Shown here: piece by piece, positions 1 to 64,000 of the stretch
How the letters are laid out: each line of letters begins with the position of its first letter
Position numbering within the stretch: the stretch's first letter is position 1
IMG/VR virus record: IMGVR_UViG_3300024503_000015
Coordinates: 124,001-188,000 of that record
Strand: one strand, 5' to 3'
Length of the DNA stretch: 64,000 nt
Notes under the pieces: generated by a model
What the model was told of the DNA's origin: nothing
What the model saw: the letters and a program-made list of their open reading frames with translations, nothing else
Databases searched by the model: none
Translations under genes and position numbers: made by a program

Positions 1-3000
1 ATTACACTATTAGAAGAAACAGATACTACTCCTATTGACGGTGAAACTGTACTAGTTACAGACGGCGACAATTTTAAAGGAAAAATGTTCCACTATTCTA
101 GTGGTGCGTGGGTAGAGAGTCAGGACAAAACAGCAGTTAATGTTGCACCATTGTTTGATGTAGTTGATGTAAACGCCACAAGTTTTGGAGATAGAACAAC
201 TTATATTGGTTCTTCATTTATCGGATCTAAAGTTTTTAGTTACCAGCCAGGCGACACATATGATAATATTTTAACACAAAATATTTCTTATAGAAACATT
301 GGTAATATTGGAGATATTGTTTTTGACTTCAATTTACAAAAAGATTCATTTACCTATCAAGGCGAAGTTGAACTTATCACACGAGTGCTTGACCGAGGGT
401 ATCTTCGAATTAATGATAGTCTTTCAGACTATAGACTTGTTAATGGATGGGTCAAATCTGAGTTTCAAACAAAACAACCGGTTATACGACAAATCAATGT
501 CCAGGCAGATTTGTTAAATTTATTCCCTATTGACGTCTATGCAAAGAGCGGAATGTTAGACGACTTAGATGTTAAGGTTTTTGTTAACAATAAGAAACGT
601 ACAGATTATGAAATTTACAGACAAAATAGTATTGCTTACATTCAGTTTACCGCAGATTTAACTGTAGACGATGTTGTAGTTATAGAAACAATGTCTTCTG
701 CTACTAAATTAGATAACATCGGATATTATAAATTCCCAAGTAATCTTGAAAGCAACCCGCAAAATTTAAGTTTAGAAGATTTGACCTTAGGTCAAATTTC
801 TAATCATTTAAAAACTATTTCAGAAAATTTTGTTAAGTTTGAAGGTAACATTCCAGGCATTAGTAATCTGCGCGACCTAGGAAACATATCAGGATATGGT
901 ACACAGATAGTTCAGCATTCTGGACCTTTAGCACCAATCATGTATAGTTTTACAAATAAAAACGTTAACATTATTAAGAGTTTGCGTTATGCCAGAGACG
1001 AATATTCTAAATTCAAACGTAATTTAATTAGAACTGCAACTACATATGGTTACGATGGTATAACTCGTACACATTTAGATTTGGTGCTTAAAGAAGTAAC
1101 CAAAGATAAAACAGTCGAGTCTCCATTTTATCTAAGCGACATGGTTCCGTTTGGAGTTAATTTTGTCTATGAACAAGAAGTTATTGATAATTCCTTCACT
1201 GATTATCCACTGACATTCGATTTTAATTTAGACGAAGCAAGTTCTAAAGCAGTAATGGTATATGTCAACGATGATCTTTTACTGCACGGCAGAGATTACA
1301 TTTTCGTCAATACAAGTTTTGTTAGAATATTATCTGCAATACAAACTGGCGATATATTAAAAATTTATCAATACGATCAAACTGCGGGCTGTTGTGTTCC
1401 ACCGACTCCTACTAAGTTAGGATTGTATCCATTGTTTGAACCAAAGATTTTTGTCGATAACACTTATGTTACTCCTACAAAAGTTATACAAGGTCACGAC
1501 GGTAGTATTACTGTTGCATTTTCAAAACCAGATGAGCCAAATGAATTTAGAGACGAGTTATTACTAGAATTAGAAACACGTATCTATAATAATATTAAAA
1601 TTCGTTACAATCCAGAATTGTTTAATCTTGATACATTAATGACTGGATATTTTAGAAATGCCGATATTACTGTTGACGAATTGAATTCTACACTAAGACA
1701 AGAGTTCTTAAACTGGACTAGTTTAATCAACGACGATTATACTAAACACAGTTTCTTTGATAGAAACGAGCCGTTTACTTATAACTATAAGTCATTTGCT
1801 GACCCGCAAGGAAATCCGTTGCCAGGTTTCTGGAGAGGAATATACAAATATTTCTACGATACAGATCGTCCGCACACACATCCATGGGAGATGTTAGGAT
1901 TCAGTATTAAACCAAAATGGTGGGAGACTACCTACGGTCCAGCACCTTATACTAAAGATAATTTATTACTATGGAATGACCTAGCAGAAGGCCTTGTAAG
2001 AGCTCCGGGTCAGTTACCAACACGAAACAGTTTATATGCTAGACCTGAATTGTTAAAATATGTACCTGTTAATGCGTCAGGAGAATTAATTGACCCACTA
2101 ACTGTTGGACTAGTTTCAGATTTTGTTTCAGTCTTTACAGAAAAAGAATTCACTTTTGGCGATCAAACACCTATTGAAACAGCGTGGAGACGTAGCAGTC
2201 ATTACGCATTTTCTTTAATTACTGCACTTACTCTATTACGTCCTGCAAAAATGTTTGCTTTAGGATTTGATAGAATTCGCCAGTACAGAGATCAAACAGG
2301 ACAAATTGTTTATAAACTTCCTACAGGTAACTTGAGATTTAATACCACAAATATGGTATTCCCAAGTACTGTTAAAGACAGCACAAGAGTGTTTACCAGC
2401 GGACTAGTAAACTATTTGTCAGACTATGGTATTAGCAAATCGTTTGCAATACTTGACAATTTTAAATCAGACTTAACTTCTTTACAAGTAAAAATTTCCA
2501 GCAAATTAGCCGGCTTTACTACTAAAGAAAAATTTAAATTAATTTTAGATAGTCGTAGTCCTTTGAATGAAGGCAATGTATTCATTCCTCAGGAAAACTA
2601 TAACATTATTTTAAACTCTAGCACACCAGTTACTACTATTAACTATAGCGGTGTAATTATTGAAAAAACAACCAGCGGCTTTGTTATTAAAGGTTACGAT
2701 AAATCTATACCAGAATTTAAGTATAAAAAAGCTCTGGATACAGTATCGGACCCGATAATCAATGTGGGCGGAATCTCTGAAACTTATATTGACTGGAATT
2801 CAAATAAATTCTACAGCAAAGGTCAAATTGTTAAGACAGATCAAAACTATTTTAGAGTTACTGTAGCGCATACAAGTACTACGGCATTTGAATCAAAGTA
2901 TTTTGTTAAACTGCCATATCTACCAATTGTTGGCGGACGTCAGATTGTAATAAGAAGAAATTTTGAAAAATCTGTAAGCACATTACACTACGGCGCAGAA

Positions 3001-6000
3001 TTAAGAACAGTACAAGAAGTCGTTGATTTCTTATTAGGTTACGGAAAATATCTAACAGATGCAGGTTTCACATTTGAATATTTTAATCCTAATTTAAAAA
3101 CAGTCACAGACTGGCAAACCAGTGCCAAAGAGTTTGCGTTTTGGACTACACAAAACTGGGCCGAAGGTTCGATTATTACTGTAAGTCCTGCCGCAGAAGA
3201 ATTGATTTACAGACAAGATTATGCTGTAGTTGACAGCATTTACGATCCTTTCTATGAATATAGCCTATTCAAACAAGACGGCGTAGAATTAGAACCAAGT
3301 TTTACTAATAGCATTCGTGAAAATAATAGTTTTAGTCTGCGACCAAAAAATACAGCAGACGGTTTATATCATGCTACATTGAATCTTGTACAAAAAGAAC
3401 ACGTTTTAATTTTAGATGACACTACAATTTTTAATGACATTATCTACGATCAAGTACAGGGCTATAGACAAGAACGTATTAAAGTAGTTGGATATAAAAT
3501 TAGCGACTGGACAGGCGACTTTAGTATTCCAGGGTTTGTCTACGACCGTGCAGTTGTTTCAGAATGGACAGCATGGAAAGACTATGCCTTAGGTGAAACT
3601 GTAAAATACAAAGAATTTTATTATAGTGCCAGAACAAATGTTCCAGGTACAGAATTGTTTGACGACAATAATTGGTACAGACTAGATGGAAGACCACAAA
3701 GTAAATTAATTCCTAACTGGGATTATCGTGCTACACAGTTTGAAGATTTTTATGATTTAGATACAGATAGTTTTGATGTTGACCAACAAAAGTTTGCTCA
3801 ACATTTAATCGGCTATCAAAAGCGCCAATACCTTGAGAATATTATTAATGATGATGTAAGTCAGTACAAGTTCTATCAAGGTATGATTCAAGAAAAGGGT
3901 ACACAAAACAGTTTATCTAAATTGTTTGACGCACTAAACTATGCAAACACAGATAGTTTAGAATTCTTTGAAGAGTGGGCAATTCGCTTAGGACAATACG
4001 GTGCCAGCGGTGGCTACGAGGAAGTAGAATATATTCTTAATGAAGAAAAATTCTTAATTAACCCACAGCCAATTGAATTAGTAAATGCAGTTCCGTTTGG
4101 AGTGAACGATTTTGTTTATAGAATTACTCAGGATCAAGTTTACTTAAAACCTGACGACTATACACACGAGCCGTTCCCAGTACTAGCATCTCAGAAAGAA
4201 TATATTAGAACTGCGGGCTATGTTAACTATGAAGACGTTGACTACATTATTTCTTCTAAAGATGAATTCGCCAACTACAATATTAAAAATCTTGTAGAAG
4301 GTACATATTTCTGGTTAGGATTTGATAACAGTTCTTGGAATGTTTATAGATTTACTAATTTCGCTAAGTCTGTTAAGAGTGTATCAGAAGGTACTAACTT
4401 AAGAATTACTCTTAATACTAAACTACCTGTAGATATAGAAGTTGGATCTTATATTGGAATTAATAATACTAATGCTTCGTTAGAAGGCATTAAACAAGTA
4501 TTAGATACAGGCTTAAACTGGTTTGAAATAACCATGCCTGCTAATTTAGATACTGCGGCAATTGCAGAAATTAATTTATTTTTAAACATTAATTTGTTTA
4601 AATTTACTCCACAACGACTATCGTCAATTAACGATTTAAATTCCTTGCCTGTTTCTGCTAAGAAAAATAATGAAATAGTATGGACAGACGGAGTCAACAA
4701 TGCTTGGAGTGTCTGGAAGTTTGCTAAAACATACACTAGCACAAAAATCACTAGTGAAGAAAATTATTTTGGAAAAGTTATTGCGGTTGATAACACAGAA
4801 ACAGTATTGGCAGCAACATCAACAAATGCAGTTTTGTTCTACAGCAGACCTACATCGACATTTGGATGGGCGTTCCAGGATTCTATTTTCCCATTATCGA
4901 CAGAAACATTTACCGACACTAACGGAAGTTTCGGTGATAGTTTATGCTTTAATGCCGACGGATCTTACTTATTTGTAGGCGCACCGCGTTACGGTATTAC
5001 ATCTGAACCAGGTGCTCTACCAACAGATCCTCCAATCATTACAGAAGTGGATATTGGTTATGTGGCACAGTACACAAAAAATATCTACGGCAGTTACGAA
5101 TTTACAAGAGTAATTCAAAGTGCTACACCAACACAGTTCCAATATTTTGGACAGAAGATACAGGTAAATGGAAATGTATTATACATTGTTTCTAAAGGCA
5201 ATGGATCTTCAGTTCCAGCAGCCGTGTCTGCGTATAACTTAACAACAAACACTTTCCTAGCAACACTAACTCTACCAACAGGTATTAGTATAACTGACAT
5301 AGATATTAGTTCGAGCAATATTGTAGCAATATCTAAAAATGACGAATCTGTTTTAGTTGTTCGTTTAGCAGGAACAGCCTTTACAACAGTACAAGAAATC
5401 AATGTTAGCGATTTTACATCACTAGAAGTTTTAGAAACAGGTAGTAATTTTGGCACATCTGTAGCAATTACAAAAGATTCAACTTTTGTTGCTGTTGGTG
5501 TACCAGGGTATTCAGGCGTAGCATCTAATCAAGGAGCAGTTGCACTATTCAAATTAAATGCTTCAACATACGTTGCTGATGATTTTATTACAAGTCCGCT
5601 AAACCAAGACAGTGAAAAATTTGGATATAGAGTAAGATTTAATCTAGACAATGATAGATTAGTAATTTATAGTTACGGTGGTAGTCAAACAATTGAAACA
5701 ATAATTGACTCCGGCGAAACAACATTTGATTTAAATGTAACTACATTTATCGAAGAACAAGAATTTACTGGCAGTGTTCGTGTTTATGAAAAATACGACG
5801 CCAAGTTCTTAATCGGCGACGAATTAGAACCAACAGCAGTTTCTGGAATTAACTACGGCGATGCGTTTGTTGTAGCAAGAAAAATTTATATTAACGATCA
5901 AACATCGATTAACGGATCATTCCATGAGTTTTCTGGAAGCACTAAATCTTGGACTAAGTTCCGCGAACCGGAACCTAGTGTTAACTTATCTAAGATTAAA

Positions 6001-9000
6001 TCATTGTTCTTATATAATACAAGAACAAACAGCGTAGTTGCCAACTTAGATTTTATCGATCCAATTACAGGAAAGATTTTAGGAATCGCTGAACAAGAAT
6101 TAACATTCAAAACATACTACGATCCAGCAATATATACAGTTGGTGTAGAATCTGTAGTAGTAGATTTACTAATGGGATGGACAACACCTCATGTTGGTAA
6201 ATTATGGTGGGATCTCAGCACTATTAAATTTGCTAATCCCCTACAAGGATCTATTGTATATAAAGCCAACACTTGGAATAATGTCTACAATGATTCCACT
6301 GTGGATATCTACGAATGGGTAGAATCTGAATACACACCGAGCGAATGGGATTCGTTAGCAGATACTGAAACTGGACTAGCATTAGGTATTAGCGGAACAT
6401 CTAAGTACGGCGACCTTGCATACAGTATTAAACAAAAATATGATACTATAAGCAAAACATTTACCAACACTTATTATTTCTGGGTTAAAAATAAAACTAC
6501 AGTACCTGACGTTACCTTTAGAAAAACGTCTGCCAGCGATGTTGCAAATTTAATATCCAATCCTAAAGGTCAGGGCATTCAGTATGCTACTTTATTAGGT
6601 AAAAATCAATTTGCATTAGTGAACTGCAAAGGATTAATCACAGGCAAAGATGTTGCACTAAATGTTCGTTACTGGACAGTGAATAATACTGAAAACAATA
6701 TTCATGCACATTATCAGTTATTAGCAGAAGGAAACACTAATAAAAAACTTAACAAGTATGTTGAACAGAAATGGTTTGACAGTTTAATCGGTTACGATAT
6801 CAACGGCGCAGAAGTGCCAGATCCTAGATTGCCTGCTAAATTGAAATACGGTATTCTAAACAAACCTCGTCAAGGTATGTTTGTTAACAGACTTGAAGCT
6901 CTAAAACAATTTATAGAGCGTGTTAACTCTGTATTAATACAACGTGCAATTATTGACGACTTTGATTTTACAGCATTAAACTCTAAAGAAGAACCTCCGA
7001 CTGAATTATCAGGAAAGTACGATATTGCAATCGACAGTCAAAGTCAAATACGTTTTGTTGGCTCTACAGGATTTATTCAAGCCACTGCTGTTCCGGTAGT
7101 AGAAGCAGGAAAGATTGTACGTGTTGTAGTTACAAATCCAGGCCGTGGATATAAAATTGCTCCAGAAATTATAGTTAATGGTGCAGGCACTGGCGTAAAA
7201 TTAACAGCAAAGATTAACACTATTGGCGAAGTTACTGGTGTAACAGTTGATAACTTTGGCCGAGATTATTTAGATTCTACTACATTGTATATTAGACCAT
7301 TTACAATTTTAGTCAACAATGATGAAACAGCGGCTAATAAATGGAGTTTATACATTTGGGATAGTGTCAAAGGCGACTGGTTCAGATCAAAAACTCAAAT
7401 TTATGATGTAACCAAGCATTGGGATTATGCCGACTGGTATGCCGATGGCTACAGCGCATTTACTAAAGTTGACCATTTAGTTGACTTCTCATATGAAATG
7501 AGTTTCATAGATATTGCTGTAGGCGATTTAGTAAAAATTAAAAATGAAAAATCTGGTGGTTGGATTCTTTTAGAAAGAATTAATACACTAGTTACAGATA
7601 ACATTTCTTTAAATTACACAACAGTAGGTCGTCAAAACGGAACAATCCAATTCAATAGTAATTTGTACAAGTTTACAAATAGTAATATTGGATTTGATAG
7701 TTTTACCTATGATGGCGATGTATACGACGACGAACCAAAAGAAGAATTAAGAATTATTCTCGATGTCATTAAAAATAATTTATTAATAGACGATTTAGAA
7801 GTAGAGTATAATAAGTTATTCTTTGCAAGTCTGCGTTACGTATTCTCAGAACAAACATTTGTTGATTGGGCATTTAAGACTTCGTTCGTTAAGAGTCAAC
7901 ACAACCTTGGCGAATTAAAACAAAAAGTTAATTATAAAAATGACAATCTTGCTAGTTACGAAGAATACATTAATGAAGTAAAACCTTACAGAACTAAAGT
8001 TAGAGAATTTATCAGCAATTACACAGCAACTGATAATACATATACAGGAACTACAGACTTTGACCTTCCAGCACGTTATGATACTGAAGAAGGAAAAATT
8101 CTTCCGTTTGATGTAAAAGTCAATAATTCTGTAATTACATATAACTCATCTGCAATATTAAATGCACCATACAGTGATTGGTTAGATCATGCTGGATATC
8201 GTGTTACAGAAATTGTTGTTGTTGACGGTGGCTCAGGATACCAAGCCGCACCTGCTGTTGAAGTAGTTGGTGTGTGCAAAACTAAAGCCACTGCTAAAGC
8301 GTATATTTCACAAGGATCAGTAACAAAGATTGCAGTAGAAACTAAAGGAGAAGGTTACCTAACTACACCTACTATAGTTATTAGCGGATCAGTTGGCGCA
8401 AGCGGAGTAACAGCCAAGGCTACAGCAATTCTTGGAGAAGGCGTTACAAGAACAAACACCATTGGTGTTAAATTTGACAGAATTATTCCGGAGTATCAAG
8501 TAAGTTCTATTACAATGTCGCAGACATTCGATGGTACAGGATCTAGAACATTGTTCCAGTTAAACTGGCCTATTGATATTAGAACAAACAAGACTGCGGT
8601 AACAGTATCTAACGAAGAATTATTGTCTAGTGATTTTACAGTTTATAATAAGAAAGATACTTCGTTAGGATATACACGTTATATTGGTATATTAGAGTTA
8701 TCTACTGCGGCAGAAGTTGGCAGTTCTAATATTACTGTAACTTATACTAAAGATATAAGACTTCTTACAGCCGCAGATAGAATTCAATATTACTATAGTC
8801 CAATAACAGGACAGATTGGTAAAGACCTAGGACAGTTAATGTCTGGAGTTGACTACGGCGGCGTTGAAATTACAGGGCTAGGATTTGAAATAAGTTCTGG
8901 TTGGGACGGACTTCCATGGTTTACTGCTGGCTGGGACGACTTCGATGAAGATTATACAGACTTTTTAGTTGTATCAGATGGTACAACACGTTCTTATAAT

Positions 9001-12000
9001 CTGCCATATATTCCTGCAGATGGAGAACAGATTAACGTTTATATTAATGGTGTAAGAATTGATGACATTAATTATGACGTTTACACCAGTGCCGAAACTG
9101 CATATAATACCGCAGCCGCATTATTAGAAGTTTATACTGCTGAAGAGATTGCTCTACAAGCAGATAAAGACGCTAAAGAAATAACAGTTAATTCTCTAAC
9201 ACAAGAGCTTATTGATACACAGGCAGTTATTGCTGACTTACAAGCACAGTTAGAAATTACCTCCCCAAGCGATCCTTTATACTTTGCTTTACAAACTACA
9301 TTGGCAGAAAATCAAGCACAGGAAACACAGTTAATTTCAGACTTGACCATTGCCCAAGGCGAACTAGACGATGCAGAAGCATTACTAACAGCCAAACAAG
9401 TACAAGTGGCTAACAAAACTCTTGATGTTGCCGCAAAGTTAGCAACATTAAATGCAACCGATGAAATTACAAATCCAGATGCACAGATGCAGACATTTGT
9501 AGGAGACGGAAGCACTGATACTCCTATAGTCATTCCTGCATACGTAGATGTAAACAGCGGAGATACTATTATCTTCCGTAAGAGTACCAGCGATGGTAGT
9601 TTTAGACCAAACCAGCAATATTTAGACTCTGAAATCAGCGGCGGAGATTTTACATATACTACTGCCCGAGGCATTCGTGCAGAAGACATCAATCTTGACG
9701 GCGACAATTTTGTAACACCAACTAACAGCCATGCACCGGAAGAAGTAGTTACGGGACAGGTTGTAGACTCTGTAGCAATTACAGTCTACCATACTGTAGA
9801 AGACGGTACACCTATTATTGTCACAAGACATTATATAACAACAGAGCCAGAAAACGAGTTCTTAATTGGACAGCGTCCAAACAGCACTCAAGCGGCAGTT
9901 GTTAAATTAAACGGATTAATTAAAAAGCAAGATGTAGATTATACACTAAATTACGCTATGCAAAAAGTTGTGTTCCCAACTAACTTGCCTGTGGGCAGTG
10001 AAGTTGTGATTACTTCTATGAGCAAAAACGGTACAAGCATTCTTGATTCCGATTCATTTACTGGCGATGGTGTTTCTGTAGATTTTGTAACAGTAGCACG
10101 TTGGGATGGAGATTATTCTGCACTAGTTACTGTTAACGGTGTACCAGCCACAGTAACAACATTTGTAACAGATAATACTTACAGCGAAGTTGGAAACATT
10201 GGAATTAGATTTGCTACAGCACCAGTCAATACGGCAATTATCGACTACACGATTATTGGTACAGCATTAAACACAGTAAGTCGTGTTTCAACAGAAACTG
10301 TTGTTTATGACGGCACAAGTCAGGTGTATAGTTTAACAAATACACCGGCCAACTTACGTCCGTTTGATAATAACGTATTAGTTGAATATGCTGGAAGAAT
10401 TTTACGTCCGGCAGATACTGTTTATTTTGATGTCGTAGGAACAGTTCGTACTTACACAGTAAGCACAGTTGACTATGCTATTAATACCATTGATGCAAAC
10501 AAGGTTAGAGTTTTCTTAAACGGCACCGAACTAGCAATTTCAAGACAATTTACTTGGAAGTCATCTAGCAATCAGTTAACAATTAAGCGTGGAGTTGCTA
10601 AAGTTGGCGATAAAATTGCATTGGTAATTTTAGAAAATGCAGAATACTACATTGACGAAGACTCAACAGGTGCTCAATTGCGCTTAGTAGATAGTTACTC
10701 GGTTAACGATAAATTTGCAGTTACTACATTTACTAATCACGATATTTTAGATATCGAACGTAATAGTGATTATATTACATCTGCAAGTATTGTGACTGTA
10801 GGAACTACCGACTACTATAGATTAAATCAATTATTAGCAGGACGCATCCAACTTAGAAACCCTGCGTTGGGCGCACAGTATATTTGGTTAGCATTGAACG
10901 GAGAATTGTTAACTCCTGAAATCGATTATATCTTAGAAGATAATTTAACTTATATTCAAATTGATAGAAACAGAGTGTTAACATCTACAGATGTAATAGA
11001 CCTTATTGTATTCAGTAGCGATGTAACTACTGGTAGACCTTTTGGTTATAGAATATTCAAAGATATGTTAAACAGAACAATCTATAAGAGATTAGATTCT
11101 GAAGCATCGGCAGTATTAGCACAGCCATTAAATTATTATGATACAACTATTGTGTTAGAAGATGCCAGCGGCTTAGTTGAACCATTGCGTAGTCAGAATC
11201 AAGCAGGTATTGTTCTAATTGATAAAGAGCGTATAGAATATCTTGAAAAAGATGGAAATACATTAAAATATCTACGCAGAGGTACACTAGGAACTGGAGT
11301 TCCTGAAGTGCATCCAGTAGGAACAGCAGTACTTGATGCAAGTACAAACCAAACTGTTCCTTATAAAGATGAAACAGAAACTGTTGTTTTAGTTGCTGGC
11401 GGATACTCACAGGCATCTGAAATATATGAAAACAGTTTTGGTATCAATGTTACTTCAGTCAAGTATAATTTTAACAATACTACAGCGTTCCCATTAGGCG
11501 GACAAGTTGTGACTGTAAAAGGAACTGGATTCAAGGAAAACGTTGAAGTTGTTATCGGTGACCCTACACTAAAAACAACATTTGTAGCCACAGAAGTTAA
11601 TTCTGCCAATGAAATAATTGTTAGCAACATCGATAGATTATTTGTAGGCAAGGAAGTTGTATTCAGCGGCGCAGTTTTTGGCGGTATTGATTCTTCTATT
11701 TCTTATTATATTTTAACTTATGGACAGGATGTAGTTACAGAAGAATATTATATTACAGTTAGCGAAACAGTAAACGGCAGTCCGGTGTCATTATCAGTAA
11801 GTACTGGCGAAATGACCGGTTCTCATATGAGAGCTAAGTGCAACACTACTTATGTAAGTAGTACTGAATTGACATTTATCAGTCAAGCAGAAGTAGTTGG
11901 TGCGTACGATTTAGTAATAGTAAATCCGTCGTTTAGTGTTGGACCAGTTACAGTGGCACAAACTAGTTACGTAGCACCAGCGGCTATAAAATATGTACAA

Positions 12001-12567
12001 ATCTTGTTACCGTTTAGCCCAATAGTTAATACTATTACCACAAGAAACCCAGCAGAAACTGGTGAGTGGTATAAGGAAACTGCCGAAATTAGTGTGGCAA
12101 ATATTCAAGTAGGAAGAGGTTATAAGATTAAAACCATTGGTACAACAGATTACATGAGTATCGGCGCAAGTTCTAACACAATTGGTACAGAATTTATAGC
12201 AACAGCAGTGGGTTCAGGCACAGGTACAGTATTAGACTATACAAGTATTCCTTTAGAATACTGGGAAGGTTTGGATATTGAAGTGTTTGTAGCAGGCCGC
12301 CGCTTGCGTAAAAATCCAACATCAGTATGGGACGAAAGTTTAGGCCCAGATAGCCCAAGTGGTGACAAACAATTACAAGCAGAATTTGCAGTAAACAAGA
12401 ATGTGGGTGCTTATGTACGTTTAACAGAGCCTCCAACAAATGGCGCAAAAGTTATTGTACAGAAGAAAGTGGGTCAAGCGTGGGTAGCACAAGGTCAGAG
12501 CCTTGTTGATGCACAAACTGACCAAGCAAAATTCGTTCGTGCAAAGACTGCGAATTTGCCTCGATAA
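1..12567 (+). CDS. Giant virion structural protein (baseplate/tail-hub-like), 5'-truncated, >4188 aa
   Basis: Frame +1 is open from base 1 (ITLLEETD...) through the ATG at 85. Contains FG-GAP-like repeats (YFGKVIAV, SFGDSLCF, YFGQKIQV, NFGTSVAI, KFGYRVRF), GxGY repeats (TNPGRGY, DGGSGY, TKGEGY) typical of T4-like baseplate proteins, and an IPT/TIG-like GGQVVTVKGTGF. Lies upstream of tail-fibre genes. Confidence 0.75.
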   Translation: MTLLEETDTTPIDGETVLVTDGDNFKGKMFHYSSGAWVESQDKTAVNVAPLFDVVDVNATSFGDRTTYIGSSFIGSKVFSYQPGDTYDNILTQNISYRNIGNIGDIVFDFNLQKDSFTYQGEVELITRVLDRGYLRINDSLSDYRLVNGWVKSEFQTKQPVIRQINVQADLLNLFPIDVYAKSGMLDDLDVKVFVNNKKRTDYEIYRQNSIAYIQFTADLTVDDVVVIETMSSATKLDNIGYYKFPSNLESNPQNLSLEDLTLGQISNHLKTISENFVKFEGNIPGISNLRDLGNISGYGTQIVQHSGPLAPIMYSFTNKNVNIIKSLRYARDEYSKFKRNLIRTATTYGYDGITRTHLDLVLKEVTKDKTVESPFYLSDMVPFGVNFVYEQEVIDNSFTDYPLTFDFNLDEASSKAVMVYVNDDLLLHGRDYIFVNTSFVRILSAIQTGDILKIYQYDQTAGCCVPPTPTKLGLYPLFEPKIFVDNTYVTPTKVIQGHDGSITVAFSKPDEPNEFRDELLLELETRIYNNIKIRYNPELFNLDTLMTGYFRNADITVDELNSTLRQEFLNWTSLINDDYTKHSFFDRNEPFTYNYKSFADPQGNPLPGFWRGIYKYFYDTDRPHTHPWEMLGFSIKPKWWETTYGPAPYTKDNLLLWNDLAEGLVRAPGQLPTRNSLYARPELLKYVPVNASGELIDPLTVGLVSDFVSVFTEKEFTFGDQTPIETAWRRSSHYAFSLITALTLLRPAKMFALGFDRIRQYRDQTGQIVYKLPTGNLRFNTTNMVFPSTVKDSTRVFTSGLVNYLSDYGISKSFAILDNFKSDLTSLQVKISSKLAGFTTKEKFKLILDSRSPLNEGNVFIPQENYNIILNSSTPVTTINYSGVIIEKTTSGFVIKGYDKSIPEFKYKKALDTVSDPIINVGGISETYIDWNSNKFYSKGQIVKTDQNYFRVTVAHTSTTAFESKYFVKLPYLPIVGGRQIVIRRNFEKSVSTLHYGAELRTVQEVVDFLLGYGKYLTDAGFTFEYFNPNLKTVTDWQTSAKEFAFWTTQNWAEGSIITVSPAAEELIYRQDYAVVDSIYDPFYEYSLFKQDGVELEPSFTNSIRENNSFSLRPKNTADGLYHATLNLVQKEHVLILDDTTIFNDIIYDQVQGYRQERIKVVGYKISDWTGDFSIPGFVYDRAVVSEWTAWKDYALGETVKYKEFYYSARTNVPGTELFDDNNWYRLDGRPQSKLIPNWDYRATQFEDFYDLDTDSFDVDQQKFAQHLIGYQKRQYLENIINDDVSQYKFYQGMIQEKGTQNSLSKLFDALNYANTDSLEFFEEWAIRLGQYGASGGYEEVEYILNEEKFLINPQPIELVNAVPFGVNDFVYRITQDQVYLKPDDYTHEPFPVLASQKEYIRTAGYVNYEDVDYIISSKDEFANYNIKNLVEGTYFWLGFDNSSWNVYRFTNFAKSVKSVSEGTNLRITLNTKLPVDIEVGSYIGINNTNASLEGIKQVLDTGLNWFEITMPANLDTAAIAEINLFLNINLFKFTPQRLSSINDLNSLPVSAKKNNEIVWTDGVNNAWSVWKFAKTYTSTKITSEENYFGKVIAVDNTETVLAATSTNAVLFYSRPTSTFGWAFQDSIFPLSTETFTDTNGSFGDSLCFNADGSYLFVGAPRYGITSEPGALPTDPPIITEVDIGYVAQYTKNIYGSYEFTRVIQSATPTQFQYFGQKIQVNGNVLYIVSKGNGSSVPAAVSAYNLTTNTFLATLTLPTGISITDIDISSSNIVAISKNDESVLVVRLAGTAFTTVQEINVSDFTSLEVLETGSNFGTSVAITKDSTFVAVGVPGYSGVASNQGAVALFKLNASTYVADDFITSPLNQDSEKFGYRVRFNLDNDRLVIYSYGGSQTIETIIDSGETTFDLNVTTFIEEQEFTGSVRVYEKYDAKFLIGDELEPTAVSGINYGDAFVVARKIYINDQTSINGSFHEFSGSTKSWTKFREPEPSVNLSKIKSLFLYNTRTNSVVANLDFIDPITGKILGIAEQELTFKTYYDPAIYTVGVESVVVDLLMGWTTPHVGKLWWDLSTIKFANPLQGSIVYKANTWNNVYNDSTVDIYEWVESEYTPSEWDSLADTETGLALGISGTSKYGDLAYSIKQKYDTISKTFTNTYYFWVKNKTTVPDVTFRKTSASDVANLISNPKGQGIQYATLLGKNQFALVNCKGLITGKDVALNVRYWTVNNTENNIHAHYQLLAEGNTNKKLNKYVEQKWFDSLIGYDINGAEVPDPRLPAKLKYGILNKPRQGMFVNRLEALKQFIERVNSVLIQRAIIDDFDFTALNSKEEPPTELSGKYDIAIDSQSQIRFVGSTGFIQATAVPVVEAGKIVRVVVTNPGRGYKIAPEIIVNGAGTGVKLTAKINTIGEVTGVTVDNFGRDYLDSTTLYIRPFTILVNNDETAANKWSLYIWDSVKGDWFRSKTQIYDVTKHWDYADWYADGYSAFTKVDHLVDFSYEMSFIDIAVGDLVKIKNEKSGGWILLERINTLVTDNISLNYTTVGRQNGTIQFNSNLYKFTNSNIGFDSFTYDGDVYDDEPKEELRIILDVIKNNLLIDDLEVEYNKLFFASLRYVFSEQTFVDWAFKTSFVKSQHNLGELKQKVNYKNDNLASYEEYINEVKPYRTKVREFISNYTATDNTYTGTTDFDLPARYDTEEGKILPFDVKVNNSVITYNSSAILNAPYSDWLDHAGYRVTEIVVVDGGSGYQAAPAVEVVGVCKTKATAKAYISQGSVTKIAVETKGEGYLTTPTIVISGSVGASGVTAKATAILGEGVTRTNTIGVKFDRIIPEYQVSSITMSQTFDGTGSRTLFQLNWPIDIRTNKTAVTVSNEELLSSDFTVYNKKDTSLGYTRYIGILELSTAAEVGSSNITVTYTKDIRLLTAADRIQYYYSPITGQIGKDLGQLMSGVDYGGVEITGLGFEISSGWDGLPWFTAGWDDFDEDYTDFLVVSDGTTRSYNLPYIPADGEQINVYINGVRIDDINYDVYTSAETAYNTAAALLEVYTAEEIALQADKDAKEITVNSLTQELIDTQAVIADLQAQLEITSPSDPLYFALQTTLAENQAQETQLISDLTIAQGELDDAEALLTAKQVQVANKTLDVAAKLATLNATDEITNPDAQMQTFVGDGSTDTPIVIPAYVDVNSGDTIIFRKSTSDGSFRPNQQYLDSEISGGDFTYTTARGIRAEDINLDGDNFVTPTNSHAPEEVVTGQVVDSVAITVYHTVEDGTPIIVTRHYITTEPENEFLIGQRPNSTQAAVVKLNGLIKKQDVDYTLNYAMQKVVFPTNLPVGSEVVITSMSKNGTSILDSDSFTGDGVSVDFVTVARWDGDYSALVTVNGVPATVTTFVTDNTYSEVGNIGIRFATAPVNTAIIDYTIIGTALNTVSRVSTETVVYDGTSQVYSLTNTPANLRPFDNNVLVEYAGRILRPADTVYFDVVGTVRTYTVSTVDYAINTIDANKVRVFLNGTELAISRQFTWKSSSNQLTIKRGVAKVGDKIALVILENAEYYIDEDSTGAQLRLVDSYSVNDKFAVTTFTNHDILDIERNSDYITSASIVTVGTTDYYRLNQLLAGRIQLRNPALGAQYIWLALNGELLTPEIDYILEDNLTYIQIDRNRVLTSTDVIDLIVFSSDVTTGRPFGYRIFKDMLNRTIYKRLDSEASAVLAQPLNYYDTTIVLEDASGLVEPLRSQNQAGIVLIDKERIEYLEKDGNTLKYLRRGTLGTGVPEVHPVGTAVLDASTNQTVPYKDETETVVLVAGGYSQASEIYENSFGINVTSVKYNFNNTTAFPLGGQVVTVKGTGFKENVEVVIGDPTLKTTFVATEVNSANEIIVSNIDRLFVGKEVVFSGAVFGGIDSSISYYILTYGQDVVTEEYYITVSETVNGSPVSLSVSTGEMTGSHMRAKCNTTYVSSTELTFISQAEVVGAYDLVIVNPSFSVGPVTVAQTSYVAPAAIKYVQILLPFSPIVNTITTRNPAETGEWYKETAEISVANIQVGRGYKIKTIGTTDYMSIGASSNTIGTEFIATAVGSGTGTVLDYTSIPLEYWEGLDIEVFVAGRRLRKNPTSVWDESLGPDSPSGDKQLQAEFAVNKNVGAYVRLTEPPTNGAKVIVQKKVGQAWVAQGQSLVDAQTDQAKFVRAKTANLPR

Positions 12568-12570
12568 ATA
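12563..12570 (+). promoter_or_regulatory. T4-late-like promoter GATAAATA
   Basis: Resembles the T4 late consensus TATAAATA; 21 nt before the ATG at 12592; overlaps the CGA-TAA stop of the giant gene; recurs before other structural genes. Confidence 0.6.
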
Positions 12571-12591
12571 TAGAATACAGGTGATTTTAAC

Positions 12592-13206
12592 ATGACAACA
12601 AAACCAAACGAAAATTCAGGAATCCGAGTACAAGGACATATAAAAATATTTGATCCAACTACTAAGGAAGTCTTTATTGATAAGAAAAACGCTATTCACT
12701 ACGAAAATATGAGTATAGCCCTGGCAGAAAGTCTTGCAAACGCAGGCAAAGGGTTTATATATGAGATGGTGTTTGGCAATGGCGGCACTTCGGTGGACCC
12801 AACAGGAGTTATTACATACCTTACTCCTAACAGCACAGGGTCTAATGCCAGTTTATACAACGAAACATACACTAAAGTAGTTGATGATAGAAGCACAAAT
12901 AATTTAGATCCAACTAGAAATAAGATAGAAACACGTCATGTTACTGGTACAAACTACACAGACATCTTAATCACTTGTTTATTAGACTACGGCGAGCCTA
13001 GCAATCAAGACGCATTTGACAACGCCACGTACACAGACGGCGAATATGTGTTTGATGAACTAGGTTTAAGAGGTTACGATCCTGCTGGAACAGGTCGTTT
13101 ACTAACACACGTTATCTTCCACCCTGTACAAAAGAGTTTAAACCGTTTAATTCAAATAGACTACACAGTTAGAGTACAGAGCTTAACCGGTTTTAATGAG
13201 GCTTAA
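12592..13206 (+). CDS. Conserved structural/baseplate-associated protein, 204 aa
   Basis: Clean ORF between the giant structural gene and the tail fibres, under a late-like promoter. Confidence 0.5.
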   Translation: MTTKPNENSGIRVQGHIKIFDPTTKEVFIDKKNAIHYENMSIALAESLANAGKGFIYEMVFGNGGTSVDPTGVITYLTPNSTGSNASLYNETYTKVVDDRSTNNLDPTRNKIETRHVTGTNYTDILITCLLDYGEPSNQDAFDNATYTDGEYVFDELGLRGYDPAGTGRLLTHVIFHPVQKSLNRLIQIDYTVRVQSLTGFNEA

Positions 13207-13208
13207 TT

Positions 13209-15521
13209 ATGTCATACCAAGTTAGATATACAGATTCAACAAATTTAGACAAACCAGCATTAACGGTAGAAGATAATACCATTAATGATTCAACATCGTT
13301 ACAATTTCCAGGTCGTAATGTTACTGGTTATGGCACAATTATTGCAGAAAACTTTTTACACTTATTAGAAAATTTTGCTAACGACAGCGCACCAACAAAT
13401 CCAATAGAAGGACAATTATGGTACGATAATACTGCTGGTGTTAACCAACTAAAAGTGTGGGACGGTACTAGTTGGTCTAGTGCTGGCGGTTTAAAGAAAG
13501 GCAACGTTGAGCCAGAATTGGCAACTAGTTTACCAGGAGACCTATGGGTAAACACCGATACACAACAATTATACCTATACACAGGTTCAGGTTGGATCTT
13601 AGTTGGTCCAAGATTTAGTGAAGGTGCTCGTACTGGTGCTGAACCAGAGTTTATCGAAGACACATTAAGCAACGCTCAGCCAGTGGTTTCTAACTATATT
13701 AATGGTGAGCGTGTTTGTATTATTAGTAAAACAGCGTTTACACCAAAAACTTTAATCACAGGCTTTCAAACAATCAAAGCAGGTGTTAATTTAAACTCTA
13801 ACTACAATACATATTGGGGTACTGCTGAAAAGGCAGCGGCGCTGTTAGTAGGTACCACTACAGTTTCTGCATCAAACTTCCTAAGAGGCGATGCAACTAG
13901 TAATACAACATTTCCAATCAACGTTAGAAATGCAGGCGGTATTGCAATCGGTGAAGATACTCAGTTAAATTTAGGTATTGACGGTGCCGCAGGTGTAATT
14001 TTTCACAAAACATCTGGTAGTAACTTAGATATTCGTATGAACAACAACGGTGCTATCCGTACAGTTGTTCGTGTTGACAGTTCAGAGCGTGTTGGTATTA
14101 ATAATATTAACCCACAGACTGACTTAGATGTAGGCGGAGACTTTAACGCATCCGGTAACATTACCGCAGACGGTAGTGCTACATTTGGCGGCGGACTTAC
14201 AGTAACAGGCGCATTAGATATTGCAGGTGATGTATCGTTTGGTACAGACAATACAAATACAGTAACAGTATCTGGTGTTATTTTACCAGACGTAAACTTA
14301 GGTGCAGATATTGGTACTGTAGATAAAAAGTTTCAAAGAATTTGGAGTTCACGCTTTGACGGTGAATTTTATGGAAACGTGTTTGGTTCGTTAACTGGTA
14401 ATGCCAGCGGATCGTCTACTAAACTAGCATCTCCAACAATCTTTGACTTAGACGGTGACATTACATCTAACGAAGTTGAATTTGATGGACAAACAGGTAC
14501 TCCGACACTTAATACTCTAACAGCATCAGGTACAGGCACAGAAGCAACATTGACATTTGTGGCACAGACAGTTGCTCCGTATCCAACAGGATCTACTATT
14601 GTAGTATCTGGTGTTGCTCCAACAGGATATCGCGGAACTTACACAGTTACAGACGGTGGACTAGACTATGTTAAGTATGCTAGTACACAAACTGGCCCAC
14701 AAACATCGGCAGGTGCTGTTTCAAGATTTGGGTTATCAGGAAATAGAAAACGTTTTTACACACAATTAAGCGAAACCTTTATTGCAGATAAACCAGAAGT
14801 TACAAGTATTCAAGAAGGTGATGAATTTGTTGTACAGCGTGGAGCAGAAGGTCTTAAAAAGATTACAAAACAAAGTCTGTGGACAGCAATACCTGTAACA
14901 CCTTGCGGAGTAGTGCTACCATTTGCTGGTTTAGTTGCACCTACAGGATGGCTATTCTGCGACGGTTCAGAAGTATTAATATCGAGCTACCCAGAATTGT
15001 TTGATATCATAGGATATCAGTTCGGCGACATTACTACATTATTAGGACTTGGTACTTTCAAACTTCCAGATATGCGAGGCAGAATGGCTCTTGCTATGGA
15101 TAGTATGAATAATGGTATTACAGTTCCAAGCAAATTAGATCCAACACAGCAAATTAGCACAGGCGGCGGCGCCGCAAATAGAGTAACAGATGCAACTGCT
15201 GATATTGTTGGCCAAGGCGGCGGCGTTGAGAAGAAGTTAATTGACACTTCTGAAATACCAGATCACGTACACGATTTAATCGGCGACGATGAAAACAAAT
15301 ACTATGCGTTTAGAAACGTTCCAGGAGATCCAACTGATACTAATGCTATTAGCGGAGAAGGTTCTACTACTACAGCCCGAGGACAATACATGTCAGACTC
15401 TGGTGGCATTTTAGGATATCCAAAAACTGCTGGCGGCGAATCTATACAATCACAATTCAATGTTATGAATCCATACTTAACATTGAACTACATTATTAAT
15501 ACTGGACGAAACGTACTATGA
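13209..15521 (+). CDS. Tail fibre protein with C-terminal tail-collar domain
   Basis: PCGVVLPFAGLVAPTGWLFCDGSEV...YPELFDIIG...FKLPDMRGR is the phage tail-collar signature; ends NPYLTLNYII; N-terminus shared with the next two genes. Confidence 0.85.
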   Translation: MSYQVRYTDSTNLDKPALTVEDNTINDSTSLQFPGRNVTGYGTIIAENFLHLLENFANDSAPTNPIEGQLWYDNTAGVNQLKVWDGTSWSSAGGLKKGNVEPELATSLPGDLWVNTDTQQLYLYTGSGWILVGPRFSEGARTGAEPEFIEDTLSNAQPVVSNYINGERVCIISKTAFTPKTLITGFQTIKAGVNLNSNYNTYWGTAEKAAALLVGTTTVSASNFLRGDATSNTTFPINVRNAGGIAIGEDTQLNLGIDGAAGVIFHKTSGSNLDIRMNNNGAIRTVVRVDSSERVGINNINPQTDLDVGGDFNASGNITADGSATFGGGLTVTGALDIAGDVSFGTDNTNTVTVSGVILPDVNLGADIGTVDKKFQRIWSSRFDGEFYGNVFGSLTGNASGSSTKLASPTIFDLDGDITSNEVEFDGQTGTPTLNTLTASGTGTEATLTFVAQTVAPYPTGSTIVVSGVAPTGYRGTYTVTDGGLDYVKYASTQTGPQTSAGAVSRFGLSGNRKRFYTQLSETFIADKPEVTSIQEGDEFVVQRGAEGLKKITKQSLWTAIPVTPCGVVLPFAGLVAPTGWLFCDGSEVLISSYPELFDIIGYQFGDITTLLGLGTFKLPDMRGRMALAMDSMNNGITVPSKLDPTQQISTGGGAANRVTDATADIVGQGGGVEKKLIDTSEIPDHVHDLIGDDENKYYAFRNVPGDPTDTNAISGEGSTTTARGQYMSDSGGILGYPKTAGGESIQSQFNVMNPYLTLNYIINTGRNVL

Positions 15522-17365
15522 CATATAGAATTAACAAAACTGACGGCAATCAATTAACAGATATCCCAGACGGTACGTTTGATACCAGCACAACATCACT
15601 AACGTTAATTGGTAAAAACGTTACAGCATTTGGAGAAGCATACAATGAGAACTTGGTAAAGTTGCTAGAAAACTTTGCTAGTTCTAGCGCACCAGAATCG
15701 GCATTAAAAGGGCAGTTGTGGTACGATACTGGTAGTGGAAGATTAAATGTATATGACGGCAGCGACTTTAGAGCAGCCGGTGGTCCTATTGTTAGTAACA
15801 GAGAACCAACTAATTTAGTTGCAGGAGATTTGTGGATCAACAATGAAACTAATCAGTTATGGTTTTATGATGGCACTGACTTAACACTTGCTGGTCCTAT
15901 ATACAACAATATTCAAGGTACTACAGGATTTGTAGTAGAAACAGTACTGGACAACTTTAATAGAGGCCATACAGTTGCAAAATTATATGTGGCCAGCACT
16001 TTACTAGGGTTGTTTAGTAAAGATGCATTTACACCTGCACAGCCAATTGTTGGATATGCAGAAGGAATCAAAGATATTCAAGTTGGATTTAATGCTGGTT
16101 CGTTAACAGACATGAAATTTGATGCTATTGTGACTCGTGCTGAAAATATTTTAACAGCAGTAGGTGATTTAAAATCAGCAGAACAAATTGTCTATAACGA
16201 CGAAGATCAGGTTATTGTTGGTAGTTTAACACTACAATCAGATGCAGGGTTAATCATAGGTTCTTCAGAAGACGTTGATTTAAAAGTTGATGGCGGAAAA
16301 TTTACCATTGAGCACAAACTTACAGGACAAGATATTGGTATTAAAATTAAATCACCAACAGGTACTATTGAAGCCATTACTATAGATTCAGTGAATTCAA
16401 GAGTTGGTATTTTCCAAGAAATTCCAACATCGACTATGGACATCAACGGCAATTTAAAAGTTGCAGGGGACTTATTTGTTGGAGGAGATACTGTAACATT
16501 AAACACTACAGTACTTGAAGTTGAAGATAAAAACATAGTTTTAGGTAAAACACTTAGCACACCTACAGATTCGTCAGCCGATGGCGGTGGTATTATATTA
16601 CAAGGAACTACTGATAAAAGTATCTTGTATGATTTAGCAACTGTAAGTTGGAGTTCTAATCTTAATTGGAATTTAACAACAGGAAACTCTTATAGAGTTA
16701 ACAATGTTTCTGTACTGTCTAACAATACCCTGGGCGCAGGTGTGTTATATTCTAGTTTACAAACATTAGGAGCACTACAAACTCTTAACGTTGATGATGC
16801 TACCTATATCAATAATACAACTATTAGTACCTCTGCAAATAATTTAATTTTAAATCCTGCAGATAACGTTGCAATTAGCAGTAAAAGAATTGTTGACCTA
16901 GCAGATCCTGTAGATGAACAGGATGCGGCTACTAAAAATTATACAGATGCTCGTGTGTTTGACCGCGGTCTTTCTATGAGCATGGACGTAACTGGATTAT
17001 CAAACAACCAAATTGCTACAATTTTAGATACTATTGCTCCGTATTATGATCCAATAACAGCGCCAGAAGGTGTAGCCAAAGACGGTACTAGACTTCGTTT
17101 ACATGCAACTACACTATCAGCGTCTTCAGGAAATATTACATACAGTCCTACAGTGGGCGTAGAGTTCCAGACTATTTTAGTTGATAAAGCAGGCGGTTCA
17201 GAAAATCAAGCAGTTGTAAGCGACCTAGCAGTAGGACAAACTATTACTGGTCCTAGCGTGTCAATTAGCGTAGTTAGACAGGATAAATTATTTGTTATGG
17301 GCGGTGGTTTAACACCTACTCCAGGACAATGGGGATTTGAGAGCGATATCAATGCACCTTATTAA
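15518..17365 (+). CDS. Tail fibre/baseplate-attached fibre paralog, 615 aa
   Basis: Shared N-terminal module (LLENFA...GQLWYD...GDLW); fibre repeat ADPVDEQDAATKNY. Confidence 0.7.
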   Translation: MTYRINKTDGNQLTDIPDGTFDTSTTSLTLIGKNVTAFGEAYNENLVKLLENFASSSAPESALKGQLWYDTGSGRLNVYDGSDFRAAGGPIVSNREPTNLVAGDLWINNETNQLWFYDGTDLTLAGPIYNNIQGTTGFVVETVLDNFNRGHTVAKLYVASTLLGLFSKDAFTPAQPIVGYAEGIKDIQVGFNAGSLTDMKFDAIVTRAENILTAVGDLKSAEQIVYNDEDQVIVGSLTLQSDAGLIIGSSEDVDLKVDGGKFTIEHKLTGQDIGIKIKSPTGTIEAITIDSVNSRVGIFQEIPTSTMDINGNLKVAGDLFVGGDTVTLNTTVLEVEDKNIVLGKTLSTPTDSSADGGGIILQGTTDKSILYDLATVSWSSNLNWNLTTGNSYRVNNVSVLSNNTLGAGVLYSSLQTLGALQTLNVDDATYINNTTISTSANNLILNPADNVAISSKRIVDLADPVDEQDAATKNYTDARVFDRGLSMSMDVTGLSNNQIATILDTIAPYYDPITAPEGVAKDGTRLRLHATTLSASSGNITYSPTVGVEFQTILVDKAGGSENQAVVSDLAVGQTITGPSVSISVVRQDKLFVMGGGLTPTPGQWGFESDINAPY

Positions 17366-17391
17366 GCACAGACTTCAAATAAGCAGGCAGC

Positions 17392-17399
17392 GATAAATA
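17392..17399 (+). promoter_or_regulatory. Late-like promoter GATAAATA
   Basis: Intergenic, 22 nt before the ATG at 17422. Confidence 0.6.
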
Positions 17400-17421
17400 A
17401 CATATATTAGGGGTTATAAGA

Positions 17422-19365
17422 ATGGCGTACACAATAAACCGATGGGACGGAACAGCGATTGCAGTAATCGAAGACGGTACCGTCAATCAAAGTTTAGACA
17501 TTAAGTTAATCGGTAAAAATTATGCCGGCTACGGTGAAATTCAGAACGAAAACACAGTATTCATGTTGGAGAATTTCGCAAGCGGAACAAGTCCAGCAAA
17601 CGCAGTACGTGGACAGTTATGGTACGATAGCGGTAATAAAAAGTTAAAGATTTATACAGGCGATATAGTCGGTGCTGTAAAGCAATGGAAGCAAATTGGC
17701 GGAGCAGAATACGGCAGCACAGAACCAAGTTATCCTAACAACGGTGATTTTTGGTTTGATGTAAATCGAGATCAACTTAAAGTAAGAAACGGAGATAGTT
17801 GGCTAGCAATCGGACCTCAAAGTGCTGGTGCTGGCGTAACGCAAATGGTTTCTAAGCAAGTTCGTGGATTCCCTGTAGGCAGTACAACTCCTCAAACTTA
17901 TTCTATCATTATTGCTAATATTAATGATATTCCTGTTTATATTACTTCTAGAGAAGAATTTACACTAGATACTAGCGACCCTGATTCTATTATTGTTGGT
18001 TTTAATCTAATTAAGAAAGGTTTAACACTACAAGAAGTAGACGATACAACCGGTGTCAGCGGAACTCCAACATACTTATATTGGGGTACATCTAGTAACG
18101 CATTACGACTAGGCGGATTCCTAGCATCAGATTATGTACGTTCAGGTAGTTCAAACTTTACAGCCACAGTTCGTTTTAGCGATTTAGGCTATACCGTAGG
18201 CGACAGTAACGACCTGGCAGTATTCATTGAAACAGGTACAGAGCCAGTAATTCAAAATACTACAGGTCCCAGAGTTTATTTTAGAGTTAGAGACGGTTCA
18301 GATGTTAAGAACCCATTAACAATTAATGCAACTAAACTTGAACCAGGTGTTGATAACACATTTAGTATCGGTACTAGTCTTAAAAAATGGAAAGAAGTTT
18401 ATGCTACAAACTTCTACGGTATTGCAGATAATGCAAATGCACTTCAAGTAGAAGCAGGAGTTTATCGTGTAGCCAGCACAAGTGCAGGTGTTAATACTAT
18501 TGCCGCTCGCGACAGCAGTGGTAATTTAACAGCAAATACATTTAATGGTAACGCTACTAGTGCTACTAAATTAGCAACTATTAGAACTATTAACGGTGTA
18601 AACTTTGATGGTACTACAAATATTATTATCGAAGACGATACAAAAGTTAGAATAGACGGTAGTACAATGACTGGCTATTTGACTTTAAATGGCGATCCAA
18701 CATCATTAAATCATGCCGCTACAAAAAACTATGTTGATGCACAGTTTGGTGTAGGCGGTGTATTAAGTATTGCAAGAGGTGGTTCTGGTGCAAGCACAGC
18801 CGCTAATGCTAGATCTAACTTAGACGTTCCAACACGCACAGGTGGAGACGCCAGTGGTACATGGAACATTAACATTTCTGGATCAGCCGCACAATTAAAC
18901 GGATATGCAAGTTCAACATCTGCGACAGGCGATACTATTGCTAGACGAGATAGTAGTGGTAATTTAACTGCTAACGTGTTTAGCGGTACTGCTACTTCAG
19001 CACGTTACGCTGACTTGGCAGAAAAGTATATTCCAGATAACAATTACGAAGTTGGAACAGTTGTAATGGTAGGCGGCGAAAAAGAAGTCACTGCGTGTAC
19101 ATTTGGCTCACGTGCAATCGGCGCAATATCTGGTAACCCTGCTTATATGATGAACAGCGGCTTAGAAGGCGGCGTATATGTTGCACTAAAAGGTCGTGTT
19201 CCAGTTAAAGTAACTGGCCGTGTTAAGAAAGGTGATCGCATGATTGCTAGTGAAGGCGGTGTTGCTATAGCAGGTCAATTCCACTCAAACGCAGATGTAT
19301 TTGCCATTGCGTTAGAATCAAACGATAATATAGATATTAAAATAGTGGAGTGTTTAATTCTTTAA
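17422..19365 (+). CDS. Tail fibre protein, 647 aa
   Basis: Shared N-terminal module; internal repeat TIAxRDSSGNLTANxFxGxATSA present twice; DPTSLNHAATKNYVD repeat; C-terminal ARYADLAEKY...GTVV..GGEKEVT domain typical of fibre tips/chaperones. Confidence 0.75.
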   Translation: MAYTINRWDGTAIAVIEDGTVNQSLDIKLIGKNYAGYGEIQNENTVFMLENFASGTSPANAVRGQLWYDSGNKKLKIYTGDIVGAVKQWKQIGGAEYGSTEPSYPNNGDFWFDVNRDQLKVRNGDSWLAIGPQSAGAGVTQMVSKQVRGFPVGSTTPQTYSIIIANINDIPVYITSREEFTLDTSDPDSIIVGFNLIKKGLTLQEVDDTTGVSGTPTYLYWGTSSNALRLGGFLASDYVRSGSSNFTATVRFSDLGYTVGDSNDLAVFIETGTEPVIQNTTGPRVYFRVRDGSDVKNPLTINATKLEPGVDNTFSIGTSLKKWKEVYATNFYGIADNANALQVEAGVYRVASTSAGVNTIAARDSSGNLTANTFNGNATSATKLATIRTINGVNFDGTTNIIIEDDTKVRIDGSTMTGYLTLNGDPTSLNHAATKNYVDAQFGVGGVLSIARGGSGASTAANARSNLDVPTRTGGDASGTWNINISGSAAQLNGYASSTSATGDTIARRDSSGNLTANVFSGTATSARYADLAEKYIPDNNYEVGTVVMVGGEKEVTACTFGSRAIGAISGNPAYMMNSGLEGGVYVALKGRVPVKVTGRVKKGDRMIASEGGVAIAGQFHSNADVFAIALESNDNIDIKIVECLIL

Positions 19366-20207
19366 ACAGCCATATCTGCTTTAATAGCAGGATCTGGATT
19401 ATAGTTTTCCAACATAAAATCGTCGACTACATAGTCGGCGATTTTTTTTCCTACTGTAATAAACAATGTTGGTAATTGCTTTGGGGTGCGGGCTAGTTGT
19501 TCATTGACTGCGTCAATATGATTATTGTAGATGTGACAGTCTCCCCCAGTCCATACAAAATCGCCTACTTTTAAATTACACTCTCTAGCAATAATATGTG
19601 TAAGTAAACTGTAACTGGCAATGTTAAATGGTACACCTAAGAACATATCGCAACTACGTTGATATAGTTGACAACTTAGATACCCGTCAGTAACATTAAA
19701 TTGACTTAATATATGACATGGCGGTAATGCCATTTGATCGAGCTCTCCGGGATTCCATGCAGTCATAATATGTCTACGACTACCTGGATCTTTCTTAATC
19801 CCTTCGATTAAATTCTCAAGTTGATCGATGTCGGAGTTTAGAAAAGGTCGTTGCCAATGACGCCATTGTACTCCGTAAACCCGACCTAGATCGCCTTCGA
19901 ACTTTGCTTTTGGTTTCCAGTAATCTGCTTCTGCATTAGCAGTCCAAATAGTATTTTTACTGGAGTCTCTTGTGCCATGTAGGATTTCTGCAAGACGGCG
20001 TTCGTCGCCGCTACCTTCTAAAAACCAAAGAAGTTCCGAAACTACTGCTCGCCAAGCGAGCTTCTTAGTAGTAACTGCGGGAAAACCTTCTTGCAGATTA
20101 AAACGCATTTGATAACCAAACACGCTACGAGTACCTACACCCGTCCTATCAGTCTTGTTCTTTCCGTTTTCTAGTATTTGTTTTAGTGCTTCGTGATATT
20201 GTTTCAT
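19362..20207 (-). CDS. thyA: Thymidylate synthase
   Basis: DRTGVGT, catalytic PPCH, YQRSCDMFLGVPFNIASY, GDCHIYNNH. Confidence 0.97.
   Translation of the reverse strand: MKQYHEALKQILENGKNKTDRTGVGTRSVFGYQMRFNLQEGFPAVTTKKLAWRAVVSELLWFLEGSGDERRLAEILHGTRDSSKNTIWTANAEADYWKPKAKFEGDLGRVYGVQWRHWQRPFLNSDIDQLENLIEGIKKDPGSRRHIMTAWNPGELDQMALPPCHILSQFNVTDGYLSCQLYQRSCDMFLGVPFNIASYSLLTHIIARECNLKVGDFVWTGGDCHIYNNHIDAVNEQLARTPKQLPTLFITVGKKIADYVVDDFMLENYNPDPAIKADMAV
19416..19449 (+). terminator. Rho-independent terminator of the structural operon, inside the thyA coding sequence on the other strand
   Basis: AAAATCGTCGACT-ACAT-AGTCGGCGATTTT stem (one G-U pair) followed by a T-run, 50 nt after the fibre stop. 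Confidence 0.65.
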
Positions 20208-20682
20208 TGTGATATTCTTCTACTATACAGGTTCCTAAGTTAACAGTTTGATGTAATTTCATACCATCTAAGAACTCTGTTAAATCTATACTAGTATCGT
20301 TTAAGTATTCGCCTTGTATTCTAGTTAAGTAAACTTTATCTAAAACTGGTTTGCTTTGTAATAGTAAATTTGGTCCACCGATTACAAATATGTTTTTGCG
20401 TCTATTTGTCTGTTTTAAACTTTTTAATGCTTCGCAGGCATCGCCGCGAATTTGTTCTATATCTTCACGTTCTAAAAACTTGTTAGTAAAAAGAACATTT
20501 AATCGTCCAGGTAATGGGCTAGGCATATCGGGACTTTCCCAAGTCTTACGACCCATAACAACGACTTGATTTTGTGTAACGGATTTAAACCATTTCATAT
20601 CGTCCTTGTTACTAGGCCACGGTAACGACCCTTTCCACCCCATACCACCTATATCATCTACTGCAAATAAAGCCGCTATCAT
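20149..20682 (-). CDS. folA: Dihydrofolate reductase
   Basis: GGMGWKGSLPW, VVMGRKTWES, PLPGRLN, FVIGG; adjacent to thyA. Confidence 0.93.
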   Translation of the reverse strand: MIAALFAVDDIGGMGWKGSLPWPSNKDDMKWFKSVTQNQVVVMGRKTWESPDMPSPLPGRLNVLFTNKFLEREDIEQIRGDACEALKSLKQTNRRKNIFVIGGPNLLLQSKPVLDKVYLTRIQGEYLNDTSIDLTEFLDGMKLHQTVNLGTCIVEEYHNETISRSTKTNTRKRKEQD

Positions 20683-20685
20683 AAT

Positions 20686-21000
20686 TTATTTTTTTGGTTT
20701 TTTAAGAAAACTCTTTGTTTGTTTCATTACATCTTTCTTCACACGCTCAACGTCTAACCTGAAGTCTATATGTTCAATAGAATCCTCATAGGTTGTGATT
20801 AGTTCAGAAAGATGTGCTTCAAGATCGTCTATGCTGTTTTTTCTAGCGTGATCGTCGATGTTAATATCCCATACCTTCCCATCTTTGAAGATGATTCTCA
20901 TCGAATACAAATATGGGATAGGTATTGCTTTTACATCTACATCGCTAAAAACCTCTGGCCATTGATCTACAACATCTTTTGGCAGAGATTTTTTCTTCAC
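20686..21000 (-). CDS. Hypothetical protein, 104 aa
   Basis: Co-oriented ORF with coupled overlaps. Confidence 0.55.
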   Translation of the reverse strand: MKKKSLPKDVVDQWPEVFSDVDVKAIPIPYLYSMRIIFKDGKVWDINIDDHARKNSIDDLEAHLSELITTYEDSIEHIDFRLDVERVKKDVMKQTKSFLKKPKK

Positions 21001-21614
21001 GCTTCAGCAGTAGCCTTCTTCTTAGTCGGTACCAGTGCTTCTGCTTGACGACGAAGTTCAGCGGCTTCTTTGCTCAAACGATCTGCTTGGCTTCGATAAG
21101 ACTTTGCTAGGTCCTCGTCAGATAAAGGTTGCTCATTAATTTTTGCAACTTGGCTTTCGGCTACAACATCTGTCTTAGTAGTTTCTGTAATGTCTTTTAC
21201 AGTAGCAACTTCAGTGGCTTGGGATCCATTGCCCAGTGCTAAGTCATTAACACTAATGCCTCTTTGCTCTGCAATGATTTGATTAAGTTGATCTAAACTA
21301 ATAGTCGACTGCATCGTTGGAATCATTTCAATTTCAGATGTTTTAACTTTAAGCAATTTGCTATTAAAATGCAAATTGGCAAGCATGATACTACCGTCTG
21401 GGAAATTTGTACGAGCCATTGCTTCTGCAAATTCGTATGCACTTTGTCCTGCTGGGCTTTCGACTAATTTAATAAGAGAATCATGTTGATCATCAGATAA
21501 ACTAGCAGTATCGATAACTAGTGCGGCATCACTTTCACCGGGTAGTGTTCTATAAGCAACGATAACTTTACGTCCGTTTGCTTTAATGCGTCCTACGTGT
21601 TTTAAATTAACCAT
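20997..21614 (-). CDS. Hypothetical protein (likely start MVNLKHVG at 21614)
   Basis: AAGGA RBS upstream of the ATG at 21614; C-terminal coiled coil. Confidence 0.55.
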   Translation of the reverse strand: MVNLKHVGRIKANGRKVIVAYRTLPGESDAALVIDTASLSDDQHDSLIKLVESPAGQSAYEFAEAMARTNFPDGSIMLANLHFNSKLLKVKTSEIEMIPTMQSTISLDQLNQIIAEQRGISVNDLALGNGSQATEVATVKDITETTKTDVVAESQVAKINEQPLSDEDLAKSYRSQADRLSKEAAELRRQAEALVPTKKKATAEA

Positions 21615-21840
21615 TTTGTTGTTGTCCTTGTTTAGCAACGCCCTCTAAAAATCCATTGAGTTTGTTATAAACTCCGCCCACGGCCGCCATTTCGCCAGGT
21701 TTAAATGCACCACGCTGTGCCGCAAGGTCGATGATGCTTCTTAGTAGGTTTAAATCTTGAACATTTAAGTCTACTGATTGTTGCGCTTCTGCTGGCGCAG
21801 GTTGTTGTGCTACTTCTTGAGTTTCGGTTTTTTCGGTCAT
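21607..21840 (-). CDS. Hypothetical protein, 77 aa
   Basis: GGAG RBS; co-oriented. Confidence 0.6.
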   Translation of the reverse strand: MTEKTETQEVAQQPAPAEAQQSVDLNVQDLNLLRSIIDLAAQRGAFKPGEMAAVGGVYNKLNGFLEGVAKQGQQQNG

Positions 21841-21872
21841 AATTATACTCCTTTGTATTATTATATATGCAG

Positions 21873-22157
21873 TTAATTATTTAGATACTTTAAATGTGAA
21901 CACGCCAGTAAAAAGAAACTGGCTTCTTTTGGCTCTTCAAAACCAACTTTAATTTTGGTTTGATATTGATTATTTTCTAACACTAAACACTCGCCAATAT
22001 AAAATCGGTGTTTAAGATTTTCGTAAATCCAATCCTTAACGGATGCTACAATATTATATTTTAGATCCAAATAGTAGTAATGGAAATAGGGAGGCGGATC
22101 CTGCACCTCCCTACAGCCTAACACATTAAGTGGATTTATTTTAGCATTATTTGCCAT
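21873..22157 (-). CDS. Hypothetical protein, 94 aa
   Basis: Co-oriented ORF coupled to the VWA gene. Confidence 0.5.
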   Translation of the reverse strand: MANNAKINPLNVLGCREVQDPPPYFHYYYLDLKYNIVASVKDWIYENLKHRFYIGECLVLENNQYQTKIKVGFEEPKEASFFLLACSHLKYLNN

Positions 22158-23335
22158 TATTTCTTATCAGGAAACTCGTAGTATGCGTATGTACCAAATG
22201 GCGGAACAATAGTGTCGTTACCGTGAATAATAAAAATTGTATCACAGTAATCTTCATCACCCCAACTGTCCCAAGGATAACCGTCTGTGAACATGATAAA
22301 CTTCTTAGGGTTAATGTCATGTTCTTTCATGTATTCCCAGTTACAATCAAAGTCAGTGCCGCCACCGCCCATTAATTCATACTCGCCAATTTCTTCAGAA
22401 GTATATCCGTTAAAGTCTTGTTCATTATATACCTTAGTGTCAAAGCACCAGATTTTAATGTTGAAGTCTTTAAACTCTTCCATAATGCCTTTAATTTCGC
22501 CTAGGAAGTCTGAACCCATAGCATCAGTAATACTACCAGACATATCCAAAGATACACAAATATCGATGCTAGTATCAAAATTACAACCAGGCAAAATTGC
22601 GCCAGTCATTTGACCTTTGCGACTTGGACGAGCCCAACTAAAGTCGTTTTTAATTGTGCTCTGGATTTGCTGACGTAACAGTTCACGCCAGTTCATCTTT
22701 GGTTCAGTCATTTCCTTAATCATACGAGCAATATCACCAGGCACATTACCTGCGCCTGCGGCCTGTGCGGCTTGAATCATTGCTTCTTTGATTTCGTCGC
22801 GAATCTTTTTCAATTCTTCTTTACTATATTTTGGACCTTTGCCGTCGCCGTCTTTATCCGGATCCAAATGTTCGTCCAACAGTTCGCCAAGTGCGGCTAA
22901 TTGTTCATCGTCGTATTTGCTATAGATTTCGTCATACACTTGTTCCGCACTCCAACCGTCATACTTGCGGTCATAGAAAAATTTAACTGGAGGATCGTCT
23001 CCGATACGTTCGCGTTTTAGCAAACCGTTTACGCAATAGTCAGCGGCAATATTCCAAACTTTCTTATCGCGACTTTCTACACGCATCATATGGTCATAAA
23101 CACAATGCAAAATTTCGTGTGCTACAACGAATTCAACTTGTCTAGGAGTCATCTTTTCGAAGAACTCTCTGTTAAAGTAAAAATTACGGAAGTCTGTTGC
23201 GGCAGTGGGCAACCAATCGCTTGCATCGACAAGTTTCATGCGAGTAGCCATATTGCCAAAAAATGGATGACGTAATAGCAAACCAACTCGTGCTACAACA
23301 ATCTTGTCGATAATTGGATCTAGTGAATGTGACAT
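22157..23335 (-). CDS. Metallopeptidase-like (HExxH) + VWA domain protein, partner of the MoxR AAA
   Basis: VAHEILH zincin motif; MIDAS DMSGS...GGGGTDF...FTDGY. Confidence 0.85.
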   Translation of the reverse strand: MSHSLDPIIDKIVVARVGLLLRHPFFGNMATRMKLVDASDWLPTAATDFRNFYFNREFFEKMTPRQVEFVVAHEILHCVYDHMMRVESRDKKVWNIAADYCVNGLLKRERIGDDPPVKFFYDRKYDGWSAEQVYDEIYSKYDDEQLAALGELLDEHLDPDKDGDGKGPKYSKEELKKIRDEIKEAMIQAAQAAGAGNVPGDIARMIKEMTEPKMNWRELLRQQIQSTIKNDFSWARPSRKGQMTGAILPGCNFDTSIDICVSLDMSGSITDAMGSDFLGEIKGIMEEFKDFNIKIWCFDTKVYNEQDFNGYTSEEIGEYELMGGGGTDFDCNWEYMKEHDINPKKFIMFTDGYPWDSWGDEDYCDTIFIIHGNDTIVPPFGTYAYYEFPDKK

Positions 23336-23365
23336 TTATGCTCCGTTTCTTTACTGTATGTTTAT

Positions 23366-23394
23366 ATTATACAGTCACTTCTATACTTTGTCAA
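23366..23394 (-). promoter_or_regulatory. Consensus sigma70 promoter
   Basis: TTGACA-17 nt-TATAAT exact, upstream of the VWA gene with GGAG RBS. Confidence 0.85.
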
Positions 23395-23397
23395 GGT

Positions 23398-23421
23398 TAG
23401 AGGTGCATCTCTGCACCTCTA
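23398..23421 (-). other. 10-bp hairpin with GAGA (GNRA) loop between the AAA and VWA genes
   Basis: TAGAGGTGCA-GAGA-TGCACCTCTA on the minus strand; no U-tract in the transcribed direction. Confidence 0.6.
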
Positions 23422-23427
23422 TTTTGG

Positions 23428-24528
23428 TTATCGCTTGTCCTGAGCGGCCGCGATGTACTTACCAAACTTTTCGTGGAACTCATCGAAACACTCGATTTCG
23501 TCTGGATCTAACGGAAGTTGATATTGGGTAAGTGCAAGTTTGGTGCCCATAACAACCAATTCAGTTTCAAAATTATCCATCATAAAACGGAAGAAGTTAT
23601 TAACCTTCTCGTCAAATTTCTTGTCTTGCTTTTCGGTTGCATCTTTCAACTCGTAGCACATAGACACAGTCAAAGAATACATAGCAGAAATTTCAATTTT
23701 GGAATCTAATTTCTTAACTTTACCGGCCAAAATATCTTCTGGCTTAGGCAGTTTGCTAGACACTTTTCGGTGTGCCATAAACTTAAGAGCAAGACCTTCA
23801 CCCACTGCACCGGAAATCAAATCCATCAGCGTTTCATCGTTTGTGTCATCTTCCTCTAAAAGCTCAGAAACGAAACTCCAAGAACGGGGTGTTGCAAATG
23901 CACGGCTTGAAGACTTAGGATCGAAGTCGTACAAGTCTTTCTTGGCAAAAGTAACGTAGCCGACAACATCTTTGTGTACACGGTTGTTAGTAGCCCACAA
24001 AGACCAGTCATCAAAGTCTACACGCATTTCCAAGTGAACGAAACGATTAGCCAACGGTGCTGGCATACGATATGTAACACCTTTGTCTGCTTCGCGGTTA
24101 CCAGCCGCAACAATCAAAACGTTATCTGGCAGTTTGTACTGTCCCACACGACGGTTCAAAATAAGTTGATAAGCGGCGGCTTGTACGCTAGGAGCCGCAG
24201 AGTTCATTTCGTCCAAGAACAAAATTACATTAGGGAATTTAGATGCAAGTTCTTCGGTGGGTAGTTCGCTTGGGCTACCCCAAACCATAGTGCCTGAATT
24301 GGTATCAAAATATGGAATACCTTTGATATCTGTAGGTTCCCAAAGGCTTAGGCGAATGTCAATGACATGGGCACCCATCTCTGCACCAATTTGGTGAATA
24401 ATATCGGATTTACCAATGCCCGGAGGACCCCAAAGGAACAACGGACGCTGTTTCTTAAATGCCTTACGAATAGCGTTCTTTGCACCGTTCGGGCTAACTT
24501 GACGATTGACTACTTCTGCTTTTGCCAT
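23428..24528 (-). CDS. MoxR-like AAA+ ATPase
   Basis: Walker A WGPPGIGKS, Walker B LFLDE, sensor AGNR, LANRF; start MAKAEVV after AGGAG. Confidence 0.88.
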   Translation of the reverse strand: MAKAEVVNRQVSPNGAKNAIRKAFKKQRPLFLWGPPGIGKSDIIHQIGAEMGAHVIDIRLSLWEPTDIKGIPYFDTNSGTMVWGSPSELPTEELASKFPNVILFLDEMNSAAPSVQAAAYQLILNRRVGQYKLPDNVLIVAAGNREADKGVTYRMPAPLANRFVHLEMRVDFDDWSLWATNNRVHKDVVGYVTFAKKDLYDFDPKSSSRAFATPRSWSFVSELLEEDDTNDETLMDLISGAVGEGLALKFMAHRKVSSKLPKPEDILAGKVKKLDSKIEISAMYSLTVSMCYELKDATEKQDKKFDEKVNNFFRFMMDNFETELVVMGTKLALTQYQLPLDPDEIECFDEFHEKFGKYIAAAQDKR

Positions 24529-24577
24529 TACATGCTCCTGTGTTAAAAATGATTGCAATTAATTTCGCAGTATCATT

Positions 24578-24606
24578 AGTATAACGCCACTCCGCAGGAA
24601 TGTCAA
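24578..24606 (-). promoter_or_regulatory. sigma70 promoter
   Basis: TTGACA-17 nt-TATACT upstream of the AAA gene. Confidence 0.8.
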
Positions 24607-24614
24607 CGTGATTT

Positions 24615-25016
24615 TTAAAAAGTTTTGTGGGTTTTTGGTAATTCGCGCTTCATAGCCTTAATCAAACCATATTTTCGAACATCGCCCGAAAATAAGTGTA
24701 GTTCTATGGCTTTACGCTCGCTCAAAACTGTAATTGAGTCTTCTGTAAGATGATATGGACAGTCCAAAAATTTGTCCAAATATAATAGTACCTGTGGTTT
24801 TAAATCCAAATCAGGTGGAAACGGAACTTCGTAAACTTTGATATCCAAAACTTCAGTTATGTAACGCAGGCCTTCGTCTGTTAGTCTGAGACTTTCACGC
24901 TCTTTGGCTCTGTTGTTTTTCCACCACAATCTTGTTTTAATTTTAAGATTTTCTTCGCTCAAAGCCTCTCCAGATTCTTTAATAAAAATCTTAGTATAGG
25001 CCTGCTTGGTGTTCAT
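24615..25016 (-). CDS. Hypothetical protein, 133 aa
   Basis: Co-oriented, coupled overlap. Confidence 0.55.
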   Translation of the reverse strand: MNTKQAYTKIFIKESGEALSEENLKIKTRLWWKNNRAKERESLRLTDEGLRYITEVLDIKVYEVPFPPDLDLKPQVLLYLDKFLDCPYHLTEDSITVLSERKAIELHLFSGDVRKYGLIKAMKRELPKTHKTF

Positions 25017-25297
25017 TTAAGTTCTTCGCCAGTGGTTAGTTTGTAAACAGCAAAGTCGGTTGAATTGAAAAGTGTATTAAGTTTCTTTGCCAAATTGTGT
25101 GCATGGCCAGGATTGCTAAAACTAACTTTTTTATATTTGCTTCCTGGATAACCGCTAAGACTATTTTGACTTTTTAAGTTAAAAGGTTTACCCTGATAGA
25201 ATACCGCCCAAATTGCCTCGGCTTCTAAAATTTGGTCACTTTTAAATGTCTTCTTGTTAATTTTTTCCAATACAACTGTTGGCTTTGGGCGACTCAT
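25013..25297 (-). CDS. Hypothetical protein (start MSRPKP)
   Basis: GAGGA RBS before the ATG at 25297; GATAAATA at 25333-25326 upstream. Confidence 0.6.
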   Translation of the reverse strand: MSRPKPTVVLEKINKKTFKSDQILEAEAIWAVFYQGKPFNLKSQNSLSGYPGSKYKKVSFSNPGHAHNLAKKLNTLFNSTDFAVYKLTTGEELK

Positions 25298-25325
25298 ATA
25301 TACGTTCCTCAATAATATACGTATA

Positions 25326-25333
25326 TATTTATC
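25326..25333 (-). promoter_or_regulatory. Late-like promoter GATAAATA
   Basis: Same octamer as at 12563 and 17392, intergenic. Confidence 0.55.
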
Positions 25334-25339
25334 CAAAAA

Positions 25340-25585
25340 TTACATCTTTTGGTCCCAACTTCCTCCGTCCATTTCGACCTTAACTACAGTATCGTCCTTG
25401 CGAGATTCTTGTATTAGACCTTCATAGTTACCTGCTAGTCTAGTCATAACCATACCTAATGTATAGGCAAGATTTTTAGCAGTAGCCATGTCGAATCTAA
25501 CTTCTCTTTGATTGCCTAAATCGGCACCCTTAATGGTTTGAAGCACCTGTTGTATTACCGCGGTATTGATTTTATTTTCTTGCAT
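25340..25585 (-). CDS. Hypothetical protein, 81 aa
   Basis: Co-oriented ORF. Confidence 0.5.
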   Translation of the reverse strand: MQENKINTAVIQQVLQTIKGADLGNQREVRFDMATAKNLAYTLGMVMTRLAGNYEGLIQESRKDDTVVKVEMDGGSWDQKM

Positions 25586-26114
25586 TTGATAACCTGTGTT
25601 TCATTTCTATTTCTGTTTTAAACGGTCCTTCATACGGATAACGTTCGATAGTAATTAGTTTAGGACAGAAACTACGCACCCAACCTTTATCAAATTTAAT
25701 AATATAATATCCGGCGCAGTAAACACTTTTAGATTTATTACTCTTTGTAAACAACGGTAAATGACGTTTAACATCGAATAACGGATTGTATGGAAGTGTG
25801 CTAGTTGGATAACCGTGTACTTCTAAATCTTCTTCGGACTTAACTTTCTTTTCTAAAGTTTTCTTTATAAAAAATTCAGGACCAAATCGTTCTACAATTT
25901 TCTTTTTTGTATCGAATGTAGTAATAGCATTTTTAGAACTAAAGATATATTTCTTTTGTTCGGTGATTTTTAATACACCTACTTTATTGCCATTTTCTTC
26001 TACTATCCAAAACTTACCATCGACTACGGGTTTGGCGTGTATCTCTGTCATATTAGGACTCCAACAATTTTCTGTTTTGTTTTCACAAGTATCTTCGTAC
26101 TGGCAAATTTTCAT
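25572..26114 (-). CDS. Hypothetical protein, 180 aa (alternative start 26051)
   Basis: Co-oriented, overlaps the RNase H stop. Confidence 0.55.
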   Translation of the reverse strand: MKICQYEDTCENKTENCWSPNMTEIHAKPVVDGKFWIVEENGNKVGVLKITEQKKYIFSSKNAITTFDTKKKIVERFGPEFFIKKTLEKKVKSEEDLEVHGYPTSTLPYNPLFDVKRHLPLFTKSNKSKSVYCAGYYIIKFDKGWVRSFCPKLITIERYPYEGPFKTEIEMKHRLSNARK

Positions 26115-27079
26115 TTATGATATCTCGCATTGAGTGGTTCGGCATACTGCTGTGCTTGATCTGAAATCTTTTTAAGATCATATAATTGACAAAACTTAAG
26201 AAGACGTATACCGACCTGGCTTACATTCTTTTCTTTGTCGATATTATCTTTAATGGTACCGAAGATTTTTTCTTTAATATCGCTAGGTTGTGCCGCTAAA
26301 TCTATTAACTGTCTATTACGTTCGTAGTCATCTTTAACACGATGTTCGACTCCGTTATGGTCTACCCAACGTTGCAACATGAGATTGTTCCAAGCGAATC
26401 CCTGTGCTTCTCTGTCTTTAAATGCTTCTTGTAGTTTGTTTACACGCACCTTAGGATATGCACTAAACACGTTATCGCTACTATCTCCACGAATACATTT
26501 TTCAAACAATAACCACTTTGGATCAGGAATTGCCTTAGGTTCTTTAGTTTTGTTATCTATAACAAGTTTACCTTTCTTGTCAAAGATACCTTCGTGTGTA
26601 ATATGATGTTCTTGAACACCGTTATACTGACTCACGTTGGGCGCAATTAACTGTACAAAATCGCTGTCTGTTGAGATAATCACGTGCTTGTCTTCTGGAT
26701 GACTCTGAATCCACCCAGCAATTAAGTCATCTGCTTCTAGTTCGCCGTGCTGTAGTACAGTACAGTTAGTTTTTTCAATAATAAATTCTTTGAACTTATC
26801 AAAACTTTCCCAGAATAGTTGATCCTCTTCTTGTTCTTTGACAGTTAATGCCGCACGAGCATCGCTACGATTGCGTTTGTACGGTTCGTAGTAATCTTTG
26901 CGCCATGAGCGACCTTCGAGGCAGAATACTACATGGCTACCGCCAAAGTCTTGCCAGGCCTTTTTGATACTGTTTAAAGTGATGTGAAACGCCATGCCAA
27001 GTTTAATGTCAGCATCGCCCTTAATTACGTGTCTAGCACGAAAGAATGTGTTAGCAGTATCTACTAAAATATATGTCAT
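26111..27079 (-). CDS. rnh: T4 RNase H-like 5'-3' exonuclease (FEN/PIN fold)
   Basis: ILVDTAN, EADDLIA, STDSDFVQL, RGDSSDNV acidic motifs. Confidence 0.88.
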   Translation of the reverse strand: MTYILVDTANTFFRARHVIKGDADIKLGMAFHITLNSIKKAWQDFGGSHVVFCLEGRSWRKDYYEPYKRNRSDARAALTVKEQEEDQLFWESFDKFKEFIIEKTNCTVLQHGELEADDLIAGWIQSHPEDKHVIISTDSDFVQLIAPNVSQYNGVQEHHITHEGIFDKKGKLVIDNKTKEPKAIPDPKWLLFEKCIRGDSSDNVFSAYPKVRVNKLQEAFKDREAQGFAWNNLMLQRWVDHNGVEHRVKDDYERNRQLIDLAAQPSDIKEKIFGTIKDNIDKEKNVSQVGIRLLKFCQLYDLKKISDQAQQYAEPLNARYHK

Positions 27080-27528
27080 GAAACCTCAGACTTGCCTTCG
27101 GCAATCTTTTTAACATTAATAAATCCAGCACCTCTATCTGACATATCGATGCCCTCTTCGCTGGCTACATTTTTGCATAGTTCTCTAAACCAACGATCCA
27201 CAATTTCTTCATCAGGATCGCCATCAAATCCATAACCCGCTTGTTTTAATTGTACTACAAATTCATCGTTCCAGTCAATCTCGAAGAAACCATTCTTTAA
27301 GTTATCTTTATTGACATGTGTCTCCAAAACAGCGACCCAAGGTTCTCCTTTGGCTGTAGCACGGTCTTTTGGAGTCATTTTAGCCAATTCTTCTTCGCGT
27401 TTGGCTACTGCTTCTTTGGCTGTTGCTTCTTCAGCACGGGCAAGTGCTTCTGCACGTTCTTTTTCTAGACGTTCTTTTTCTGCTTCTAATTTGTCTATGC
27501 CAAATAATTTTTTAATAATTGCTTTCAT
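27076..27528 (-). CDS. Hypothetical protein (start MKAIIKK)
   Basis: GGGGG RBS before the ATG at 27528; N-terminal coiled coil. Confidence 0.55.
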   Translation of the reverse strand: MKAIIKKLFGIDKLEAEKERLEKERAEALARAEEATAKEAVAKREEELAKMTPKDRATAKGEPWVAVLETHVNKDNLKNGFFEIDWNDEFVVQLKQAGYGFDGDPDEEIVDRWFRELCKNVASEEGIDMSDRGAGFINVKKIAEGKSEVS

Positions 27529-28195
27529 GTTTCCCCCATACCCGCGATTGCGGATAAAAAAATGCGTTTTCGTTTTGCCCCATATCCCAAATAATACTGC
27601 CCATTGTATTTCTTTCATTTAGTGGCAACGATTGAATAAAAGTATTTGTACTATAACGAACACCTTTAGTTATTGGTTTAACTTCGTGTACCCAAAGAGG
27701 ATCTGCTGGAAAAATCATAGCATCTCCTTTATTCAATTTAACTTCGTATCTGCCATTCCAAAAAGTAAATTCGCCACCTTCATAGTCGTCATTTAATGAA
27801 ATAGTACAACTGGCGTGAATCATTTCCTCCCAATCCACATGAGGATGTATCCATTCGCCGACTTCGTATTTCATAAGTCGGTGCATGTGGGAAAATCTTA
27901 AAGATTTTTTTAATGCTGTAGTGTGAAACGCTTTAAACTCTTCTAGATATGTTATCCAATCTTCGATAATTTTATTTGTATGATTATGTACTACTAAAAA
28001 GTTTTCTGTATCAGGAATTAACTCTACTCTTTTAAAAGTAGAAGTAGTCATTTTATTAGTTACGGCGTGTATGCAACTTTCTTGAACCGCACTGGCAGAA
28101 CGCAATTCGTATTCGTCAATTAACGAATTGCATTGGTCTTCTGTTAATGCGTTTCTAACAACAAAAATTAAATCGGATAACTTTATATCTTCCAT
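27512..28195 (-). CDS. 2OG-Fe(II) oxygenase (prolyl-4-hydroxylase-like)
   Basis: HxD (HVD), LNDDYEGGEF, distal HEV, RYS 2-oxoglutarate ligand motif. Confidence 0.88.
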   Translation of the reverse strand: MEDIKLSDLIFVVRNALTEDQCNSLIDEYELRSASAVQESCIHAVTNKMTTSTFKRVELIPDTENFLVVHNHTNKIIEDWITYLEEFKAFHTTALKKSLRFSHMHRLMKYEVGEWIHPHVDWEEMIHASCTISLNDDYEGGEFTFWNGRYEVKLNKGDAMIFPADPLWVHEVKPITKGVRYSTNTFIQSLPLNERNTMGSIIWDMGQNENAFFYPQSRVWGKHESNY

Positions 28196-29059
28196 TTATG
28201 TTCCCCACTCATTTTTAAAGAGTGGAACTTGTAATCTATCGCTGTAGCGTAAACCGTTTTTCATTGCTAGTTCCGCTACACGCCTGTTGTTAAGAGTATA
28301 GACACTTTCAACGCCACCCACGGGCATAAGATATATAGGACCGGTAAAACCATTTTCTCTATAAATGTCAGCAGTTTCAATTGCTTCCTCCGCATCTTCT
28401 TCTGTGGCCACTACAAATTTAAGATATGTATGACCGTATTCTTCGTATTCACAAACTACGTCTGGACGAATTGCTTCGTGACGTTCTTCACCGGAGCAAC
28501 TTAATTTAGCACTAACACTAAATGTAACTTCTCGCCAAAAATCTTTATCGCTGTGATATTTCCATGTGTGCAGATATTGCTTGAACTCGTCGGTGAGTTT
28601 TTGAGTACCATTCGTTTCAAATGTAATCTCTTTTAAGTTTGTCATTTTTGGATGGTCGAGCAAGTCTGGATACGCTCGTTGCCATCCAAGCAAAGGTTCC
28701 CCTCCGGTAATGACCAAGTGTTCGTCTCGCCATTCGTTGAAGGGTAGAATCTCTGCGATCCTGTCTGCGATGGCGTCTGAAGTGAGCATTGGACTAAGAT
28801 CCTTAAAGCGAGGATCCCAACTAGCATAACTATCACAGCCCGTAGATACCAAAGGAAGTTCTTCATATTTTTTATATGGGGTTCGTTCATGTTGGATTGC
28901 AATATCTTCAACTTCTGTACTTAGTTCACCTTTTGGTAATCCAAAGCCAGCACATTTAAAGTTACAACCAAATGTTCTCAAGAAAACAGACGGTACACCC
29001 ATGTAACGTCCTTCGCCTTGAATACTATAAAATAATTCTGCAATTTTTAATTTGCTCAT
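28196..29059 (-). CDS. queE: 7-carboxy-7-deazaguanine synthase (radical SAM)
   Basis: ELFYSIQGEG, FLRTFGCNFKC...(insert)...CDS, ITGGEPLL, FETNGT, SDRLQVPLF. Confidence 0.92.
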   Translation of the reverse strand: MSKLKIAELFYSIQGEGRYMGVPSVFLRTFGCNFKCAGFGLPKGELSTEVEDIAIQHERTPYKKYEELPLVSTGCDSYASWDPRFKDLSPMLTSDAIADRIAEILPFNEWRDEHLVITGGEPLLGWQRAYPDLLDHPKMTNLKEITFETNGTQKLTDEFKQYLHTWKYHSDKDFWREVTFSVSAKLSCSGEERHEAIRPDVVCEYEEYGHTYLKFVVATEEDAEEAIETADIYRENGFTGPIYLMPVGGVESVYTLNNRRVAELAMKNGLRYSDRLQVPLFKNEWGT

Positions 29060-29520
29060 ATACAGTCACCTTGTTCTGCCAGTTTACTGGCGCTTGATTT
29101 TTCTTTACCTGCTTGTCTAAACAGTTTAACATCTTTAATTGCAGATTTCAATGTTTCGGCATAATTCAGTGCCTGTTGTTCAGTCATAGAAATAGTTGTT
29201 TCAACGGTCACTGCACCAGTTGTCCAAAGTTGCCAAGTTACTTTCAAACGAGTCCATAGCCCATTAATTAAATCTTTAACAAACCAATCAATCTCTTGTA
29301 GATACGGACTATCAATATCGTATCTTTTTTCAACTAGTTCAGACCAATAATCAGTTTTAGCAGTTGCGTAAATGTTTACATTAATACCAGTCTCACTAGA
29401 TTCAACTTCTACATTGTGATCGTGATACTCTTGCCCGCAACCGCAGACAATTTGATAAAACTTAGTGTCGCCAAAGTCACTGCGTTTTAGAATTCCTTCT
29501 GCTGGTTGCTCTAATTTCAT
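29056..29520 (-). CDS. Hypothetical protein, 154 aa
   Basis: Co-oriented; CxC...H at the N-terminus. Confidence 0.5.
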   Translation of the reverse strand: MKLEQPAEGILKRSDFGDTKFYQIVCGCGQEYHDHNVEVESSETGINVNIYATAKTDYWSELVEKRYDIDSPYLQEIDWFVKDLINGLWTRLKVTWQLWTTGAVTVETTISMTEQQALNYAETLKSAIKDVKLFRQAGKEKSSASKLAEQGDCI

Positions 29521-29843
29521 TGTTTGAACATCTCTAAGTTAATAATTTTAGCAACACGCTCGCCAATATCTTCTCCGTTAGGAATCACATAAGTTTGACT
29601 TTCGTGTCTATCTTTACGGTCATCGTAGTGTCTTACATTTAAAATTTTACCACCGACGGCGGTGCTTAATTCGAAAGTGATTCGTCCTTCACCTTCTGCA
29701 CGACCGCGTTCTATTGCTTGTGCTGTTCCGATTGCCAATTTATACTCTCTTTCTTTCATAGTTGCTTCTTCGTACTTGTGTCGATTATCCCACATATCGC
29801 GGACTTTTCCATACAACCATTTATCGACAAAATTCATTTGCAT
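29517..29843 (-). CDS. Hypothetical protein
   Basis: GGAG RBS before the ATG at 29843. Confidence 0.5.
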   Translation of the reverse strand: MQMNFVDKWLYGKVRDMWDNRHKYEEATMKEREYKLAIGTAQAIERGRAEGEGRITFELSTAVGGKILNVRHYDDRKDRHESQTYVIPNGEDIGERVAKIINLEMFKQ

Positions 29844-30049
29844 GTCTCCAACCATTTATCAAGAATATTTACAGCATCATTGAAATCGATACCATATACT
29901 TCTGCACTGATAACATTGTCTTTGATTTGTATATCAAACGGAACAGTTCCGTTAAATCGAAAATCTTCGGGAACATCTGTCTCTACAATATACTTGTGTA
30001 GATTTTTTGCTCTATTAATTAAATTAGTCGCCATGTCTACTGAATTCAT
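29834..30049 (-). CDS. Hypothetical protein, 71 aa
   Basis: Coupled ATGA overlap with folE. Confidence 0.45.
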   Translation of the reverse strand: MNSVDMATNLINRAKNLHKYIVETDVPEDFRFNGTVPFDIQIKDNVISAEVYGIDFNDAVNILDKWLETCK

Positions 30050-30744
30050 CTTGGTGCAAACTCCTGTTGTAGTTTAATGTTATCAAAGAACTCTTTCTTT
30101 GTACCAGCATCGTCTTTGAACGCACCTTTAAGTACAGTAGTTTGAGTTAATGAACTATGTGCCATAATGCCACGATTCTCACAGCATCCATGAACTGCCT
30201 GAATATAAACGCCAATATCACTTGCGCCAGTGGCCTTTTCAATTTCTCTGGCTATGTCGTTACACAATTCTTCCTGTAAGGTACCACGACGAGCGCACCA
30301 TTGCGCGATTCGTGTGTATTTTGACAGCCCAATGAGTTTTTGGGCGGCGATGATTCCGATGTAGGCAACACCAGAAACAGGCTGATGATGATGACTACAC
30401 ATACTACGAAGCTCACTCCTAACCACCAACATACCCTCATAACGATCTTCGCTATCGTTAGGAAACGCTGTTGCATCTGGTGCTGGTTCATATCTTCCTG
30501 CCATTATTTCGTTAAAGTACATTTTTGCTAATCGTTTCGCTGTACCGTGCGAGTTAGGATCTGTCTCTCTGTCAATAAGAAGTTTGTCTAAAACACTTTC
30601 AAATGCCTCAGTTGCTTCTTTGATTAGTTGTTCTTTGACTAGATCAGATTCGATGTATTCGCTGATGTTATCTCCTGCCCAGAATCTTTTTCCGTCTAGG
30701 ACCATCTTTTCGCGAATCGCTTGTGCTAAATTTTTTTCTGACAT
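30046..30744 (-). CDS. folE: GTP cyclohydrolase I
   Basis: SMCSHHHQP, GLSKYTRI, RRGTLQE, AVHGCCENRG zinc-ligand motifs. Confidence 0.95.
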   Translation of the reverse strand: MSEKNLAQAIREKMVLDGKRFWAGDNISEYIESDLVKEQLIKEATEAFESVLDKLLIDRETDPNSHGTAKRLAKMYFNEIMAGRYEPAPDATAFPNDSEDRYEGMLVVRSELRSMCSHHHQPVSGVAYIGIIAAQKLIGLSKYTRIAQWCARRGTLQEELCNDIAREIEKATGASDIGVYIQAVHGCCENRGIMAHSSLTQTTVLKGAFKDDAGTKKEFFDNIKLQQEFAPR

Positions 30745-30781
30745 TATTTCTCCGAGTTATAGACGAGGATGTCTATGTAAT

Positions 30782-30810
30782 ATAATATAGTTTATTTAGG
30801 TTTTTGTCAA
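30782..30810 (-). promoter_or_regulatory. sigma70 promoter with embedded CTAAATA, upstream of folE
   Basis: TTGACA-17 nt-TATTAT; spacer AAAACCTAAATAAACTA. Confidence 0.7.
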
Positions 30811-31023
30811 CTAAGTGCGTATACTTTTCTTATCAATATGTTGTTGTTCATATCGTAATCTACGGCATTCTTCCCTGACTGTATTAGGGATATCAGGATG
30901 CCATTCTGCCATCCCGCAATCATAGATGCGAGTTTGACTACCGTAATCGGTAAAAATAAGAATAAGCACAGCCGCTATTAAAGCGACTGCGGCTGTAATC
31001 TTTCCGATAATAGTATCCGACAT
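30811..31023 (-). CDS. Small membrane protein, 70 aa
   Basis: N-terminal hydrophobic helix. Confidence 0.5.
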   Translation of the reverse strand: MSDTIIGKITAAVALIAAVLILIFTDYGSQTRIYDCGMAEWHPDIPNTVREECRRLRYEQQHIDKKSIRT

Positions 31024-31211
31024 AAGTCAGCATCCTTTTTTGATTTGAATGTAAATTTCATGTAGTCGTGTTGTGGATGACTTTCGTATCTTCCGCCAGG
31101 TAGGCCAAATACTTCGAGCACCATGGCGCAAGTTTCATTCCACCAAAAACCTGATTGCCCGTCCCAATGGACGTAGATATTATTCTGATCTTCCACTGGT
31201 GCAACTATCAT
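30978..31211 (-). CDS. Hypothetical protein, 77 aa
   Basis: Co-oriented ORF. Confidence 0.5.
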   Translation of the reverse strand: MIVAPVEDQNNIYVHWDGQSGFWWNETCAMVLEVFGLPGGRYESHPQHDYMKFTFKSKKDADLCRILLSERLQPQSL

Positions 31212-31380
31212 TCCAAAGTTCTTGTGCTCTGCGCTTATAGTCTTCTAATTCCCACACGGCTAATTTTTCACGAAATACTTCTTCGCTTAATCCGTGCCAG
31301 CCGATACAGTCTCCTGTAGGACTACGACCACAACCGCAAGTTCCAATTTTCTTTCCTTCTTCAGGTACTCTTACTTGCAT
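31180..31380 (-). CDS. Small CDGSH-type iron-sulfur/zinc-finger protein
   Basis: CGCGRSPTGDCIGWH resembles C-x-C-x2-S...C-D-G-S-H; start MQVRV at 31380. Confidence 0.6.
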   Translation of the reverse strand: MQVRVPEEGKKIGTCGCGRSPTGDCIGWHGLSEEVFREKLAVWELEDYKRRAQELWNDSCTSGRSE

Positions 31381-31744
31381 TTTTATAATTTCCTTTACTT
31401 GGTATAACGTGACGAACCCCGCCACGAGGGTCTTCCATATCACCCTTGCGTCTAGGGATCATGTGTATATGAGGATACATTACTGTTTGGCCAGCAGTCT
31501 CGCCACAGTTTTGTCCGACATTAAAAGCGTCCCAACGTTCAGATTGGACACCATCGAACCCGAACTTGTATGCTCCTTTGAAACATTCGACGATGTTGGT
31601 AAAACGTTCATAGGTTGGCACAAAAAGCAAATGTCCTTCCGTAACTGGGTAGGCATCGTTGAAGACCCAATAGTCTTTTGTTCTGTACTCGATACTAGTC
31701 CATGGTGCTCTGCGTTCATCTAGTGCCCTTTCTAAATCAGTCAT
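31361..31744 (-). CDS. HIT-family nucleotide hydrolase
   Basis: YPVTEGHLLFVP, GQTVMYPHIHMIPR histidine triad; start MTDLE at 31744. Confidence 0.9.
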   Translation of the reverse strand: MTDLERALDERRAPWTSIEYRTKDYWVFNDAYPVTEGHLLFVPTYERFTNIVECFKGAYKFGFDGVQSERWDAFNVGQNCGETAGQTVMYPHIHMIPRRKGDMEDPRGGVRHVIPSKGNYKNASKST

Positions 31745-32292
31745 AACCAAAATTCTTCCCAAGGATAAACAAGCCAACAATCTTCTTGTCGCTTGTCTAC
31801 GGTCCAAACATGATAGTCTGGATCTTTAAACTCACTGCCGTAATTATGTGTTAATACAGCAAAACGAACATTGTCTCCCCATACTTGATTCCATGCTTCA
31901 TCGTTAGGAAAACAACCACTGGGCCAATCTTTCTTAATCCAATTAAGAGTAGATCCTTGATCGTTAATATCGTCTACAATTAAGATTTTCTTTTTAAGAC
32001 GTTCTAAATGTTTGTGATCGCCCCAAATGTGCCTTTCGTCATTGGGAACAACTCCCAAGGCATCTTCGGCCATCCAAAGATTACTTTCGCAATCGTTTTT
32101 ATTATCGCGAAGGCTGACATTAAGTGTGTGCATCTTAATGCCAGTATATTGACTTAGTAAGTTAGCCGGAACAAGACCACCGCGTGTAATACCTACAATA
32201 TAGTCAGGCCTCCAATTATGTTCAGACATTTGGCGAGCAATTTCTAAACATGCGCCTTCAACTTGTGACCAACTGTAGTATACTTTCTTCAT
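31741..32292 (-). CDS. Type I phosphoribosyltransferase (xanthine/guanine PRTase-like)
   Basis: IVGITRGGLVPA and PRPP loop LIVDDINDQGST; C-terminal VYPWE; start MKKVY at 32292. Confidence 0.85.
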   Translation of the reverse strand: MKKVYYSWSQVEGACLEIARQMSEHNWRPDYIVGITRGGLVPANLLSQYTGIKMHTLNVSLRDNKNDCESNLWMAEDALGVVPNDERHIWGDHKHLERLKKKILIVDDINDQGSTLNWIKKDWPSGCFPNDEAWNQVWGDNVRFAVLTHNYGSEFKDPDYHVWTVDKRQEDCWLVYPWEEFWL

Positions 32293-32525
32293 GCAGTTAA
32301 CCCATAGGCCAATGATTGACATTCTTCTTTAGTCATAAAGAAATTATAAGTTTGTGTACCAACAACTTCACCGTCTTTAAGACTTTCTTGAACCATATCG
32401 ATACTAAACAAACCTTTAGGGCTTAGTACTTCGTGTTTCTTTAATGTTAGCCTAAAACCGGCGTGTTCTTTGACAACCATTTCTTTATAAGTATCTCTAA
32501 CTGATTCATGTAGTTCCATCATCAT
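32289..32525 (-). CDS. Hypothetical protein, 78 aa
   Basis: Co-oriented ORF. Confidence 0.5.
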   Translation of the reverse strand: MMMELHESVRDTYKEMVVKEHAGFRLTLKKHEVLSPKGLFSIDMVQESLKDGEVVGTQTYNFFMTKEECQSLAYGLTA

Positions 32526-32958
32526 CTCCTTTAATTGCGTCCCACGTTCTATATTTGGCTAATGCCTTAATATAGTCATCATACATCTTTTTTAACTTTG
32601 GATGCTTCTTTTCTAGTTTAACATCTCGCTCGGGAATTTGCAAGACTTTTTCAATTGTGTTTAACCTTTCTTCTAGGTCAACACCATTTAATACCATTCG
32701 ACCTTTAACTTCTAACTCCGGTGGATCGTTTTTGGCAACCATCACCGGATTGGTAGTAGGATTAGCCCAAGTTACATTTGTACCTGTAGTATAAGTTAAC
32801 GGCACAGATGTAGTGCCGGCTCCGGTTGAAATCGTATATCCACTGCCAGAGCCGCCTGTGCCGTTCGATACTAAAACACTACCTGAACCGGCACCGGAAC
32901 CTGCTATGCCGCCGGCTGTATTAAGTATTACGCTTCCGTGATTGTAAGTATAGCTCAT
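32506..32958 (-). CDS. Hypothetical protein with Gly/Thr-rich N-terminus
   Basis: Co-oriented ORF. Confidence 0.5.
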   Translation of the reverse strand: MSYTYNHGSVILNTAGGIAGSGAGSGSVLVSNGTGGSGSGYTISTGAGTTSVPLTYTTGTNVTWANPTTNPVMVAKNDPPELEVKGRMVLNGVDLEERLNTIEKVLQIPERDVKLEKKHPKLKKMYDDYIKALAKYRTWDAIKGDDDGTT

Positions 32959-33376
32959 TTGGTATCCATTTATTATTAACGAGAAATCCCCATTCTCTCT
33001 TTTGCGGACCTGGCATAAAAAGTGTCCAACACTCTACGTTGGGATCAATTTCAATTCTATGAAAACTGTTGGCACTACAAATTCTAAAGTGTCCAGGCTT
33101 TCTCCATTTGGCAATTTCACAGACCTTTACTCCCTGGCTGTTAAATTGAGGAATCCATTCCCAATAGCCACCTTTTAGAATAAGTGTGGCATAAGGCCAT
33201 GGGTGATCATGCACATCATCTGGATCACCTTTATGAAACTTGTGTAAGAATACATTAAATGGAAACCATTTACGATCCTTTAAAAATAGATAATAACGTG
33301 TAAGTAACGGCTCGTCACAGGTACGATCCATAATAATACGCTTGCGACCGAGACGTTCTAACAGTTTTAATATCAT
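32921..33376 (-). CDS. Cupin-fold metal-binding protein
   Basis: LHKFH...VHDHPW...LKGGYWE...FHRI...WTLF double-stranded beta-helix pattern. Confidence 0.7.
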   Translation of the reverse strand: MILKLLERLGRKRIIMDRTCDEPLLTRYYLFLKDRKWFPFNVFLHKFHKGDPDDVHDHPWPYATLILKGGYWEWIPQFNSQGVKVCEIAKWRKPGHFRICSANSFHRIEIDPNVECWTLFMPGPQKREWGFLVNNKWIPNELYLQSRKRNT

Positions 33377-34446
33377 ACAAGTCTTTCTAAGAGTCCATTT
33401 GCAGAAAAGAAATTTTCAGTTAAGTCTTGAGTTTGTTTTCTAAGTTGTGGTAAAAACTTTTCATAGTTATCCATATACTGGATAATCTTTGCACATATTT
33501 CTGGACGGTGTGCTTTATATGCTTCGAAACTTTCAGTCCATTCACTAGGATACTTAAAAGTATCATAGCCCATTTCACTGTAACTAAGTCTATCTGGCAC
33601 CATAGGAATAGCATCTACAACAGCGCCTTCATACCAACTAATCCCTAATGTCTCTTGTAAGTTTGCAGAGAACACTAATTTCGATTCGCCTAACAAGTTA
33701 TGATATTCATTTTTTGTTAGTTGTTGATCCTGACAGACTACGAACTCGTACTGTGGCAAGTGTTCTTTTAAATCTCTAAAAATTTCAACTTGCTTCTCGG
33801 GTGCGATGCGATGAGGGAAAAGAATTAAATCACGTTTTTTCATCCCTTTATATGGAGTTAATGTATCTTCCATATACTCCATTGGCCAACCTGTGCGTAC
33901 AATTTTTCCTTTATCGATATATGATGCTTTTGCAGTATCGTAATCTATGTTTAAAAGATTATGACAAAACATTTCAATATGGAATGTTGTAGCAAAGTAG
34001 TTATGATCTATAGCATGAAAGAAACTCTTTTCAGCATTTCTGACCCAAGGAGCATCGCCAATTAGACGACCTAAAAAGTCCTGTGGATCGTAACTACCGG
34101 CATGCCATAGTGCGTGAATAGTTACAGGAATCTGTAACAGTTCACTCATATACTTTAGGTTGATGATACCAGGGTGCCAAGCATCAGTAAAGATGAAGTG
34201 ATCATTAGGAGCCACTGATCCGGCGCAAAACAACCTACCCATTTGCTCAACTTGAGCAGACTTGTATATATTGGTGCCACCAAAATTAAGAAAAGCACCA
34301 GGAGTAGTGGCTGAAGGAATATCCGTAGGCCCAGATAAAACTTGAACATCGTGTCCTCTCTTTCTCAGGATAGCCGGTAGGTGGGTCTTCCACTGCGCTG
34401 TATAGCGTGTTTCTACCGGCTCAAGGTCTACTAAGTAGACGGTCAT
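33373..34446 (-). CDS. GT-B glycosyltransferase
   Basis: C-terminal FPHRIAPEKQ and FSANLQETLGISWYEG resemble the GT-B R/K and E-x7-E donor-binding motifs. Confidence 0.75.
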   Translation of the reverse strand: MTVYLVDLEPVETRYTAQWKTHLPAILRKRGHDVQVLSGPTDIPSATTPGAFLNFGGTNIYKSAQVEQMGRLFCAGSVAPNDHFIFTDAWHPGIINLKYMSELLQIPVTIHALWHAGSYDPQDFLGRLIGDAPWVRNAEKSFFHAIDHNYFATTFHIEMFCHNLLNIDYDTAKASYIDKGKIVRTGWPMEYMEDTLTPYKGMKKRDLILFPHRIAPEKQVEIFRDLKEHLPQYEFVVCQDQQLTKNEYHNLLGESKLVFSANLQETLGISWYEGAVVDAIPMVPDRLSYSEMGYDTFKYPSEWTESFEAYKAHRPEICAKIIQYMDNYEKFLPQLRKQTQDLTENFFSANGLLERLV

Positions 34447-34676
34447 TGGCGACCATTCCTGTAGTTGTTATTGTACCCGTTGTTATTACGGGGACGATTT
34501 TCAAATCGTCTGTCGTTGTTATAACGACGAGGACGCTTAGACGCCTCGTAAGCCTGCCAAGTTTTACTTTGGCGGTTATACAAGTCTGCCTCATTGTAAG
34601 GCAGAAGGTTGAATCTGCAAAAATCTAGCAGATTGTCAAGATCGTCAAAAATTTGAACGACTTCTTTTTTCATCAT
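34443..34676 (-). CDS. Hypothetical protein, Arg/Asn-rich tail
   Basis: Co-oriented, coupled overlap. Confidence 0.5.
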   Translation of the reverse strand: MMKKEVVQIFDDLDNLLDFCRFNLLPYNEADLYNRQSKTWQAYEASKRPRRYNNDRRFENRPRNNNGYNNNYRNGRQ

Positions 34677-34684
34677 TGTTTCCT

Positions 34685-35080
34685 TTAGTATTTGATGAAT
34701 GAACCATTTTCTCCGTCTTCGGAGACCTCAATCCAAATCTCGCGATTTGGATACTTCTTGCTAATGATGTCATGTAATTCGTCAGACATCATTTCACAAC
34801 TCTTGTAGTCAAGGCTTATAGTGGCACCTTGACCATTATACAACGACTCGAGCCATCGTTTGAATTGGATGAATTCGATGTCCCTGTCATTGTGTTGCAC
34901 ACTGATCCACACCCTGAAATGAAAGATGTGGCGATGAGGGTGACCCAAAAACGATACGTCATATTCGTCTCCTGTTGCTAGATTAGGATCTGTTAGTGCC
35001 GCAGGATACTTATGGATACCTTCTTTGCGGAAAGTTACCCAGATCATTTTGTTTGGTCTAATGTCTTGTTTGATAATCAT
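34685..35080 (-). CDS. QueD-like T-fold protein with LxxxHRHxF motif (DpdL-like candidate)
   Basis: FLGHPHRHIFHF in place of QueD CxxxHGH; SCEM substrate-Glu motif; start MIIKQ at 35080. Confidence 0.7.
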   Translation of the reverse strand: MIIKQDIRPNKMIWVTFRKEGIHKYPAALTDPNLATGDEYDVSFLGHPHRHIFHFRVWISVQHNDRDIEFIQFKRWLESLYNGQGATISLDYKSCEMMSDELHDIISKKYPNREIWIEVSEDGENGSFIKY

Positions 35081-35616
35081 GTTGGTGTATCTTGAGTGTA
35101 CAAATCCCAATGAGTATACTTGTCTTTAGTCATTAGGCTTTGTAAATGATGTGTCCACACACCTGGATTTGTAGCACCCCAAGTTCGGTCATCCAGTTTG
35201 AGTGTGGCATTGTAGTTGAGTTGATTAATGTAGGGTAACTTGACACTAATCATAGGTACAAACTTGGGATATTCGTTATAAGCAGACTCTAGTACGCCTT
35301 CGATGTGTTCAACACCAAAGTCTAGAGCTACCCAATAGCCTGCTTTTAGACAGCCTATAATAACTTCGTCCCATGCTTTGTATTCTTCGTGTGAAATACT
35401 TTTAGGATTAAAACTTTGACTAGTGCCAAAGTAAATTTGTTTAATGCGTTTGTTTTCGTCTAAGTATGCTTGTGTGTCACCAGCAATACGTAGTATTTCT
35501 TCTAGCGGAGGAGTGCCTACTACAAATAGTGTATACATACCATAGCAAATAGTATGTTCGACTTCGTAGCCTGTAAAGTAGACAATGTCTTGTCTTTCTT
35601 CAGTGTTTAATCCCAT
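35077..35616 (-). CDS. Uncharacterised protein embedded in the deazaguanine cluster, 179 aa
   Basis: Coupled to both neighbours; no motif recognised. Confidence 0.6.
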   Translation of the reverse strand: MGLNTEERQDIVYFTGYEVEHTICYGMYTLFVVGTPPLEEILRIAGDTQAYLDENKRIKQIYFGTSQSFNPKSISHEEYKAWDEVIIGCLKAGYWVALDFGVEHIEGVLESAYNEYPKFVPMISVKLPYINQLNYNATLKLDDRTWGATNPGVWTHHLQSLMTKDKYTHWDLYTQDTPT

Positions 35617-36497
35617 TTAATATAACCTCTGCTATAACCATTTGGACGATCCACACCATCCGCAAATGCTTGTTGCCATTCTGTGTTACGATTATAACCT
35701 TTTGTCCAGAAAGAATCAACCTCTAGTTTACCGTTTTCAATCATCCAACGTGCTTCAAACATAGCACCAATAAATTCTTCTGTTCTTGGACTTGGTTTAA
35801 CTGTAGTAACAGCCTTCCAAAGTTGTTGTTGTGCTTCTTCTTTACTTACTGCTTTACCAACAGCATCAATGATTACTGCATTGTTATTTAGATTAATGTC
35901 GGTACCTAGTTGATATTTTCCAGATAAATCTACTATCAAATCGTAACTGTCGGTAGTACCTAACAGTAACGCATCTCCCCAAAGTTCCTGATTACTAGAA
36001 CCTAGTACATCTACTTCAAGTTCTGGAAAATGATGTGCCAGGTTATTAAAAACTACCCATGCAAGGAAACCACTACCTAGGATTAAGCATTTACCATTTT
36101 GTCTACGTTCAAAAAGAGTATACGCTTGTCTAATACAGTTAACACCACAGGCCACTGGTTCTAAAATGTAACGTGGATGTAGTTCTAAAACTGTTACAAA
36201 CTCACCGTCACGACAGTTGTAATAATCTGCGTATGCTGGTTCGCCGCGGGTAGCAACATAATCGCCTACTTTAACACCTAATACACTGGCACCGACTTTA
36301 GTTACGATTCCTAGACCTTCGTGACCTTGCATGTGTAGTGGTAAAGGTCCAAAGTTGCCCTGCATCATATCTATGTCACTGCGACATACACCAGTCATAA
36401 CTGCTTTAACTTCAATTTCAGTTGACGTAGGTTCTGGCTTTGCATATTCTACTTCTTCAAAGTAACCTTGTCCAGTTGTTTGTAGACAGCGTGTCAT
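35607..36497 (-). CDS. Zn-dependent medium-chain dehydrogenase/reductase
   Basis: GVCRSD, GHEGLG catalytic Zn ligands, ILGSGFLA Rossmann; no structural-Zn Cys loop; start MTRCL at 36497. Confidence 0.85.
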   Translation of the reverse strand: MTRCLQTTGQGYFEEVEYAKPEPTSTEIEVKAVMTGVCRSDIDMMQGNFGPLPLHMQGHEGLGIVTKVGASVLGVKVGDYVATRGEPAYADYYNCRDGEFVTVLELHPRYILEPVACGVNCIRQAYTLFERRQNGKCLILGSGFLAWVVFNNLAHHFPELEVDVLGSSNQELWGDALLLGTTDSYDLIVDLSGKYQLGTDINLNNNAVIIDAVGKAVSKEEAQQQLWKAVTTVKPSPRTEEFIGAMFEARWMIENGKLEVDSFWTKGYNRNTEWQQAFADGVDRPNGYSRGYIKWD

Positions 36498-37372
36498 AGT
36501 TTTTCTATTCTTTCGTGTATCCAAAGGTCAATTTCTAACTGTACTTTCCAGTACTCGTCATTATTTAGGTTTTCTACAGCATCTTTAATCATATTTAGGT
36601 ACGCTTCTTCTGGACACCAGCCTAACTCAAATACATCTTTGGTATTATCTTGATTAATAAATGTAATAGCACTACGTTCAACAGTCATACTGCGCCAGTT
36701 AGCACGGCAGTTCCATTTAGAACCAAATCCAATGTGACACTGGTCGTCTACATCATAAGTTCCATTTGGGTTTACAGTACCATACTCTGTGCTTTCGATA
36801 TCTTTTAACAGCCATGATTGTATAGATGATTCGCCGTTAACTTTTTCTATGCGCCAGTCTGGATGTAGTGCAATATACAAACTTAATAAGTGTGGCATTA
36901 AGTCCCTACTAACTCCGCCAAATGCTAGTTTGCGTGTAGTAAACCAACTACCTGGGCTAGGAATACAGTTCTTTCTAATCCATTCGATGTCTACATTCTT
37001 TGCTACTTTAGCCTTTTCCTGTAATTCTGCAATATTGTCACGCCACATATTATTTTTAACCATCATAAATCGTGTGCGTGGAAATCTTTTACATAATTTA
37101 GCCCATTCGTTTCTATTAATCAGTCCAGGCTTTTCAATAAAGACAATTTTACTGATAGGAGCCAGTTTAACGGCTAATTCTAAATGCGTAAAATTTGGTG
37201 TGCAAATATGTACGGTGTCAAAAGACCCGTGAAGTAATATGGCTGGTTCTATACTAGGGAAGTCGGCATTTTTATTAATGTCTGTATCGACAGTACAAAC
37301 TTCATAACCTAATTGAGTTAGGACAGATTTATATAACTGTCCTATTCCCATTCCTACAACTAAACTTTTCAT
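36494..37372 (-). CDS. Gfo/Idh/MocA-family oxidoreductase
   Basis: VVGMGIG, VHICTPNFTH, FIEKP, GGVSRDLMPH. Confidence 0.87.
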   Translation of the reverse strand: MKSLVVGMGIGQLYKSVLTQLGYEVCTVDTDINKNADFPSIEPAILLHGSFDTVHICTPNFTHLELAVKLAPISKIVFIEKPGLINRNEWAKLCKRFPRTRFMMVKNNMWRDNIAELQEKAKVAKNVDIEWIRKNCIPSPGSWFTTRKLAFGGVSRDLMPHLLSLYIALHPDWRIEKVNGESSIQSWLLKDIESTEYGTVNPNGTYDVDDQCHIGFGSKWNCRANWRSMTVERSAITFINQDNTKDVFELGWCPEEAYLNMIKDAVENLNNDEYWKVQLEIDLWIHERIEKL

Positions 37373-37626
37373 CTATATGTTGGTAGTTCGTTAACACATT
37401 TAATAAGAGATCCGGATTGTTTGCCCGCTAATTGATGTAGCGCATAATCCGGAGAGGATACACAGGCTTCGTGCCCATTGAATTTATCTGCTAGGGCAAT
37501 GGTGTTGCCAGTTTCTGCAAATTTAATTACAAGATAGTAGTCGTTTGGACCCACGGCATCTGCCGTTTTATAAAACAAACCAAAACTTAATACTGCTAAA
37601 ACACCAATGCCTAGTAGTTTTTTCAT
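37369..37626 (-). CDS. Small exported protein, 85 aa
   Basis: Signal peptide MKKLLGIGVLAVLSFG; two Cys. Confidence 0.55.
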   Translation of the reverse strand: MKKLLGIGVLAVLSFGLFYKTADAVGPNDYYLVIKFAETGNTIALADKFNGHEACVSSPDYALHQLAGKQSGSLIKCVNELPTYR

Positions 37627-39170
37627 TTTACGCCTTCTTCGAGTTCGTCAAGTTTAGCAATTTCATCATCGGTAAATTCTTCACCGTGCTCTAATTGTAC
37701 ACTCTCTTCCTCTACTTCGTCAAACAGTTTGGCAAATTGTGTACTTGCGTTTACAGTCTTCTTACCTACTGCTCCGCGAGTTCCAATAATACTTTGCCAA
37801 AATTTATTATACTCTTCAACGACTTTGTCTGCTTCTGCACGACTACTAGTAGCAAAAATGGCTTCTACTACATCTTTAAAGAATAGTCTATCAAACCGTT
37901 CTTCTACTAACATAGCAGGAACAATGCCCAAATCGTATTGACGATTGGCTTCTTGTACAGCATTAATGTGCATCCAAACATTATGGCCCATTAAGATAGC
38001 GTAACTAAAACTATCCCACGAAGTTTTACCTTCCTTGCCAATCTTGTTTAGATCCCCGGGCCCGTAAATACAAACATCTTTAATTTGAACCCCGTCAATA
38101 ATTGGACTATTGTCAAAGTTTTTAAAATGTCCGTCCTGTACTACTGCATCGCGGAATAGTCTAGTATCTTTACTATATTTTTTATTATCGATACTAGGTA
38201 ACATTCTATATACCCACTTAGTTCTGTCTTGTGTTTCTGTTTGAACGTATACTTGTCCGTTTGCAGTTGCTAAGAATGGACTAGCACAGTCGAAACTAAT
38301 TGTAAAGTTAGGATTGTGATACTTGCGTACAGCACGTTGAATGTCTGTTAATAAACAAGCCCACTCTAATTTACTAGTACCTAAGAAGTGCATCCAGTCT
38401 TGTTTGCCCTGTTCAAGTAATCCGTCAAATCGTAATGCTACTAGGCGTTTTAATACCAAGTGTACATCACACATATTCTGACCACCCATGGCCCAACCGT
38501 TAAATGCACGGTCACCGTAGACAGTAGGATCGCAGTACTTCTTCATTCGGTCATACCAATCGTCTGCATCGGTATGATTTTCACCTTGGAGAACGTTTAA
38601 GAATTTACAATTACCATTGCGATTGTTTACAAACCAATCGTTGTTAATGTAAGTACCTTGAACTGCTTCTGCGTATGTAGTAATGCCTGTGGCTTTTTGT
38701 CCAGCAGGGCTACGAGCTACCCAAGCAGGGATATCAAGACACATACCATAGTCCATTAGACTATCCATCCACTTAAGAACCTGTTCACGTTTCTTTTGTG
38801 CTTTAGGACAGTTGGGATTCTTCCAATCGCCTTCCCATACACCTTTACCAATTTGGAAACCACCGGAGTCGCCTAGTACCCAACTAGTACTGCGATCTCT
38901 ATTACGAAACATATCTTCGCTGTGATCAACTTTGTTAAGGTCTAGATTAGCATGACCTGCACTATACAAGCAGTGGTCATAGTAGAACGCACCTTTTTCC
39001 GGTTCTAAGTAGTTTAGACTTTCTACTCCGTTTTTAAAACTAGCAGGAACTCTTGCCGGATCAACATAGTTTCCATATCTTTGTTTACCTATAAAGGTAC
39101 TATAGAAACCGCTAGTTGCCGGCAAAAAGTATGCGTAGTCGTTTTGTGTTGCGGTTAAATTTTTATTCAT
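37623..39170 (-). CDS. TGT/DpdA-like base-exchange transglycosylase
   Basis: GDSGGFQIG (TGT catalytic Asp motif), LDIP, NVLQG, GWAMGG, HFLG, SFDCASP, late GHN; no CxCxxC Zn cluster of tRNA TGTs visible. Confidence 0.82.
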   Translation of the reverse strand: MNKNLTATQNDYAYFLPATSGFYSTFIGKQRYGNYVDPARVPASFKNGVESLNYLEPEKGAFYYDHCLYSAGHANLDLNKVDHSEDMFRNRDRSTSWVLGDSGGFQIGKGVWEGDWKNPNCPKAQKKREQVLKWMDSLMDYGMCLDIPAWVARSPAGQKATGITTYAEAVQGTYINNDWFVNNRNGNCKFLNVLQGENHTDADDWYDRMKKYCDPTVYGDRAFNGWAMGGQNMCDVHLVLKRLVALRFDGLLEQGKQDWMHFLGTSKLEWACLLTDIQRAVRKYHNPNFTISFDCASPFLATANGQVYVQTETQDRTKWVYRMLPSIDNKKYSKDTRLFRDAVVQDGHFKNFDNSPIIDGVQIKDVCIYGPGDLNKIGKEGKTSWDSFSYAILMGHNVWMHINAVQEANRQYDLGIVPAMLVEERFDRLFFKDVVEAIFATSSRAEADKVVEEYNKFWQSIIGTRGAVGKKTVNASTQFAKLFDEVEEESVQLEHGEEFTDDEIAKLDELEEGVK

Positions 39171-39387
39171 TAAGTTGTATCCAAATTTCGTAGTAAGGGT
39201 CGTAAGCCCAGCCTAACGGAGGATCCAACGGATCATAATGCTCTGGATGCGTCAGGGGAGTTACTGAAATTTTATAACGCTTATTATAAGCCTCGTATAT
39301 TTCTTTTCTAACAGACGCATTAGTATAATCGTGAGCCATTGGACCTTCAGTTATTGTTTCGTAACGATTCCAATTAAATAGTTTCAT
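39163..39387 (-). CDS. Hypothetical protein
   Basis: Co-oriented; start MKLFNW at 39387. Confidence 0.45.
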   Translation of the reverse strand: MKLFNWNRYETITEGPMAHDYTNASVRKEIYEAYNKRYKISVTPLTHPEHYDPLDPPLGWAYDPYYEIWIQLNE

Positions 39388-39737
39388 TTTATTAAATGCT
39401 GTGCCAATACCATACAACTAATCCAAGTCCATACAGTATTAAACCCTACTAAAGTTGGCAAAAACTTTTTATTACTGGCCCAAATTAATGCTAGACTAGT
39501 AGCCAAAGTCAAAAAGTACAACCACCAAAGGCTAATGCCAAAGATTAATCCTGGCACAATAATCAATGCCTTAGCAAACCAACTTACAAATTCTACAGTA
39601 TTATAATTAGTCCAATACTCTTTTGTAAACCACATGCCGTAGCATTCTTTAACTTTTTGCCAACCTGTTCTATGATAAACGATAACCAATAAAACTACGG
39701 CGGCAATGTTAGCGTATAGTAATTGTTCAATAGTCAT
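39384..39737 (-). CDS. Small multi-pass membrane protein
   Basis: Three to four hydrophobic segments. Confidence 0.6.
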   Translation of the reverse strand: MTIEQLLYANIAAVVLLVIVYHRTGWQKVKECYGMWFTKEYWTNYNTVEFVSWFAKALIIVPGLIFGISLWWLYFLTLATSLALIWASNKKFLPTLVGFNTVWTWISCMVLAQHLIK

Positions 39738-39739
39738 GA

Positions 39740-40474
39740 TTATTTGCTCTGTGCTGGCAAGATGTAATCATATACAGCAACACCGCTGTCAACAGTAATC
39801 TGCATAGCACCTGCATCTGCAATCTTCATAGTAATATTACCATCGAGATTTAAAATGCTTTGTACTTGTGCAACAGGCCATGACCATGTGTGCTTTAACT
39901 TGCCGCCAACATCGTGTTGGAATACAAAAGAACCTGCGTGTGTACTTGCATCACCGAAGAAGAATACAAGATTGTTATCTTCTGTACGAACTTGGAAAAC
40001 AGTTTCTTCACTGTGTGCCGCACTTTGTAACTTCAAACGACCAATTGCCGCCATGCTTGGTTCAAACTCAACTTCCCATGTTGCACCTTTGAACTTAACA
40101 GATTTTAGTTTTTCGTTAATAAGTTCTGATGCCATGAAACGATAATCGTTTTGGAAGTCACCTGCTTGGTTTTCAAAGTGCAAACCTACTGGAACTGTGT
40201 TGCCGTTACGTTCCGCAGTAACTACATCGATCTTTGCGTTTTCTTTATACTCTGGATTCTTCAAGTGAAGATTTAACTTGTCCAAGTTTGGCATACCAAA
40301 TGTGCCATCAAACTCTGATACTGGCTTGTGTGCAGTAGCAGTAACAATAACGCTACGATCCTCTGCCATTGATTCGATAGTTGTGCTATCTTTAGCACCT
40401 GTAATTTTTACCAAAGGCAAAAAGCCTAGGCTATGTGTATGTGCTACGATGTCGGTTAGAATATCTTTAATCAT
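39740..40474 (-). CDS. DNA polymerase sliding clamp (T4 gp45-like)
   Basis: 244 aa, adjacent to the polymerase; FGMPNLDKL...L and C-terminal YxYILP pattern of phage clamps. Confidence 0.7.
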   Translation of the reverse strand: MIKDILTDIVAHTHSLGFLPLVKITGAKDSTTIESMAEDRSVIVTATAHKPVSEFDGTFGMPNLDKLNLHLKNPEYKENAKIDVVTAERNGNTVPVGLHFENQAGDFQNDYRFMASELINEKLKSVKFKGATWEVEFEPSMAAIGRLKLQSAAHSEETVFQVRTEDNNLVFFFGDASTHAGSFVFQHDVGGKLKHTWSWPVAQVQSILNLDGNITMKIADAGAMQITVDSGVAVYDYILPAQSK

Positions 40475-40495
40475 TTATAGTTCTCCTTAATGTTG

Positions 40496-40524
40496 ATTAT
40501 ATTTAGGTTTTTGGTCAAAGTCAA
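40496..40524 (-). promoter_or_regulatory. sigma70 promoter with embedded CTAAATA, upstream of the clamp
   Basis: TTGACT-17 nt-TATAAT; spacer TTGACCAAAAACCTAAA. Confidence 0.75.
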
Positions 40525-40528
40525 GTCT

Positions 40529-43198
40529 TTAAAACTCAAACAGTTGATTAAATGTGTTCTTTTCTTCTGTGGATTTAATATCCCAGTTAAGAACTCCAAT
40601 TAAGTTTTCTAGTTTGTTATCTATAATAGTTTGTTCCATTTCTGCATCGTCGAATGGAAGTTCCATAAACCATTTAGGCAAACGTAGTTCGTCTACAGGA
40701 TATGCTACCGATGTGTACCCTAGCGGATTTGCTTTGAGTTTACATACAATAACTTTTTGGCCGTCTGTGACCTGCATACTATACTTGTCCGAATTCATTC
40801 GACGCAGAGTATTCCAATTAATACTTGCACGAACGTGTCCAGGCATATTAGCCTTGCCCTGTTTCTTTTCTTTGGCTTCGTACTCAGTAATGTTGTTGGC
40901 TCGCTTAGGAGAACCTTTCTCCCAACCAGGACGGGCCTTAAACTCTGTACGGAATTGAGTAATGTGATCTAATACTTGTTCTTCTGTAGCACCAGTTAGA
41001 ACTTTCTCAAGTACATCACTTAAAAAGTCTTGAATAAATGCAGGAGTATCACTGCGCTTCAAGTCTAAGCCCATGGCCTTGATCTTGCCTGGTTTACCAT
41101 CTACGTCTGCACGTTTGCCTTCTTTATCATAGTAAAGTACAGCATAACGTTTCTTAGTAATAAACAATCCTTTACTAGCAACAATTTCTCGACCTGCTCG
41201 AATAACATCACCACGACTTGGCGGGCAATGAAATGCCTGCTCCATAAACTTAACGAATGTACTGTTTACTTCCTCGCCAATTTGGTCATAGAGTGCAGTA
41301 ACGTTTTCCTTAGTCCAAGGAATAACTCCAGATTCGATGTCTTTCTTTAATGTAGTATATGCACTGAAATAACAAGAGTCTGTATCACCATAGATAACTG
41401 CCTTACCTACGTGATTGTATTCACCTGTGATAATTTCATTTACTTTACTAGCCATGTGTTTGGCAATTTGTCTACCGACTAGAGTAGTTGACTGTCCAAT
41501 ACGTTTATCGAAGAATCTACAACCTGGGTTAAGAATAGCACCATACAAACTGTTCAAGTTAATCTTTTTAACTAACTGACGTTTATCCCAATACTCTTCT
41601 TCGACCTTGTTACCTGCCTGAATACATTCTTTTAATTTGGCCTGCATTTCTTTACGTTCAGCATACCAACGCTTTAACAGTCCAGGAATAATACCTTCCT
41701 TTTCGTAGGTAAAGATTGTACCATTTGCCGAAAGCATCCAAGGCTGATGACTATCAAAAATAACTTTATATACTTCTGCACCACTGTGTACAGTACTGTT
41801 GCCATCTTCCCAGTCTATGGTAATTTCCACATCTTTACGTTGTGCCATAACTGCTTCGTATTCGTCAGTTCCAAACTTGCCTTCCCAACTGCCTGCAAAC
41901 GATTTCTTTTTAAGAGTCATTTGTTCATGGATAAATGCTTCTGTCATTGTAGGACGTAATTGACCTACAATAGTTTCCGGACCCATGTTAAGCGCACGAA
42001 TGGCGCTTGGATAAAGACTGTTAATATCCAGCGATCCAATCCAATCTTGCAGACCTTCTTTCGGATGTGCTACATAAGCACCAGCAGCCGCAGTATTTTC
42101 ATCGTCATCTCGTTTAGGACGATTAGGAACTTGGAAACCTCTACGATGCGCTTCGTTAATAATAGCCTGTTCGGTAACAGCCACAGCACCCATTGTAGTC
42201 TGTAATAATACAGTATTTTCATGTGCAATTTTATTAGCAAGGTCAATGAATTTAAGTTTTTCATCTAGTTTGTTTAATAGTGCAACGTCTTGTCTGTTAT
42301 ACACAATAAATCTTTTAAAGTCATTGTTGTATAGTTGATCAAGTGTGCCTTCGTAAACAGTTTTGTTCTCGCCAATTTCCATTTCACCGATGGCATCTAA
42401 TCGATAGGTGTGTCGTTCTTCGTAGGTAAACTTGCGATAAAGTTCTAGACTGTCTAAGTGTACACGACCAATTAAGTCATATGTTTGTGCAGTCTTGCCA
42501 TACTTTTCATATTCTCTACGTTTAGGAAATTGATTCCATAGACAGAAACGTCTTGTATCTTCTTTACTTAACACCTGTGTCACACGGTTAACAGTATAAG
42601 GAATATCATAGCCTTCGCTGTTCCAACCTGTGATAATGTCTGCATCTTGAATTAAATCTAAGAATGTTTCCAACATATCTGCTTCATTAGTAAACAGATG
42701 TGTATCTGGAATATCGGCTACTAACGCTTCGGCTTCAGCAAAGGTTAATGTCTTTGGAGGAAGAGCCAGTGTAATTAATTTGTCTAACCATTTTAGGTGA
42801 ACTGTGATAGCAGTAATTGGCATAAACGCATCTTCAGGAGTGCTATAGCCGCGTTCTGGATCGAAGTCCACCTCAATGTCGAAGAAGCAAATATTTAGAT
42901 TAGGTGCATCTTGATTTAGATAGTTTTCGCTTAGATGTACAAAAATTGGATTGATGTCGCTTTCGTATAAGTCCTTACCACTGTTAATGGCTAATTCTTT
43001 TCGAAAGTCTTTGGTGTTTTTACAAACTACCCTAGTCAGCGGATCGCCGTAAATGCTAGTAAACTTGCCTTTTTGATCCGGATAGTAAAACGTGTAGCGT
43101 ACAGGATGTTCTTTGAAAACCCGTTCGCCTTGGTCGTTTCGCTCTACGACCTTAATAATATCATTCTCTCTGTCAAAGAGAGCGTCAACGTAACTCAT
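40529..43198 (-). CDS. Family B DNA polymerase (T4 gp43-like), no intein
   Basis: Exo motifs FFDIEVD, GWNSEGYDIPY, YNRQDV; Pol motifs SLDINSLYPS, KINLNSLYG, YGDTDS, KKRYA. Confidence 0.96.
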   Translation of the reverse strand: MSYVDALFDRENDIIKVVERNDQGERVFKEHPVRYTFYYPDQKGKFTSIYGDPLTRVVCKNTKDFRKELAINSGKDLYESDINPIFVHLSENYLNQDAPNLNICFFDIEVDFDPERGYSTPEDAFMPITAITVHLKWLDKLITLALPPKTLTFAEAEALVADIPDTHLFTNEADMLETFLDLIQDADIITGWNSEGYDIPYTVNRVTQVLSKEDTRRFCLWNQFPKRREYEKYGKTAQTYDLIGRVHLDSLELYRKFTYEERHTYRLDAIGEMEIGENKTVYEGTLDQLYNNDFKRFIVYNRQDVALLNKLDEKLKFIDLANKIAHENTVLLQTTMGAVAVTEQAIINEAHRRGFQVPNRPKRDDDENTAAAGAYVAHPKEGLQDWIGSLDINSLYPSAIRALNMGPETIVGQLRPTMTEAFIHEQMTLKKKSFAGSWEGKFGTDEYEAVMAQRKDVEITIDWEDGNSTVHSGAEVYKVIFDSHQPWMLSANGTIFTYEKEGIIPGLLKRWYAERKEMQAKLKECIQAGNKVEEEYWDKRQLVKKINLNSLYGAILNPGCRFFDKRIGQSTTLVGRQIAKHMASKVNEIITGEYNHVGKAVIYGDTDSCYFSAYTTLKKDIESGVIPWTKENVTALYDQIGEEVNSTFVKFMEQAFHCPPSRGDVIRAGREIVASKGLFITKKRYAVLYYDKEGKRADVDGKPGKIKAMGLDLKRSDTPAFIQDFLSDVLEKVLTGATEEQVLDHITQFRTEFKARPGWEKGSPKRANNITEYEAKEKKQGKANMPGHVRASINWNTLRRMNSDKYSMQVTDGQKVIVCKLKANPLGYTSVAYPVDELRLPKWFMELPFDDAEMEQTIIDNKLENLIGVLNWDIKSTEEKNTFNQLFEF

Positions 43199-43210
43199 AT
43201 TTTAATTTTT

Positions 43211-43263
43211 CTCCTATGCCATTTAGGGCTGGCAAATACCAAACAAGTCATTTGTGGCTGACT
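43211..43263 (-). promoter_or_regulatory. Twin stem-loop element abutting the polymerase Shine-Dalgarno (candidate translational operator)
   Basis: mRNA sense AGUCA-GCCACAAA-UGACU...UGCCA-GCCCUAAA-UGGCA-U-AGGAG. Confidence 0.65.
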
Positions 43264-43278
43264 AAACCTTTCTTTATA

Positions 43279-43572
43279 TTAGTTAATTAGCATTCTGATC
43301 AAGCCAACTGTGTCGATAGTGGTTAGCAAGATATAGTTGGCTAGCATACCAAATGATTTTCTAGTATAAGCGGCCCACGCATACATCGCACAGCCGCTAA
43401 TCCATACAGGATACAGAGCAAGCAATGGCGGATTAGGTACAGTAACGGCCATAGTAATACTACAGCCAATACTAACAGCCCAGGCAAGTAACTCAACAAT
43501 AAATCGAAATGGATGACTATTCCAGTCATCCTTGATCCATTGTATAGTTGGCCCAAAAATAGCGTCTATCAT
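43279..43572 (-). CDS. Small membrane protein, 97 aa
   Basis: Three hydrophobic helices. Confidence 0.6.
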   Translation of the reverse strand: MIDAIFGPTIQWIKDDWNSHPFRFIVELLAWAVSIGCSITMAVTVPNPPLLALYPVWISGCAMYAWAAYTRKSFGMLANYILLTTIDTVGLIRMLIN

Positions 43573-43829
43573 TTGTCTTTGCCAACAGTAACGATAATTG
43601 TTTCTAAATCATCGAAATCACTGAATACATCGTTCCAGTTGCCTTTGTGTGCAATACTGATTGCTTTGTTAATTAGTGCAGGTTTGATTTCTAATTCTTC
43701 TGCTACTGCCTTAACTGTTTCTTTTAAGCCTTCTGTCAGACTTTCAATTTCATATTTGACTTGAACGCCTTCGTTAATTAGTCGCTCTAGTTTGGCCTTT
43801 TCTTCTGGTCCATAGGTTCTATTGCCCAT
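43569..43829 (-). CDS. Small dsDNA-binding protein (T4 DsbA/GapR-like)
   Basis: Size and helical pattern (EKAKLERLINEG...LKETVKAVAEELEIKPALINKAISIAHK) recall T4 DsbA. Confidence 0.55.
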   Translation of the reverse strand: MGNRTYGPEEKAKLERLINEGVQVKYEIESLTEGLKETVKAVAEELEIKPALINKAISIAHKGNWNDVFSDFDDLETIIVTVGKDK

Positions 43830-43853
43830 GATATCTCCTTAGTAATAAGTTTA

Positions 43854-43882
43854 ATTATATATGTTTATTTGATCAGAGTCAA
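43854..43882 (-). promoter_or_regulatory. sigma70 promoter for the dsbA-like/polymerase unit
   Basis: TTGACT-17 nt-TATAAT. Confidence 0.8.
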
Positions 43883-43902
43883 CGAATATTTTGTCAAAAG
43901 AC

Positions 43903-43928
43903 AAAAAAAGCGGCCGAAGCCGCTTTTT
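43903..43928 (-). terminator. Rho-independent terminator
   Basis: AAAAAGCGGC-TTCG-GCCGC-TTTTTTT on the minus strand (C(UUCG)G loop); bidirectional. Confidence 0.92.
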
Positions 43929-43941
43929 AAGTGTTAGTATT

Positions 43942-45720
43942 TTACTTTGCTGGAGCCGCAGGTGCTGCCGCAGGAGCCGCAGGTTGTTGTCCGCCTGCTG
44001 CCTTAGCCTTTTTAAGTTTGTCTAACTTGGAAATTACAACATCTAGACGTTTTTGGACATCTGCTGGTAAGCCTGCTTTGATTGCAGGATCTTGTCCATA
44101 TTGATCTAGAACTTTCAAATGCTTCTGTAGTTCTGCTAGATCTTTTGGATCCATTTCAATGTCACCGCCGCTAAATGCTTTCCATAGTGCGCCTAGTGCC
44201 AATGCCCCACCAACAGCGGCAGTTGCAATAGCCGCTTTTGGATTCTTTAGTACACCAAGTGCCTTTGATCCTGCGCCTTTGACAAAGTCCATGGCACGTT
44301 GTCCCCAACTTGGTTTTGGAGTAATGTCTCTGAATGGAACATCGATGACGTTTGGATTAGCACCACCTGGTGTAGATAGTGCCGGTAGTTTGCCGCCAGG
44401 ACCAGGTAGTGCTGGCACAGGTGCTTCACTTAGATAATCTCTTGTAATAGCAATTTGTTCTGCTTCGCTAAAGTATTTGATATTTTTCATAACAAACGCT
44501 CTTGCTTCGTTTTCAGTCATTGCTAATACATCTTCTTCAGTTACACTTTCAGAAATTTTGTACTTAGTAACGATTGCTTCGATAGCAGTTAATGATTGTG
44601 TTAACTGACTACGTGCAACGATATTTTTACCGTCTGCCAATAGTGTAGATAGTTCAGGAGTAACTTTACCAGTTTCTGGTTTGCCTGCCATCTTTTCAAA
44701 TGCTTTAATACCAGCAACAGTTTTAGGACCCATCTTACCATCGATTGGACCAGGGTCAACACCTAATGCTTTTAGTTGTTCTTGAATTTTCTGAATTGCA
44801 GGATCTGCACCAGCAGTCTTCTTATCTTGTGCAGTCTTATCTTGTGCAGTCTTGTCTTGAGATGCTTTAGTATCAGCGGCAACTTTATCTGCTTCTGCAC
44901 TTGCGGCATCTAAGTCTTTATCCATCTTTGCATCGTATTTTGCTTTTTCGGCTGCTTCAACATCTGCAACAGTTTTCTTAGCATCATCGATTGCTTTACG
45001 TACTTCTGGATCATCTCCTAAAGTTTCTAATTCGTCAATTAACGCATTAATTTGATCTGCCACTGCCTTGGCTTCTGGACTTAGTTGCTCTTGCATTGGT
45101 ACATCACCAACTACGTCTTGGAATTCTCTCATCAATGATTCAAAGATACTTCCTTCACCAACTTTTAATCCACCAAGTTTTGGAGCATTAGCAGTCATGC
45201 CTGGCATCTTAAGTCCAGTTCCGCTACTTGCTGTTCCGGTATCTGATCCACCAGTAATAGATTGTAACTTTTTAACCAAGTCCGCTAATTGCGGAAGTTT
45301 TTCTGCTTTAATTTCGGCAGTCTGGCGATCTTTATTAACTTTGTCACTAGTACCTTTAACTGCGGTATCGTGTTCGCCTTTGTCGTCGCCACGGAACATA
45401 CGTCCTAGTGCTGTAGATGTTTTTGCGTTTTGTGGAACTAAACCTAGATCTGCAAGTGTTTTATCTGCGCTTGATGTTGCAGTTGCGGCAATACTGTATT
45501 TGCCACCCATGCTGTTTGGCTGTCCTTGCTTGCCAACAAAGTAACCGCTAACAGGATCATACAAACCTGGTAGTTTGTGTTTCCATGCTAGGTCATTAAG
45601 GATCTCTGCACGTTCTTGCTCGTCTGATTTACCAGCAACTGCGGCTTCAACGTCTTTGATTGTGATAGCCTCTGCAAGTACTACAGTATCCAATTTGTTT
45701 AGAATTGATCTAATATCCAT
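43942..45720 (-). CDS. Probable capsid-internal/ejection protein with peptidoglycan-binding domain
   Basis: IQEQLKALGVDPGPIDGKMGPKTVAGIKAFEK is a PG_binding_1 signature; hydrophobic AAIATAAVGGALALGALW; late-like promoter upstream. Confidence 0.7.
   Translation of the reverse strand: MDIRSILNKLDTVVLAEAITIKDVEAAVAGKSDEQERAEILNDLAWKHKLPGLYDPVSGYFVGKQGQPNSMGGKYSIAATATSSADKTLADLGLVPQNAKTSTALGRMFRGDDKGEHDTAVKGTSDKVNKDRQTAEIKAEKLPQLADLVKKLQSITGGSDTGTASSGTGLKMPGMTANAPKLGGLKVGEGSIFESLMREFQDVVGDVPMQEQLSPEAKAVADQINALIDELETLGDDPEVRKAIDDAKKTVADVEAAEKAKYDAKMDKDLDAASAEADKVAADTKASQDKTAQDKTAQDKKTAGADPAIQKIQEQLKALGVDPGPIDGKMGPKTVAGIKAFEKMAGKPETGKVTPELSTLLADGKNIVARSQLTQSLTAIEAIVTKYKISESVTEEDVLAMTENEARAFVMKNIKYFSEAEQIAITRDYLSEAPVPALPGPGGKLPALSTPGGANPNVIDVPFRDITPKPSWGQRAMDFVKGAGSKALGVLKNPKAAIATAAVGGALALGALWKAFSGGDIEMDPKDLAELQKHLKVLDQYGQDPAIKAGLPADVQKRLDVVISKLDKLKKAKAAGGQQPAAPAAAPAAPAK
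44821..44861 (+). repeat. 15-bp coding tandem repeat (QDKTA), about 2.7 copies
   Basis: CTTATCTTGTGCAGT twice plus a degenerate third copy. Confidence 0.8.
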
Positions 45721-45746
45721 TTGTTTGTCCCCAAAATCTTATTAAG

Positions 45747-45754
45747 TATTTATC
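45747..45754 (-). promoter_or_regulatory. Late-like promoter GATAAATA
   Basis: 26 nt before the ATG at 45720. Confidence 0.6.
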
Positions 45755-45755
45755 A

Positions 45756-45840
45756 GTGCTCACTTTAAATCGTCAGGGTAGCGAATCCGTTGATTAGCCC
45801 AGCAGCCGGGCACATAACCCCAAACGGTCCTAGGGTATGT
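45756..45840 (-). ncRNA. Candidate pseudoknotted structured RNA
   Basis: GC-rich intergenic stretch; P1 ACAUACCCUA/UGGGGUUAUGU, P2 GCCCGG/CUGGGC, loop CCGUU complementary to downstream AACGG. Confidence 0.45.
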
Positions 45841-45842
45841 TC

Positions 45843-45941
45843 TTACAATTCATAAGGAATTCCGGCTAATCCGCATCCAAAGCGAGCTAACCCTTCTACA
45901 ATGTCATTAAACAGGGCTGTAAGGGTTTCTCGGACGGTCAT
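45843..45941 (-). CDS. Micro-ORF, 32 aa (MTVRETLTALFNDIVEGLARFGCGLAGIPYEL)
   Basis: Translated by hand; amphipathic helix; overlaps the 24 aa ORF in another frame. Confidence 0.4.
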   Translation of the reverse strand: MTVRETLTALFNDIVEGLARFGCGLAGIPYEL

Positions 45942-45981
45942 AGCCATCTTCCTCTGGGTAAACTGGATATTCGTTTTCCAT
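45907..45981 (-). CDS. Micro-ORF, 24 aa (MENEYPVYPEEDGYDRPRNPYSPV)
   Basis: ATG overlaps the dps stop (TAATG), suggesting translational coupling. Confidence 0.5.
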   Translation of the reverse strand: MENEYPVYPEEDGYDRPRNPYSPV

Positions 45982-46415
45982 TATTTTAGAGTTGCTCGCA
46001 ACATCCATGAATGTTTGCGATGAGCATCTTGACGATCTGCTAGGAAATTAGCAAGACCAAATTCATTGTTTGTTTCTGCAATTTTGTACACTAGGCCAAA
46101 TAAGTTAGCCATTTTATCAGAGTCTTCTAATAAAATTTGTGTCATAGATAGTGCATCTGGAATCTCTGTTTCATCATCAATTTTAGTAAGCATAGTGAAA
46201 CGTTCAAAACTACCAGGAGTGTAACTACCACTCTTGCGAATATTTTCTGCAAAAGTATCTATACTTCCATATACTTCTTCGTAGATGTTACCAAATAGTT
46301 CATGAAATTCTGCAAAATCAGGTCCTTCTACGTTCCAGTGAAAGTAGTGTGCCTTTAGATAAAAACTAAATTCTGATGCGAATACTATTTTAAGTGCTTT
46401 TGCTAATTCTTCCAT
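45981..46415 (-). CDS. dps: Dps/ferritin-like protein
   Basis: KAHYFHWNVEG, FHELF, IDTFAENIR ferroxidase motif, KHSWML. Confidence 0.92.
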   Translation of the reverse strand: MEELAKALKIVFASEFSFYLKAHYFHWNVEGPDFAEFHELFGNIYEEVYGSIDTFAENIRKSGSYTPGSFERFTMLTKIDDETEIPDALSMTQILLEDSDKMANLFGLVYKIAETNNEFGLANFLADRQDAHRKHSWMLRATLK

Positions 46416-46649
46416 TTATGCCACCTGTGCTACTGCGTATACGGCTGTGACTAACATAGTTTTTAAATTTATGTCGTCTGCCTCTTCTTCTAATTTATCT
46501 GTTCTGACTAGGTCTAGCATTAATTCTCTAAACTCGTCTTCGCCTATTTGTCCTTGCTGACGTGCTTCACATATCTGCAATGCCACTGCGGCACGTTCAG
46601 CCGCCCATGGGCGACCACATTGTGTTAACATCTGCAACTGTTCTATCAT
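46416..46649 (-). CDS. Hypothetical protein, 77 aa
   Basis: Co-oriented, abutting neighbours. Confidence 0.55.
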   Translation of the reverse strand: MIEQLQMLTQCGRPWAAERAAVALQICEARQQGQIGEDEFRELMLDLVRTDKLEEEADDINLKTMLVTAVYAVAQVA

Positions 46650-47035
46650 TAGAATCTCCCAAGAACTGCACTAGCGGCTTTATCCGCTTGTGTAGCCATT
46701 AATTTCTTTTTAATTTCGCAGTAAGTTTCGCTACCCTGCTTTTCTGTACTGCGTTTATAAAAGTCATCTACAGTTTCCTGCATAGGTTTAACTAACTTAA
46801 GAACGTCCTGTTGACGCCAACCTTTGCTTTCACTATAAAGTTGAAACCATTCTAAATTATCTTTGATAATTTTAACCTGTGGTGCGTGTGCTTGTTTACA
46901 ATCTAATTGTGCTACACTTTGACGCACGTCTATAATACGTGCTGATTGATTAGGATCGCTGAAACTAGGAATCCAACTCTTAACAGTAGCGCAACCTGTT
47001 AATGATATTGCTAATGCTAAGACAAGGGCTCTCAT
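46649..47035 (-). CDS. Lipoprotein
   Basis: Signal MRALVLALAISLTG-C lipobox. Confidence 0.7.
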   Translation of the reverse strand: MRALVLALAISLTGCATVKSWIPSFSDPNQSARIIDVRQSVAQLDCKQAHAPQVKIIKDNLEWFQLYSESKGWRQQDVLKLVKPMQETVDDFYKRSTEKQGSETYCEIKKKLMATQADKAASAVLGRF

Positions 47036-47907
47036 TTTCCATCCTTGACACAGTTATCAACAGTCTTACCGCCTTTCTGTTTGGTACCCATACGTTTGTA
47101 ACCATCCCAGCAAGCCTTACCATCGACACCTTTTTGCTTTTCTTCTGCTAATGTAAGGTAGTCTAAGAAAGATTTTTTAGTTTCCATAGTTGCTGGTTGT
47201 TGCTGTTGTACTACGTGTGTGGCAGCACCGTCAGGAACAGATGCTGTATTAGTTACATTCTTGTTAGCATCTTGTTGACGTCTAACTTTTGCAACACCTA
47301 AATCGTATTCGGCATCACTGGCACCTGTTTCCTTGCCAGTTTTGTCATAGGTCTTAACAACATTTAATGGACCGTTCATATACTTTACAGTAATATTGCC
47401 AGTGACTAAATCGTGTTCCTGACTATAGCCGTTAAACATTGGACTAGAATATTTGATTGCTTTACCTGCTTTGTCGTAGGTAAATGAACCAAACCCGCTA
47501 TCGTGTACTCTAGTACCGTCTTGCTTTACTGTAAGTTTCTCACCGCCTTCTAAATCGTAACGACCTGGTTTAGAAAAATCGCCCTGTGGAAATGCAGGAG
47601 CATTTGGAATTTGTAGATTGGGTTTAAAACCCGGCTCCCCAGGTCTGCCTGCTTCTTCTAGATCGCTGTCTTCTTTTTTATTTGCAGTTTTAATATTATA
47701 CATCTTAGCCACTGCTTTTTCATCATACGGTCTAAAGTCGCTGAGTTTTTCTTTTGCGGCATCAGCGGCAGACGCAACTTTGTCAGCAACTGTTTTTAAT
47801 GTATTGTTTTCCTGCACAATAGACACGAAACGGCGCATGTCATTTGCGCCTTCTACTCTACGACTAGATGCTTTATCTAGTGCTTGTAAAATTTGTTTCA
47901 TGTCCAT
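47032..47907 (-). CDS. Probable capsid-internal protein, modular
   Basis: xxE-type junctions (VQENN, LEEAG, LAEEK); C-terminal CWDGYKRMGTKQKGGKTVDNCV module. Confidence 0.55.
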   Translation of the reverse strand: MDMKQILQALDKASSRRVEGANDMRRFVSIVQENNTLKTVADKVASAADAAKEKLSDFRPYDEKAVAKMYNIKTANKKEDSDLEEAGRPGEPGFKPNLQIPNAPAFPQGDFSKPGRYDLEGGEKLTVKQDGTRVHDSGFGSFTYDKAGKAIKYSSPMFNGYSQEHDLVTGNITVKYMNGPLNVVKTYDKTGKETGASDAEYDLGVAKVRRQQDANKNVTNTASVPDGAATHVVQQQQPATMETKKSFLDYLTLAEEKQKGVDGKACWDGYKRMGTKQKGGKTVDNCVKDGK

Positions 47908-47911
47908 GATA

Positions 47912-49327
47912 TTATAGGCCTGATAAGAATTTCAAACGAGATAAGTCAGTAGATTCTTTAACTGTTTCTTTTTTCTTATCTGCTTTGCCGCCCATTTCGT
48001 CTTTGCCTAAACGACCAGCAACTACATCACCTTTGGTTACTTTGTCATATGGTTTAGCATTGTTGGCTAAGTTACCATCGCCCTTTTTCTTTTCAGCAAC
48101 AACTTTTCTAACAATAGACTTAACTAGGTTAGATTCTTGTACTGCTGGCGTAGGAGCAGTTGTACCACCTTCGGCTTCTAATTTCTTTCTAAGAGCACTA
48201 ATAGTTCTTGCTAAGTTTGTCTTATCGGCACCTGTAGCAGTTTTGTATTGTTCTTCGTATTTTGCGAGTGCTTTTGCAGTTGGGCTATCTGCTTCAGCAC
48301 CTTCTTTAAATGCTGGATTTGTAGGACCAGGAGTCTTTTCGCTCCACTCTTTACCCTTGTTTGGACCAGAAGTTACTTTTGGATACTTGCCAGTCTTTGG
48401 ATCTTTCTTAGGAGCGGCTGTAGCACCATCTGGTGGGCTCATTACTTGACCTTCGTCAGTTTTCTTTTTCTTTTCTGGAAGACCTTTATGCTTTGTACTA
48501 GCAAAGTCTTTGGCATCTTTGTCTTTCATGCCTTTAGCAACTTTAGCAACTTCCTTACTGGCTGGCTTTTCGCCTTTCTTTGCGGCGTGTACCATGCCCA
48601 TAAATTTTTGTTGTGCTTTGCTTACAGCCTTTTCGACTACTTGTGTAAGGGCTTCCTTAATCATCTTGTCTTTTTCTTTCTTGTTCTTGGCGTCTTTTTC
48701 AGCCTTGGCAATTTTTTCTGCGGCTTCGTCGATTTCATCCTTAACACGGATGCTGGCCACAGTCCAACCTGGATTGTCGCGTTTCATACGATCACGTACT
48801 TCGCCTTGGCTTTCGCCTTCGTCGGCAACAGTAGTAACACCACGAGTTTTGTTATCTTTTTCAAGTTTAACAAAGTATTGTTTCTTTTCTGATTTATCAA
48901 CTTGACCTTTCTTTTTGTCAGTTGCACGTACACCAGACGCTTCTTTAACAGCACCTTCTAACAAGGATGCTAATTTTTGTTCATATGTAGTCATTTCGTC
49001 AATTTTCCTTTCTTCGTCATCCATGTCAGACACTGGCTCTTCGCTTGGTAGCTCTTGTTCAGCATCACCTGTAATGTCGTCGATGTTGGATGCGTTGCTG
49101 CCATCGCCGAACTTAACTTGGTACTCCATATAGTGATATACACTATCTAAGTAATCTGCAGATTTAGTAATTTTAGCCTGTACCCAACCTTCTAAATCTT
49201 GTCCGTCTTGAATCATTTGGAACAATTTCATAGAGTACTTTGCGGCTCTATATAGTTCTGAACGTGCCATAGCCCCTTCGTGGTCGTCCACTGGTCCTGG
49301 CATAACTGGTCTCATCTGGTCGTGCAT
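47912..49327 (-). CDS. Probable capsid-internal polyprotein, Lys-rich
   Basis: Modules separated by IDEM, LLEG, VKEA, IDEA, IKEA, TDEG, FKEG, VQES, VKES; late promoter upstream. Confidence 0.6.
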   Translation of the reverse strand: MHDQMRPVMPGPVDDHEGAMARSELYRAAKYSMKLFQMIQDGQDLEGWVQAKITKSADYLDSVYHYMEYQVKFGDGSNASNIDDITGDAEQELPSEEPVSDMDDEERKIDEMTTYEQKLASLLEGAVKEASGVRATDKKKGQVDKSEKKQYFVKLEKDNKTRGVTTVADEGESQGEVRDRMKRDNPGWTVASIRVKDEIDEAAEKIAKAEKDAKNKKEKDKMIKEALTQVVEKAVSKAQQKFMGMVHAAKKGEKPASKEVAKVAKGMKDKDAKDFASTKHKGLPEKKKKTDEGQVMSPPDGATAAPKKDPKTGKYPKVTSGPNKGKEWSEKTPGPTNPAFKEGAEADSPTAKALAKYEEQYKTATGADKTNLARTISALRKKLEAEGGTTAPTPAVQESNLVKSIVRKVVAEKKKGDGNLANNAKPYDKVTKGDVVAGRLGKDEMGGKADKKKETVKESTDLSRLKFLSGL

Positions 49328-49348
49328 GGTTAAAATCTCCTGGTGTTG

Positions 49349-49356
49349 TATTTATC
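49349..49356 (-). promoter_or_regulatory. Late-like promoter GATAAATA
   Basis: Overlaps the CGA-TAA stop of the upstream gene, same arrangement as 12563. Confidence 0.6.
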
Positions 49357-50011
49357 GTTTTGCTATACTGCCGCCTGTTAACAGATTAGCCTTCATATCT
49401 AGGGCATTTTTAGCAGTACCGTCTTTATTTTTAGGTGTTTTTCCGGCTTTATTTTTGTATACAGGACCCACACTAACCATACCTGCACTAGTGCCTCCCG
49501 GTGTTGCAGTTTCGTCAAACTTATCGATTCCACGACTCTGCATTCCGCCCTTCTTACGTTTAGCGGCTAATTCTTCTAAACCGTGACGTACTTGCTCTAA
49601 ATTCTGTTCTAAACCCATGAACATGCCGCCTTTGGCTAACTTAGTAATTTGATGCCAAGTTGCTAGGTCATCGCTTTCTGCCATACGTGCTAATTCTTGT
49701 AACTGTTTACGTGTTTGCAAAATGCGTCCTTTTAACGTCATAGGATTTGCTTTATTGTGACTGTGAATCATAGGATCCATAGGATCATCTGTAGCGGCAA
49801 TAGGTGCTTCTAAGGTAAGTTGATCTGCAACAGTTTCGCTCATCTGTGCCATTTGTACAGCCTGCGCGGCCAATCTTGCAGGAATACCTTCTTTAACAAG
49901 TTTATCCTGTGCTTGTTGTTCGCTTAGTCCTTGTGCTAATAATGCCTTGGCACGTTTAGCCAAAGCCATCATATCAATAACACCTTCGTTTATAATGTCT
50001 ATCAATCTCAT
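49352..50011 (-). CDS. Probable capsid-internal protein
   Basis: N-terminus MRLIDIINEG; internal LTLEA and FDETATPGG. Confidence 0.55.
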   Translation of the reverse strand: MRLIDIINEGVIDMMALAKRAKALLAQGLSEQQAQDKLVKEGIPARLAAQAVQMAQMSETVADQLTLEAPIAATDDPMDPMIHSHNKANPMTLKGRILQTRKQLQELARMAESDDLATWHQITKLAKGGMFMGLEQNLEQVRHGLEELAAKRKKGGMQSRGIDKFDETATPGGTSAGMVSVGPVYKNKAGKTPKNKDGTAKNALDMKANLLTGGSIAKR

Positions 50012-51753
50012 TTCTTTTTTCCTTGACGCATATTAATTTGCCAGTGTGCTAATTGTTTTTTACGTGGACTAGCAGAATCGCTACTGCGTATCTTTTTTAA
50101 CTGTGCTATGCTCATGCCTTTAGTGATGCCGTGACGTTTACTATCACCTTTATCTTGTGGATTTTTTCCATCGGCAAAGTTTTCATCTACATTAAATGTC
50201 GGATCAACTTTTTGACGCGGCATATTCTTAGGCCGCTTTGGATCAACCGGGTCAATGTCTGTGGTATCAAGGCCCAACTTTTTCAAAGCCGCAATATATT
50301 TGTGCTCTTCTTCTTCACTGCCAAAAGATACAATAGTACTAGGAGGCCCTTTACCAAAATCTTTATTTGATAAATTTTTTAAGTTGGCAATATTCTTACC
50401 TAACTTGTACCAATCATACACATCACTTACATCAACTCTAACAGTGCCTCTAGGCATTGTAGGTTTAATTTCAGGACCTCTTGGTTTTTCATTAGGGTGC
50501 TGGTCTTCTTCTGCGTGTTTAAAATATTGTACTTGACGTTCACGTTTCTCTGCACCGGCGCGAGTTGGATACTTACCTAAGTTCTTATTACCATGTTTGC
50601 TTTTTAATTCGTAACCGCCTTTAACTTTAACAATATGTTCGTTAAACTGTTCTGGATTCATTTTACCCCAGTAACGTAGCAATACTCCAGCAAGAGCATT
50701 GGCTTCGTTTTCGTCTGGACTGCCAGTTGCACCATCTAATTCTCTTGCTTCGTTTTGTTTGCGATGCACTAATTCGTGTGCTAGTGTTCGCATAATATCC
50801 ATTTGATGTCTATCTTTAACAGATACAACTATGTCTTGTGTTTCAGGATCAAAGTATCCAAGTGCAGTAGTCTTTGTATCACCTACTAATTTAATACGTG
50901 GTGCTTGTTCTATTTCTAAAAGTTTGATAGCCCATAATGCAAAGTCTTTGATACGTTGCTTTTTATCTGGAGTCCATGCTTCCATCAATCCGCCGCCGTC
51001 ACCGCCGTCTCCCGCAGGCACACTACCTACACCACTGTAGCCTGCATCGGTACCATATAGTCCGTAAGGACCTGGTCCATATAACGCACCGTATTTGTTT
51101 CTGCGTTTTTTCTTACGACCTTCGTCTACATCTTTGTCACCACTAGTGGCAATTAATTTTCCTTGACTTCTATCTAGACTTTTTAACTGCTGTGGTTCGT
51201 GTTCTTCTTCACCTTGTCCCACACGTTTAGCACGTTTAAGTCCATCTAATATTACTTGTAAACTATCTTCGTCTGCTTGATATTTGATACCAATACCGCC
51301 AGCGGCTTCCCAAGCACTGATATTACTACCTCTGTCGTCAATTAATACGTTAGGCATTCCGCTAGGATTTCTAGCGTACTTGGCTTTGTTTGAAACAATG
51401 TAAATGTTGTCTGGCAGTTGATTTAAGTGTTCATCGATCCAAATACGTTTGTATTTTTCACTGCCTTCGTGGTCGCCGCGTAATGGGCTAGAACAAATAT
51501 TGTAGCCACCGGCCACATCAACTACAATATCAATTAGTTTGTCTGCTGTAGGAAACTTTGGTAGACGTGCAAAAAAGTCTGTTCCTACCATTTTGTTTAA
51601 TGTAGGATCAGTCTTCGCTGGTGGAATGTCTCTGTAGTTTCCGCTTTTAATGCCAGCAAGTTTAGCATACTCTGTGAAAAAGTCTGCAAGAACTCCGTCC
51701 ATGTCTACATAGACTTCCATGCCTTGGGGTAATTCTAAATCGCTTGCTCTCAT
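50008..51753 (-). CDS. Multi-module protein: HAD 5'(3')-nucleotidase + HExxH domain + small modules
   Basis: YVDMDGVLADF and LIDDRGSNISAWEAAGGIGI (NT5C-type HAD); RTLAHELVH. Confidence 0.75.
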   Translation of the reverse strand: MRASDLELPQGMEVYVDMDGVLADFFTEYAKLAGIKSGNYRDIPPAKTDPTLNKMVGTDFFARLPKFPTADKLIDIVVDVAGGYNICSSPLRGDHEGSEKYKRIWIDEHLNQLPDNIYIVSNKAKYARNPSGMPNVLIDDRGSNISAWEAAGGIGIKYQADEDSLQVILDGLKRAKRVGQGEEEHEPQQLKSLDRSQGKLIATSGDKDVDEGRKKKRRNKYGALYGPGPYGLYGTDAGYSGVGSVPAGDGGDGGGLMEAWTPDKKQRIKDFALWAIKLLEIEQAPRIKLVGDTKTTALGYFDPETQDIVVSVKDRHQMDIMRTLAHELVHRKQNEARELDGATGSPDENEANALAGVLLRYWGKMNPEQFNEHIVKVKGGYELKSKHGNKNLGKYPTRAGAEKRERQVQYFKHAEEDQHPNEKPRGPEIKPTMPRGTVRVDVSDVYDWYKLGKNIANLKNLSNKDFGKGPPSTIVSFGSEEEEHKYIAALKKLGLDTTDIDPVDPKRPKNMPRQKVDPTFNVDENFADGKNPQDKGDSKRHGITKGMSIAQLKKIRSSDSASPRKKQLAHWQINMRQGKKK

Positions 51754-52037
51754 TTTTTATTTACCGGTTTTTCGCCTGTCATGTAAGGTAAACTAAACCA
51801 TAACTGAAACCACTCAGGTGTTCCAGGTTTAATGTTTTGTTCTCTCTGTATTCTGCCTTTATCACTGCCAGTAACACTGATGTTACTGCCCTGATACTCG
51901 TGTAGTCTTGCGGCATGACCTAAGCCTGCAAGATACTGCATAGATTTAATTTCGTATATAGGATCAGAAGGATCAAGTAAGCAGTCGTCTGGACTGTCTT
52001 GATTTAAATTTTCTGTACTGATTCTATATTGTTTCAT
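51750..52037 (-). CDS. Hypothetical protein, 95 aa
   Basis: Co-oriented in the late cluster. Confidence 0.55.
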   Translation of the reverse strand: MKQYRISTENLNQDSPDDCLLDPSDPIYEIKSMQYLAGLGHAARLHEYQGSNISVTGSDKGRIQREQNIKPGTPEWFQLWFSLPYMTGEKPVNKK

Positions 52038-52040
52038 TTA

Positions 52041-53012
52041 TTATGAAACCTTAACAACAGTAAATCCTGCTTTTACGTAGTGATCGTGAGCATAATTCTT
52101 TGCGTGTTCGCGACCTTTAGTAGTAGTTACACGGGGTGTTCTTTCAACTTCATTTCCGTCCTTGTCAATAAGAGTAAAACGGAATGAATACTCTTCTGGA
52201 TCCGGTCCATTAACATATTCATCATCTTCGCGTTCACGACGTCCAAAGCCTGTGCGACTAGAATCGTAATCGCGTTGATACGCATCGTAACTACCGTAAC
52301 GGCCTTCTTCTAATTCTGACATTTTCATAGCATCTTTTTCCTTCTTAGGTTCTTTTTCTTTTTTAGGCTCTTCTTTTTTCTTAGGTTCTTCTTTTTTCTT
52401 AGAATCTTTTTTCTTTGCTTTTTCCTTCGCCTTTTCTTCATAGGGCATCAAGTACTCGGCAACTAAGTCAAAGAATGGTTTACCCATAACAGGTGTTTCT
52501 GAACTTACGCCAGCGGCATCGCTAAATGCTTGTCTGTCGCCTTTGGCTACTGCTTCACGTAAACTTGTAGCAGAGCTCTTACGTAATTCTAATTTTGCTT
52601 CTTCTATACTGTCGTGGAACAGTCTAATTTCTGGAAAATTGTATTCGCCGTGCGGACCAGACTTTCCATTATAATCTTGTACAGTAGGAACTACCCATGC
52701 TTCGTCAGTAACGATGATTAATTTTACTGCACCGTGTTTCTGATATACATAACTGGCTAATGTTAACCAACTTGTTTCGGCAACAATATGTCCTGTAACA
52801 TCAGGCCAAATAACTTTCATACATTCTGTTTTTACATTGTATGGCAGTGGGTCTTTTGGTCCTACAGTACTTTCATTAGTACCAACGTACCATACATCTT
52901 TAGTAGCGGCAGTTTCCCAAGCGGCTTTATGTCCTTTGTGCGGAGGATTGAATCGACCAAATATAATGGCTACTTCACTTGTTTTATTTTCAAATAAATT
53001 TCTTAATCTCAT
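52041..53012 (-). CDS. HxGH cytidylyl/adenylyltransferase-like protein (NMNAT/PPAT fold)
   Basis: IFGRFNPPHKGH, DPLPYNVK, SSATSLREA; N-terminus MRLRNLFE. Confidence 0.82.
   Translation of the reverse strand: MRLRNLFENKTSEVAIIFGRFNPPHKGHKAAWETAATKDVWYVGTNESTVGPKDPLPYNVKTECMKVIWPDVTGHIVAETSWLTLASYVYQKHGAVKLIIVTDEAWVVPTVQDYNGKSGPHGEYNFPEIRLFHDSIEEAKLELRKSSATSLREAVAKGDRQAFSDAAGVSSETPVMGKPFFDLVAEYLMPYEEKAKEKAKKKDSKKKEEPKKKEEPKKEKEPKKEKDAMKMSELEEGRYGSYDAYQRDYDSSRTGFGRREREDDEYVNGPDPEEYSFRFTLIDKDGNEVERTPRVTTTKGREHAKNYAHDHYVKAGFTVVKVS
52341..52410 (-). repeat. Coding low-complexity repeat KKKEEP/KKEKEP
   Basis: Translation SKKKEEPKKKEEPKKEKEPKKEK. Confidence 0.7.
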
Positions 53013-53013
53013 A

Positions 53014-54162
53014 TTATTCCCCAGGAGTCCACTGGTCTCTGTTTACTAACTTTACATTACCGAATTTCTTTTCAGGGCCAGCATAGCGTACACGACCTTC
53101 TCCGTTTGTGTCCCAGATATCTCCTTGCTCGCCTTCAACCTGTGCAAGTATTTGGTTTTTCATTGATTGTATTTGTTTAACTAGAGAAAATATAGCATCT
53201 ACAGCGTTAGGATGGGCTTCTATTTTAGCCTGTATTTTTTCTTGTTTTCCTGCACTAACTTTTGACTTTTCCAACCATGCGTTAAAATTCTGTAAACCTA
53301 AACTGCTTAACTGTTTAGCTCTTGCTGTTTGATTTACATAGGTGTAGAATATATTCTTAAGGTCACTTAACCCAGCAGTATCGGACAAGAATCCTTCGAT
53401 TTGTTCTGCGTGTTGTTGTGCATAACCTTCAATGTTATCAATCATCTTAGTATCGATACTAACAGATTTTTTATTGTATATCGGACCTTGTACAATTAAT
53501 TTAGGATTAGCATTAAATTGATCAAAATCGTCTAACGGTTCTTGTTCACTGTCATCCATTCCAAATTGTGGGAAATAAGCATGACCGACAACCATTACAT
53601 CTGCATAAGCAATACGCTTACCTAAATCACTGTCGCCTCTGACATGATAACAAGTTTGTGATTTAGGATTTGGACAGAATGTGTATACTCCGTCTTTTAA
53701 ATCGGGCCTGTTTAAAAATAATGCGTCAGCATAGACAAAGCCTACAAAATCTTTTGGAGTTGCCGCATCAAATGCTGGATATAAATTTGCAAACTTGGCG
53801 GCAAATTCTTCACGTTGTTTACGCTCTTCTTCTGTCTTAGGTGTACCGCTCTTGTTAGCAATAAAATCTTTTACTGCTTCTGGATTATCTGTCTTAGCAC
53901 CACGTGCCCAACCGTTGTGTCCTGCTAGAATTAATGGTCCATTCTTTGTTTCACGACCCCAATAGATTTGAGGATTACCGTCCCATTTCATGCGAATGCT
54001 TTCAGAACCTTCTTGTGTAGCGATTTCTTTAACGTGGTCTAATGCTTCGATGGTACCGTCGATGCCGTAGAAGAAAACTAGATCTTCGAGATGGTTGAAT
54101 GCACGGCCCAGTTTCTTTTTAACTGTTTCTGTGGATTCAACAAATAGTTCTCTTAATCTCAT
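53014..54162 (-). CDS. Ligase-type covalent nucleotidyltransferase-like protein (KxDG)
   Basis: NHLEDL and MKWDGNP resemble motif I of RNA/DNA ligases; N-terminus MRLRELFVE. Confidence 0.55.
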   Translation of the reverse strand: MRLRELFVESTETVKKKLGRAFNHLEDLVFFYGIDGTIEALDHVKEIATQEGSESIRMKWDGNPQIYWGRETKNGPLILAGHNGWARGAKTDNPEAVKDFIANKSGTPKTEEERKQREEFAAKFANLYPAFDAATPKDFVGFVYADALFLNRPDLKDGVYTFCPNPKSQTCYHVRGDSDLGKRIAYADVMVVGHAYFPQFGMDDSEQEPLDDFDQFNANPKLIVQGPIYNKKSVSIDTKMIDNIEGYAQQHAEQIEGFLSDTAGLSDLKNIFYTYVNQTARAKQLSSLGLQNFNAWLEKSKVSAGKQEKIQAKIEAHPNAVDAIFSLVKQIQSMKNQILAQVEGEQGDIWDTNGEGRVRYAGPEKKFGNVKLVNRDQWTPGE

Positions 54163-55013
54163 TCTTCGCCCCTTGACTGCTTGGGACCTTTACGTTGTTT
54201 CCATTTTTTATCTGTACTGCACCAGTAACGTCCATAAGTACCTTCTACTACGCCTTGCATCCATGAGAACCATTCGGCAGAACCTTCTTTAACATCTTCA
54301 GGCTTTTTGCCTTCGTTGCCAGGCCAGTTCTCATCGGCTAGTGCGTGTTGAATTTTTGGATTTTGTTCTTTACCTGGTAGTGCGGCAATAATTCTTTCTA
54401 CATTACCTAAGTCAGCGGCAGTAGCATGAGCACCGATTAAAATTTTAGCAACTTCGTCTGCATTGTGAGAAACAAAGTCTGCCTTCTTTCCATTTTCATC
54501 TCGGGCAAACAGCCCTTGGAATCCGCTCCACATTAGTCCGTAAGGATATCTTTGGTTACGAGTTTCTTTAGCAATACTGGAAAGTAGTATGTGCTTATGT
54601 AAACCTTTGAATGGAGTATTTTCAATGCTATAATCGTGTTGATGAAATTTACTAACAGAGCCAGCATCTTTAACAAACATAATATCTGCTTGTGCAAACT
54701 TATCGCCGTTAGGAACTTTAATGTGTACATTGATGCCAGTTAGTGCAGATTCGGTGCCTCTATCTTGAAAGTATGTTTTTAATTTTTGTCTTGCTTCTTT
54801 GGCTGTCTTAACTTTAAAAAAGTCTAACATGGACTGCTCGTCGACCATTAAGTCCATGTCTCCAGAACTGGCTTTATGGCCGGCACTGCCAACAGGAATT
54901 AAATCAATGCCCTGCGGCATCATTGATTGCGCCTTGGCTAGTACTTCCTTGGCTTCATCCTTGCCAAATGGTTCTACATCAGGAAATACATTTCCACCTT
55001 CTAATAGGATCAT
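54159..55013 (-). CDS. Pol-beta superfamily nucleotidyltransferase
   Basis: PVGSAG...SSGDMDLMVD (GS + DxD) and a third Asp in QADIMF; N-terminus MILLEGG. Confidence 0.75.
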   Translation of the reverse strand: MILLEGGNVFPDVEPFGKDEAKEVLAKAQSMMPQGIDLIPVGSAGHKASSGDMDLMVDEQSMLDFFKVKTAKEARQKLKTYFQDRGTESALTGINVHIKVPNGDKFAQADIMFVKDAGSVSKFHQHDYSIENTPFKGLHKHILLSSIAKETRNQRYPYGLMWSGFQGLFARDENGKKADFVSHNADEVAKILIGAHATAADLGNVERIIAALPGKEQNPKIQHALADENWPGNEGKKPEDVKEGSAEWFSWMQGVVEGTYGRYWCSTDKKWKQRKGPKQSRGEE

Positions 55014-55354
55014 TCATCTCTCCCATCATAAACACCGTTTTCGATGTTATGTTTTTCTTCGTGGAACATTTTAACAGCCAAGTCCTGTACTTCTTCGGGA
55101 TCGAATAATACTTTTGGGTTTTGGGTGATTTTGAATTTATTGCAATAAACTGGTATGGCTTTATCGATGCAGGGCATAAATGACATTTCGTTGCACTTGC
55201 CGCCGGATTTCAACTTGCCTTTTAATTCAGCGATTACAGGATAAACTACCTTACGATAAAAACGTGGGTCGTTGTGCATAAAAAACTTTAAATCATCGAC
55301 GAAATCGACGTCTTTAAACTGTTCTGCTTGCTTATCTACATCATTTATTTTCAT
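55010..55354 (-). CDS. Hypothetical protein (start MKINDV)
   Basis: First gene after CATAAATA. Confidence 0.5.
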   Translation of the reverse strand: MKINDVDKQAEQFKDVDFVDDLKFFMHNDPRFYRKVVYPVIAELKGKLKSGGKCNEMSFMPCIDKAIPVYCNKFKITQNPKVLFDPEEVQDLAVKMFHEEKHNIENGVYDGRDE

Positions 55355-55407
55355 ATAATCACCATGTTCTGCATAGAGCCGCGGATATACATACTCCACT
55401 AATAGAG

Positions 55408-55415
55408 TATTTATG
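55408..55415 (-). promoter_or_regulatory. Late-like promoter CATAAATA
   Basis: Intergenic, heads the internal-protein cluster. Confidence 0.5.
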
Positions 55416-55431
55416 CTATTTTACAACTGTA

Positions 55432-56076
55432 TTAAATTTCGCTGATTAGGTACATTTCGTCCACTCTGCGTATCTTATTGCCCAGGAATAGTCTGCACAT
55501 TCCTAGGGTCTTTTCATTTGCGGCGTAAAAGTAGCCTTCGGAGTGGTATGTACGCTTTAGCAGTTTAATGCTGGGAATCTGCTCTGCCCATGCGTGGAAA
55601 CTTTCGCTAGAATCACGTAGAGGATTTACAGTTACTCTATACTTGTGCGTATACTTTTTAGATATAATACAGTTAGGGTTAGTTAATAGAAACTTCCTAA
55701 CTTTATCGTCTGCAGGTTTAGTTACTTCTTTAACATGTCCTAATAGTTGAACAGCATCTAATAAAGAATCACTGTTGGTGTAAATGCTTAATGTGTCGCT
55801 TTCTACACGCAACAAAAAATCAGTTTCTTTATTAAGTAAATCTACAAGTTTGTTTATGTAGATTACATCACTGACTGTAGCATATTTCTTACGCCAGGAT
55901 CTAAGTTGTACTCTACCATCCGGGACGGCTTCAATTTGATCACTAAGAATCTTGATTGAAGCCATTGCCCGAGCGATAGTTCTGCTACGAAACTCCGAAG
56001 CAAAAACATTTATTACACTAATCTTGTTGACATATTTGTCAAAAAACAATTTAGATGTTTGCTTGTACAGTTTCAT
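55432..56076 (-). CDS. Hypothetical protein (start MKLYKQ)
   Basis: Overlaps the clpA 3' end. Confidence 0.55.
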   Translation of the reverse strand: MKLYKQTSKLFFDKYVNKISVINVFASEFRSRTIARAMASIKILSDQIEAVPDGRVQLRSWRKKYATVSDVIYINKLVDLLNKETDFLLRVESDTLSIYTNSDSLLDAVQLLGHVKEVTKPADDKVRKFLLTNPNCIISKKYTHKYRVTVNPLRDSSESFHAWAEQIPSIKLLKRTYHSEGYFYAANEKTLGMCRLFLGNKIRRVDEMYLISEI

Positions 56077-58291
56077 TCTGTAATTCGAGTTTAATTTCAT
56101 CGTCTTCAACATTGATGTTTACTGCTCCACCCTGTTTCAGACCACCAAACAACATAAGTTTGGATAATGGACGCTTAATATCCTTATCGATTACACGTTG
56201 CAATGGGCGAGCACCCATCTTCTTATCAAAGCCCTTATCTACCAAGTAGTCAATTGCTTCGTTGCTGATTGTAATCTTAATGCCCTTATCCTTGACCTGT
56301 GTTTTTAACTCAACTAAGAACTTGCCAACAATTTTAATCATTGTTTCTTTGCTTAGTTTACCAAATGTAACAACACCATCTAAACGATTGCGGAACTCTG
56401 GAGCGAAGAATTTCTTAAGTTCTTTATCTTCGTAGTCATTATCTTGACTACCAAAACCAATAACGTTCTTTTCAGCATCTTGTGCGCCAAGGTTAGTAGT
56501 CATAATCAAAATAATGTTACGAGCATCTGCTACTTTACCATTAGATCCTGTTACAAAACCATTGTCCATAATCTGTAATAGGATAGTTGCTACATCTGGA
56601 TGTGACTTTTCAATTTCGTCTAACAATAGAACACAATGTGGATTCTCTTGTAGTTTAGTAATCAACAAGCCAGCGTTTTCTTCAAAGCCAACATATCCAG
56701 GAGGGCTACCAATCAACTTAGATACGCTGTGTTTTTCTTGATACTCCGACATGTCAAAGCGAATAAGTGGAACACCTAACTGTTTACTAAGTTGTTTTGC
56801 GGCTTCAGTCTTACCAACACCAGTTGGCCCCATGAATACAAAACTACCCACTGGTTTATTATCAGATTTAAGTCCTGCTTGTGCTACAAGAATCTTATCA
56901 ACGATTTCGTCAATGGCTTCATCTTGCCCATAAACTTCACCTTTAAGGTTCTTTTCAAGGTTAACAAGATTTTCGTTTTCTTTTTCCTTGACTGTGTCTT
57001 CGGGAAGTTTAACCATTTTTGCTAATTCGTATTGAATCTCAGGAACATCGACAATCTTATGTTCTGCGTTCTTAATATTGAAACGACTACAAGCCACATC
57101 AATTAGATCAATTGCTTTATCTGGTAATTTCTTATCTGTCATATATTTTACAGATAATTTAACTGCTGTTTCAATAGCCGCATCTGTAATTTCAGCACCG
57201 TGATGTTTTTCGTAATACTTCTTAATACCTTTAAGAATATCTACTGCTACTTCTGGAGTAGGCTCGTCAACAGTGATGCGTTGGAAACGGCGCATTAACG
57301 CACGATCCTTTTCAAAGTACTTACGATATTCTTCCCAAGTAGTAGATGCAACTACTTTAATGTTGCCTTTGCTTAGAGCAGGCTTCATCATATTAGCCAA
57401 GTCATTGGCATTACCTTGTCCACCTGCGCCTGCGCCACTAATCATGTGTGCTTCATCGATGAACAATACAGTTTTGCCTTTGCCTGTTAGTGCCTTAAGT
57501 ACTAATTTAAAACGTTCTTCAAAGTCACCGCGATATTTACTACCAGCAAGCATAGCACTAATGTCTAAGTTATAGACTGTATATTCTTTTAAGAAGTCAG
57601 GAACAGCACCATTAATAATATTATGTGCTAGGCCTTCTGCGATAGCAGTCTTACCTACACCAGGGTCGCCTACTAACAATACATTATTTTTAGTTCTGCG
57701 ACCGAGCCCTAGCGCAATTTGTTCTAGTTCTTCAGTTCTACCGATAACTGGATCGATTTTATTTTTCTTGACTTGGTCATTGAGGTTAGTAGTAAATGCT
57801 TTCAGTGCTTTTTCACTTTGTGCATCTGTGACCTGTTCTTCTTCGTCTTCATCGATTTCGCTGTTAATAAAATCAGCAAACTTTTCACGATCCACGCCGC
57901 CCTTATTAATATAGAATACAGCGTAACTGCGCTTTTCGCTAAGTGCGCTCATAAACACATCTACAAGCTCAATGCTTTGACGTCCGCTGAAAAGGACTTG
58001 TGTGAATGCACGATTAAGAACACGCTCAACAGTTTGAGTCTTCTTAGGTTTAAATCCTTTGGGAATTGGATCTATTTTAATTTCGTCTAATTGATTTTTA
58101 AGATAGTGTTCGAGATTCTTTTTAATGTAATCCCCGTCACCACCGAAGTTTACAAGAAGTTCGTAGAACTTTTCTTCGCAGAGCATAGCAAAAATAAGAT
58201 GCTCTAGCGTGACATATTCGTGTCCTAATTTTTTACAGTCTGCAACAGCCTTTTCAAAAACTACTTGCAGTTGATCACTTGGTTCTACCAT
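56051..58291 (-). CDS. clpA: ATP-dependent Clp protease ATP-binding subunit ClpA
   Basis: Clp N-domain; GDPGVGKT/FIDEAH; pore loop GSKYRGDFEER; GPTGVGKT/LLDEIEK; GYVG; IGF ClpP-docking loop; no ClpB middle domain. Confidence 0.93.
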   Translation of the reverse strand: MVEPSDQLQVVFEKAVADCKKLGHEYVTLEHLIFAMLCEEKFYELLVNFGGDGDYIKKNLEHYLKNQLDEIKIDPIPKGFKPKKTQTVERVLNRAFTQVLFSGRQSIELVDVFMSALSEKRSYAVFYINKGGVDREKFADFINSEIDEDEEEQVTDAQSEKALKAFTTNLNDQVKKNKIDPVIGRTEELEQIALGLGRRTKNNVLLVGDPGVGKTAIAEGLAHNIINGAVPDFLKEYTVYNLDISAMLAGSKYRGDFEERFKLVLKALTGKGKTVLFIDEAHMISGAGAGGQGNANDLANMMKPALSKGNIKVVASTTWEEYRKYFEKDRALMRRFQRITVDEPTPEVAVDILKGIKKYYEKHHGAEITDAAIETAVKLSVKYMTDKKLPDKAIDLIDVACSRFNIKNAEHKIVDVPEIQYELAKMVKLPEDTVKEKENENLVNLEKNLKGEVYGQDEAIDEIVDKILVAQAGLKSDNKPVGSFVFMGPTGVGKTEAAKQLSKQLGVPLIRFDMSEYQEKHSVSKLIGSPPGYVGFEENAGLLITKLQENPHCVLLLDEIEKSHPDVATILLQIMDNGFVTGSNGKVADARNIILIMTTNLGAQDAEKNVIGFGSQDNDYEDKELKKFFAPEFRNRLDGVVTFGKLSKETMIKIVGKFLVELKTQVKDKGIKITISNEAIDYLVDKGFDKKMGARPLQRVIDKDIKRPLSKLMLFGGLKQGGAVNINVEDDEIKLELQNETVQANI

Positions 58292-58802
58292 TTAATTTCC
58301 TCTGTTTTTTCAGTGCTAAATCTAACTTTAACTTACTTACTCTTTTGGTAAAAGTAATGCCGTCTAAGTGGTCAATTTCATGTTGAATACACTTGGCGTC
58401 ATAACCACTTAATGTAATTGTACATTCTTTTGCTGTCTTGTCAAGATATTTTATTGTAATATTATTAAATCTGTTAATCTTTATGAACAAATTTGGAAAA
58501 CTCAAACAGCCTTCCTCGTCTATACACTCGTCGGATCCGCTGACAATTTCGGGATTAAACATGGCAAATGGTTCTTGCCCACTAGGTTTGACTACAACAA
58601 CTCTGCGATCAAATCCAACTTGATTAGCGGCAATGCCGATGCCACGGCCGCCTAGCATTATCTCGACCATGGCTTGTTCTATTTGGTTAGGATCGATGCC
58701 GCAATTAAAATCAAAGGGCTCTAATTTTGTATAGAGTATTGGGTCTGGATCTGTTCTAAGATAAAAATCTTTAGGTTCTGTAACGGTCTGAAAGTTGCTC
58801 AA
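58275..58802 (-). CDS. def: Peptide deformylase (start uncertain; TTG at 58802 proposed)
   Basis: [22 protein letters not shown]. Confidence 0.93.
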
Positions 58803-59595
58803 TTTGAATCTTATCTTCCGTGAATAGTATTTTGGGAATTGTAATTTGTACTTGTATAAACAAATTTCCTCTTTGATGATTGTGTGGACCGACTGGAAGT
58901 CCGTAACTATCACACTTAATCATTTGACTAGGTTGTATGCCTGCCGGAACTTTGATTTCTAATTCTTTGTCTTCTAATGTTTTAAAGCGGATTGTTTTTC
59001 CTAACATAGCATCAAACGCAGAAATTTCTACTTCTGCATATAAGTTCCTGCCATCACGTTTGAATCTTGGATGTGGAAGTTCAATAATTTGTGCTATTAC
59101 ATCGCCCCTAGGCATATTAGGAATGCTGTCGTCTCCTAATCCTCTAAAACGAATTGAGTCACCGTTTTGTACACCTGCAGGAATACTTAATTGTAGTGCC
59201 TGTTCTTTTCCACTAGGTAATCTGATACTGCCAGTAACTTCTTTGCCGACAAGTATTTCTTCTAAAGTCATTTCGACACGGATATTGATATTCCTGTTCT
59301 TTCTGGACTGCTGTCTAAAGCCAGCACCAAAGGGATTAGCACCAAACATGGCACCAAACAAATCATTCATGTCGTTCATATTGCCAGTATGAAAACTATA
59401 CTGTGGCATTGGGTTGTCGTATTGAGCTCGTTTTTGGTCATCACTAAGGGTGCGATATGCTTCTTCAATTTGTTGAAATTTAGAAGTATCGCCGCCTCTG
59501 TCAGGATGGTGCTTTGAAGCCAATTTACGATATGCTTTTTTGATATCGTCTTGGCTAGCAGATTTTGAAACTCCTAGTATTGAATAATAATCCAT
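58771..59595 (-). CDS. dnaJ: DnaJ-class co-chaperone without Zn finger (CbpA/type II-like)
   Basis: J-domain with HPD, G/F-rich linker, C-terminal DnaJ domains; no CxxCxGxG. Confidence 0.92.
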
Positions 59596-59606
59596 AGTGT
59601 ATGATG

Positions 59607-59640
59607 AAAAAAGGTATAGTAGTAATTATACTATACCTTT
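59607..59640 (-). terminator. 12-bp inverted repeat/terminator of the lysis unit, overlapping the -10 box
   Basis: AAAGGTATAGTA-7 nt-TACTATACCTTT followed by T-run on the minus strand. Confidence 0.7.
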
Positions 59641-59653
59641 CTTAGGATGTCAA
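59625..59653 (-). promoter_or_regulatory. Consensus sigma70 promoter of dnaJ-def-clpA
   Basis: TTGACA-17 nt-TATAAT exact. Confidence 0.85.
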
Positions 59654-59657
59654 GAAT

Positions 59658-59870
59658 TTATTTCTTAGTCGCTGTATCTGGCTTAGTACCTTCTACTTTG
59701 GTACCTTCGTGCTTTTTGTGTACTTTGACTGTTTTACAAACTTCTTTTTCCTTACCAGTTTTTGCGTCCTTTTGAGTTACGCAAGCCTTTTTAGTTTTTG
59801 GTGCTTCTTCAGCAGCCATTGTTGGCATTGCAAATGCCGCTGTTAATAATAATGCTAAGAATGTTTTCAT
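59658..59870 (-). CDS. Small secreted Lys-rich protein
   Basis: Signal peptide MKTFLALLLTAAFAMPTMA; Cys pair. Confidence 0.65.
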   Translation of the reverse strand: MKTFLALLLTAAFAMPTMAAEEAPKTKKACVTQKDAKTGKEKEVCKTVKVHKKHEGTKVEGTKPDTATKK

Positions 59871-59882
59871 TTGTCTCTCCTT

Positions 59883-60404
59883 TTAGAGTTCTGGTTGTTC
59901 TGGTTGTACAGGCATTGGTTTGCCACTGCTTGAGAATCCTACTGCTGGCGCTGGAGTTGCCTTAGGTGTGCTTCCAAACCCGCCTCCGCCAAAGCCACTT
60001 GGTGCTGGTGCTGGGCTTGGTGTTGCAGAACCGAAAGTCCCAGGTGCGGCACCAAATCCTGTTGAAGGTGCGCTAGGTGCTGTAAAGCCGCTTGGTGCTG
60101 TGGTTGGTGCTCCGCCATTGTTTGCTCCTGCTAATTTTTCTTGTGTGCGACCCATTGCCGCGATACCTAGAACAGCACCCATTGCGATGTGGAATAATCC
60201 AGCACCTTGTAATGTCAATGGTTGCCATTGTGTAATTTGTGATACGTGCATAATTGCTTGTAACATTGACCATAGGATTGGAAATAGAACGAAGTCAAAT
60301 GCACAAACGCCCATGTATAACCAGCCCATCATTGGACGCCATTTACTGTTCATCCAATCTTCTTTTTTCTTTTCTGAATCACTCATATCTTTATACTCGC
60401 TCAT
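59883..60404 (-). CDS. Holin-like membrane protein (3TM/GTA type)
   Basis: KWRPMMGWLYMGVCAFDF motif, hydrophobic helices, within the lysis cluster. Confidence 0.6.
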   Translation of the reverse strand: MSEYKDMSDSEKKKEDWMNSKWRPMMGWLYMGVCAFDFVLFPILWSMLQAIMHVSQITQWQPLTLQGAGLFHIAMGAVLGIAAMGRTQEKLAGANNGGAPTTAPSGFTAPSAPSTGFGAAPGTFGSATPSPAPAPSGFGGGGFGSTPKATPAPAVGFSSSGKPMPVQPEQPEL

Positions 60405-60422
60405 ATTCGCTCCTTTTAATTT

Positions 60423-60986
60423 TTAGAACCAGAGGAATAAACCGTTTAGGCTTAATACTAGTCCGATACCTGCTACTACAAAACTGCTCCAAAACATTGC
60501 CATACTAACTGCAAGAATACTTGCTGATAGAACAACAATGGCTAACTGATATGCTGTACTAGCATAACCAATCCATGGACTAGATTTTTTAGCGTGTTCA
60601 CGCTCTGCTTCCATCTTACGTGCATTTACAGCAATTTCTTTCTTATCACTGTCCATGCGTTCTGCTTCTGCTTTAAACTCTGCACGTAGTTTAGGATCGC
60701 TAGTAGTCTTACTAGCAATTTCGTAACTAACTAAACGATTGTTTTTCGCTTGATATTGTGCCCAAGCATTGTTAGCACCTAGTGTATTGTTTAAAACTGT
60801 ACTAGACAATTTACCACCGTACCAACTGTTTACTGCTAGGAATAATGCAAATACAGAAATAACCATACCTGCTTTATCTTTAATCTTTGCTTCACGCTCA
60901 CTGCGAGAACCGGGTGCTGGCTTTGGTGCGCTTTCGTCCTTAGGTTCTTTATTGATTAGTTTTAAAATTGAATCATGTAATGCCAC
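60423..60986 (-). CDS. Membrane protein (DUF4337-like)
   Basis: TM, then NAWAQYQAK, coiled coil, two TMs. Confidence 0.55.
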   Translation of the reverse strand: MALHDSILKLINKEPKDESAPKPAPGSRSEREAKIKDKAGMVISVFALFLAVNSWYGGKLSSTVLNNTLGANNAWAQYQAKNNRLVSYEIASKTTSDPKLRAEFKAEAERMDSDKKEIAVNARKMEAEREHAKKSSPWIGYASTAYQLAIVVLSASILAVSMAMFWSSFVVAGIGLVLSLNGLFLWF

Positions 60987-61011
60987 TTCTCGGCTCCTTT
61001 ATAATATACTA

Positions 61012-61272
61012 TTATTTAACACTATCTCTGATTTTTTTCTGCCCGTTGTACCATTCGATCCAATCGTCAACTTTAGCCTTACAGTCGTAGTATTGTTTGT
61101 AGTTATCTGCTACAGTATCTACAATAGTGCTTAATTTGTCGTTTTGTGGATCTACAGTTTTTAAGTCTGGGCAAGCCTCCAGCAATTCTTTAGGAACTTC
61201 AGGAAATGGTGGAATTGTTGTTAAACAACCAGTTAACAATACTGCGGGAATCAATAGGAGTAATCTTTTCAT
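61012..61272 (-). CDS. Outer-membrane spanin-like lipoprotein (o-spanin)
   Basis: LLTG-C lipobox, Pro-rich PPFPEVP, overlaps the i-spanin stop. Confidence 0.7.
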   Translation of the reverse strand: MKRLLLLIPAVLLTGCLTTIPPFPEVPKELLEACPDLKTVDPQNDKLSTIVDTVADNYKQYYDCKAKVDDWIEWYNGQKKIRDSVK

Positions 61273-61730
61273 TTTGCCTCCGGATTCTTAGCGGCTTTGT
61301 TAATTAGATCATTGACTTTAGGATCTAACTTACAATCTGCGTTAATTTGTTTTTCAACTTCTTTAATTTCAGTTTTAACGGTGTTGTAATATTCAACACG
61401 AACTTTTTGTTTTTTCTTTCGTTCGTCTTCTAACTTTTTATTAAGTTCTGTGGACTGGTCGTTCATTTTAGCAACTTGAAGTTCTAGTTCTGCAACTTTA
61501 GCTCTCCAACTTGCTTCTGTGTCGTATCCACCTTTGAAATAAACACCGCCTACTAATAAAGTCACGCTGACTATTTGAATTAATAAGTGATATGGTGCTA
61601 ATGCTGGAAACCAGCGAACAATTCTATGTAATAAAAAGAAACTTAGAACTGTTCCTACAATACCTGCCAGAAGAACTGTATGAATAATCCACAGTAAAAA
61701 ACTATCTGGTACCCACGCAAGTAGCCACAT
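61269..61730 (-). CDS. Inner-membrane spanin-like protein (i-spanin)
   Basis: N-terminal TMs then periplasmic coiled coil with Cys; between endolysin and o-spanin. Confidence 0.65.
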   Translation of the reverse strand: MWLLAWVPDSFLLWIIHTVLLAGIVGTVLSFFLLHRIVRWFPALAPYHLLIQIVSVTLLVGGVYFKGGYDTEASWRAKVAELELQVAKMNDQSTELNKKLEDERKKKQKVRVEYYNTVKTEIKEVEKQINADCKLDPKVNDLINKAAKNPEAK

Positions 61731-61731
61731 A

Positions 61732-62358
61732 TTATGCTCCTAATACGTGTAGTGCGTGATTGTAATGCTTGATACGGTCTTCTAAACCAATTGTTCCGCC
61801 GTTAATGCGTTTTGTTAATGTAAGGATGTCGCCCTTGTCTGCCCATTGGTTTAGGTTATTTGTTTCCCAGAACCAGCAGGCACTTTGTACAGCACCTTCA
61901 AATGTTTCTAGGTATTCTGATGCTTCTTCAACTGGGATTTCAAGGCTAGCGGCAAACCAACTGTAATTGTCTTTTCCGGTAAGTTGGATAAGACCTCTGC
62001 CACAGTAGCGGAAACCATCTCCGGACTCTTCTGGTCCGTTACCCATGCGGTTGCCATAAATTCTGTTAGCGATTTTCTCTGGTTTCTTTTCATATGCTTG
62101 TGCTAATTCATCTGTTGGAAAATACTTAGGAAATACTTTGCGTAAACTTGCGGCTTTGTAATTTAAATTTTCTTTTAAGAATTTGAACCCACCACTTTCA
62201 TGAGCGCATTGTGCTAGGAAAGCCGCTACACGTTCTGGAGTATTAATATCATACTCTGGAAGTATTTCGCATAACGCATGATACCAGTGATCCACATAAG
62301 GATTGCCATGAATAATATCTGCTAAATGCTCTTTCTTAAAATCAAACGTAAAACTCAT
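61732..62358 (-). CDS. Glycoside hydrolase family 19 endolysin
   Basis: AAFLAQCAHESGGF, ENLNY, GRGLIQLTGKDNY, TKRINGG. Confidence 0.92.
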   Translation of the reverse strand: MSFTFDFKKEHLADIIHGNPYVDHWYHALCEILPEYDINTPERVAAFLAQCAHESGGFKFLKENLNYKAASLRKVFPKYFPTDELAQAYEKKPEKIANRIYGNRMGNGPEESGDGFRYCGRGLIQLTGKDNYSWFAASLEIPVEEASEYLETFEGAVQSACWFWETNNLNQWADKGDILTLTKRINGGTIGLEDRIKHYNHALHVLGA

Positions 62359-63101
62359 TATAGTTTCTCCAAAATAACTGCACGGCCTTTGTTTTCAAAC
62401 ATGAACTTGTTGCCCAGTTTGGTAATGTTGTAGTTGCCAATGTACTTGGTTAAAAACATAACTTCGGCCATGTCGTTGTATGAGACAGCAATCCTGTCTT
62501 CGACACTTTCTAATACTTCTCTTGTACCGCCGGAAACTAGATATTTGAACTTTAATGGCTCAGCGTACACCTTTTTAAATTCAATAATGTCGCCGTGCAT
62601 ACGAACACTTTCTAACATACTATTGTTGAAGAACTGTTCGTAACTATTTAGTTCCTGTTCCTGCATACGTTGTTTGTACAACATAGGATTAGTAGGAATA
62701 ATTTCATCTAGTTTTTCTTGATTAGCCTCTAGGCTATCAAAACTCTTATGATATCTAAAAGCAAACTTGTCAATGCCTGCTAGTTTAGAAATACCATATA
62801 ACATATCGCTGATTTGTTCTGTAACTTTACTTGTTCTTTGTAATTCTACAAACACACGATATTTTCCATCTTCTAATTCACCGGGACTCATGTCAGCATC
62901 TAGAACAAAGTCGTAACCTTTTTCTACAAAACTAACTAAGTCTTCTGCCGGACTGCGACTTTCCACAGTAAAACTTAAAACAACGACATCTTCGTCGTCG
63001 CCCATTTTAGATTTATAATTGTCTACTTCGAATACACGATTTACTAGATTAACTAGATCGTTGGCTAGTAAACTTGTTTCATTAAGCGGCTGGTGGGGCA
63101 C
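62358..63101 (-). CDS. Conserved hypothetical protein (GTG start at 63101 after GGAGGAG)
   Basis: Strong SD 6 nt before the GTG; the upstream 33 codons of the ORF call are the antisense-like overlap of an Ala/Pro tail. Confidence 0.6.
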   Translation of the reverse strand: MPHQPLNETSLLANDLVNLVNRVFEVDNYKSKMGDDEDVVVLSFTVESRSPAEDLVSFVEKGYDFVLDADMSPGELEDGKYRVFVELQRTSKVTEQISDMLYGISKLAGIDKFAFRYHKSFDSLEANQEKLDEIIPTNPMLYKQRMQEQELNSYEQFFNNSMLESVRMHGDIIEFKKVYAEPLKFKYLVSGGTREVLESVEDRIAVSYNDMAEVMFLTKYIGNYNITKLGNKFMFENKGRAVILEKL

Positions 63102-63648
63102 TTGCTTCTCCTCCTGGTGCTGGAGCGGCTGCGGCCGCTGGTGGTGCGCCTGCTGTGGCTTCACCTGCTGGTGGAGGTGTAAGCTCTGGCGCCTTTTCAT
63201 TATTTGCTGGCTCTAGTTCGTCCATTAATTGGTTATGATATCCACGGAAAATTTCTAACATTAACTTCTTAGGCATCTGTACTTCTACAATCCAAATTGG
63301 ATGCTCGTCTAGTTTACCAAGTTTTGTACCTGGACGAATGTCGTCAGGTTCTTTAATTTCTCTAGGCTTGACTAATGTATCTTTTTTGTAAATTACTCGA
63401 CAGCCGTATTCCATCAAACGCTTTGCGGCCTGCGGGTTAGGCATTTGTTTGTGAGGCCACATAAAACTAGCACTGACCCAATGACGGTCAACGACAGGTC
63501 CTTTGATAAGTTCTCCATCGCGCCAGTTTTCAAATACATACATATCCAACTCGTCAAATACACGCTCGAAATCCTTAAGGATTGCAAGGCTACTATTGTT
63601 GTTATATATGGTGTTGATGTTTTCTATAATATCTAAAATATCGTGCAT
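63082..63648 (-). CDS. Hypothetical late protein with Ala/Pro-rich tail
   Basis: Follows GATAAATA at 63679-63672. Confidence 0.6.
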   Translation of the reverse strand: MHDILDIIENINTIYNNNSSLAILKDFERVFDELDMYVFENWRDGELIKGPVVDRHWVSASFMWPHKQMPNPQAAKRLMEYGCRVIYKKDTLVKPREIKEPDDIRPGTKLGKLDEHPIWIVEVQMPKKLMLEIFRGYHNQLMDELEPANNEKAPELTPPPAGEATAGAPPAAAAAPAPGGEASAPPAA

Positions 63649-63671
63649 TTTTCAGTCATCCCTCGATGAAG

Positions 63672-63730
63672 TATTTATCTAGACGATTTTGATATAGTAT
63701 CAGTTCTATTTTTCTTCTAGATGTTAAATA
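63672..63730. promoter_or_regulatory. Divergent late-like promoters (GATAAATA minus, GTTAAATA plus)
   Basis: Located at the strand switch. Confidence 0.5.
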
Positions 63731-63806
63731 TTTTTGTAGGACCTCTCAGTTGTCCTACAAGAAGTGTGACAATATGACGTCCTACGCCTCAAAAGGAGAG
63801 CAGTTA

Positions 63807-64000
63807 ATGACGACAAAAAGAGCCAAAAAACGTTTTGCCAACGAGGGCTATAATAATCCTCGAGCAAATGTTATTGAGTTTCAACCATTTCAACACACAC
63901 TTCCTCAAAGTCTTCCACAGAAGAAAAAGAGCGTACACGTAATTCCGCGCAACCGTAATCAGGAAGAATATCTATTTAAACTATTAGACCCATCAAAAAA
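63807..64000 (+). CDS. phoH: PhoH-like ATPase, N-terminal part (truncated)
   Basis: AGGAG RBS; translation ...VHVIPRNRNQEEYLFKLLDPSK matches the PhoH segment preceding Walker A, which lies outside the window. Confidence 0.6.
   Translation, partial: MTTKRAKKRFANEGYNNPRANVIEFQPFQHTLPQSLPQKKKSVHVIPRNRNQEEYLFKLLDPSK

Follow-up and report, generated by a model that had tools for sequence, protein, structure and literature searches.

Twin hairpins, each probably a small pseudoknot, form a conserved RNA element before the DNA polymerase gene of an uncultured freshwater jumbo phage and are a candidate translational operator

Autogenous translational control of a replicative DNA polymerase is known experimentally only from T4-type coliphages. 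In phages T4, RB69 and RB49 the gene 43 polymerase, gp43, binds a small hairpin in the leader of its own mRNA and represses its own translation, and the loop bases UAAC/UAAA, especially the 3' AC/AA, are important for this recognition (PMC3014915). The operator of T4 was re-read for the present work from the T4 record as a 5-bp stem with an 8-nt loop, AGCCU-AAUAACUC-GGGCU, followed by AUAAACU-AAGGA, and that of RB49 as CUUUC-GUAAAU-GAAGG, with its 3' arm inside the Shine-Dalgarno (SD) sequence GAAGGAG. No pseudoknot is known in the gene 43 operator, and some T4-related polymerases do not autoregulate (PMC3014915). “Pseudoknot” operators are nevertheless found in other autogenous systems: the T4 gene 32 mRNA, which is controlled by the replication protein gp32, and the E. 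coli rpsO mRNA, which is controlled by S15, each carry a small H-type pseudoknot in the leader of the regulated gene, next to an A/U-rich ribosome-binding region (PMC3014915). The gene 32 pseudoknot lies further upstream and nucleates cooperative binding on unstructured RNA.

Paired or very small structures before an SD are also found in other kinds of control. The E. coli thrS operator has two similar anticodon-arm-like hairpins upstream of the SD which are bound by dimeric ThrRS and act as a bipartite autogenous translational operator. The guanidine-II (mini-ykkC) riboswitch has two small hairpins with identical conserved loops just before an SD, while the preQ1-I and guanidine-III riboswitches are very small pseudoknots at an SD, which preQ1-I occludes.

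The locus described here lies in a 64,000-nt stretch of DNA (positions 124,001 to 188,000 of IMG/VR record IMGVR_UViG_3300024503_000015), referred to below as the window, which is part of a 270-kb viral contig estimated to be 71% complete. An earlier note, made from the sequence alone, had pointed out two 5-bp/8-nt hairpins with matching loops, an 11-nt spacer between them and a core repeated with 10/12 identity, all immediately before the SD of the polymerase gene, and this observation was found to be correct to the base. The features of the locus, all on the minus strand and in the order of transcription, are the following:

43854-43928 (-), a terminator-like hairpin (43928-43905) followed by a sigma-70-like promoter (43882-43854; TTGACT-17-TATAAT), the probable start of the transcript
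43569-43829 (-), a gene for a DsbA-like small DNA-binding protein or transcription regulator, the first gene of the probable operon
43279-43572 (-), a 97-aa ORF with no family match
43266-43270 (-), AAGGU, the conserved 5' flank of unit 1, in which GGU (43268-43266) is the proposed pseudoknot strand pairing with loop bases GCC (43258-43256)
43246-43263 (-), hairpin 1, the distal unit, AGUCA-GCCACAAA-UGACU
43235-43245 (-), the 11-nt spacer UGUUUGGUAUU
43238-43240 (-), the GGU flank of unit 2, inside the conserved spacer UUGGUAUUUG, the proposed pseudoknot strand pairing with GCC at 43229-43227
43217-43234 (-), hairpin 2, the SD-proximal unit, UGCCA-GCCCUAAA-UGGCA, followed by a single U (43216)
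43211-43215 (-), the SD sequence AGGAG, 1 nt after hairpin 2
43199-43210 (-), the 12 nt between AGGAG and AUG, AAAAAUUAAAAU
40529-43198 (-), the 889-aa family B DNA polymerase gene, with its AUG at 43198-43196

The polymerase ORF carries the Pfam domains DNA_pol_B (6.5e-37) and DNA_pol_B_exo1 (1.2e-18), and its product is 27% identical to T4 gp43 (E 4e-59), of which it is a homologue. Its closest named relatives are the polymerases of the jumbo phages Phosso (a Sinorhizobium phage, 50%) and Atu_ph07 (47%) and of the Rak2/121Q group (44%), and a megablast search of the phage collection found no near-identical named phage. The stop codon of the 97-aa ORF (43281-43279) lies 15 nt before hairpin 1, so that the element fills the whole 80-nt intercistronic gap. 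The DsbA-like gene is assigned from a PF11126 match at 1e-4, which is below the Pfam cut-off, and from matches to phrog_12534 (4.9e-19) and phrog_639 (“transcriptional regulator”, 3.5e-11). The strong terminator-like hairpin (AAAAAGCGGC-TTCG-GCCGCTTTTT plus a T run) and the near-consensus promoter, which rest on a consensus scan only, suggest transcription by the host RNA polymerase of a DsbA-like / 97-aa / polymerase operon, in which the polymerase is probably the third cistron. Neighbouring genes at 45981-46415 and 39740-40474 (minus strand) match phrog_3636 (“DNA binding protein”, 9.5e-27) and phrog_12062 (unknown function, 1.9e-34), the latter occupying the position at which the record of Phosso annotates a sliding-clamp beta subunit, and the polymerase therefore lies in a replication-type module.

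Folding energy alone does not distinguish the element from shuffled sequence. Each hairpin folds by itself (-4.5 and -6.9 kcal/mol, with 3 and 2 of 200 shuffles folding as well), but the 56-nt and 96-nt regions are not more stable than shuffles (z -0.39 and -0.28), a measure which is uninformative for hairpins this small, and relaxed hairpin patterns occur in the genome at background frequency (103 against 119 +/- 12). The core CAGCCNNAAAUG occurs exactly twice in the window, and a 5-bp stem with a GCCNNAAN loop occurs exactly twice on both strands of the 270-kb contig. The hairpins alone would therefore not be beyond chance, and it is the comparison with relatives, which the earlier note had named as a check, that establishes them as real.

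A polymerase-based search of IMG/VR returned 80 loci with 78-100% identical polymerases (individual loci are denoted below by L numbers). In 79 of these the twin hairpins sit directly before the polymerase start, and in the remaining one, L056, they sit 137 nt upstream. A covariance model of the twin element hit exactly once per locus in 50 loci and in a further 70 found with the L056 polymerase as query (74-79% identical to L056), always at the head of the polymerase translational unit, so that the element precedes the polymerase in 120 of 120 related contigs with polymerases 74-100% identical. In 48 distinct leaders aligned without reference to structure, hairpin 2 is paired in 100% of cells, with three of its five pairs covarying (UA/CG; CG/GC/AU; AU/GU/GC), while hairpin 1 is paired in 81% of cells, with all five pairs covarying and some relatives carrying a bulged 5' arm. 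Eight of the 10 pairs show double changes, none of 500 shuffles reaches the observed score, sliding the partners as a control gives only 18-41% pairing, and G.U pairs occur only in the sense orientation. RNAalifold independently recovers both helices. The loops, in contrast to the stems, are conserved (GCCNNAAN), loop 1 being mostly GCCAUAAN and loop 2 GCCNNAAA.

The unit is larger than the hairpin that the earlier note described, because each stem is preceded, 2-3 nt upstream, by a conserved GGU, as AAGGU-N2 (AAGGU-UU in the window) in unit 1 and as UUGGU-AUU in unit 2 (UGUUU-GGU-AUU in the window). This triplet is antiparallel-complementary to the first three loop bases GCC (G-C, G-C, U.G), and complementarity is kept by the variants GGC with GCC, GGU with ACC, and AGU with GCU, the last a double change seen in the distal unit of loci L068 and L123. 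In the 48 distinct leaders the G of the unit 1 flank is invariant, as are G41 and G42 of the alignment at the unit 2 flank. The flank and loop triplets are fully complementary in 69 of 79 distal units, those of L068 and L123 included.

The sample was widened using polymerases of sister clades as queries. Clade A (L246-L325; polymerase 64-68.5% identical to that of the window) keeps only the SD-proximal unit, as GG(C/U), 2-4 nt, stem, GCCAUAAN, stem, with the stems CCG/CGG, CCA/UGG, GUGG/CCAC, GCGA/UCGC and GGCAG/CUGCC; when the stem is 3 bp, its 3' arm is itself the first half of the SD (CGGAG or UGGAG). Clade B (L326-L400; about 62% identical) has AG(U/C), 2-3 nt, stem, GCU-NNAAN, stem, so that A-U replaces G-C at the first flank/loop pair across the clade, while a subgroup has GGU/GCC; the change is also seen between L363-type and L365-type leaders. 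An alignment was then made of 127 distinct proximal units which were chosen for the hairpin, the loop pattern and a following GGA, but not for the flank. In this set the first proposed flank/loop pair is GC in 96 units, AU in 29 and other in 1; the second is GC in 126 and other in 1; and the third is UG in 118, CG in 6, UA in 2 and other in 1, for 99.2% pairing overall. The complete pairing of the hairpin itself in this set is by construction, the unbiased hairpin test being that on the 48 leaders. There are 25 distinct variants of the hairpin 2 stem across the clades.

Each unit is therefore probably a small H-type pseudoknot, made up of a 3-bp helix, a 1-4-nt crossing loop, a 3-6-bp helix and a 5-nt A-rich loop whose two invariant A residues could, by inference, lie in the minor groove. 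This second helix is supported by covariation, but the support rests mainly on one pair, since only one of the three pairs shows double changes, with perhaps three to four independent events. A 5-bp hairpin with a GCC/ACC-NNAAN loop followed by GGA also recurs inside the 3' part of the polymerase coding region in some relatives (L019:5504-5540, L042:5498-5534, L054:5504-5540, L096:3995-4031, L100:3995-4031, L142:4001-4037, L160:4001-4037), but it lacks a complementary flank (GAA), is absent from the window and is probably a by-product of coding sequence.

The SD-proximal unit is the ancestral core, kept in clades down to about 62% polymerase identity, and the distal hairpin is a second copy of it which arose by duplication in the clade of the window, where it usually lies 29 nt upstream. 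In clades A and B the distal hairpin, about 40-75 nt upstream of the polymerase start, is a different stem-loop, framed by conserved (GA)GUCG on the 5' side and CAUG(A/U)A(U/G) on the 3' side, with covarying stems and variable loops (ACGUUAC, CGUAA, CUCAA, ACCC); it is a second conserved structure in the same leader. Several other sister clades (polymerase 63-65% identical to that of the window) have no leader at all. In such clades (L184, L194, L203, L205, L207, L180, L183, L196 and L202, about 100 nt upstream of the polymerase start) the homologue of the 97-aa ORF, ending ...GLIRM..., runs right up to or overlaps the polymerase start codon, which suggests translational coupling in place of the operator. 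Phosso, Atu_ph07 and contigs related to Phosso (polymerase 48-53% identical to that of the window) lack the motif. In six loci from two clades a 40-57-aa ORF is inserted between the unit and the polymerase (L056:1858-1998, L124:1392-1514, L161:1015-1188, L329:152-304, L332:131-304, L344:152-304). It is cysteine-rich, in five of the six with CxxC followed by further cysteines (for example CEGCTHPDSCNNC and CDDCPNPNGCITRC), L124 having only CEPC, and its stop overlaps or lies a few nt past the polymerase ATG; it may be a small zinc-binding protein translationally coupled to the polymerase. The unit stays in front of the inserted ORF, and thus marks the head of the polymerase translational unit. 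Many relatives have 4-8 nt between the SD and the start codon where the subclade of the window has 12, and 15 of the 48 distinct leaders start the polymerase with the weak codon TTG.

The unit is also specific to this gene. The twin model, a single-unit model and regular-expression scans found it only in the polymerase leader in four large genomes that carry it (the contig of the window and three others of 278, 374 and 320 kb, the last two 100% and 93% complete), bacterial genomes being outside the scan; the best other hits had E of 0.1-2, and a 97%-complete genome from a clade without the leader has none. No Rfam family relevant to the element matched at E<=10 in 42700-43800, no RegA gene (PF01818) was found in the same four genomes, the target here being structured and unique, in contrast to the multiple A/U-rich targets at start codons of RegA-type repression, and literature searches found no description of this motif.

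Twenty-two riverine metatranscriptome runs contain the region, and contigs from four of them cover both flanks and all break within the 36-nt core at 43209-43244, the most conserved part, which has roughly double the word depth of its flanks. One loose end carries a TGCGG-GCCATAAG-CCGCA hairpin 1 variant belonging to a co-occurring relative, so several related strains that share the hairpin 2 core co-occur in the same samples. Because the runs are stored as assembled contigs, they show presence in RNA libraries only, without transcript ends, strand or expression level, and do not exclude DNA carry-over.

A unique, structured element that abuts or contains the SD of one gene inside an operon is most simply a gene-specific translational operator. 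The 58-nt stretch 43268-43211 is interpreted as a cis-acting structured RNA in the intercistronic leader of the polymerase mRNA, consisting of two tandem copies, 29 nt apart, of the unit R-G-Y, 1-4 nt, a 3-6 bp stem, a loop G-C-Y'-N-N-A-A-N and the closing arm, in which the R-G-Y triplet would pair with the first three loop bases to give a 3-bp helix stacked on the 5-bp hairpin stem. In this view the folded unit, stabilised by a bound factor, would hinder 30S binding and so set polymerase translation independently of the upstream genes on the same transcript; the most likely factor would be the polymerase itself when it is not engaged on DNA, as for gp43 of T4, RB69 and RB49, and the second copy would add a second binding site. 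What the analysis demonstrates is the structure, its conservation, its covariation and its uniqueness to the polymerase leader, whereas translational repression, binding by the polymerase or by any protein, and cooperativity between the copies are inferred. It is very nearly certain that the conserved RNA structure is real and likely that it controls translation initiation, but the identification of the polymerase as the binder, although plausible by analogy, is tentative and stands at somewhat less than an even chance.

The resemblance to the gene 43 operator lies in the position of the element in the leader of a gp43-homologous polymerase gene, in the small hairpin, which covariation indicates really forms and which lies directly upstream of the SD or, as in RB49 and clade A, overlaps it, and in its gene specificity. 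The loops have an invariant AA, usually within UAAA, but this occupies loop positions 5-8 rather than 3-6, and the 5' half of the loop is probably paired. There are two units rather than one, the loop is GCCNNAAN with its first three bases probably paired to an upstream GGU, and no complementary flank was found in T4 or RB49. The polymerase, moreover, is only 27% identical to T4 gp43, almost nothing beyond the paired bases and the AA is sequence-conserved across clades, which fits shape recognition or a protein-free structural role as well as it fits a sequence-specific repressor, and the clades without a leader indicate that the inferred control is dispensable. The earlier note had read the element as a duplicated autogenous operator with a new loop sequence, possibly cooperative, and this reading is supported only in part: the conserved structured RNA at the polymerase ribosome-binding site, the duplication of one unit and the parallel with the T4 architecture hold, while autogenous and cooperative action remain inferences, and the loop is not simply a new single-stranded recognition sequence, since the probable pairing of GCC leaves only NNAAN, usually NUAAA, as the exposed or minor-groove part. 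The element is accordingly best classed, provisionally, with the gp43-type operators, from which it differs by the probable pseudoknot, the loop register and the duplication. In comparison with the T4 gene 32 and rpsO operators, the gene and protein differ, the helix and loop sizes differ, and the units are tandem.

Two alternatives are unlikely but survive about equally well. The first is that the element acts without a protein, either as a fixed brake or standby site that sets a low polymerase translation rate, or as a barrier that protects the polymerase cistron from 5'-end-dependent or 5'-to-3' RNA decay or from processing within the polycistronic mRNA. This is consistent with the almost purely structural conservation across clades (the paired bases plus an AA suited to minor-groove contacts), with the intercistronic position in a probable operon and with the clade A stems that contain half of the SD. 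However, any hairpin could attenuate translation, and the strict conservation of one particular 26-nt pseudoknot geometry and of the AA down to about 62% polymerase identity, together with the duplication, argue for recognition by something. The second, marginally less probable, is that the element is a translational operator bound by another phage- or host-encoded RNA-binding protein, possibly a dimer contacting the two units. Two equivalent units 29 nt apart would suit a dimeric binder, as in the thrS operator (although the loops here are 8 nt and not anticodon-like, and the polymerase has no known tRNA-like ligand), the different distal hairpin of the sister clades makes two different recognition events conceivable, and nothing but position links the RNA to the polymerase protein. 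Against this, general regulators such as RegA have many targets whereas the unit is unique to the polymerase leader in near-complete genomes, no RegA homologue was found, and no candidate RNA-binding gene is syntenic with the element, its neighbours being the DsbA-like DNA binder and the unannotated 97-aa ORF, which is absent from L056-type loci.

A tandem riboswitch, in which each mini-pseudoknot binds a small molecule such as a nucleotide-related metabolite and ligand binding sequesters or frees the SD, is less likely still. The architecture recalls the guanidine-II, preQ1-I and guanidine-III riboswitches, and tandem aptamers are known, but the loop sequences are unrelated to those of guanidine-II and preQ1-I and are not self-complementary, so they cannot kiss, the motif is seen only before the polymerase, or before a small ORF coupled to it, once per genome and in one phage lineage, very few unpaired conserved bases are available for a ligand pocket, and nothing suggests a ligand. 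If the unit were nonetheless an exceptionally small (about 26 nt) ligand-sensing aptamer, used singly or in tandem to tie polymerase synthesis to a metabolite such as a nucleotide pool signal, which is improbable, it would be a new riboswitch class found only in uncultivated freshwater jumbo phages. Pairing of the two loops with each other, or of a loop with the GGUAUUU spacer, was rejected because the sequences are not antiparallel-complementary, and an upstream ORF, in which an AUG inside hairpin 1 (43251-43249) opens 18 codons ending in a UGA that overlaps the polymerase AUG, was rejected because that AUG is absent from the GC-type hairpin 1 variants. Action at the DNA level (a palindromic protein operator, a promoter, a terminator or a hairpin-forming DNA site) or a chance pair of inverted repeats is very unlikely, although inverted repeats could in principle bind dimeric DNA-binding proteins and a DsbA-like DNA binder is encoded just upstream, because the half-sites vary freely while the centre is conserved, the opposite of a DNA operator, because G.U pairs occur only on the sense strand and the third pseudoknot pair, U.G in 118 of 127 units, would be A.C on the other strand, because there is no run of U for a terminator, and because chance is excluded by the 120 of 120 conservation with covariation.

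How the gp43 polymerase tells its operator from other nucleic acid is still unsolved, and no gp43-RNA structure exists (PMC3014915). The present element offers a second operator-like RNA with a different architecture at the same gene, supported by natural covariation across more than 200 distinct leader sequences and belonging to a very abundant lineage of uncultivated freshwater jumbo phages (a word search returned 8000 scored candidates, at least 120 of them at least 80% identical). It provides a short (under 60 nt), well-defined RNA and a defined protein whose binding can be addressed directly, together with natural single, double and absent variants for comparison. If the polymerase does not bind, the motif is a new orphan cis-regulatory RNA that could be added to RNA family databases; if it does, the result would show that polymerase autoregulation is old and widespread in the T4-like replication module, and that the operator can be rebuilt as a pseudoknot and duplicated.

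What the first reader, a model, noticed from the sequence alone, without database searches (positions are those of the whole stretch)
43942..55354. 11 kb late cluster of probable capsid-internal proteins built as Glu-delimited polyproteins
Seen: N-termini share a short pattern ending in Glu (MRLRNLFE, MRLRELFVE, MRLIDIINE, MILLE, MDIRSIL...VLAE), and long ORFs consist of unrelated modules joined at xxE-[AGST] sites (e.g. LLEG, VKEA, IDEA, FKEG, VQES; VDEG, LMEA, FNEH, VDEN). The block is fed by GATAAATA/CATAAATA promoters and ends at a strong terminator. Established: T4 internal proteins carry a ~10 aa capsid-targeting leader ending in Glu, and T4 gp21 / phiKZ gp175 proteases cut after Glu. 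Inference: many small proteins and enzymes are packaged, matured and injected with the DNA.
Basis: partly seen in the sequence, partly recalled or inferred. Interest (0 to 1): 0.75.

Follow-up and report, generated by a model that had tools for sequence, protein, structure and literature searches.

The report
Phage capsid-cargo genes built as cleavable polyproteins
An uncultivated river jumbo phage related to T4 has a late gene cluster whose proteins carry a T4-like capsid-targeting leader, and whose long genes are chains of interchangeable modules, each junction ending in the glutamate that the head protease cuts after, which suggests that many enzymes and small basic proteins are loaded into the capsid and delivered with the DNA.

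Summary
The window lies in a 270-kb uncultivated riverine jumbo phage of the T4 superfamily. It encodes a gp23-type capsid protein, a gp20-type portal, a gp21-type head protease and a gp55-type late sigma factor.

The block (43905-55415, minus strand) has three NATAAATA late promoters and one strong terminator. Metatranscriptome contigs break at the third promoter and at the terminator.

Six proteins in the genome start with M-[RK]-[LA]-x-[ENDQ]-[LFI], against 0.04 expected. In 80 related contigs, 332 of 1614 genes carry this leader on at least 30 unrelated cargo families. Glu sits at position 8 or 9 and Leu/Ile at P3, which matches T4's L/I-x-E site and its MKTYQEFIAE targeting sequence.

The decisive result concerns the junctions. 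Modules inside the window's 581-, 471- and 219-aa ORFs occur elsewhere as stand-alone genes with their own leader. The leader's Glu aligns exactly with an internal xxE in the long ORF. Glu is at P1 in 84 of 167 such junctions (background 6.5%), and in 20 of 20 for one module.

The cargo includes a ligase-like enzyme, an NMNAT-like transferase, a nucleotidase-zincin fusion and small basic modules. Two have cyanophage homologs detected in virions by mass spectrometry. Five genes have no convincing leader, including the PolX-like "MILLE" protein. Packaging, cleavage and injection have not been tested.

The parts
55408..55415 (-). Late promoter P1 (CATAAATA), which feeds the genes from 55354 downward
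   Evidence: The motif is depleted 3.7-fold in the window and lies almost only in intergenic DNA 6-30 nt before the ATG of structural genes. A gp55-like sigma factor is present.
55010..55354 (-). 114-aa small protein starting MKINDVDKQAE. Its orthologs start with leader-like MKIQDLFE|N or MLLRELDE|K.
   Evidence: The GTG start at 55399 listed lies too close to the promoter, whereas the ATG at 55354 has a GGTGA ribosome-binding site.
54159..55013 (-). 284-aa minimal family-X (Pol lambda/beta-like) nucleotidyltransferase. It has the GS...DxD motif and a third invariant Asp, a disordered C-terminal tail after VKE|G at 243 and VVE|G at 257, and no convincing leader.
53014..54162 (-). 382-aa DUF6267 protein. 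It consists of the leader MRLRELFVE|S (residues 1-9, Glu codon 54136-54138) followed by a ligase-like nucleotidyltransferase with an invariant K59-W-D-G motif.
52041..53012 (-). 323-aa protein. It consists of the leader MRLRNLFE|N, an HxGH (NMNAT/cytidylyltransferase-like) domain ending near residue 191, a Lys/Glu linker, LEE|G at 236 and a small C-terminal module. In relatives the C-terminal part is hypervariable (total length 192-558 aa).
51750..52037 (-). 95-aa protein of unknown role. Relatives have a 66-75-aa form that starts MNIDDLKRLAGINE|F.
50008..51753 (-). 581-aa polyprotein. In order it contains an NT5C 5'(3')-deoxyribonucleotidase, VDE|G at 211, a basic GPGPYGLYG module, LME|A at 258, an HExxH zincin module, FNE|H at 372, a module, AEE|D at 416, the HPNxxPRGPE module, VDE|N at 524 and the NFADGK module.
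49352..50011 (-). 219-aa protein. It consists of the leader MRLIDIINE|G followed by three modules separated by TLE|A at 68 and FDE|T at 167.
49349..49356 (-). Late promoter P2 (GATAAATA), 22 nt before the ATG of the 471-aa gene
47912..49327 (-). 471-aa protein. A conserved acidic N-domain (residues 1-124, pI 4.3) is followed by LLE|G and then variable basic modules. One of these, the DUF3008 module, is bounded by VVE|K at 232 and TDE|G at 292 and is 78% identical to a 69-aa S-SCSM1 virion protein.
47032..47907 (-). 291-aa protein with the second type of N-terminal propeptide, MDMKQILQALD...FVSIVQE|N (33 aa). It also carries a conserved Cys-containing C-terminal module.
45981..47035 (-). Three genes without a leader: a 128-aa lipoprotein (LTGC lipobox), a 77-aa acidic protein and a 144-aa ferritin/Dps-like protein. 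Whether they belong to the cargo set is not supported.
45747..45754 (-). Late promoter P3 (GATAAATA), 27 nt before the ATG of the 592-aa gene
   Evidence: Metatranscriptome contigs from three runs end at 45726-45751.
43942..45720 (-). 592-aa protein. It has the propeptide MDIRSILNKLDTVVLAE|A, a PG_binding_1 domain (residues 307-357) and a hydrophobic segment near the C-terminus. It is a candidate envelope-penetration or ejection protein.
43905..43928 (-). Intrinsic terminator that closes the block
   Evidence: RNA-library contigs stop at 43938-43952 in three runs, and those runs have no contig covering 43829-43937.

Best explanation
The block is a late-transcribed, fast-evolving 'cargo' region of a T4-superfamily jumbo phage.

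Most of its proteins begin with a removable N-terminal propeptide. The common form is 8-9 residues (consensus M-R/K-L/I/A-x-E-L/F/I-h-x-E). A second form is 17-33 residues (the MDMK/MDIR type). The 471-aa protein instead has a 124-residue acidic N-domain. These propeptides would act like the T4 capsid-targeting sequence, bringing the protein into the assembling prohead core. There the gp21-type serine protease would cut after Glu in hydrophobic-x-Glu sites.

The long ORFs are chains of independent modules. Each junction keeps the same hydrophobic-x-Glu site, so one targeting leader could carry several modules into the capsid, and the protease would then release them as separate enzymes and small basic proteins. 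These would later leave the capsid with the DNA.

Shown here by sequence and comparison: the leader, its separability from the cargo, the equivalence of junctions and leader ends, the presence of an intact protease, and late promoters. Inferred: targeting to the capsid, cleavage by this particular protease, and ejection into the host.
For: Protease and capsid site. The head module contains a gp23 capsid protein, a Peptidase_S77 protease and a gp20 portal. The protease is 30% identical to T4 gp21, matches PDB 5JBL at E 7e-14, and keeps the catalytic His and Ser. The capsid protein has LSE|S aligned with T4 gp23's LTE|A.

T4 precedent. T4 ipII and ipIII both start MKTYQEFIAE. T4 gp21 cuts after L/I-X-E, the T4 targeting sequence is 10 aa, and Alt loses a 7-aa propeptide (PMC9026906).

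Leader statistics. The leader starts 6 proteins against 0.036 expected in this genome. In 80 related loci it starts 332 of 1614 genes, which fall into 97 architectures and 30 homology components. The first Glu is at position 8 or 9 in 172 of 249 unique leaders, and P3 is Leu or Ile in 76%.

Leader as an add-on. It varies in sequence between orthologs that are 63-100% identical, ahead of the invariant start of the domain. It has pLDDT below 50 in the model. It is absent from the S-CAM4 homologs.

Junctions. The mature N-termini of stand-alone leader proteins align inside longer ORFs with Glu at P1 in 84 of 167 contexts. Other positions show Glu in 4-36 contexts and the background Glu frequency is 6.5%. 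For the NFADG module, 20 of 20 distinct upstream 5-mers end in Glu; for the TATAG/SASAG module, 11 of 11.

Links to head-core proteins. The 79-aa protein in the gp67/68 slot starts MILRELF, and the 363-aa protein in the scaffold (gp22) slot starts MLDALKSLFE|N. The 471-aa ORF and that scaffold-slot protein rank first and second in the genome for [LIVF]xE[AGS] enrichment.

Virion evidence in relatives. S-SCSM1's NMNAT-like protein (MKSFLQFLKE|A), its DUF3008 protein and its Lys-rich neighbours were detected in virions by mass spectrometry (PMC9602691). PA5oct gp333 (MKINDIITE|G) was also detected by mass spectrometry. The 188-aa protein that starts MKSFNEYLTE matches a PHROG family annotated as virion structural protein.

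Late expression. NATAAATA promoters and a gp55-like sigma factor are present. RNA-library contigs are bounded by P3 and the terminator in three runs.
Against: No virion proteomics or N-terminal sequencing exists for this uncultivated phage. Hydrophobic-x-Glu is a short motif (about 2 per 100 aa by chance), so individual cuts cannot be assigned from sequence alone.

Five of the 13 genes have no convincing leader. One of them is the PolX-like enzyme, whose MILLE is part of its fold.

The second strict leader match in PA5oct (gp213) was not detected by mass spectrometry. The cyanophage S-CAM4 homologs of the enzyme pair have no leader, so these enzymes are not always packaged.

Glu at P5 is mildly raised at internal junctions (33 of 167), so some junctions may be recent fusions that keep leader remnants. 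The protease-leader complex prediction gave no answer. The RNA-library contigs were not checked against a silent control stretch.
Confidence: 0.7

Rival explanations
1. The proteins are packaged and processed as described, but they mainly stay in the head as structural, DNA-condensing or scaffold-like internal proteins (an 'inner body'). They would not be injected effectors or enzymes acting in the next host.
For: Many predicted fragments are small and basic, with pI 9-11, like the DNA-associated T4 internal proteins. The 471-aa ORF has the same motif enrichment as the protein in the scaffold slot. Nothing tested here bears on ejection.
Against: The cargo includes folded enzymes: a ligase-like protein, an HxGH transferase, a nucleotidase, a zincin and, in relatives, an M23 peptidase. 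There is also a protein with a peptidoglycan-binding domain. These have no obvious role inside a capsid. In T4, the internal proteins and Alt are ejected (PMC9026906).
Confidence: 0.15
2. The shared N-termini and the junction Glu are by-products of evolution, not processing signals. Recombination between conserved 5' gene ends (start regions, ATGA overlaps) shuffles the genes and leaves leader remnants behind. The proteins would be ordinary uncleaved late cytoplasmic enzymes.
For: The first 12 nt of the two MRLR genes are identical. Glu at P5 is somewhat raised at internal junctions. The region is clearly recombinogenic, with 97 architectures, and a strain variant breaks at 45913.
Against: The upstream contexts of one module are unrelated to each other, yet 20 of 20 end in Glu and 17 of 20 have hydrophobic or Thr at P3. 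They lack the rest of the leader: Glu is at P5 in 20% of junctions against 72% of leaders. Leader residues vary between orthologs while the hydrophobic/Glu pattern is kept. The same site is used at the capsid protein's maturation position. Homologs are found in virions.
Confidence: 0.08
3. The junctions are cut by a different protease. Candidates are the HExxH zincin module encoded in the block itself and the phage's ClpA-like/ClpP system next to the block. In that case the leader would direct the proteins to something other than the prohead, such as degradation or export.
For: A zincin-like module lies at residues 259-372 of the 581-aa ORF. A ClpA/B-type ATPase lies directly upstream at 56051-58291. 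A gene elsewhere in the genome has a ClpP-like N-terminus, but I judged this by eye and did not test it.
Against: The Leu/Ile-x-Glu site matches the known specificity of gp21 and the phage's own capsid-protein site. Clp proteases do not make site-specific cuts after Glu. The zincin module is itself only one shuffled cargo unit and is absent from many relatives that keep the same junction pattern.
Confidence: 0.05

Closest known systems
T4 internal proteins IPI/IPII/IPIII and Alt, with their capsid-targeting sequence (CTS) and gp21 processing
   Same: Both have a short N-terminal propeptide with the same layout: T4's MKTYQEFIAE|A against MRAKEFIDE|S, MRLRELFVE|S and MKSFNEYLTE|S here. Both have Leu/Ile at P3 and Glu at P1, a gp21-family protease, late expression, one leader on unrelated and fast-changing cargo, small basic products, and at least one packaged enzyme (Alt in T4).
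   Different: The scale and the architecture differ. There are dozens of leader-bearing genes per region, amounting to 20% of genes in the related loci. Many are multi-module ORFs whose internal junctions can be exchanged with leader ends. In T4 each internal protein is a separate gene with its own CTS. There are also a second, longer propeptide class and a 124-aa N-domain class. The cargo enzymes are different (ligase-like, NMNAT-like, nucleotidase, zincin, M23 peptidase). Nothing has been tested experimentally.
phiKZ / 201phi2-1 / SPN3US inner-body and ejection proteins processed by gp175/gp245
   Same: These are also jumbo phages. Many of their head proteins are cut after Glu by a gp21-related protease. 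Some have several cuts and long propeptides (over 100 aa in SPN3US, comparable to the 471-aa ORF's N-domain). They carry a large protein cargo.
   Different: The cleavage motif there is S/A/G-x-E, whereas P3 here is Leu/Ile/Val/Phe. This phage's capsid protein, portal and protease are of the T4 (gp23/gp20/gp21) type, not the phiKZ type. No modular equivalence between leaders and junctions has been described for those phages in the papers I read.
Virion-associated NMNAT-like / cytidylyltransferase proteins of T4-like cyanophages (S-SCSM1, S-CBWM1)
   Same: The 323-aa protein shares the HxGH domain (BLASTP E 3e-11). The S-SCSM1 protein also starts with a CTS-like MKSFLQFLKE|A, lies in a cluster with Lys-rich virion proteins and a DUF3008 protein, and was detected in virions by mass spectrometry.
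   Different: The authors of that paper did not link virion association to a targeting leader or to cleavage. There the pieces are separate genes, whereas here DUF3008 is an internal module bounded by Glu on both sides.
Viral polyproteins cut by a virus-encoded site-specific protease (for example picornavirus 3C sites)
   Same: It works in a similar way: one ORF carries several functional units separated by a short protease site.
   Different: The protease family and the biology are unrelated. Here processing would occur inside a DNA-phage prohead and would concern accessory cargo, not replication proteins. This is an analogy only.

Membership tests
T4-type CTS-bearing internal/ejection proteins | A short (about 7-20 aa) N-terminal propeptide that is separable from the mature protein | tested here: met
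   The leader is 8-9 aa. Its sequence varies ahead of an invariant domain start in 50 orthologs. It has pLDDT below 50 and is absent from the S-CAM4 homologs.
T4-type CTS-bearing internal/ejection proteins | The propeptide ends in the gp21 site L/I-x-E | tested here: met
   The first Glu is at position 8 or 9 in 172 of 249 unique leaders. P3 is Leu or Ile in 76% and Leu/Ile/Val/Phe in 87%. The T4 rule is taken from PMC9026906.
T4-type CTS-bearing internal/ejection proteins | The same propeptide occurs on unrelated, rapidly varying cargo | tested here: met
   The 332 leader-bearing proteins fall into 97 architectures and 30 homology components.
T4-type CTS-bearing internal/ejection proteins | The genome encodes an intact gp21-family prohead protease | tested here: met
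   Peptidase_S77 matches at E 6e-26. The catalytic His and Ser are conserved, and PDB 5JBL matches at E 7e-14.
T4-type CTS-bearing internal/ejection proteins | Late expression together with the head genes | tested here: met
   There are three NATAAATA promoters and a gp55-like sigma factor. RNA-library contigs are bounded by P3 and the terminator, but no silent control stretch was laid.
T4-type CTS-bearing internal/ejection proteins | The protein is physically present in virions in cleaved form, and is ejected | not testable with these tools
   Only indirect evidence is available: homologs in S-SCSM1 and PA5oct gp333 were detected in virions by mass spectrometry.
phiKZ-like inner-body proteins | Cleavage motif S/A/G-x-E and a phiKZ-type head module | tested here: not met
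   P3 is Leu/Ile/Val/Phe. The head genes are of the T4 gp23/gp20/gp21 type.
ATP-dependent ligase / covalent nucleotidyltransferase superfamily (382-aa DUF6267 protein) | Motif I, KxDG, containing the nucleotidylated Lys | tested here: met
   K59-W60-D61-G62 is invariant in 30 orthologs and in the S-CAM4 homolog.
ATP-dependent ligase / covalent nucleotidyltransferase superfamily (382-aa DUF6267 protein) | The nucleotidyltransferase-domain fold | tested here: inconclusive
   Foldseek found no significant hit. In VIA-align, 41 of the top 42 rows are RNA/DNA ligases, but only at Z 4.6-6.2. I did not map motifs III-V.
Family X DNA polymerases (284-aa protein) | Palm and thumb fold with the GS...DxD motif and a third Asp | tested here: met
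   Foldseek matches Pol lambda at E 1e-6 with probability 1.0 over about 212 columns. G42, D52, D54 and D110 are invariant. There is no 8-kDa or fingers domain, so the protein is a minimal form and its activity is unknown.
HxGH nucleotidylyltransferases (NMNAT/cytidylyltransferase-like; 323-aa protein) | N-terminal Rossmann strand followed by the (H/T)xGH motif | tested here: met
   The sequence FGRFNPPHKGH is present. PHROG cytidyltransferase families match at E 4e-16 and 2e-13. No Pfam family matches at E 0.01, and the substrate is unknown.

The most novel reading that the evidence does not exclude
A widespread clade of freshwater jumbo phages uses a combinatorial cargo system. A short capsid-targeting leader and a hydrophobic-x-Glu junction together form a 'grammar' that lets any module be added, at the start of a gene or inside one, to a set of proteins that are loaded into the prohead, released by the head protease and injected. 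The delivered set would include a ligase-like enzyme working with an NMNAT-like enzyme, a nucleotidase, a zincin and cell-wall enzymes, acting as an early toolkit for take-over, counter-defence or DNA repair. The same grammar could be used to predict injected phage effectors directly from metagenomes.
Probability: 0.4. Interest if true: 0.85.

Novelty: new variant of a known kind. Interest (0 to 1): 0.72.

Why it matters
Proteins injected with phage DNA act before any phage gene is expressed, which makes them prime candidates for counter-defence and host take-over. They are almost impossible to recognise from sequence outside the close relatives of T4.

This clade offers a simple, testable sequence rule: a leader plus hydrophobic-x-Glu junctions. 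The rule marks hundreds of candidate cargo modules in uncultivated phages. It shows that T4's targeting-sequence principle reaches distant jumbo phages and apparently cyanophages as well. It would explain why NMNAT-like enzymes keep appearing in cyanophage virion proteomes. It also suggests that polyprotein processing inside a prohead is a way to multiply cargo diversity. Finally, it supplies natural leaders and linkers for protein-delivery engineering in T4-like capsids.

Tried and rejected
Searches and predictions that gave nothing or no answer:
- A near-identity DNA search of the block against GenBank phages found no match.
- tblastn with the 284-aa protein against phages found nothing.
- PDB sequence searches with four block enzymes gave nothing significant.
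- Profile-profile comparison of the 382-aa and 284-aa families showed no sequence relationship (probability 0.4). The Atlas structural hint that the two are alike was therefore not adopted. Fold searches instead separate them into ligase-like and PolX-like proteins.
- Foldseek of the 382-aa model against the PDB gave no hit below E 0.1. Only the VIA-align second look produced a consistent ligase list.
- The protease plus 30-aa leader complex prediction returned 'no answer' and is not used as evidence.
- An Rfam scan of the block found nothing.

Tests that turned out uninformative:
- The loose N-terminal regex [LIVFM]xE within 12 residues matches 21% of all proteins, so I rejected it as uninformative.
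- A strict leader DNA pattern found only two genes in PA5oct and none in T4 or S-SCSM1. Part of the reason is that the pattern excludes CGN Arg codons and leaders with Glu at position 8 or 10. The expansion appears specific to this clade.

Ideas considered and rejected:
- MILLE as a leader. It is conserved as part of the GGNVF strand, and distant homologs start MSKNVIF.
- The phiKZ-type motif, because P3 does not fit.

Technical failures:
- Two calls to the sequencing-run finder failed because the service was busy.

Full report
What the window is. The window is bases 124001-188000 of a 270,181-bp IMG/VR virus record. The record is linear and about 71% complete by CheckV. It has 39.5% G+C and occurs in many riverine metagenomes and metatranscriptomes. 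Its DNA polymerase and major capsid protein are 47-70% identical to those of the jumbo phages Sinorhizobium Phosso, Vibrio 2.275.O, Pseudomonas PA5oct and Agrobacterium Atu_ph07. The genome has a T4-type head module. This consists of a gp20 portal, a 79-aa protein in the gp67/68 slot, an acidic 260-aa protein, a Peptidase_S77 (gp21-like) protease, a 363-aa coiled-coil protein in the scaffold slot and a gp23-type capsid protein. PA5oct has the same order, and there most of these proteins were seen in virions by mass spectrometry.

Checking the observation: genes and transcription signals. ATAAATA is strongly depleted in the window, at 7 copies against 25.8 expected. All seven copies are intergenic. 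Genome-wide, 34 NATAAATA sites lie almost only 6-30 nt upstream of the start codons of structural genes, on the coding strand. The genome also encodes a gp55-like late sigma factor (phrog_12791, E 6e-76). Three of these late promoters feed the block, at 55415, 49356 and 45754. A 10-bp-stem terminator at 43928-43905 closes it.

Transcript evidence. In three independent metatranscriptome runs, assembled contigs cover 43938/43940/43952 to 45726/45727/45751. That interval runs from the terminator to promoter P3. Their depth is about twice that of the neighbouring contigs, and those runs have no contig across 43829-43937. This fits a discrete transcript for the 592-aa gene. No silent control stretch could be laid, so DNA carry-over in the RNA libraries is not excluded.

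The leader. The pattern M[RK][LA][RKIA][ENDQ][LFI] starts six annotated proteins in this genome, and a seventh at an internal ATG. Composition predicts 0.036. The pattern was chosen after seeing the data. Three of these proteins are in the block:
- 382 aa, MRLRELFVE|S
- 323 aa, MRLRNLFE|N
- 219 aa, MRLIDIINE|G

Others lie next to head, terminase or late genes: MRLREITE|N, MRAKEFIDE|S and MRAKEFIKE|A. Near relatives of the pattern include MKSFNEYLTE|S, on a protein that matches a PHROG family annotated as virion structural protein. Another is MILRELF..., on the protein in the gp67/68 slot. T4 ipII and ipIII both start MKTYQEFIAE. According to the T4 literature, this 10-residue capsid-targeting sequence is cut by gp21 after L/I-X-E, and residues 8 and 10 govern the processing (PMC9026906).

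The protease. The protease of this phage keeps the catalytic His and Ser of T4 gp21. Its capsid protein has LSE|S aligned with T4 gp23's LTE|A maturation site. The enzyme and its likely specificity are therefore both present.

The leader across relatives. A scan of IMG/VR with the 382-aa protein returned 255 related stretches, of which 80 were fetched with 10-kb flanks. Orthologs of the 382-aa protein are 63-100% identical, yet their leaders vary. Examples are MRLRELFVE, MRANEFLREAE, MRAFEFLKEAE and MRFLEFRTITEA. M1, R2, the acidic residue at position 5, the hydrophobic residue at position 6 and the terminal Glu are kept. The leader is followed by a linker of variable length and then the invariant KKLGRAFNHLEDLVFF. 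Residues 1-19 are the only low-confidence part of an otherwise confident model (pLDDT 88). The cyanophage S-CAM4 homologs of this protein and of the adjacent transferase lack the leader.

Leader census. In these 80 loci, 332 of 1614 genes (249 unique) carry the leader. They fall into 97 architectures and 30 homology components. The first Glu is at position 8 or 9 in 172 of the 249 unique leaders. P3 is Leu or Ile in 76%, and P1' is Ala, Gly or Ser in 46%. A second conserved N-terminal class also occurs on varied cargo. It reads MDMK[KQ]ILQA.D...NDM[KR][KR]F.SI..E|[SNG], is about 33 aa long, and has a 17-aa MDIR variant on the 592-aa protein. The 471-aa protein has a conserved acidic 124-residue N-domain that ends at LLE|G, followed by variable basic modules.

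The polyprotein claim. This is where the comparative data are strongest. Pieces of the window's long ORFs exist in relatives as stand-alone genes with their own leader. In each case the leader's final Glu aligns with an internal Glu in the window's ORF:
- MRAKEFITE|NFADGK..., seen with five different leaders, aligns with FNVDE|NFADGK at residue 524 of the 581-aa ORF.
- MRAKDFTNE|GRKKKK...GPGPYGLYG aligns with DVDE|GRKKKRR at residue 211.
- MKINE|VNSP..., the HExxH module, aligns with GLME|AWTP at residue 258.
- FNE| at residue 372 is a conserved junction behind which different modules sit in different phages.
- MKINELLTE|APIDFDP aligns with LTLE|APIAATDDP at residue 68 of the 219-aa ORF.

The reverse case also occurs. 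In locus L047 the mature 219-aa protein sits behind PLAE|G in a 474-aa ORF. That ORF begins with a leader, a sequence resembling a peptidoglycan-binding domain and an M23 peptidase-like motif, both judged by eye.

Systematic junction test. I projected the mature N-termini of 260 stand-alone leader proteins onto longer ORFs. Of 167 unique junction contexts, 84 have Glu at P1. Any other position within eight residues has Glu in 4-36 contexts, and the background Glu frequency is 6.5%. In the first run of the test, 72 of the 82 Glu junctions had hydrophobic or Thr at P3. For the NFADG module, 20 of 20 distinct and otherwise unrelated upstream pentamers end in Glu. The figure is 11 of 11 for the TATAG/SASAG module and 3 of 3 for each of three further modules. 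The remaining contexts are mostly one or two residues out of register. The contexts are not phylogenetically independent, but the per-module counts of different upstream sequences are hard to explain without selection for Glu at the boundary.

Support from within the genome. [LIVF]xE[AGS] occurs 26 times in the block proteins against 12.2 in shuffles. The rest of the proteome shows 264 against 225. The two most enriched proteins in the whole genome are the 471-aa ORF and the protein in the scaffold slot. In T4, the scaffold is the protease's multi-cut substrate.

Links to experiments. Residues 234-290 of the 471-aa ORF lie between VVE|K at 232 and TDE|G at 292. They are 78% identical to residues 3-60 of a 69-aa protein of cyanophage S-SCSM1. 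That protein was detected in CsCl-purified virions by mass spectrometry, as were its Lys-rich neighbours and an NMNAT-like enzyme (PMC9602691). The paper also cites similar detections in S-CBWM1 and one more phage. The S-SCSM1 enzyme shares the HxGH domain of the 323-aa protein (E 3e-11). It begins MKSFLQFLKE|AAE, a T4-like targeting sequence that the authors did not comment on. In PA5oct, the 73-aa protein after the portal starts MKINDIITE|G and carries an ESI-MS/MS flag. A second PA5oct gene that matches the strict pattern is not flagged.

What the cargo is:
- 382 aa: DUF6267. It has an invariant K-W-D-G motif. Its model's best structural neighbours are almost uniformly the nucleotidyltransferase domains of RNA and DNA ligases (T4 Rnl2, Trl1, REL1, LigIV, T4 Rnl1 and T4 DNA ligase), but only at Z 4.6-6.2. 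The call is therefore 'ligase-like', not proven.
- 284 aa: a minimal family-X polymerase fold. Foldseek matches Pol lambda at E 1e-6 with probability 1.0. The GS...DxD motif and a third Asp are invariant.
- 323 aa: an HxGH nucleotidylyltransferase, followed by a Lys/Glu linker and a small extra module. In relatives the C-terminal part is hypervariable, with total lengths of 192-558 aa.
- 581 aa: an NT5C deoxyribonucleotidase plus a weak zincin (HExxH) match, then further modules.
- 592 aa: a PG_binding_1 domain.
- Predicted fragments: many are small and basic, with pI 9-11.

The DUF6267 and transferase genes are also adjacent in cyanophage S-CAM4. Atlas clusters carry both Pfam families, so the two probably work together. 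The lipoprotein, the 77-aa protein, the ferritin/Dps-like protein, the 95-aa protein and the PolX-like enzyme have no convincing leader. Their membership in the cargo set is open.

Mechanism and confidence. I rate the steps as follows:
- The leader and the hydrophobic-x-Glu junction are selected features: very likely, about 0.9.
- They mark prohead targeting and cleavage by the gp21-like protease: the best explanation, about 0.7. It rests on the match to T4's targeting sequence and site, the capsid protein's site, the intact protease, late expression and virion detection of homologs.
- The products are injected and act in the host: plausible but untested, about 0.5.

The rival readings are weaker, for the reasons given in their entries. 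They are an internal structural role only, recombination scars without processing, and cleavage by another protease.

Novelty. The principle is known from T4 (a targeting sequence plus gp21) and, in a different form, from phiKZ-like phages. The papers I searched do not describe it for this jumbo-phage clade or for cyanophages. They also do not describe multi-module ORFs whose internal junctions can be exchanged with leader ends. I therefore class the finding as a new variant of a known kind.

Noticed in passing
window 56051-59595 (minus strand): A chaperone and protein-quality-control cluster lies directly upstream of the block. It comprises a ClpA/B-type double-AAA+ ATPase (746 aa, with Clp_N, AAA, AAA_2 and ClpB_D2-small), a peptide deformylase and a DnaJ with both its J and C-terminal domains. 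A gene elsewhere in the genome (218872-219495) has a ClpP-like N-terminus, but I did not test this.
   Followed up: partly
window 85-12567 (+); genome 122483-136567: A giant ORF reaches 4160 aa within the window and 4694 aa in the genome. It is one of several very large late ORFs (3835, 3092, 2670 and 1901 aa), and the 3835-aa one has NATAAATA just upstream. These are presumably fibre or tail proteins.
   Followed up: no
window 45759-45955: A 225-nt non-coding spacer lies between the Dps-like gene and promoter P3. Contigs from two RNA libraries diverge from the window at 45913 into unrelated sequence (a loose end reading ATAGCAAGGCCTGCTATAAAATTTTTAGTG). This suggests a co-occurring strain with a different insert at this point. 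There is no Rfam match.
   Followed up: partly
window 43569-43882 (minus strand): Just past the terminator, a near-consensus sigma-70-type promoter (TTGACT-17-TATAAT, 11 of 12) precedes an 86-aa protein. That protein has a borderline match to T4 DsbA, a late-transcription helper (E 1e-4, below the Pfam cut-off).
   Followed up: no
L009 (S-CAM4) 4031-5790; window 52041-54162: The DUF6267 gene and the HxGH transferase gene are adjacent in a T4-like cyanophage as well. Atlas clusters carry both Pfam families, and one carries DUF6267 with a Cu/Zn superoxide dismutase domain. The two enzymes probably share a pathway, which is unknown.
   Followed up: partly
L032, L033, L028, L037, L038, L051 (orthologs of the 382-aa protein): Some orthologs carry an extra module of about 33 aa between the leader and the enzyme, with the sequence KWSxKYKxSINCSNPKGFSQKAHCAGRKK and conserved Cys residues. 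The same module occurs behind FNE| junctions and on its own. The C-terminal Cys-containing tails of the window's 291-aa and 284-aa proteins look similar in style.
   Followed up: no
L095 (PA5oct 176918-178288): In PA5oct, a 'putative DNA ligase', a MazG-like protein and an FtsH-like protein carry the ESI-MS/MS virion flag. Either that preparation contained non-structural proteins, or this phage also packages repair enzymes.
   Followed up: no
L010 (Flavobacterium phage immuto) 2159-6039: In this unrelated phage, a 907-aa ORF annotated as NMNAT (NadR), an NT5C nucleotidase and a hypothetical protein lie side by side and match pieces of the window's 581-aa ORF. The association of these enzymes extends beyond this clade.
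   Followed up: no
genome 54255-60267 (outside the window): Four tandem ORFs of about 490-520 aa have N-termini typical of FAD-binding enzymes (GGGxxG). They are flanked by many small ORFs of about 190-250 aa. Judged by eye only, this looks like an auxiliary metabolic island.
   Followed up: no

What the first reader, a model, noticed from the sequence alone, without database searches (positions are those of the whole stretch)
45756..45840. Candidate pseudoknotted non-coding RNA downstream of dps
Seen (minus strand): P1 ACAUA-CCCUA/UGGGG-U-UAUGU closing loop GGACCGUU; P2 GCCCGG-CUG-CUGGGC; loop CCGUU complementary to AACGG (45791-45787); possible AAUC/GAUU helix; unusually GC-rich for an intergenic region here. 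It ends just before the next gene's promoter, so it is not that gene's 5' UTR. Inference: a ribozyme, processing element or trans-acting RNA. I cannot assign it to a known family.
Basis: partly seen in the sequence, partly recalled or inferred. Interest (0 to 1): 0.62.

Follow-up and report, generated by a model that had tools for sequence, protein, structure and literature searches.

The report
Phage RNA complementary to ribosomal RNA
The flagged stretch is one copy of a small, pseudoknotted RNA found once per genome in hundreds of uncultured freshwater giant phages; its exposed loops are exact complements of a universally conserved piece of bacterial 23S ribosomal RNA (helix 69/70), so these phages probably make an RNA that pairs with the host's large-subunit rRNA.

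Summary
The element is real. Window 45840-45757 (minus strand) belongs to an RNA family with at least 244 distinct sequences in IMG/VR phage contigs. It occurs once per genome and has no match in Rfam 15.

Covariation supports three hairpins (H1, H2, H3) and a pseudoknot between the H2 loop (GCU) and the 3' tail (AGC). Its CCGUU/AACGG pseudoknot is not.

The new result concerns the conserved loops:
- The H1 loop (CCUUAGGACCG) is the exact reverse complement of E. coli 23S rRNA 1920-1930. In some members the match covers 22-23 of 24 nt across helix 69.
- The commonest H3 loop complements the adjoining 1929-1937.
- A minority H3 loop complements 1966-1976, the opposite strand of the predicted helix 70.
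- H1-loop variants found without constraining that loop keep 9-16 nt of contiguous pairing, through G.U wobble or a shifted register.

Best reading (about 0.45): a trans-acting antisense RNA against host 23S helix 69/70, acting on free or immature 50S subunits. No binding, transcript ends or phenotype have been shown. A ribozyme, a protein-assisted guide or a cis-acting 3'-end element remain open.

The parts
45812..45840 (-).
   Evidence: Predicted by RNAfold. Six H1 pairs all show changes on both sides in homologues. L006 and L004 carry compensatory inner-stem changes.
45823..45837 (-). Antisense block 1 (UACCCUAGGACCGUU): complementary to E. coli 23S rRNA 1918-1932 in 14 of 15 positions, 10 of them contiguous (1918-1927)
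   Evidence: Checked against the real rrlH sequence, locus L353. The family consensus CCUUAGGACCG matches 1920-1930 exactly.
45797..45811 (-).
   Evidence: Stem pairs occur as GC/CG/AU/GU types and are 98.7-98.9% paired.
45804..45806 (-). Pseudoknot, 5' half: GCU in the H2 loop
   Evidence: Loop position 3 covaries with tail position 8: C:G 92, G:C 30, G:G 1, C:C 0 in sets where the tail was left free. In alignment A5 the pair is CG 65, GC 29, other 1.
45768..45795 (-). Hairpin H3: P3 (AAUC/GAUU, 45795-45792 with 45771-45768), P4 (GG/CC, possibly with a flanking C-G across a bulged U: 45789-45787 with 45777-45774) and the 9-nt loop AUUCGCUAC (45786-45778)
   Evidence: P3 and P4 both covary, with 3-6 pair types per position.
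45777..45787 (-). Antisense block 2 (GAUUCGCUACC): 9 nt complementary to 23S 1929-1937, directly adjoining the target of block 1
   Evidence: This 'type 1' loop is present in 164 of 216 unique members.
45757..45766 (-). Conserved single-stranded tail AAAGUGAGCA; its AGC (45760-45758) is the 3' half of the pseudoknot
45839..45842 (-). Semi-conserved GAAC spacer between the upstream stop codon (TAA, 45845-45843) and H1; its last two bases, AC, are the first two of the H1 5' strand
   Evidence: The upstream profile is A-rich from -18 to -9. In 128 loci the upstream stop codon lies 7-17 nt before AGGACC, or is the loop's own UAG.
45747..45754 (-). Late promoter GATAAATA of the next gene (592-aa ORF, 45720..43942). 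It marks the 3' limit of the element and is not part of the RNA.
   Evidence: The NATAAATA motif sits 20-35 nt upstream of many start codons in this genome. Metatranscriptome contigs for the downstream gene end at 45726, 45727 and 45751, at about twice the depth of the dps operon.

Best explanation
Window 45840-45757 (minus strand) encodes one member of a previously uncatalogued, single-copy ncRNA family of about 75-110 nt in uncultured freshwater T4-like giant phages.

The fold is shown by covariation. It has three consecutive hairpins. An H-type pseudoknot joins the H2 loop to the 3' tail, and H3 sits inside the pseudoknot's long connecting loop.

The sequence shows directly that the two conserved exposed blocks are antisense to one continuous, universally conserved stretch of bacterial 23S rRNA. 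H1 (with its optional inner hairpin P1a) complements helix 69 and the linker after it, about 1909-1933. The common H3 loop complements 1929-1937, the 5' strand of the predicted helix 70. A minority H3 loop complements 1966-1976, the opposite strand of the same helix.

Inferred mechanism: the RNA is made as the 3' end of the upstream operon (a late operon in this window) and may be released from it. It then pairs in trans with host 23S rRNA where helix 69/70 is open. That would be nascent or immature 50S particles, or free 50S subunits, in which this interface is reachable. Pairing would hold helix 69/70 in a non-native state and so interfere with, or reprogramme, 50S maturation or subunit joining.

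The pseudoknotted H2 core would act as a rigid scaffold that presents the two arms, or as a binding site for a partner.

Shown: the family, its fold, its copy number and the complementarity. Inferred: expression as a discrete RNA, binding, and any effect on ribosomes.
For: Family and fold:
- At least 244 unique sequences exist.
- There is one significant hit per genome in six large phage records, including a complete 352-kb genome.
- All helices covary, as does the pseudoknot pair.
- G.U outnumbers A.C 76 to 30 in paired cells, which favours the gene-sense strand.

Complementarity to the real E. coli rRNA:
- The H1 loop matches 23S 1920-1930 in 11 of 11 positions. The type-1 H3 loop matches 1929-1937 (9 nt). 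The type-3 loop matches 1966/8-1976 (9-11 nt).
- The longest Watson-Crick run against 16S+23S falls in 23S 1915-1940 in 206 of 216 members. Its mean length is 12.2 nt, against 9.1 for shuffled, 8.8 for reversed and 8.9 for opposite-strand controls.
- Whole H1 domains match helix 69 antisense in 23/24 (L161), 22/24 (L065), 19/23 (L160) and 14/15 (window) positions.
- The P1a 3' strand is GUU[AG]C, the complement of 1910-1914, at near-native spacing in 84 of 115 members against 3% in shuffles. No search pattern imposed this.

Variation behaves as target pairing predicts:
- 26 H1-loop variants were found with a pattern that did not constrain H1. Of these, 25 keep 9-16 contiguous pairs with 1916-1933.
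- A-to-G changes give a G.U wobble with U1923.
- Members with an internal mismatch carry a CUACC extension in 15 of 26 cases, against 35 of 218 canonical members.

Energetics and target:
- Net cofold gain with 23S 1900-1985 is -18.3 kcal/mol, against -6.6 and -6.9 for controls.
- The 18-nt target is identical in E. coli and in 36 of 81 sampled genomes of another phylum; the reversed control gave 0.

Plausibility from the literature:
- A synthetic PNA against helix 69 inhibits E. coli growth (Kulik 2017, cited in PMC7038079).
- MazF-mt6 reaches helix/loop 70 in 50S but not in 70S ribosomes (PMC5408214).
Against: - There is no direct evidence of a discrete transcript, of binding, or of any effect on ribosomes.
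- In four river metatranscriptomes the element is covered less than both flanking genes. Only assembled contigs were available, so ends and strand are unknown.
- Most members were retrieved with patterns that forced the conserved blocks, so counts across members are not independent.
- In mature 70S ribosomes the target is paired or buried.
- The two antisense blocks lie in 'parallel' order: the 5' block binds the 5' part of the target. They therefore cannot form one continuous duplex, and closed loops limit helix length.
- Type-2 H3 loops (28 of 216) have no significant rRNA match.
- In the type-3b subgroup a sense GGCGU just upstream of H2 could pair with the H3 loop within the molecule.
- The type-3 target is not conserved in every phylum.
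- The H2-loop match to 16S 519-527 is probably chance. The G3 variant breaks it while preserving the pseudoknot.
- The complementarity could be a relic of a captured antisense rDNA fragment.
Confidence: 0.45

Rival explanations
1. A guide rather than a blocker. The same base-pairing arms position a phage or host protein on 23S rRNA (or on rrl DNA) to cleave, modify, repair or shield the helix 69/70 junction, for example shielding it from single-strand-specific toxins of the MazF type that cut helix/loop 70.
For: The complementarity evidence is the same as for the best explanation. The invariant pseudoknot core and the AAAGUG tail have no rRNA match and could be a protein handle. Helix/loop 70 is a known toxin target that is accessible in 50S. 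A few members (GGAAUUCGCUAC) extend pairing across UUCC with one bulge.
Against: Flanking genes fall into 51 clusters on each side, so no partner gene is linked. No box C/D motifs are present: 0 of 202 have a C box. The two guide blocks overlap at G1929-G1930, which leaves no unpaired target nucleotide as an H/ACA pocket would. Most members do not cover the UUCCU site.
Confidence: 0.15
2. A cis-acting 3'-end element of the upstream transcription unit: an unusual terminator or insulator, a block to 3' exonucleases, or an RNase processing site. On this reading the rRNA complementarity is an evolutionary relic or plays no role.
For: The element always lies right after a stop codon and on the same strand as its neighbours. 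It is followed at once by an A/U-rich, almost G-free stretch and very often by a promoter: 34 late-like and 61 sigma-70-like of 211. A T-run follows in 32 of 211. Metatranscriptome contigs break in or around the element in two of four runs.
Against: A general terminator or stabiliser should recur many times in a genome of 270-350 kb, yet there is one copy. The loops are far more conserved than a stability element needs. A relic cannot explain the wobble or register-shifted variants that preserve pairing, nor the independent type-3 loop aimed at the opposite strand of the same rRNA helix. There is no U-tract in the window copy.
Confidence: 0.15
3. A self-cleaving ribozyme of a new class. The invariant unpaired nucleotides and the pseudoknot would form an active site that processes the polycistronic transcript.
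For: The element is small and has a pseudoknot. About 25-30 near-invariant unpaired nucleotides sit amid covarying stems, and the gene context is variable. All of this is typical of small ribozymes in phage DNA. One RNA contig ends inside the H1 loop at 45830.
Against: There is no match to hammerhead, twister, twister-sister, pistol, hatchet or HDV models even at E<=10. Contig ends are frequent at this depth (4-7x), so the 45830 end carries little weight. The conserved loop sequences are already explained by rRNA complementarity, and their variants track the target rather than a fixed core.
Confidence: 0.1
4. A decoy or protein-binding RNA unrelated to rRNA pairing, or a DNA-level element such as an origin or a single-strand initiation or recombination site.
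For: A single copy per genome at a fixed neighbourhood (dps ... dsbA-like) would suit an origin-like or regulatory site. Covariation alone cannot separate RNA from single-stranded DNA.
Against: The excess of G.U over A.C points to RNA of the gene-sense strand. The pseudoknot and three covarying hairpins are atypical for double-stranded DNA sites. Nothing in this reading accounts for the rRNA complementarity and its compensated variants.
Confidence: 0.06

Closest known systems
U3 and related eukaryotic/archaeal small nucleolar RNAs that pair with pre-rRNA (established knowledge, not tested here)
   Same: Both are trans RNAs carrying several short (8-15 nt) antisense blocks to highly conserved rRNA segments that form helices in the mature ribosome.
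   Different: This RNA has no C/D or H/ACA boxes, no known partner proteins and a different fold. It is encoded by a bacterial virus, whereas no rRNA-pairing small RNA is known in bacteria or phages (my own knowledge). Its effect is unknown.
Group II intron exon-binding sites EBS2/EBS1 pairing with IBS2/IBS1
   Same: Two separate loops recognise two adjoining target segments in the same 'parallel' order, with the 5' loop binding the 5' target segment.
   Different: There are no intron domains, no catalytic domain V and no reverse-transcriptase gene. The element is about 90 nt and single copy. The resemblance is one of geometry only.
Synthetic anti-helix-69 PNA (Kulik et al. 2017, cited in PMC7038079)
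   Same: Antisense pairing with helix 69 of 23S rRNA; the synthetic oligomer inhibits E. coli growth.
   Different: The PNA is an artificial, linear oligomer. The phage RNA is natural and structured, has two arms, and reaches into the helix 69-70 linker and helix 70.
Loop-initiated antisense RNAs of plasmids and phages (CopA/CopT, RNA I/RNA II, P1 c4)
   Same: Complementary bases are presented in hairpin loops to nucleate pairing with a structured target hairpin. Here H1/P1a is itself an antisense copy of the helix 69 hairpin.
   Different: Those RNAs are cis-encoded and fully complementary to an mRNA or primer of their own replicon. This one is trans-encoded, and its apparent target is host rRNA.
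Ribosome-binding 3' elements of plant RNA viruses (TCV T-shaped structure; BYDV element with 18S complementarity)
   Same: Both are roughly 100-nt viral 3'-proximal modules of hairpins and pseudoknots, with proposed rRNA or ribosome binding.
   Different: The plant elements act in cis as translation enhancers in eukaryotic hosts. Here the upstream genes differ from phage to phage, and the target is bacterial 23S helix 69/70.

Membership tests
Any Rfam 15 family (4227 models) | Covariance-model match | tested here: not met
   No hit at gathering score over the 64-kb window. No hit at E<=10 in 45600-46100. No hit at E<=1 in four other member loci.
tRNA / tmRNA / tRNA-like | Cloverleaf with acceptor stem, recognised by ARAGORN | tested here: not met
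   ARAGORN found no gene in the window. No conserved acceptor-type pairing of the 5' flank with the tail; the outer helix seen is not conserved.
Known self-cleaving ribozyme classes (hammerhead, twister, twister-sister, pistol, hatchet, HDV-like) | Class-specific core sequence and structure | tested here: not met
   No Rfam model matched.
Self-cleaving ribozyme (any class, including new ones) | Site-specific self-scission | not testable with these tools
   Needs an in vitro cleavage assay. The contig end at 45830 is uninformative at 4-7x depth.
Box C/D guide RNA | C box RUGAUGA near the 5' end and D box CUGA near the 3' end | tested here: not met
   C box in 0 of 202, D box in 6 of 202, both in 0.
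Box H/ACA guide RNA | Bipartite guide flanking an unpaired target dinucleotide in an internal-loop pocket | tested here: not met
   The two antisense blocks lie in separate hairpin loops. Their targets abut and overlap at G1929-G1930.
Riboswitch or other cis-regulatory leader | Consistent downstream (or upstream) gene family and an expression platform | tested here: not met
   51 gene clusters on each side. A promoter lies between the element and the next gene.
Intrinsic terminator | GC-rich hairpin followed directly by a U-tract | tested here: not met
   A T-run of 5 or more within 4 nt of the tail occurs in only 32 of 211 members and not in the window. The last hairpin is separated from the end by a 10-nt conserved tail.
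Type III toxin-antitoxin RNA (ToxI-like) | Tandem repeats next to a toxin gene | tested here: not met
   One hit per locus and per genome. No conserved neighbouring gene.
Trans-acting base-pairing (antisense) RNA | Conserved exposed sequence complementary to a defined target, with variation that preserves pairing | tested here: met
   11-15 nt plus 8-9 nt complementary to 23S 1919-1937; wobble and register-shifted variants keep 9-16 pairs.
Trans-acting base-pairing (antisense) RNA | Physical pairing with the target in cells | not testable with these tools
   Only a thermodynamic prediction is available: -18.3 against about -6.7 kcal/mol for controls.

The most novel reading that the evidence does not exclude
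The element is an RNA-guided weapon against the host ribosome. Its H1 and H3 arms dock on the helix 69/70 junction of 23S rRNA, and the invariant pseudoknot core (GGCUGCU with AAAGUGAGCA) is catalytic or recruits a nuclease or modifying enzyme. The phage would then cut or chemically alter host large-subunit rRNA at a defined site. That would make it a natural trans-acting rRNA-directed ribozyme or guide RNA in a bacterial virus.
Probability: 0.08. Interest if true: 0.97.

Novelty: categorically new. Interest (0 to 1): 0.85.

Why it matters
No bacterial or phage small RNA is known, to my knowledge, to act by pairing with ribosomal RNA. Full-text searches found no precedent.

If the pairing is functional, it would be a new way for a virus to take hold of the translation machinery. 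The target is helix 69, the central bridge between the ribosomal subunits, and the sequence is so conserved that one RNA would work in almost any bacterial host.

The finding would also matter in three other ways:
- It would give a natural template for antisense inhibitors of the ribosome.
- It would add a widespread structured-RNA family (hundreds of freshwater phage genomes) to the catalogues.
- It is directly testable with a 90-nt transcript and E. coli ribosomes.

Even if the rRNA link proved to be a relic, the covariation-supported three-hairpin pseudoknot fold is a solid new RNA family.

Tried and rejected
- **Rfam:** searched at gathering and permissive thresholds on the window and on other members. 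Nothing was found.
- **Cultured phages and E. coli:** blastn of the spacer and of a canonical member against GenBank phages and E. coli genomes gave no relative. The Dps protein finds only a 35%-identical cyanophage protein.
at shuffle level.
- **Outer helix GCUCGCUUU/AAAGUGAGC** from the 260-nt fold: rejected. The 5' strand is coding (Ala-Arg-Phe of a micro-ORF), and synonymous changes break the pairing.
- **Reading the element as protein-coding:** rejected. The spacing between blocks varies out of frame.
- **Programmed frameshift or readthrough signal after the stop codon:** rejected. The loop UAG shows no in-frame preference (26 in-frame, 40 and 14 in the other two registers), and nothing coding follows.
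- **H2 loop pairing with 16S 519-527** (9-nt match): judged coincidental. 30 variants break it while keeping the pseudoknot.
- **Sarcin-ricin-loop resemblance** (AGGACCGG in sense, 23S 2662-2669): only an 8-mer in the sense control.
- **Targets inside the phage genome:** none for either loop.
- **Type-2 H3 loop:** no significant complement in E. coli rRNA or in a 23S from another phylum, even allowing wobble.
- **RNAalifold on a plain MAFFT alignment:** recovered only H2. A covariance model seeded from six sequences was needed.
- **One wasted scan:** the pattern meant to find loop position-4 variants matched canonical sequences through the stem.
- **A full duplexfold scan:** timed out and was replaced by run-length and cofold tests.
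- **Metatranscriptomes:** only assembled contigs were available, so no transcript ends, strand or abundance could be derived.

Full report
**What is at the coordinates**

The window is bases 124001-188000 of a 270-kb IMG/VR viral contig, estimated 71% complete. The contig encodes a T4-type DsbA-like protein, a Dps/ferritin-like protein and a peptidoglycan-binding protein.

On the minus strand, dps (46415..45981) is followed by a 260-nt spacer and then a 592-aa ORF (45720..43942). They are 52% G+C in a 39.5% genome.

Folding energy alone is unremarkable, z = -0.6. The better score of the whole spacer (z = -3.0) depends on an outer helix that relatives do not keep. Rfam has nothing here even at E<=10, and there is no tRNA.

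**It is a large family**

Fetching loci around Dps homologues and comparing spacers showed that 45757-45814 recurs at variable distances downstream of dps. Four blocks are conserved:
- CYUAGGACCG
- CGGCUGCUG
- a 9-nt loop, usually AUUCGCUAC
- AAAGUGAGC(A)

These blocks are separated by stems that change in a compensatory way.

In all, 244 distinct sequences were collected. A scan of 185,579 species genomes found only two convincing copies, both on contigs of metagenome-assembled genomes. No cultured phage has the element.

A covariance model finds exactly one significant copy in the window's genome and in five other large records, one of them a complete 352-kb genome with terminal repeats.

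**Fold**

A model seeded from six gap-free sequences aligned 99 members twice. Results for the given structure:

| Measure | Alignment A4 | Alignment A5 |
|---|---|---|
| Cells forming standard pairs | 91.4% | 93.3% |
| Same, after shuffling | 60.2% | 69.7% |
| Same, partners slid | 34-45% | 27-45% |
| Covariation score | 0.67 (shuffled 0.18) | 0.50 (shuffled 0.13) |

Every helix has pairs changed on both sides. These alignments are fitted to the model, so the numbers lean towards it. The compensations are nonetheless plain by eye.

The architecture is as follows:
- H1, with an optional inner hairpin P1a
- H2, a 4-bp variable stem with a 7-nt loop
- H3, made of P3 plus P4 with a 9-nt loop
- a single-stranded tail

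G.U outnumbers A.C 76 to 30 in paired cells, which favours the gene-sense strand.

**Pseudoknot**

A different pseudoknot is supported. A scan for H2 loops with a non-C at position 3, leaving the end of the tail free, returned 30 unique GGGUGCUG loops. Of these, 29 have the tail AAAGUGACC instead of ...AGC. Pooling the sets in which the tail was unconstrained gives C:G 92, G:C 30, G:G 1, C:C 0.

The H2 loop GCU therefore pairs with the tail AGC. A rarer variant (GGCUACUG with AGAGUGUAGC) extends the pairing to 5 bp.

**Context**

The stop codon of the upstream ORF lies 7-17 nt before AGGACC, or is the UAG inside the loop itself (18 of 128). There is no frame preference.

Flanking genes are diverse, 51 clusters on each side. 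The commonest downstream gene is the DsbA-like one (30 of 122).

Downstream of the tail the sequence turns A/T-rich and almost G-free. It often carries a sigma-70-like or late-type promoter. In this genome NATAAATA is the late promoter. The window copy is followed at once by GATAAATA (45754-45747).

River metatranscriptome contigs cover the downstream gene at about twice the depth of the dps operon. They break in or near the element in two of four runs. Only contigs were available, so this shows no ends, strand or abundance.

**The key result: complementarity to rRNA**

I first recalled the resemblance from memory. I then checked it against the real E. coli rrnH operon, fetched as locus L353.

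Exact matches of the conserved blocks:
- H1 loop CCUUAGGACCG is the exact reverse complement of 23S 1920-1930.
- The type-1 H3 loop complements 1929-1937.
- Type-3 loops complement 1966/8-1976.

Frequencies of H3 loop types among 216 unique members:

| H3 loop type | Members | rRNA complement |
|---|---|---|
| Type 1 | 164 | 23S 1929-1937 |
| Type 2 | 28 | none significant |
| Type 3 | 16 | 23S 1966/8-1976 |
| Type 4 | 4 | weak, gapped match to 16S 1380-1390 |
| Other | 4 | not assigned |

The longest Watson-Crick run against 16S+23S lies in 23S 1915-1940 in 206 of 216 members. Its mean length is 12.2 nt, against 9.1 shuffled, 8.8 reversed and 8.9 for the opposite strand.

Whole H1 domains are antisense copies of helix 69 plus its 3' linker:

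| Member | Matching positions | 23S region |
|---|---|---|
| L161 | 23 of 24 | 1908-1930 |
| L065 | 22 of 24 | 1910-1933 |
| L160 | 19 of 23 | 1910-1931 |
| Window | 14 of 15 | 1918-1932 |

The 3' strand of P1a is GUU[AG]C, the complement of 1910-1914, in 84 of 115 members against 3% of shuffles. No search pattern imposed this.

For a rough sense of chance:
- An 11-mer matching anywhere in 4.4 kb has a probability of about 1e-3.
- A second 9-mer landing on the adjoining site has about 1e-5.

**Does variation respect the target?**

A scan defined only by the H2 loop and the tail gave 26 H1-loop variants lacking AGGACC. Of these, 25 retain 9-16 contiguous pairs (Watson-Crick plus G.U) with 1916-1933. 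The mean is 11.3, against 6.8 for shuffles.
- A-to-G changes make a G.U wobble with U1923.
- Members with an internal mismatch carry a CUACC extension that pairs with 1929-1933. This holds for 15 of 26, against 35 of 218 canonical members.

The window's own subgroup lacks one U on the 5' side but gains GUU on the 3' side. It keeps 10 contiguous pairs.

A cofold of member RNAs with 23S 1900-1985 gives a net gain of -18.3 kcal/mol after both partners are unfolded. Controls give -6.6 (shuffled target) and -6.9 (other 23S windows). The same fold pairs 1933-1941 with 1968-1976. Type-1 and type-3 loops therefore attack opposite strands of one helix.

The 18-nt target is identical in E. coli and in 36 of 81 sampled genomes of another phylum. 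Many of the other genomes may simply lack an assembled rRNA operon. The reversed control gave 0.

**Limits of the complementarity evidence**
- The H2-loop match to 16S 519-527 is probably chance, since the G3 variant destroys it while conserving the pseudoknot.
- Type-2 loops have no convincing rRNA target.
- Type 4 has only a gapped 16S match.
- In the type-3b subgroup a sense GGCGU next to H2 could pair with the H3 loop internally.
- The type-3 target differs in at least one other phylum.
- Most members were retrieved with fixed words, so they are not independent observations.

**Mechanism**

Shown: the family, its single-copy status, the fold, the pseudoknot, and the complementarity with pairing-preserving variants.

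Inferred: the RNA is made as the 3' end of the upstream unit. In this window that unit starts at a late promoter near window 49356. The RNA would then pair in trans with host 23S rRNA where helix 69/70 is open, and disturb 50S maturation or subunit joining.

Two published facts make the target plausible. A PNA against helix 69 inhibits E. coli (PMC7038079). MazF-mt6 cuts helix/loop 70 in 50S but not in 70S ribosomes (PMC5408214).

The 'parallel' order of the two arms resembles group II intron EBS2/EBS1 geometry. It means the arms cannot form one continuous duplex. The pseudoknot core may be a scaffold, a protein handle or, speculatively, catalytic.

**Comparison and novelty**

The element meets no tested membership criterion of Rfam families, tRNA-like RNAs, known ribozyme classes, C/D or H/ACA guides, riboswitches, terminators or ToxI-type RNAs.

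It works most like a loop-presented antisense RNA, and conceptually like U3-type rRNA-pairing RNAs. Four literature searches found no phage or bacterial precedent.

I rate the family and fold as secure (above 0.9), functional rRNA pairing at about 0.5 to 0.6, and the specific ribosome-blocking outcome lower. The stated explanation as a whole gets 0.45.

Noticed in passing
window 45907-45981 and 45843-45941 (minus strand): Two small overlapping ORFs lie between dps and the RNA. One encodes 24 aa (MENEYPVYPEEDGYDRPRNPYSPV); its ATG overlaps the dps stop codon. The other encodes 32 aa ending ...LARFGCGLAGIPYEL, in the +1 frame. Both peptide sequences are conserved in relatives with synonymous changes (for example CGC to AGG for Arg), so they look like real micro-genes. 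In some relatives the second ORF ends at the UAG inside the RNA's H1 loop.
   Followed up: partly
G000 (whole contig) 239723-252576 and 258267-258669; outside the window: ARAGORN finds 32 tRNA genes in one cluster. One has a CUA anticodon, so it is an amber-suppressor type that ARAGORN labels Pyl. ARAGORN also calls a tmRNA. The phage invests heavily in translation. I did not test whether TAG is reassigned; ORFs in the window read normally under table 11.
   Followed up: no
window 45747-45754, about 49356, and about 40 other sites in G000: NATAAATA (often GATAAATA) lies 20-35 nt upstream of many start codons and is 13-fold enriched there. It is a T4-type late promoter consensus for this phage.
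   Followed up: partly
window 43569-43829 (minus strand): An 86-aa DsbA-like protein (PF11126, below the cut-off; phrog_12534, E = 5e-19). In 30 relatives this gene sits directly downstream of the RNA, behind a sigma-70-like promoter. Here the 592-aa peptidoglycan-binding-domain gene is inserted between them.
   Followed up: partly
window 45913-45954: Two metatranscriptome contigs match only 36-42 nt of the micro-ORF region and then continue into unrelated sequence. A related phage sharing this short conserved piece is therefore present in the same river samples.
   Followed up: no
L355, L357, L360, L364, L365, L376 (H1-H2 region): A subgroup has a longer, two-hairpin 5' domain. It carries a sense copy of 23S-like (AAU)GGCGU next to H2 together with an antisense ACGCC(A) H3 loop. 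This raises the possibility of an extra intramolecular pairing, or of mimicry of helix 70.
   Followed up: no
L048:5493-5561: A weak model hit (22.5 bits) has H2, a type-3b H3 and the tail, but lacks the H1 antisense hairpin. It may be a degenerate or minimal variant.
   Followed up: no
L208 and L214 (genome contigs): The only two convincing copies in 185,579 species genomes lie on contigs of metagenome-assembled genomes labelled Lishizhenia and Haliscomenobacter. These are probably binned phage DNA. They could instead hint at the host, but the sigma-70-type promoters next to many copies argue for other hosts.
   Followed up: no
L235:3925-4018: This is the single member combining a GGGUGCUG loop with an unchanged GAGC tail, which gives a mismatch in the pseudoknot. 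It is otherwise nearly identical to L231 and L261, which have the compensated tail. It may be an evolutionary intermediate or a sequencing error.
   Followed up: no
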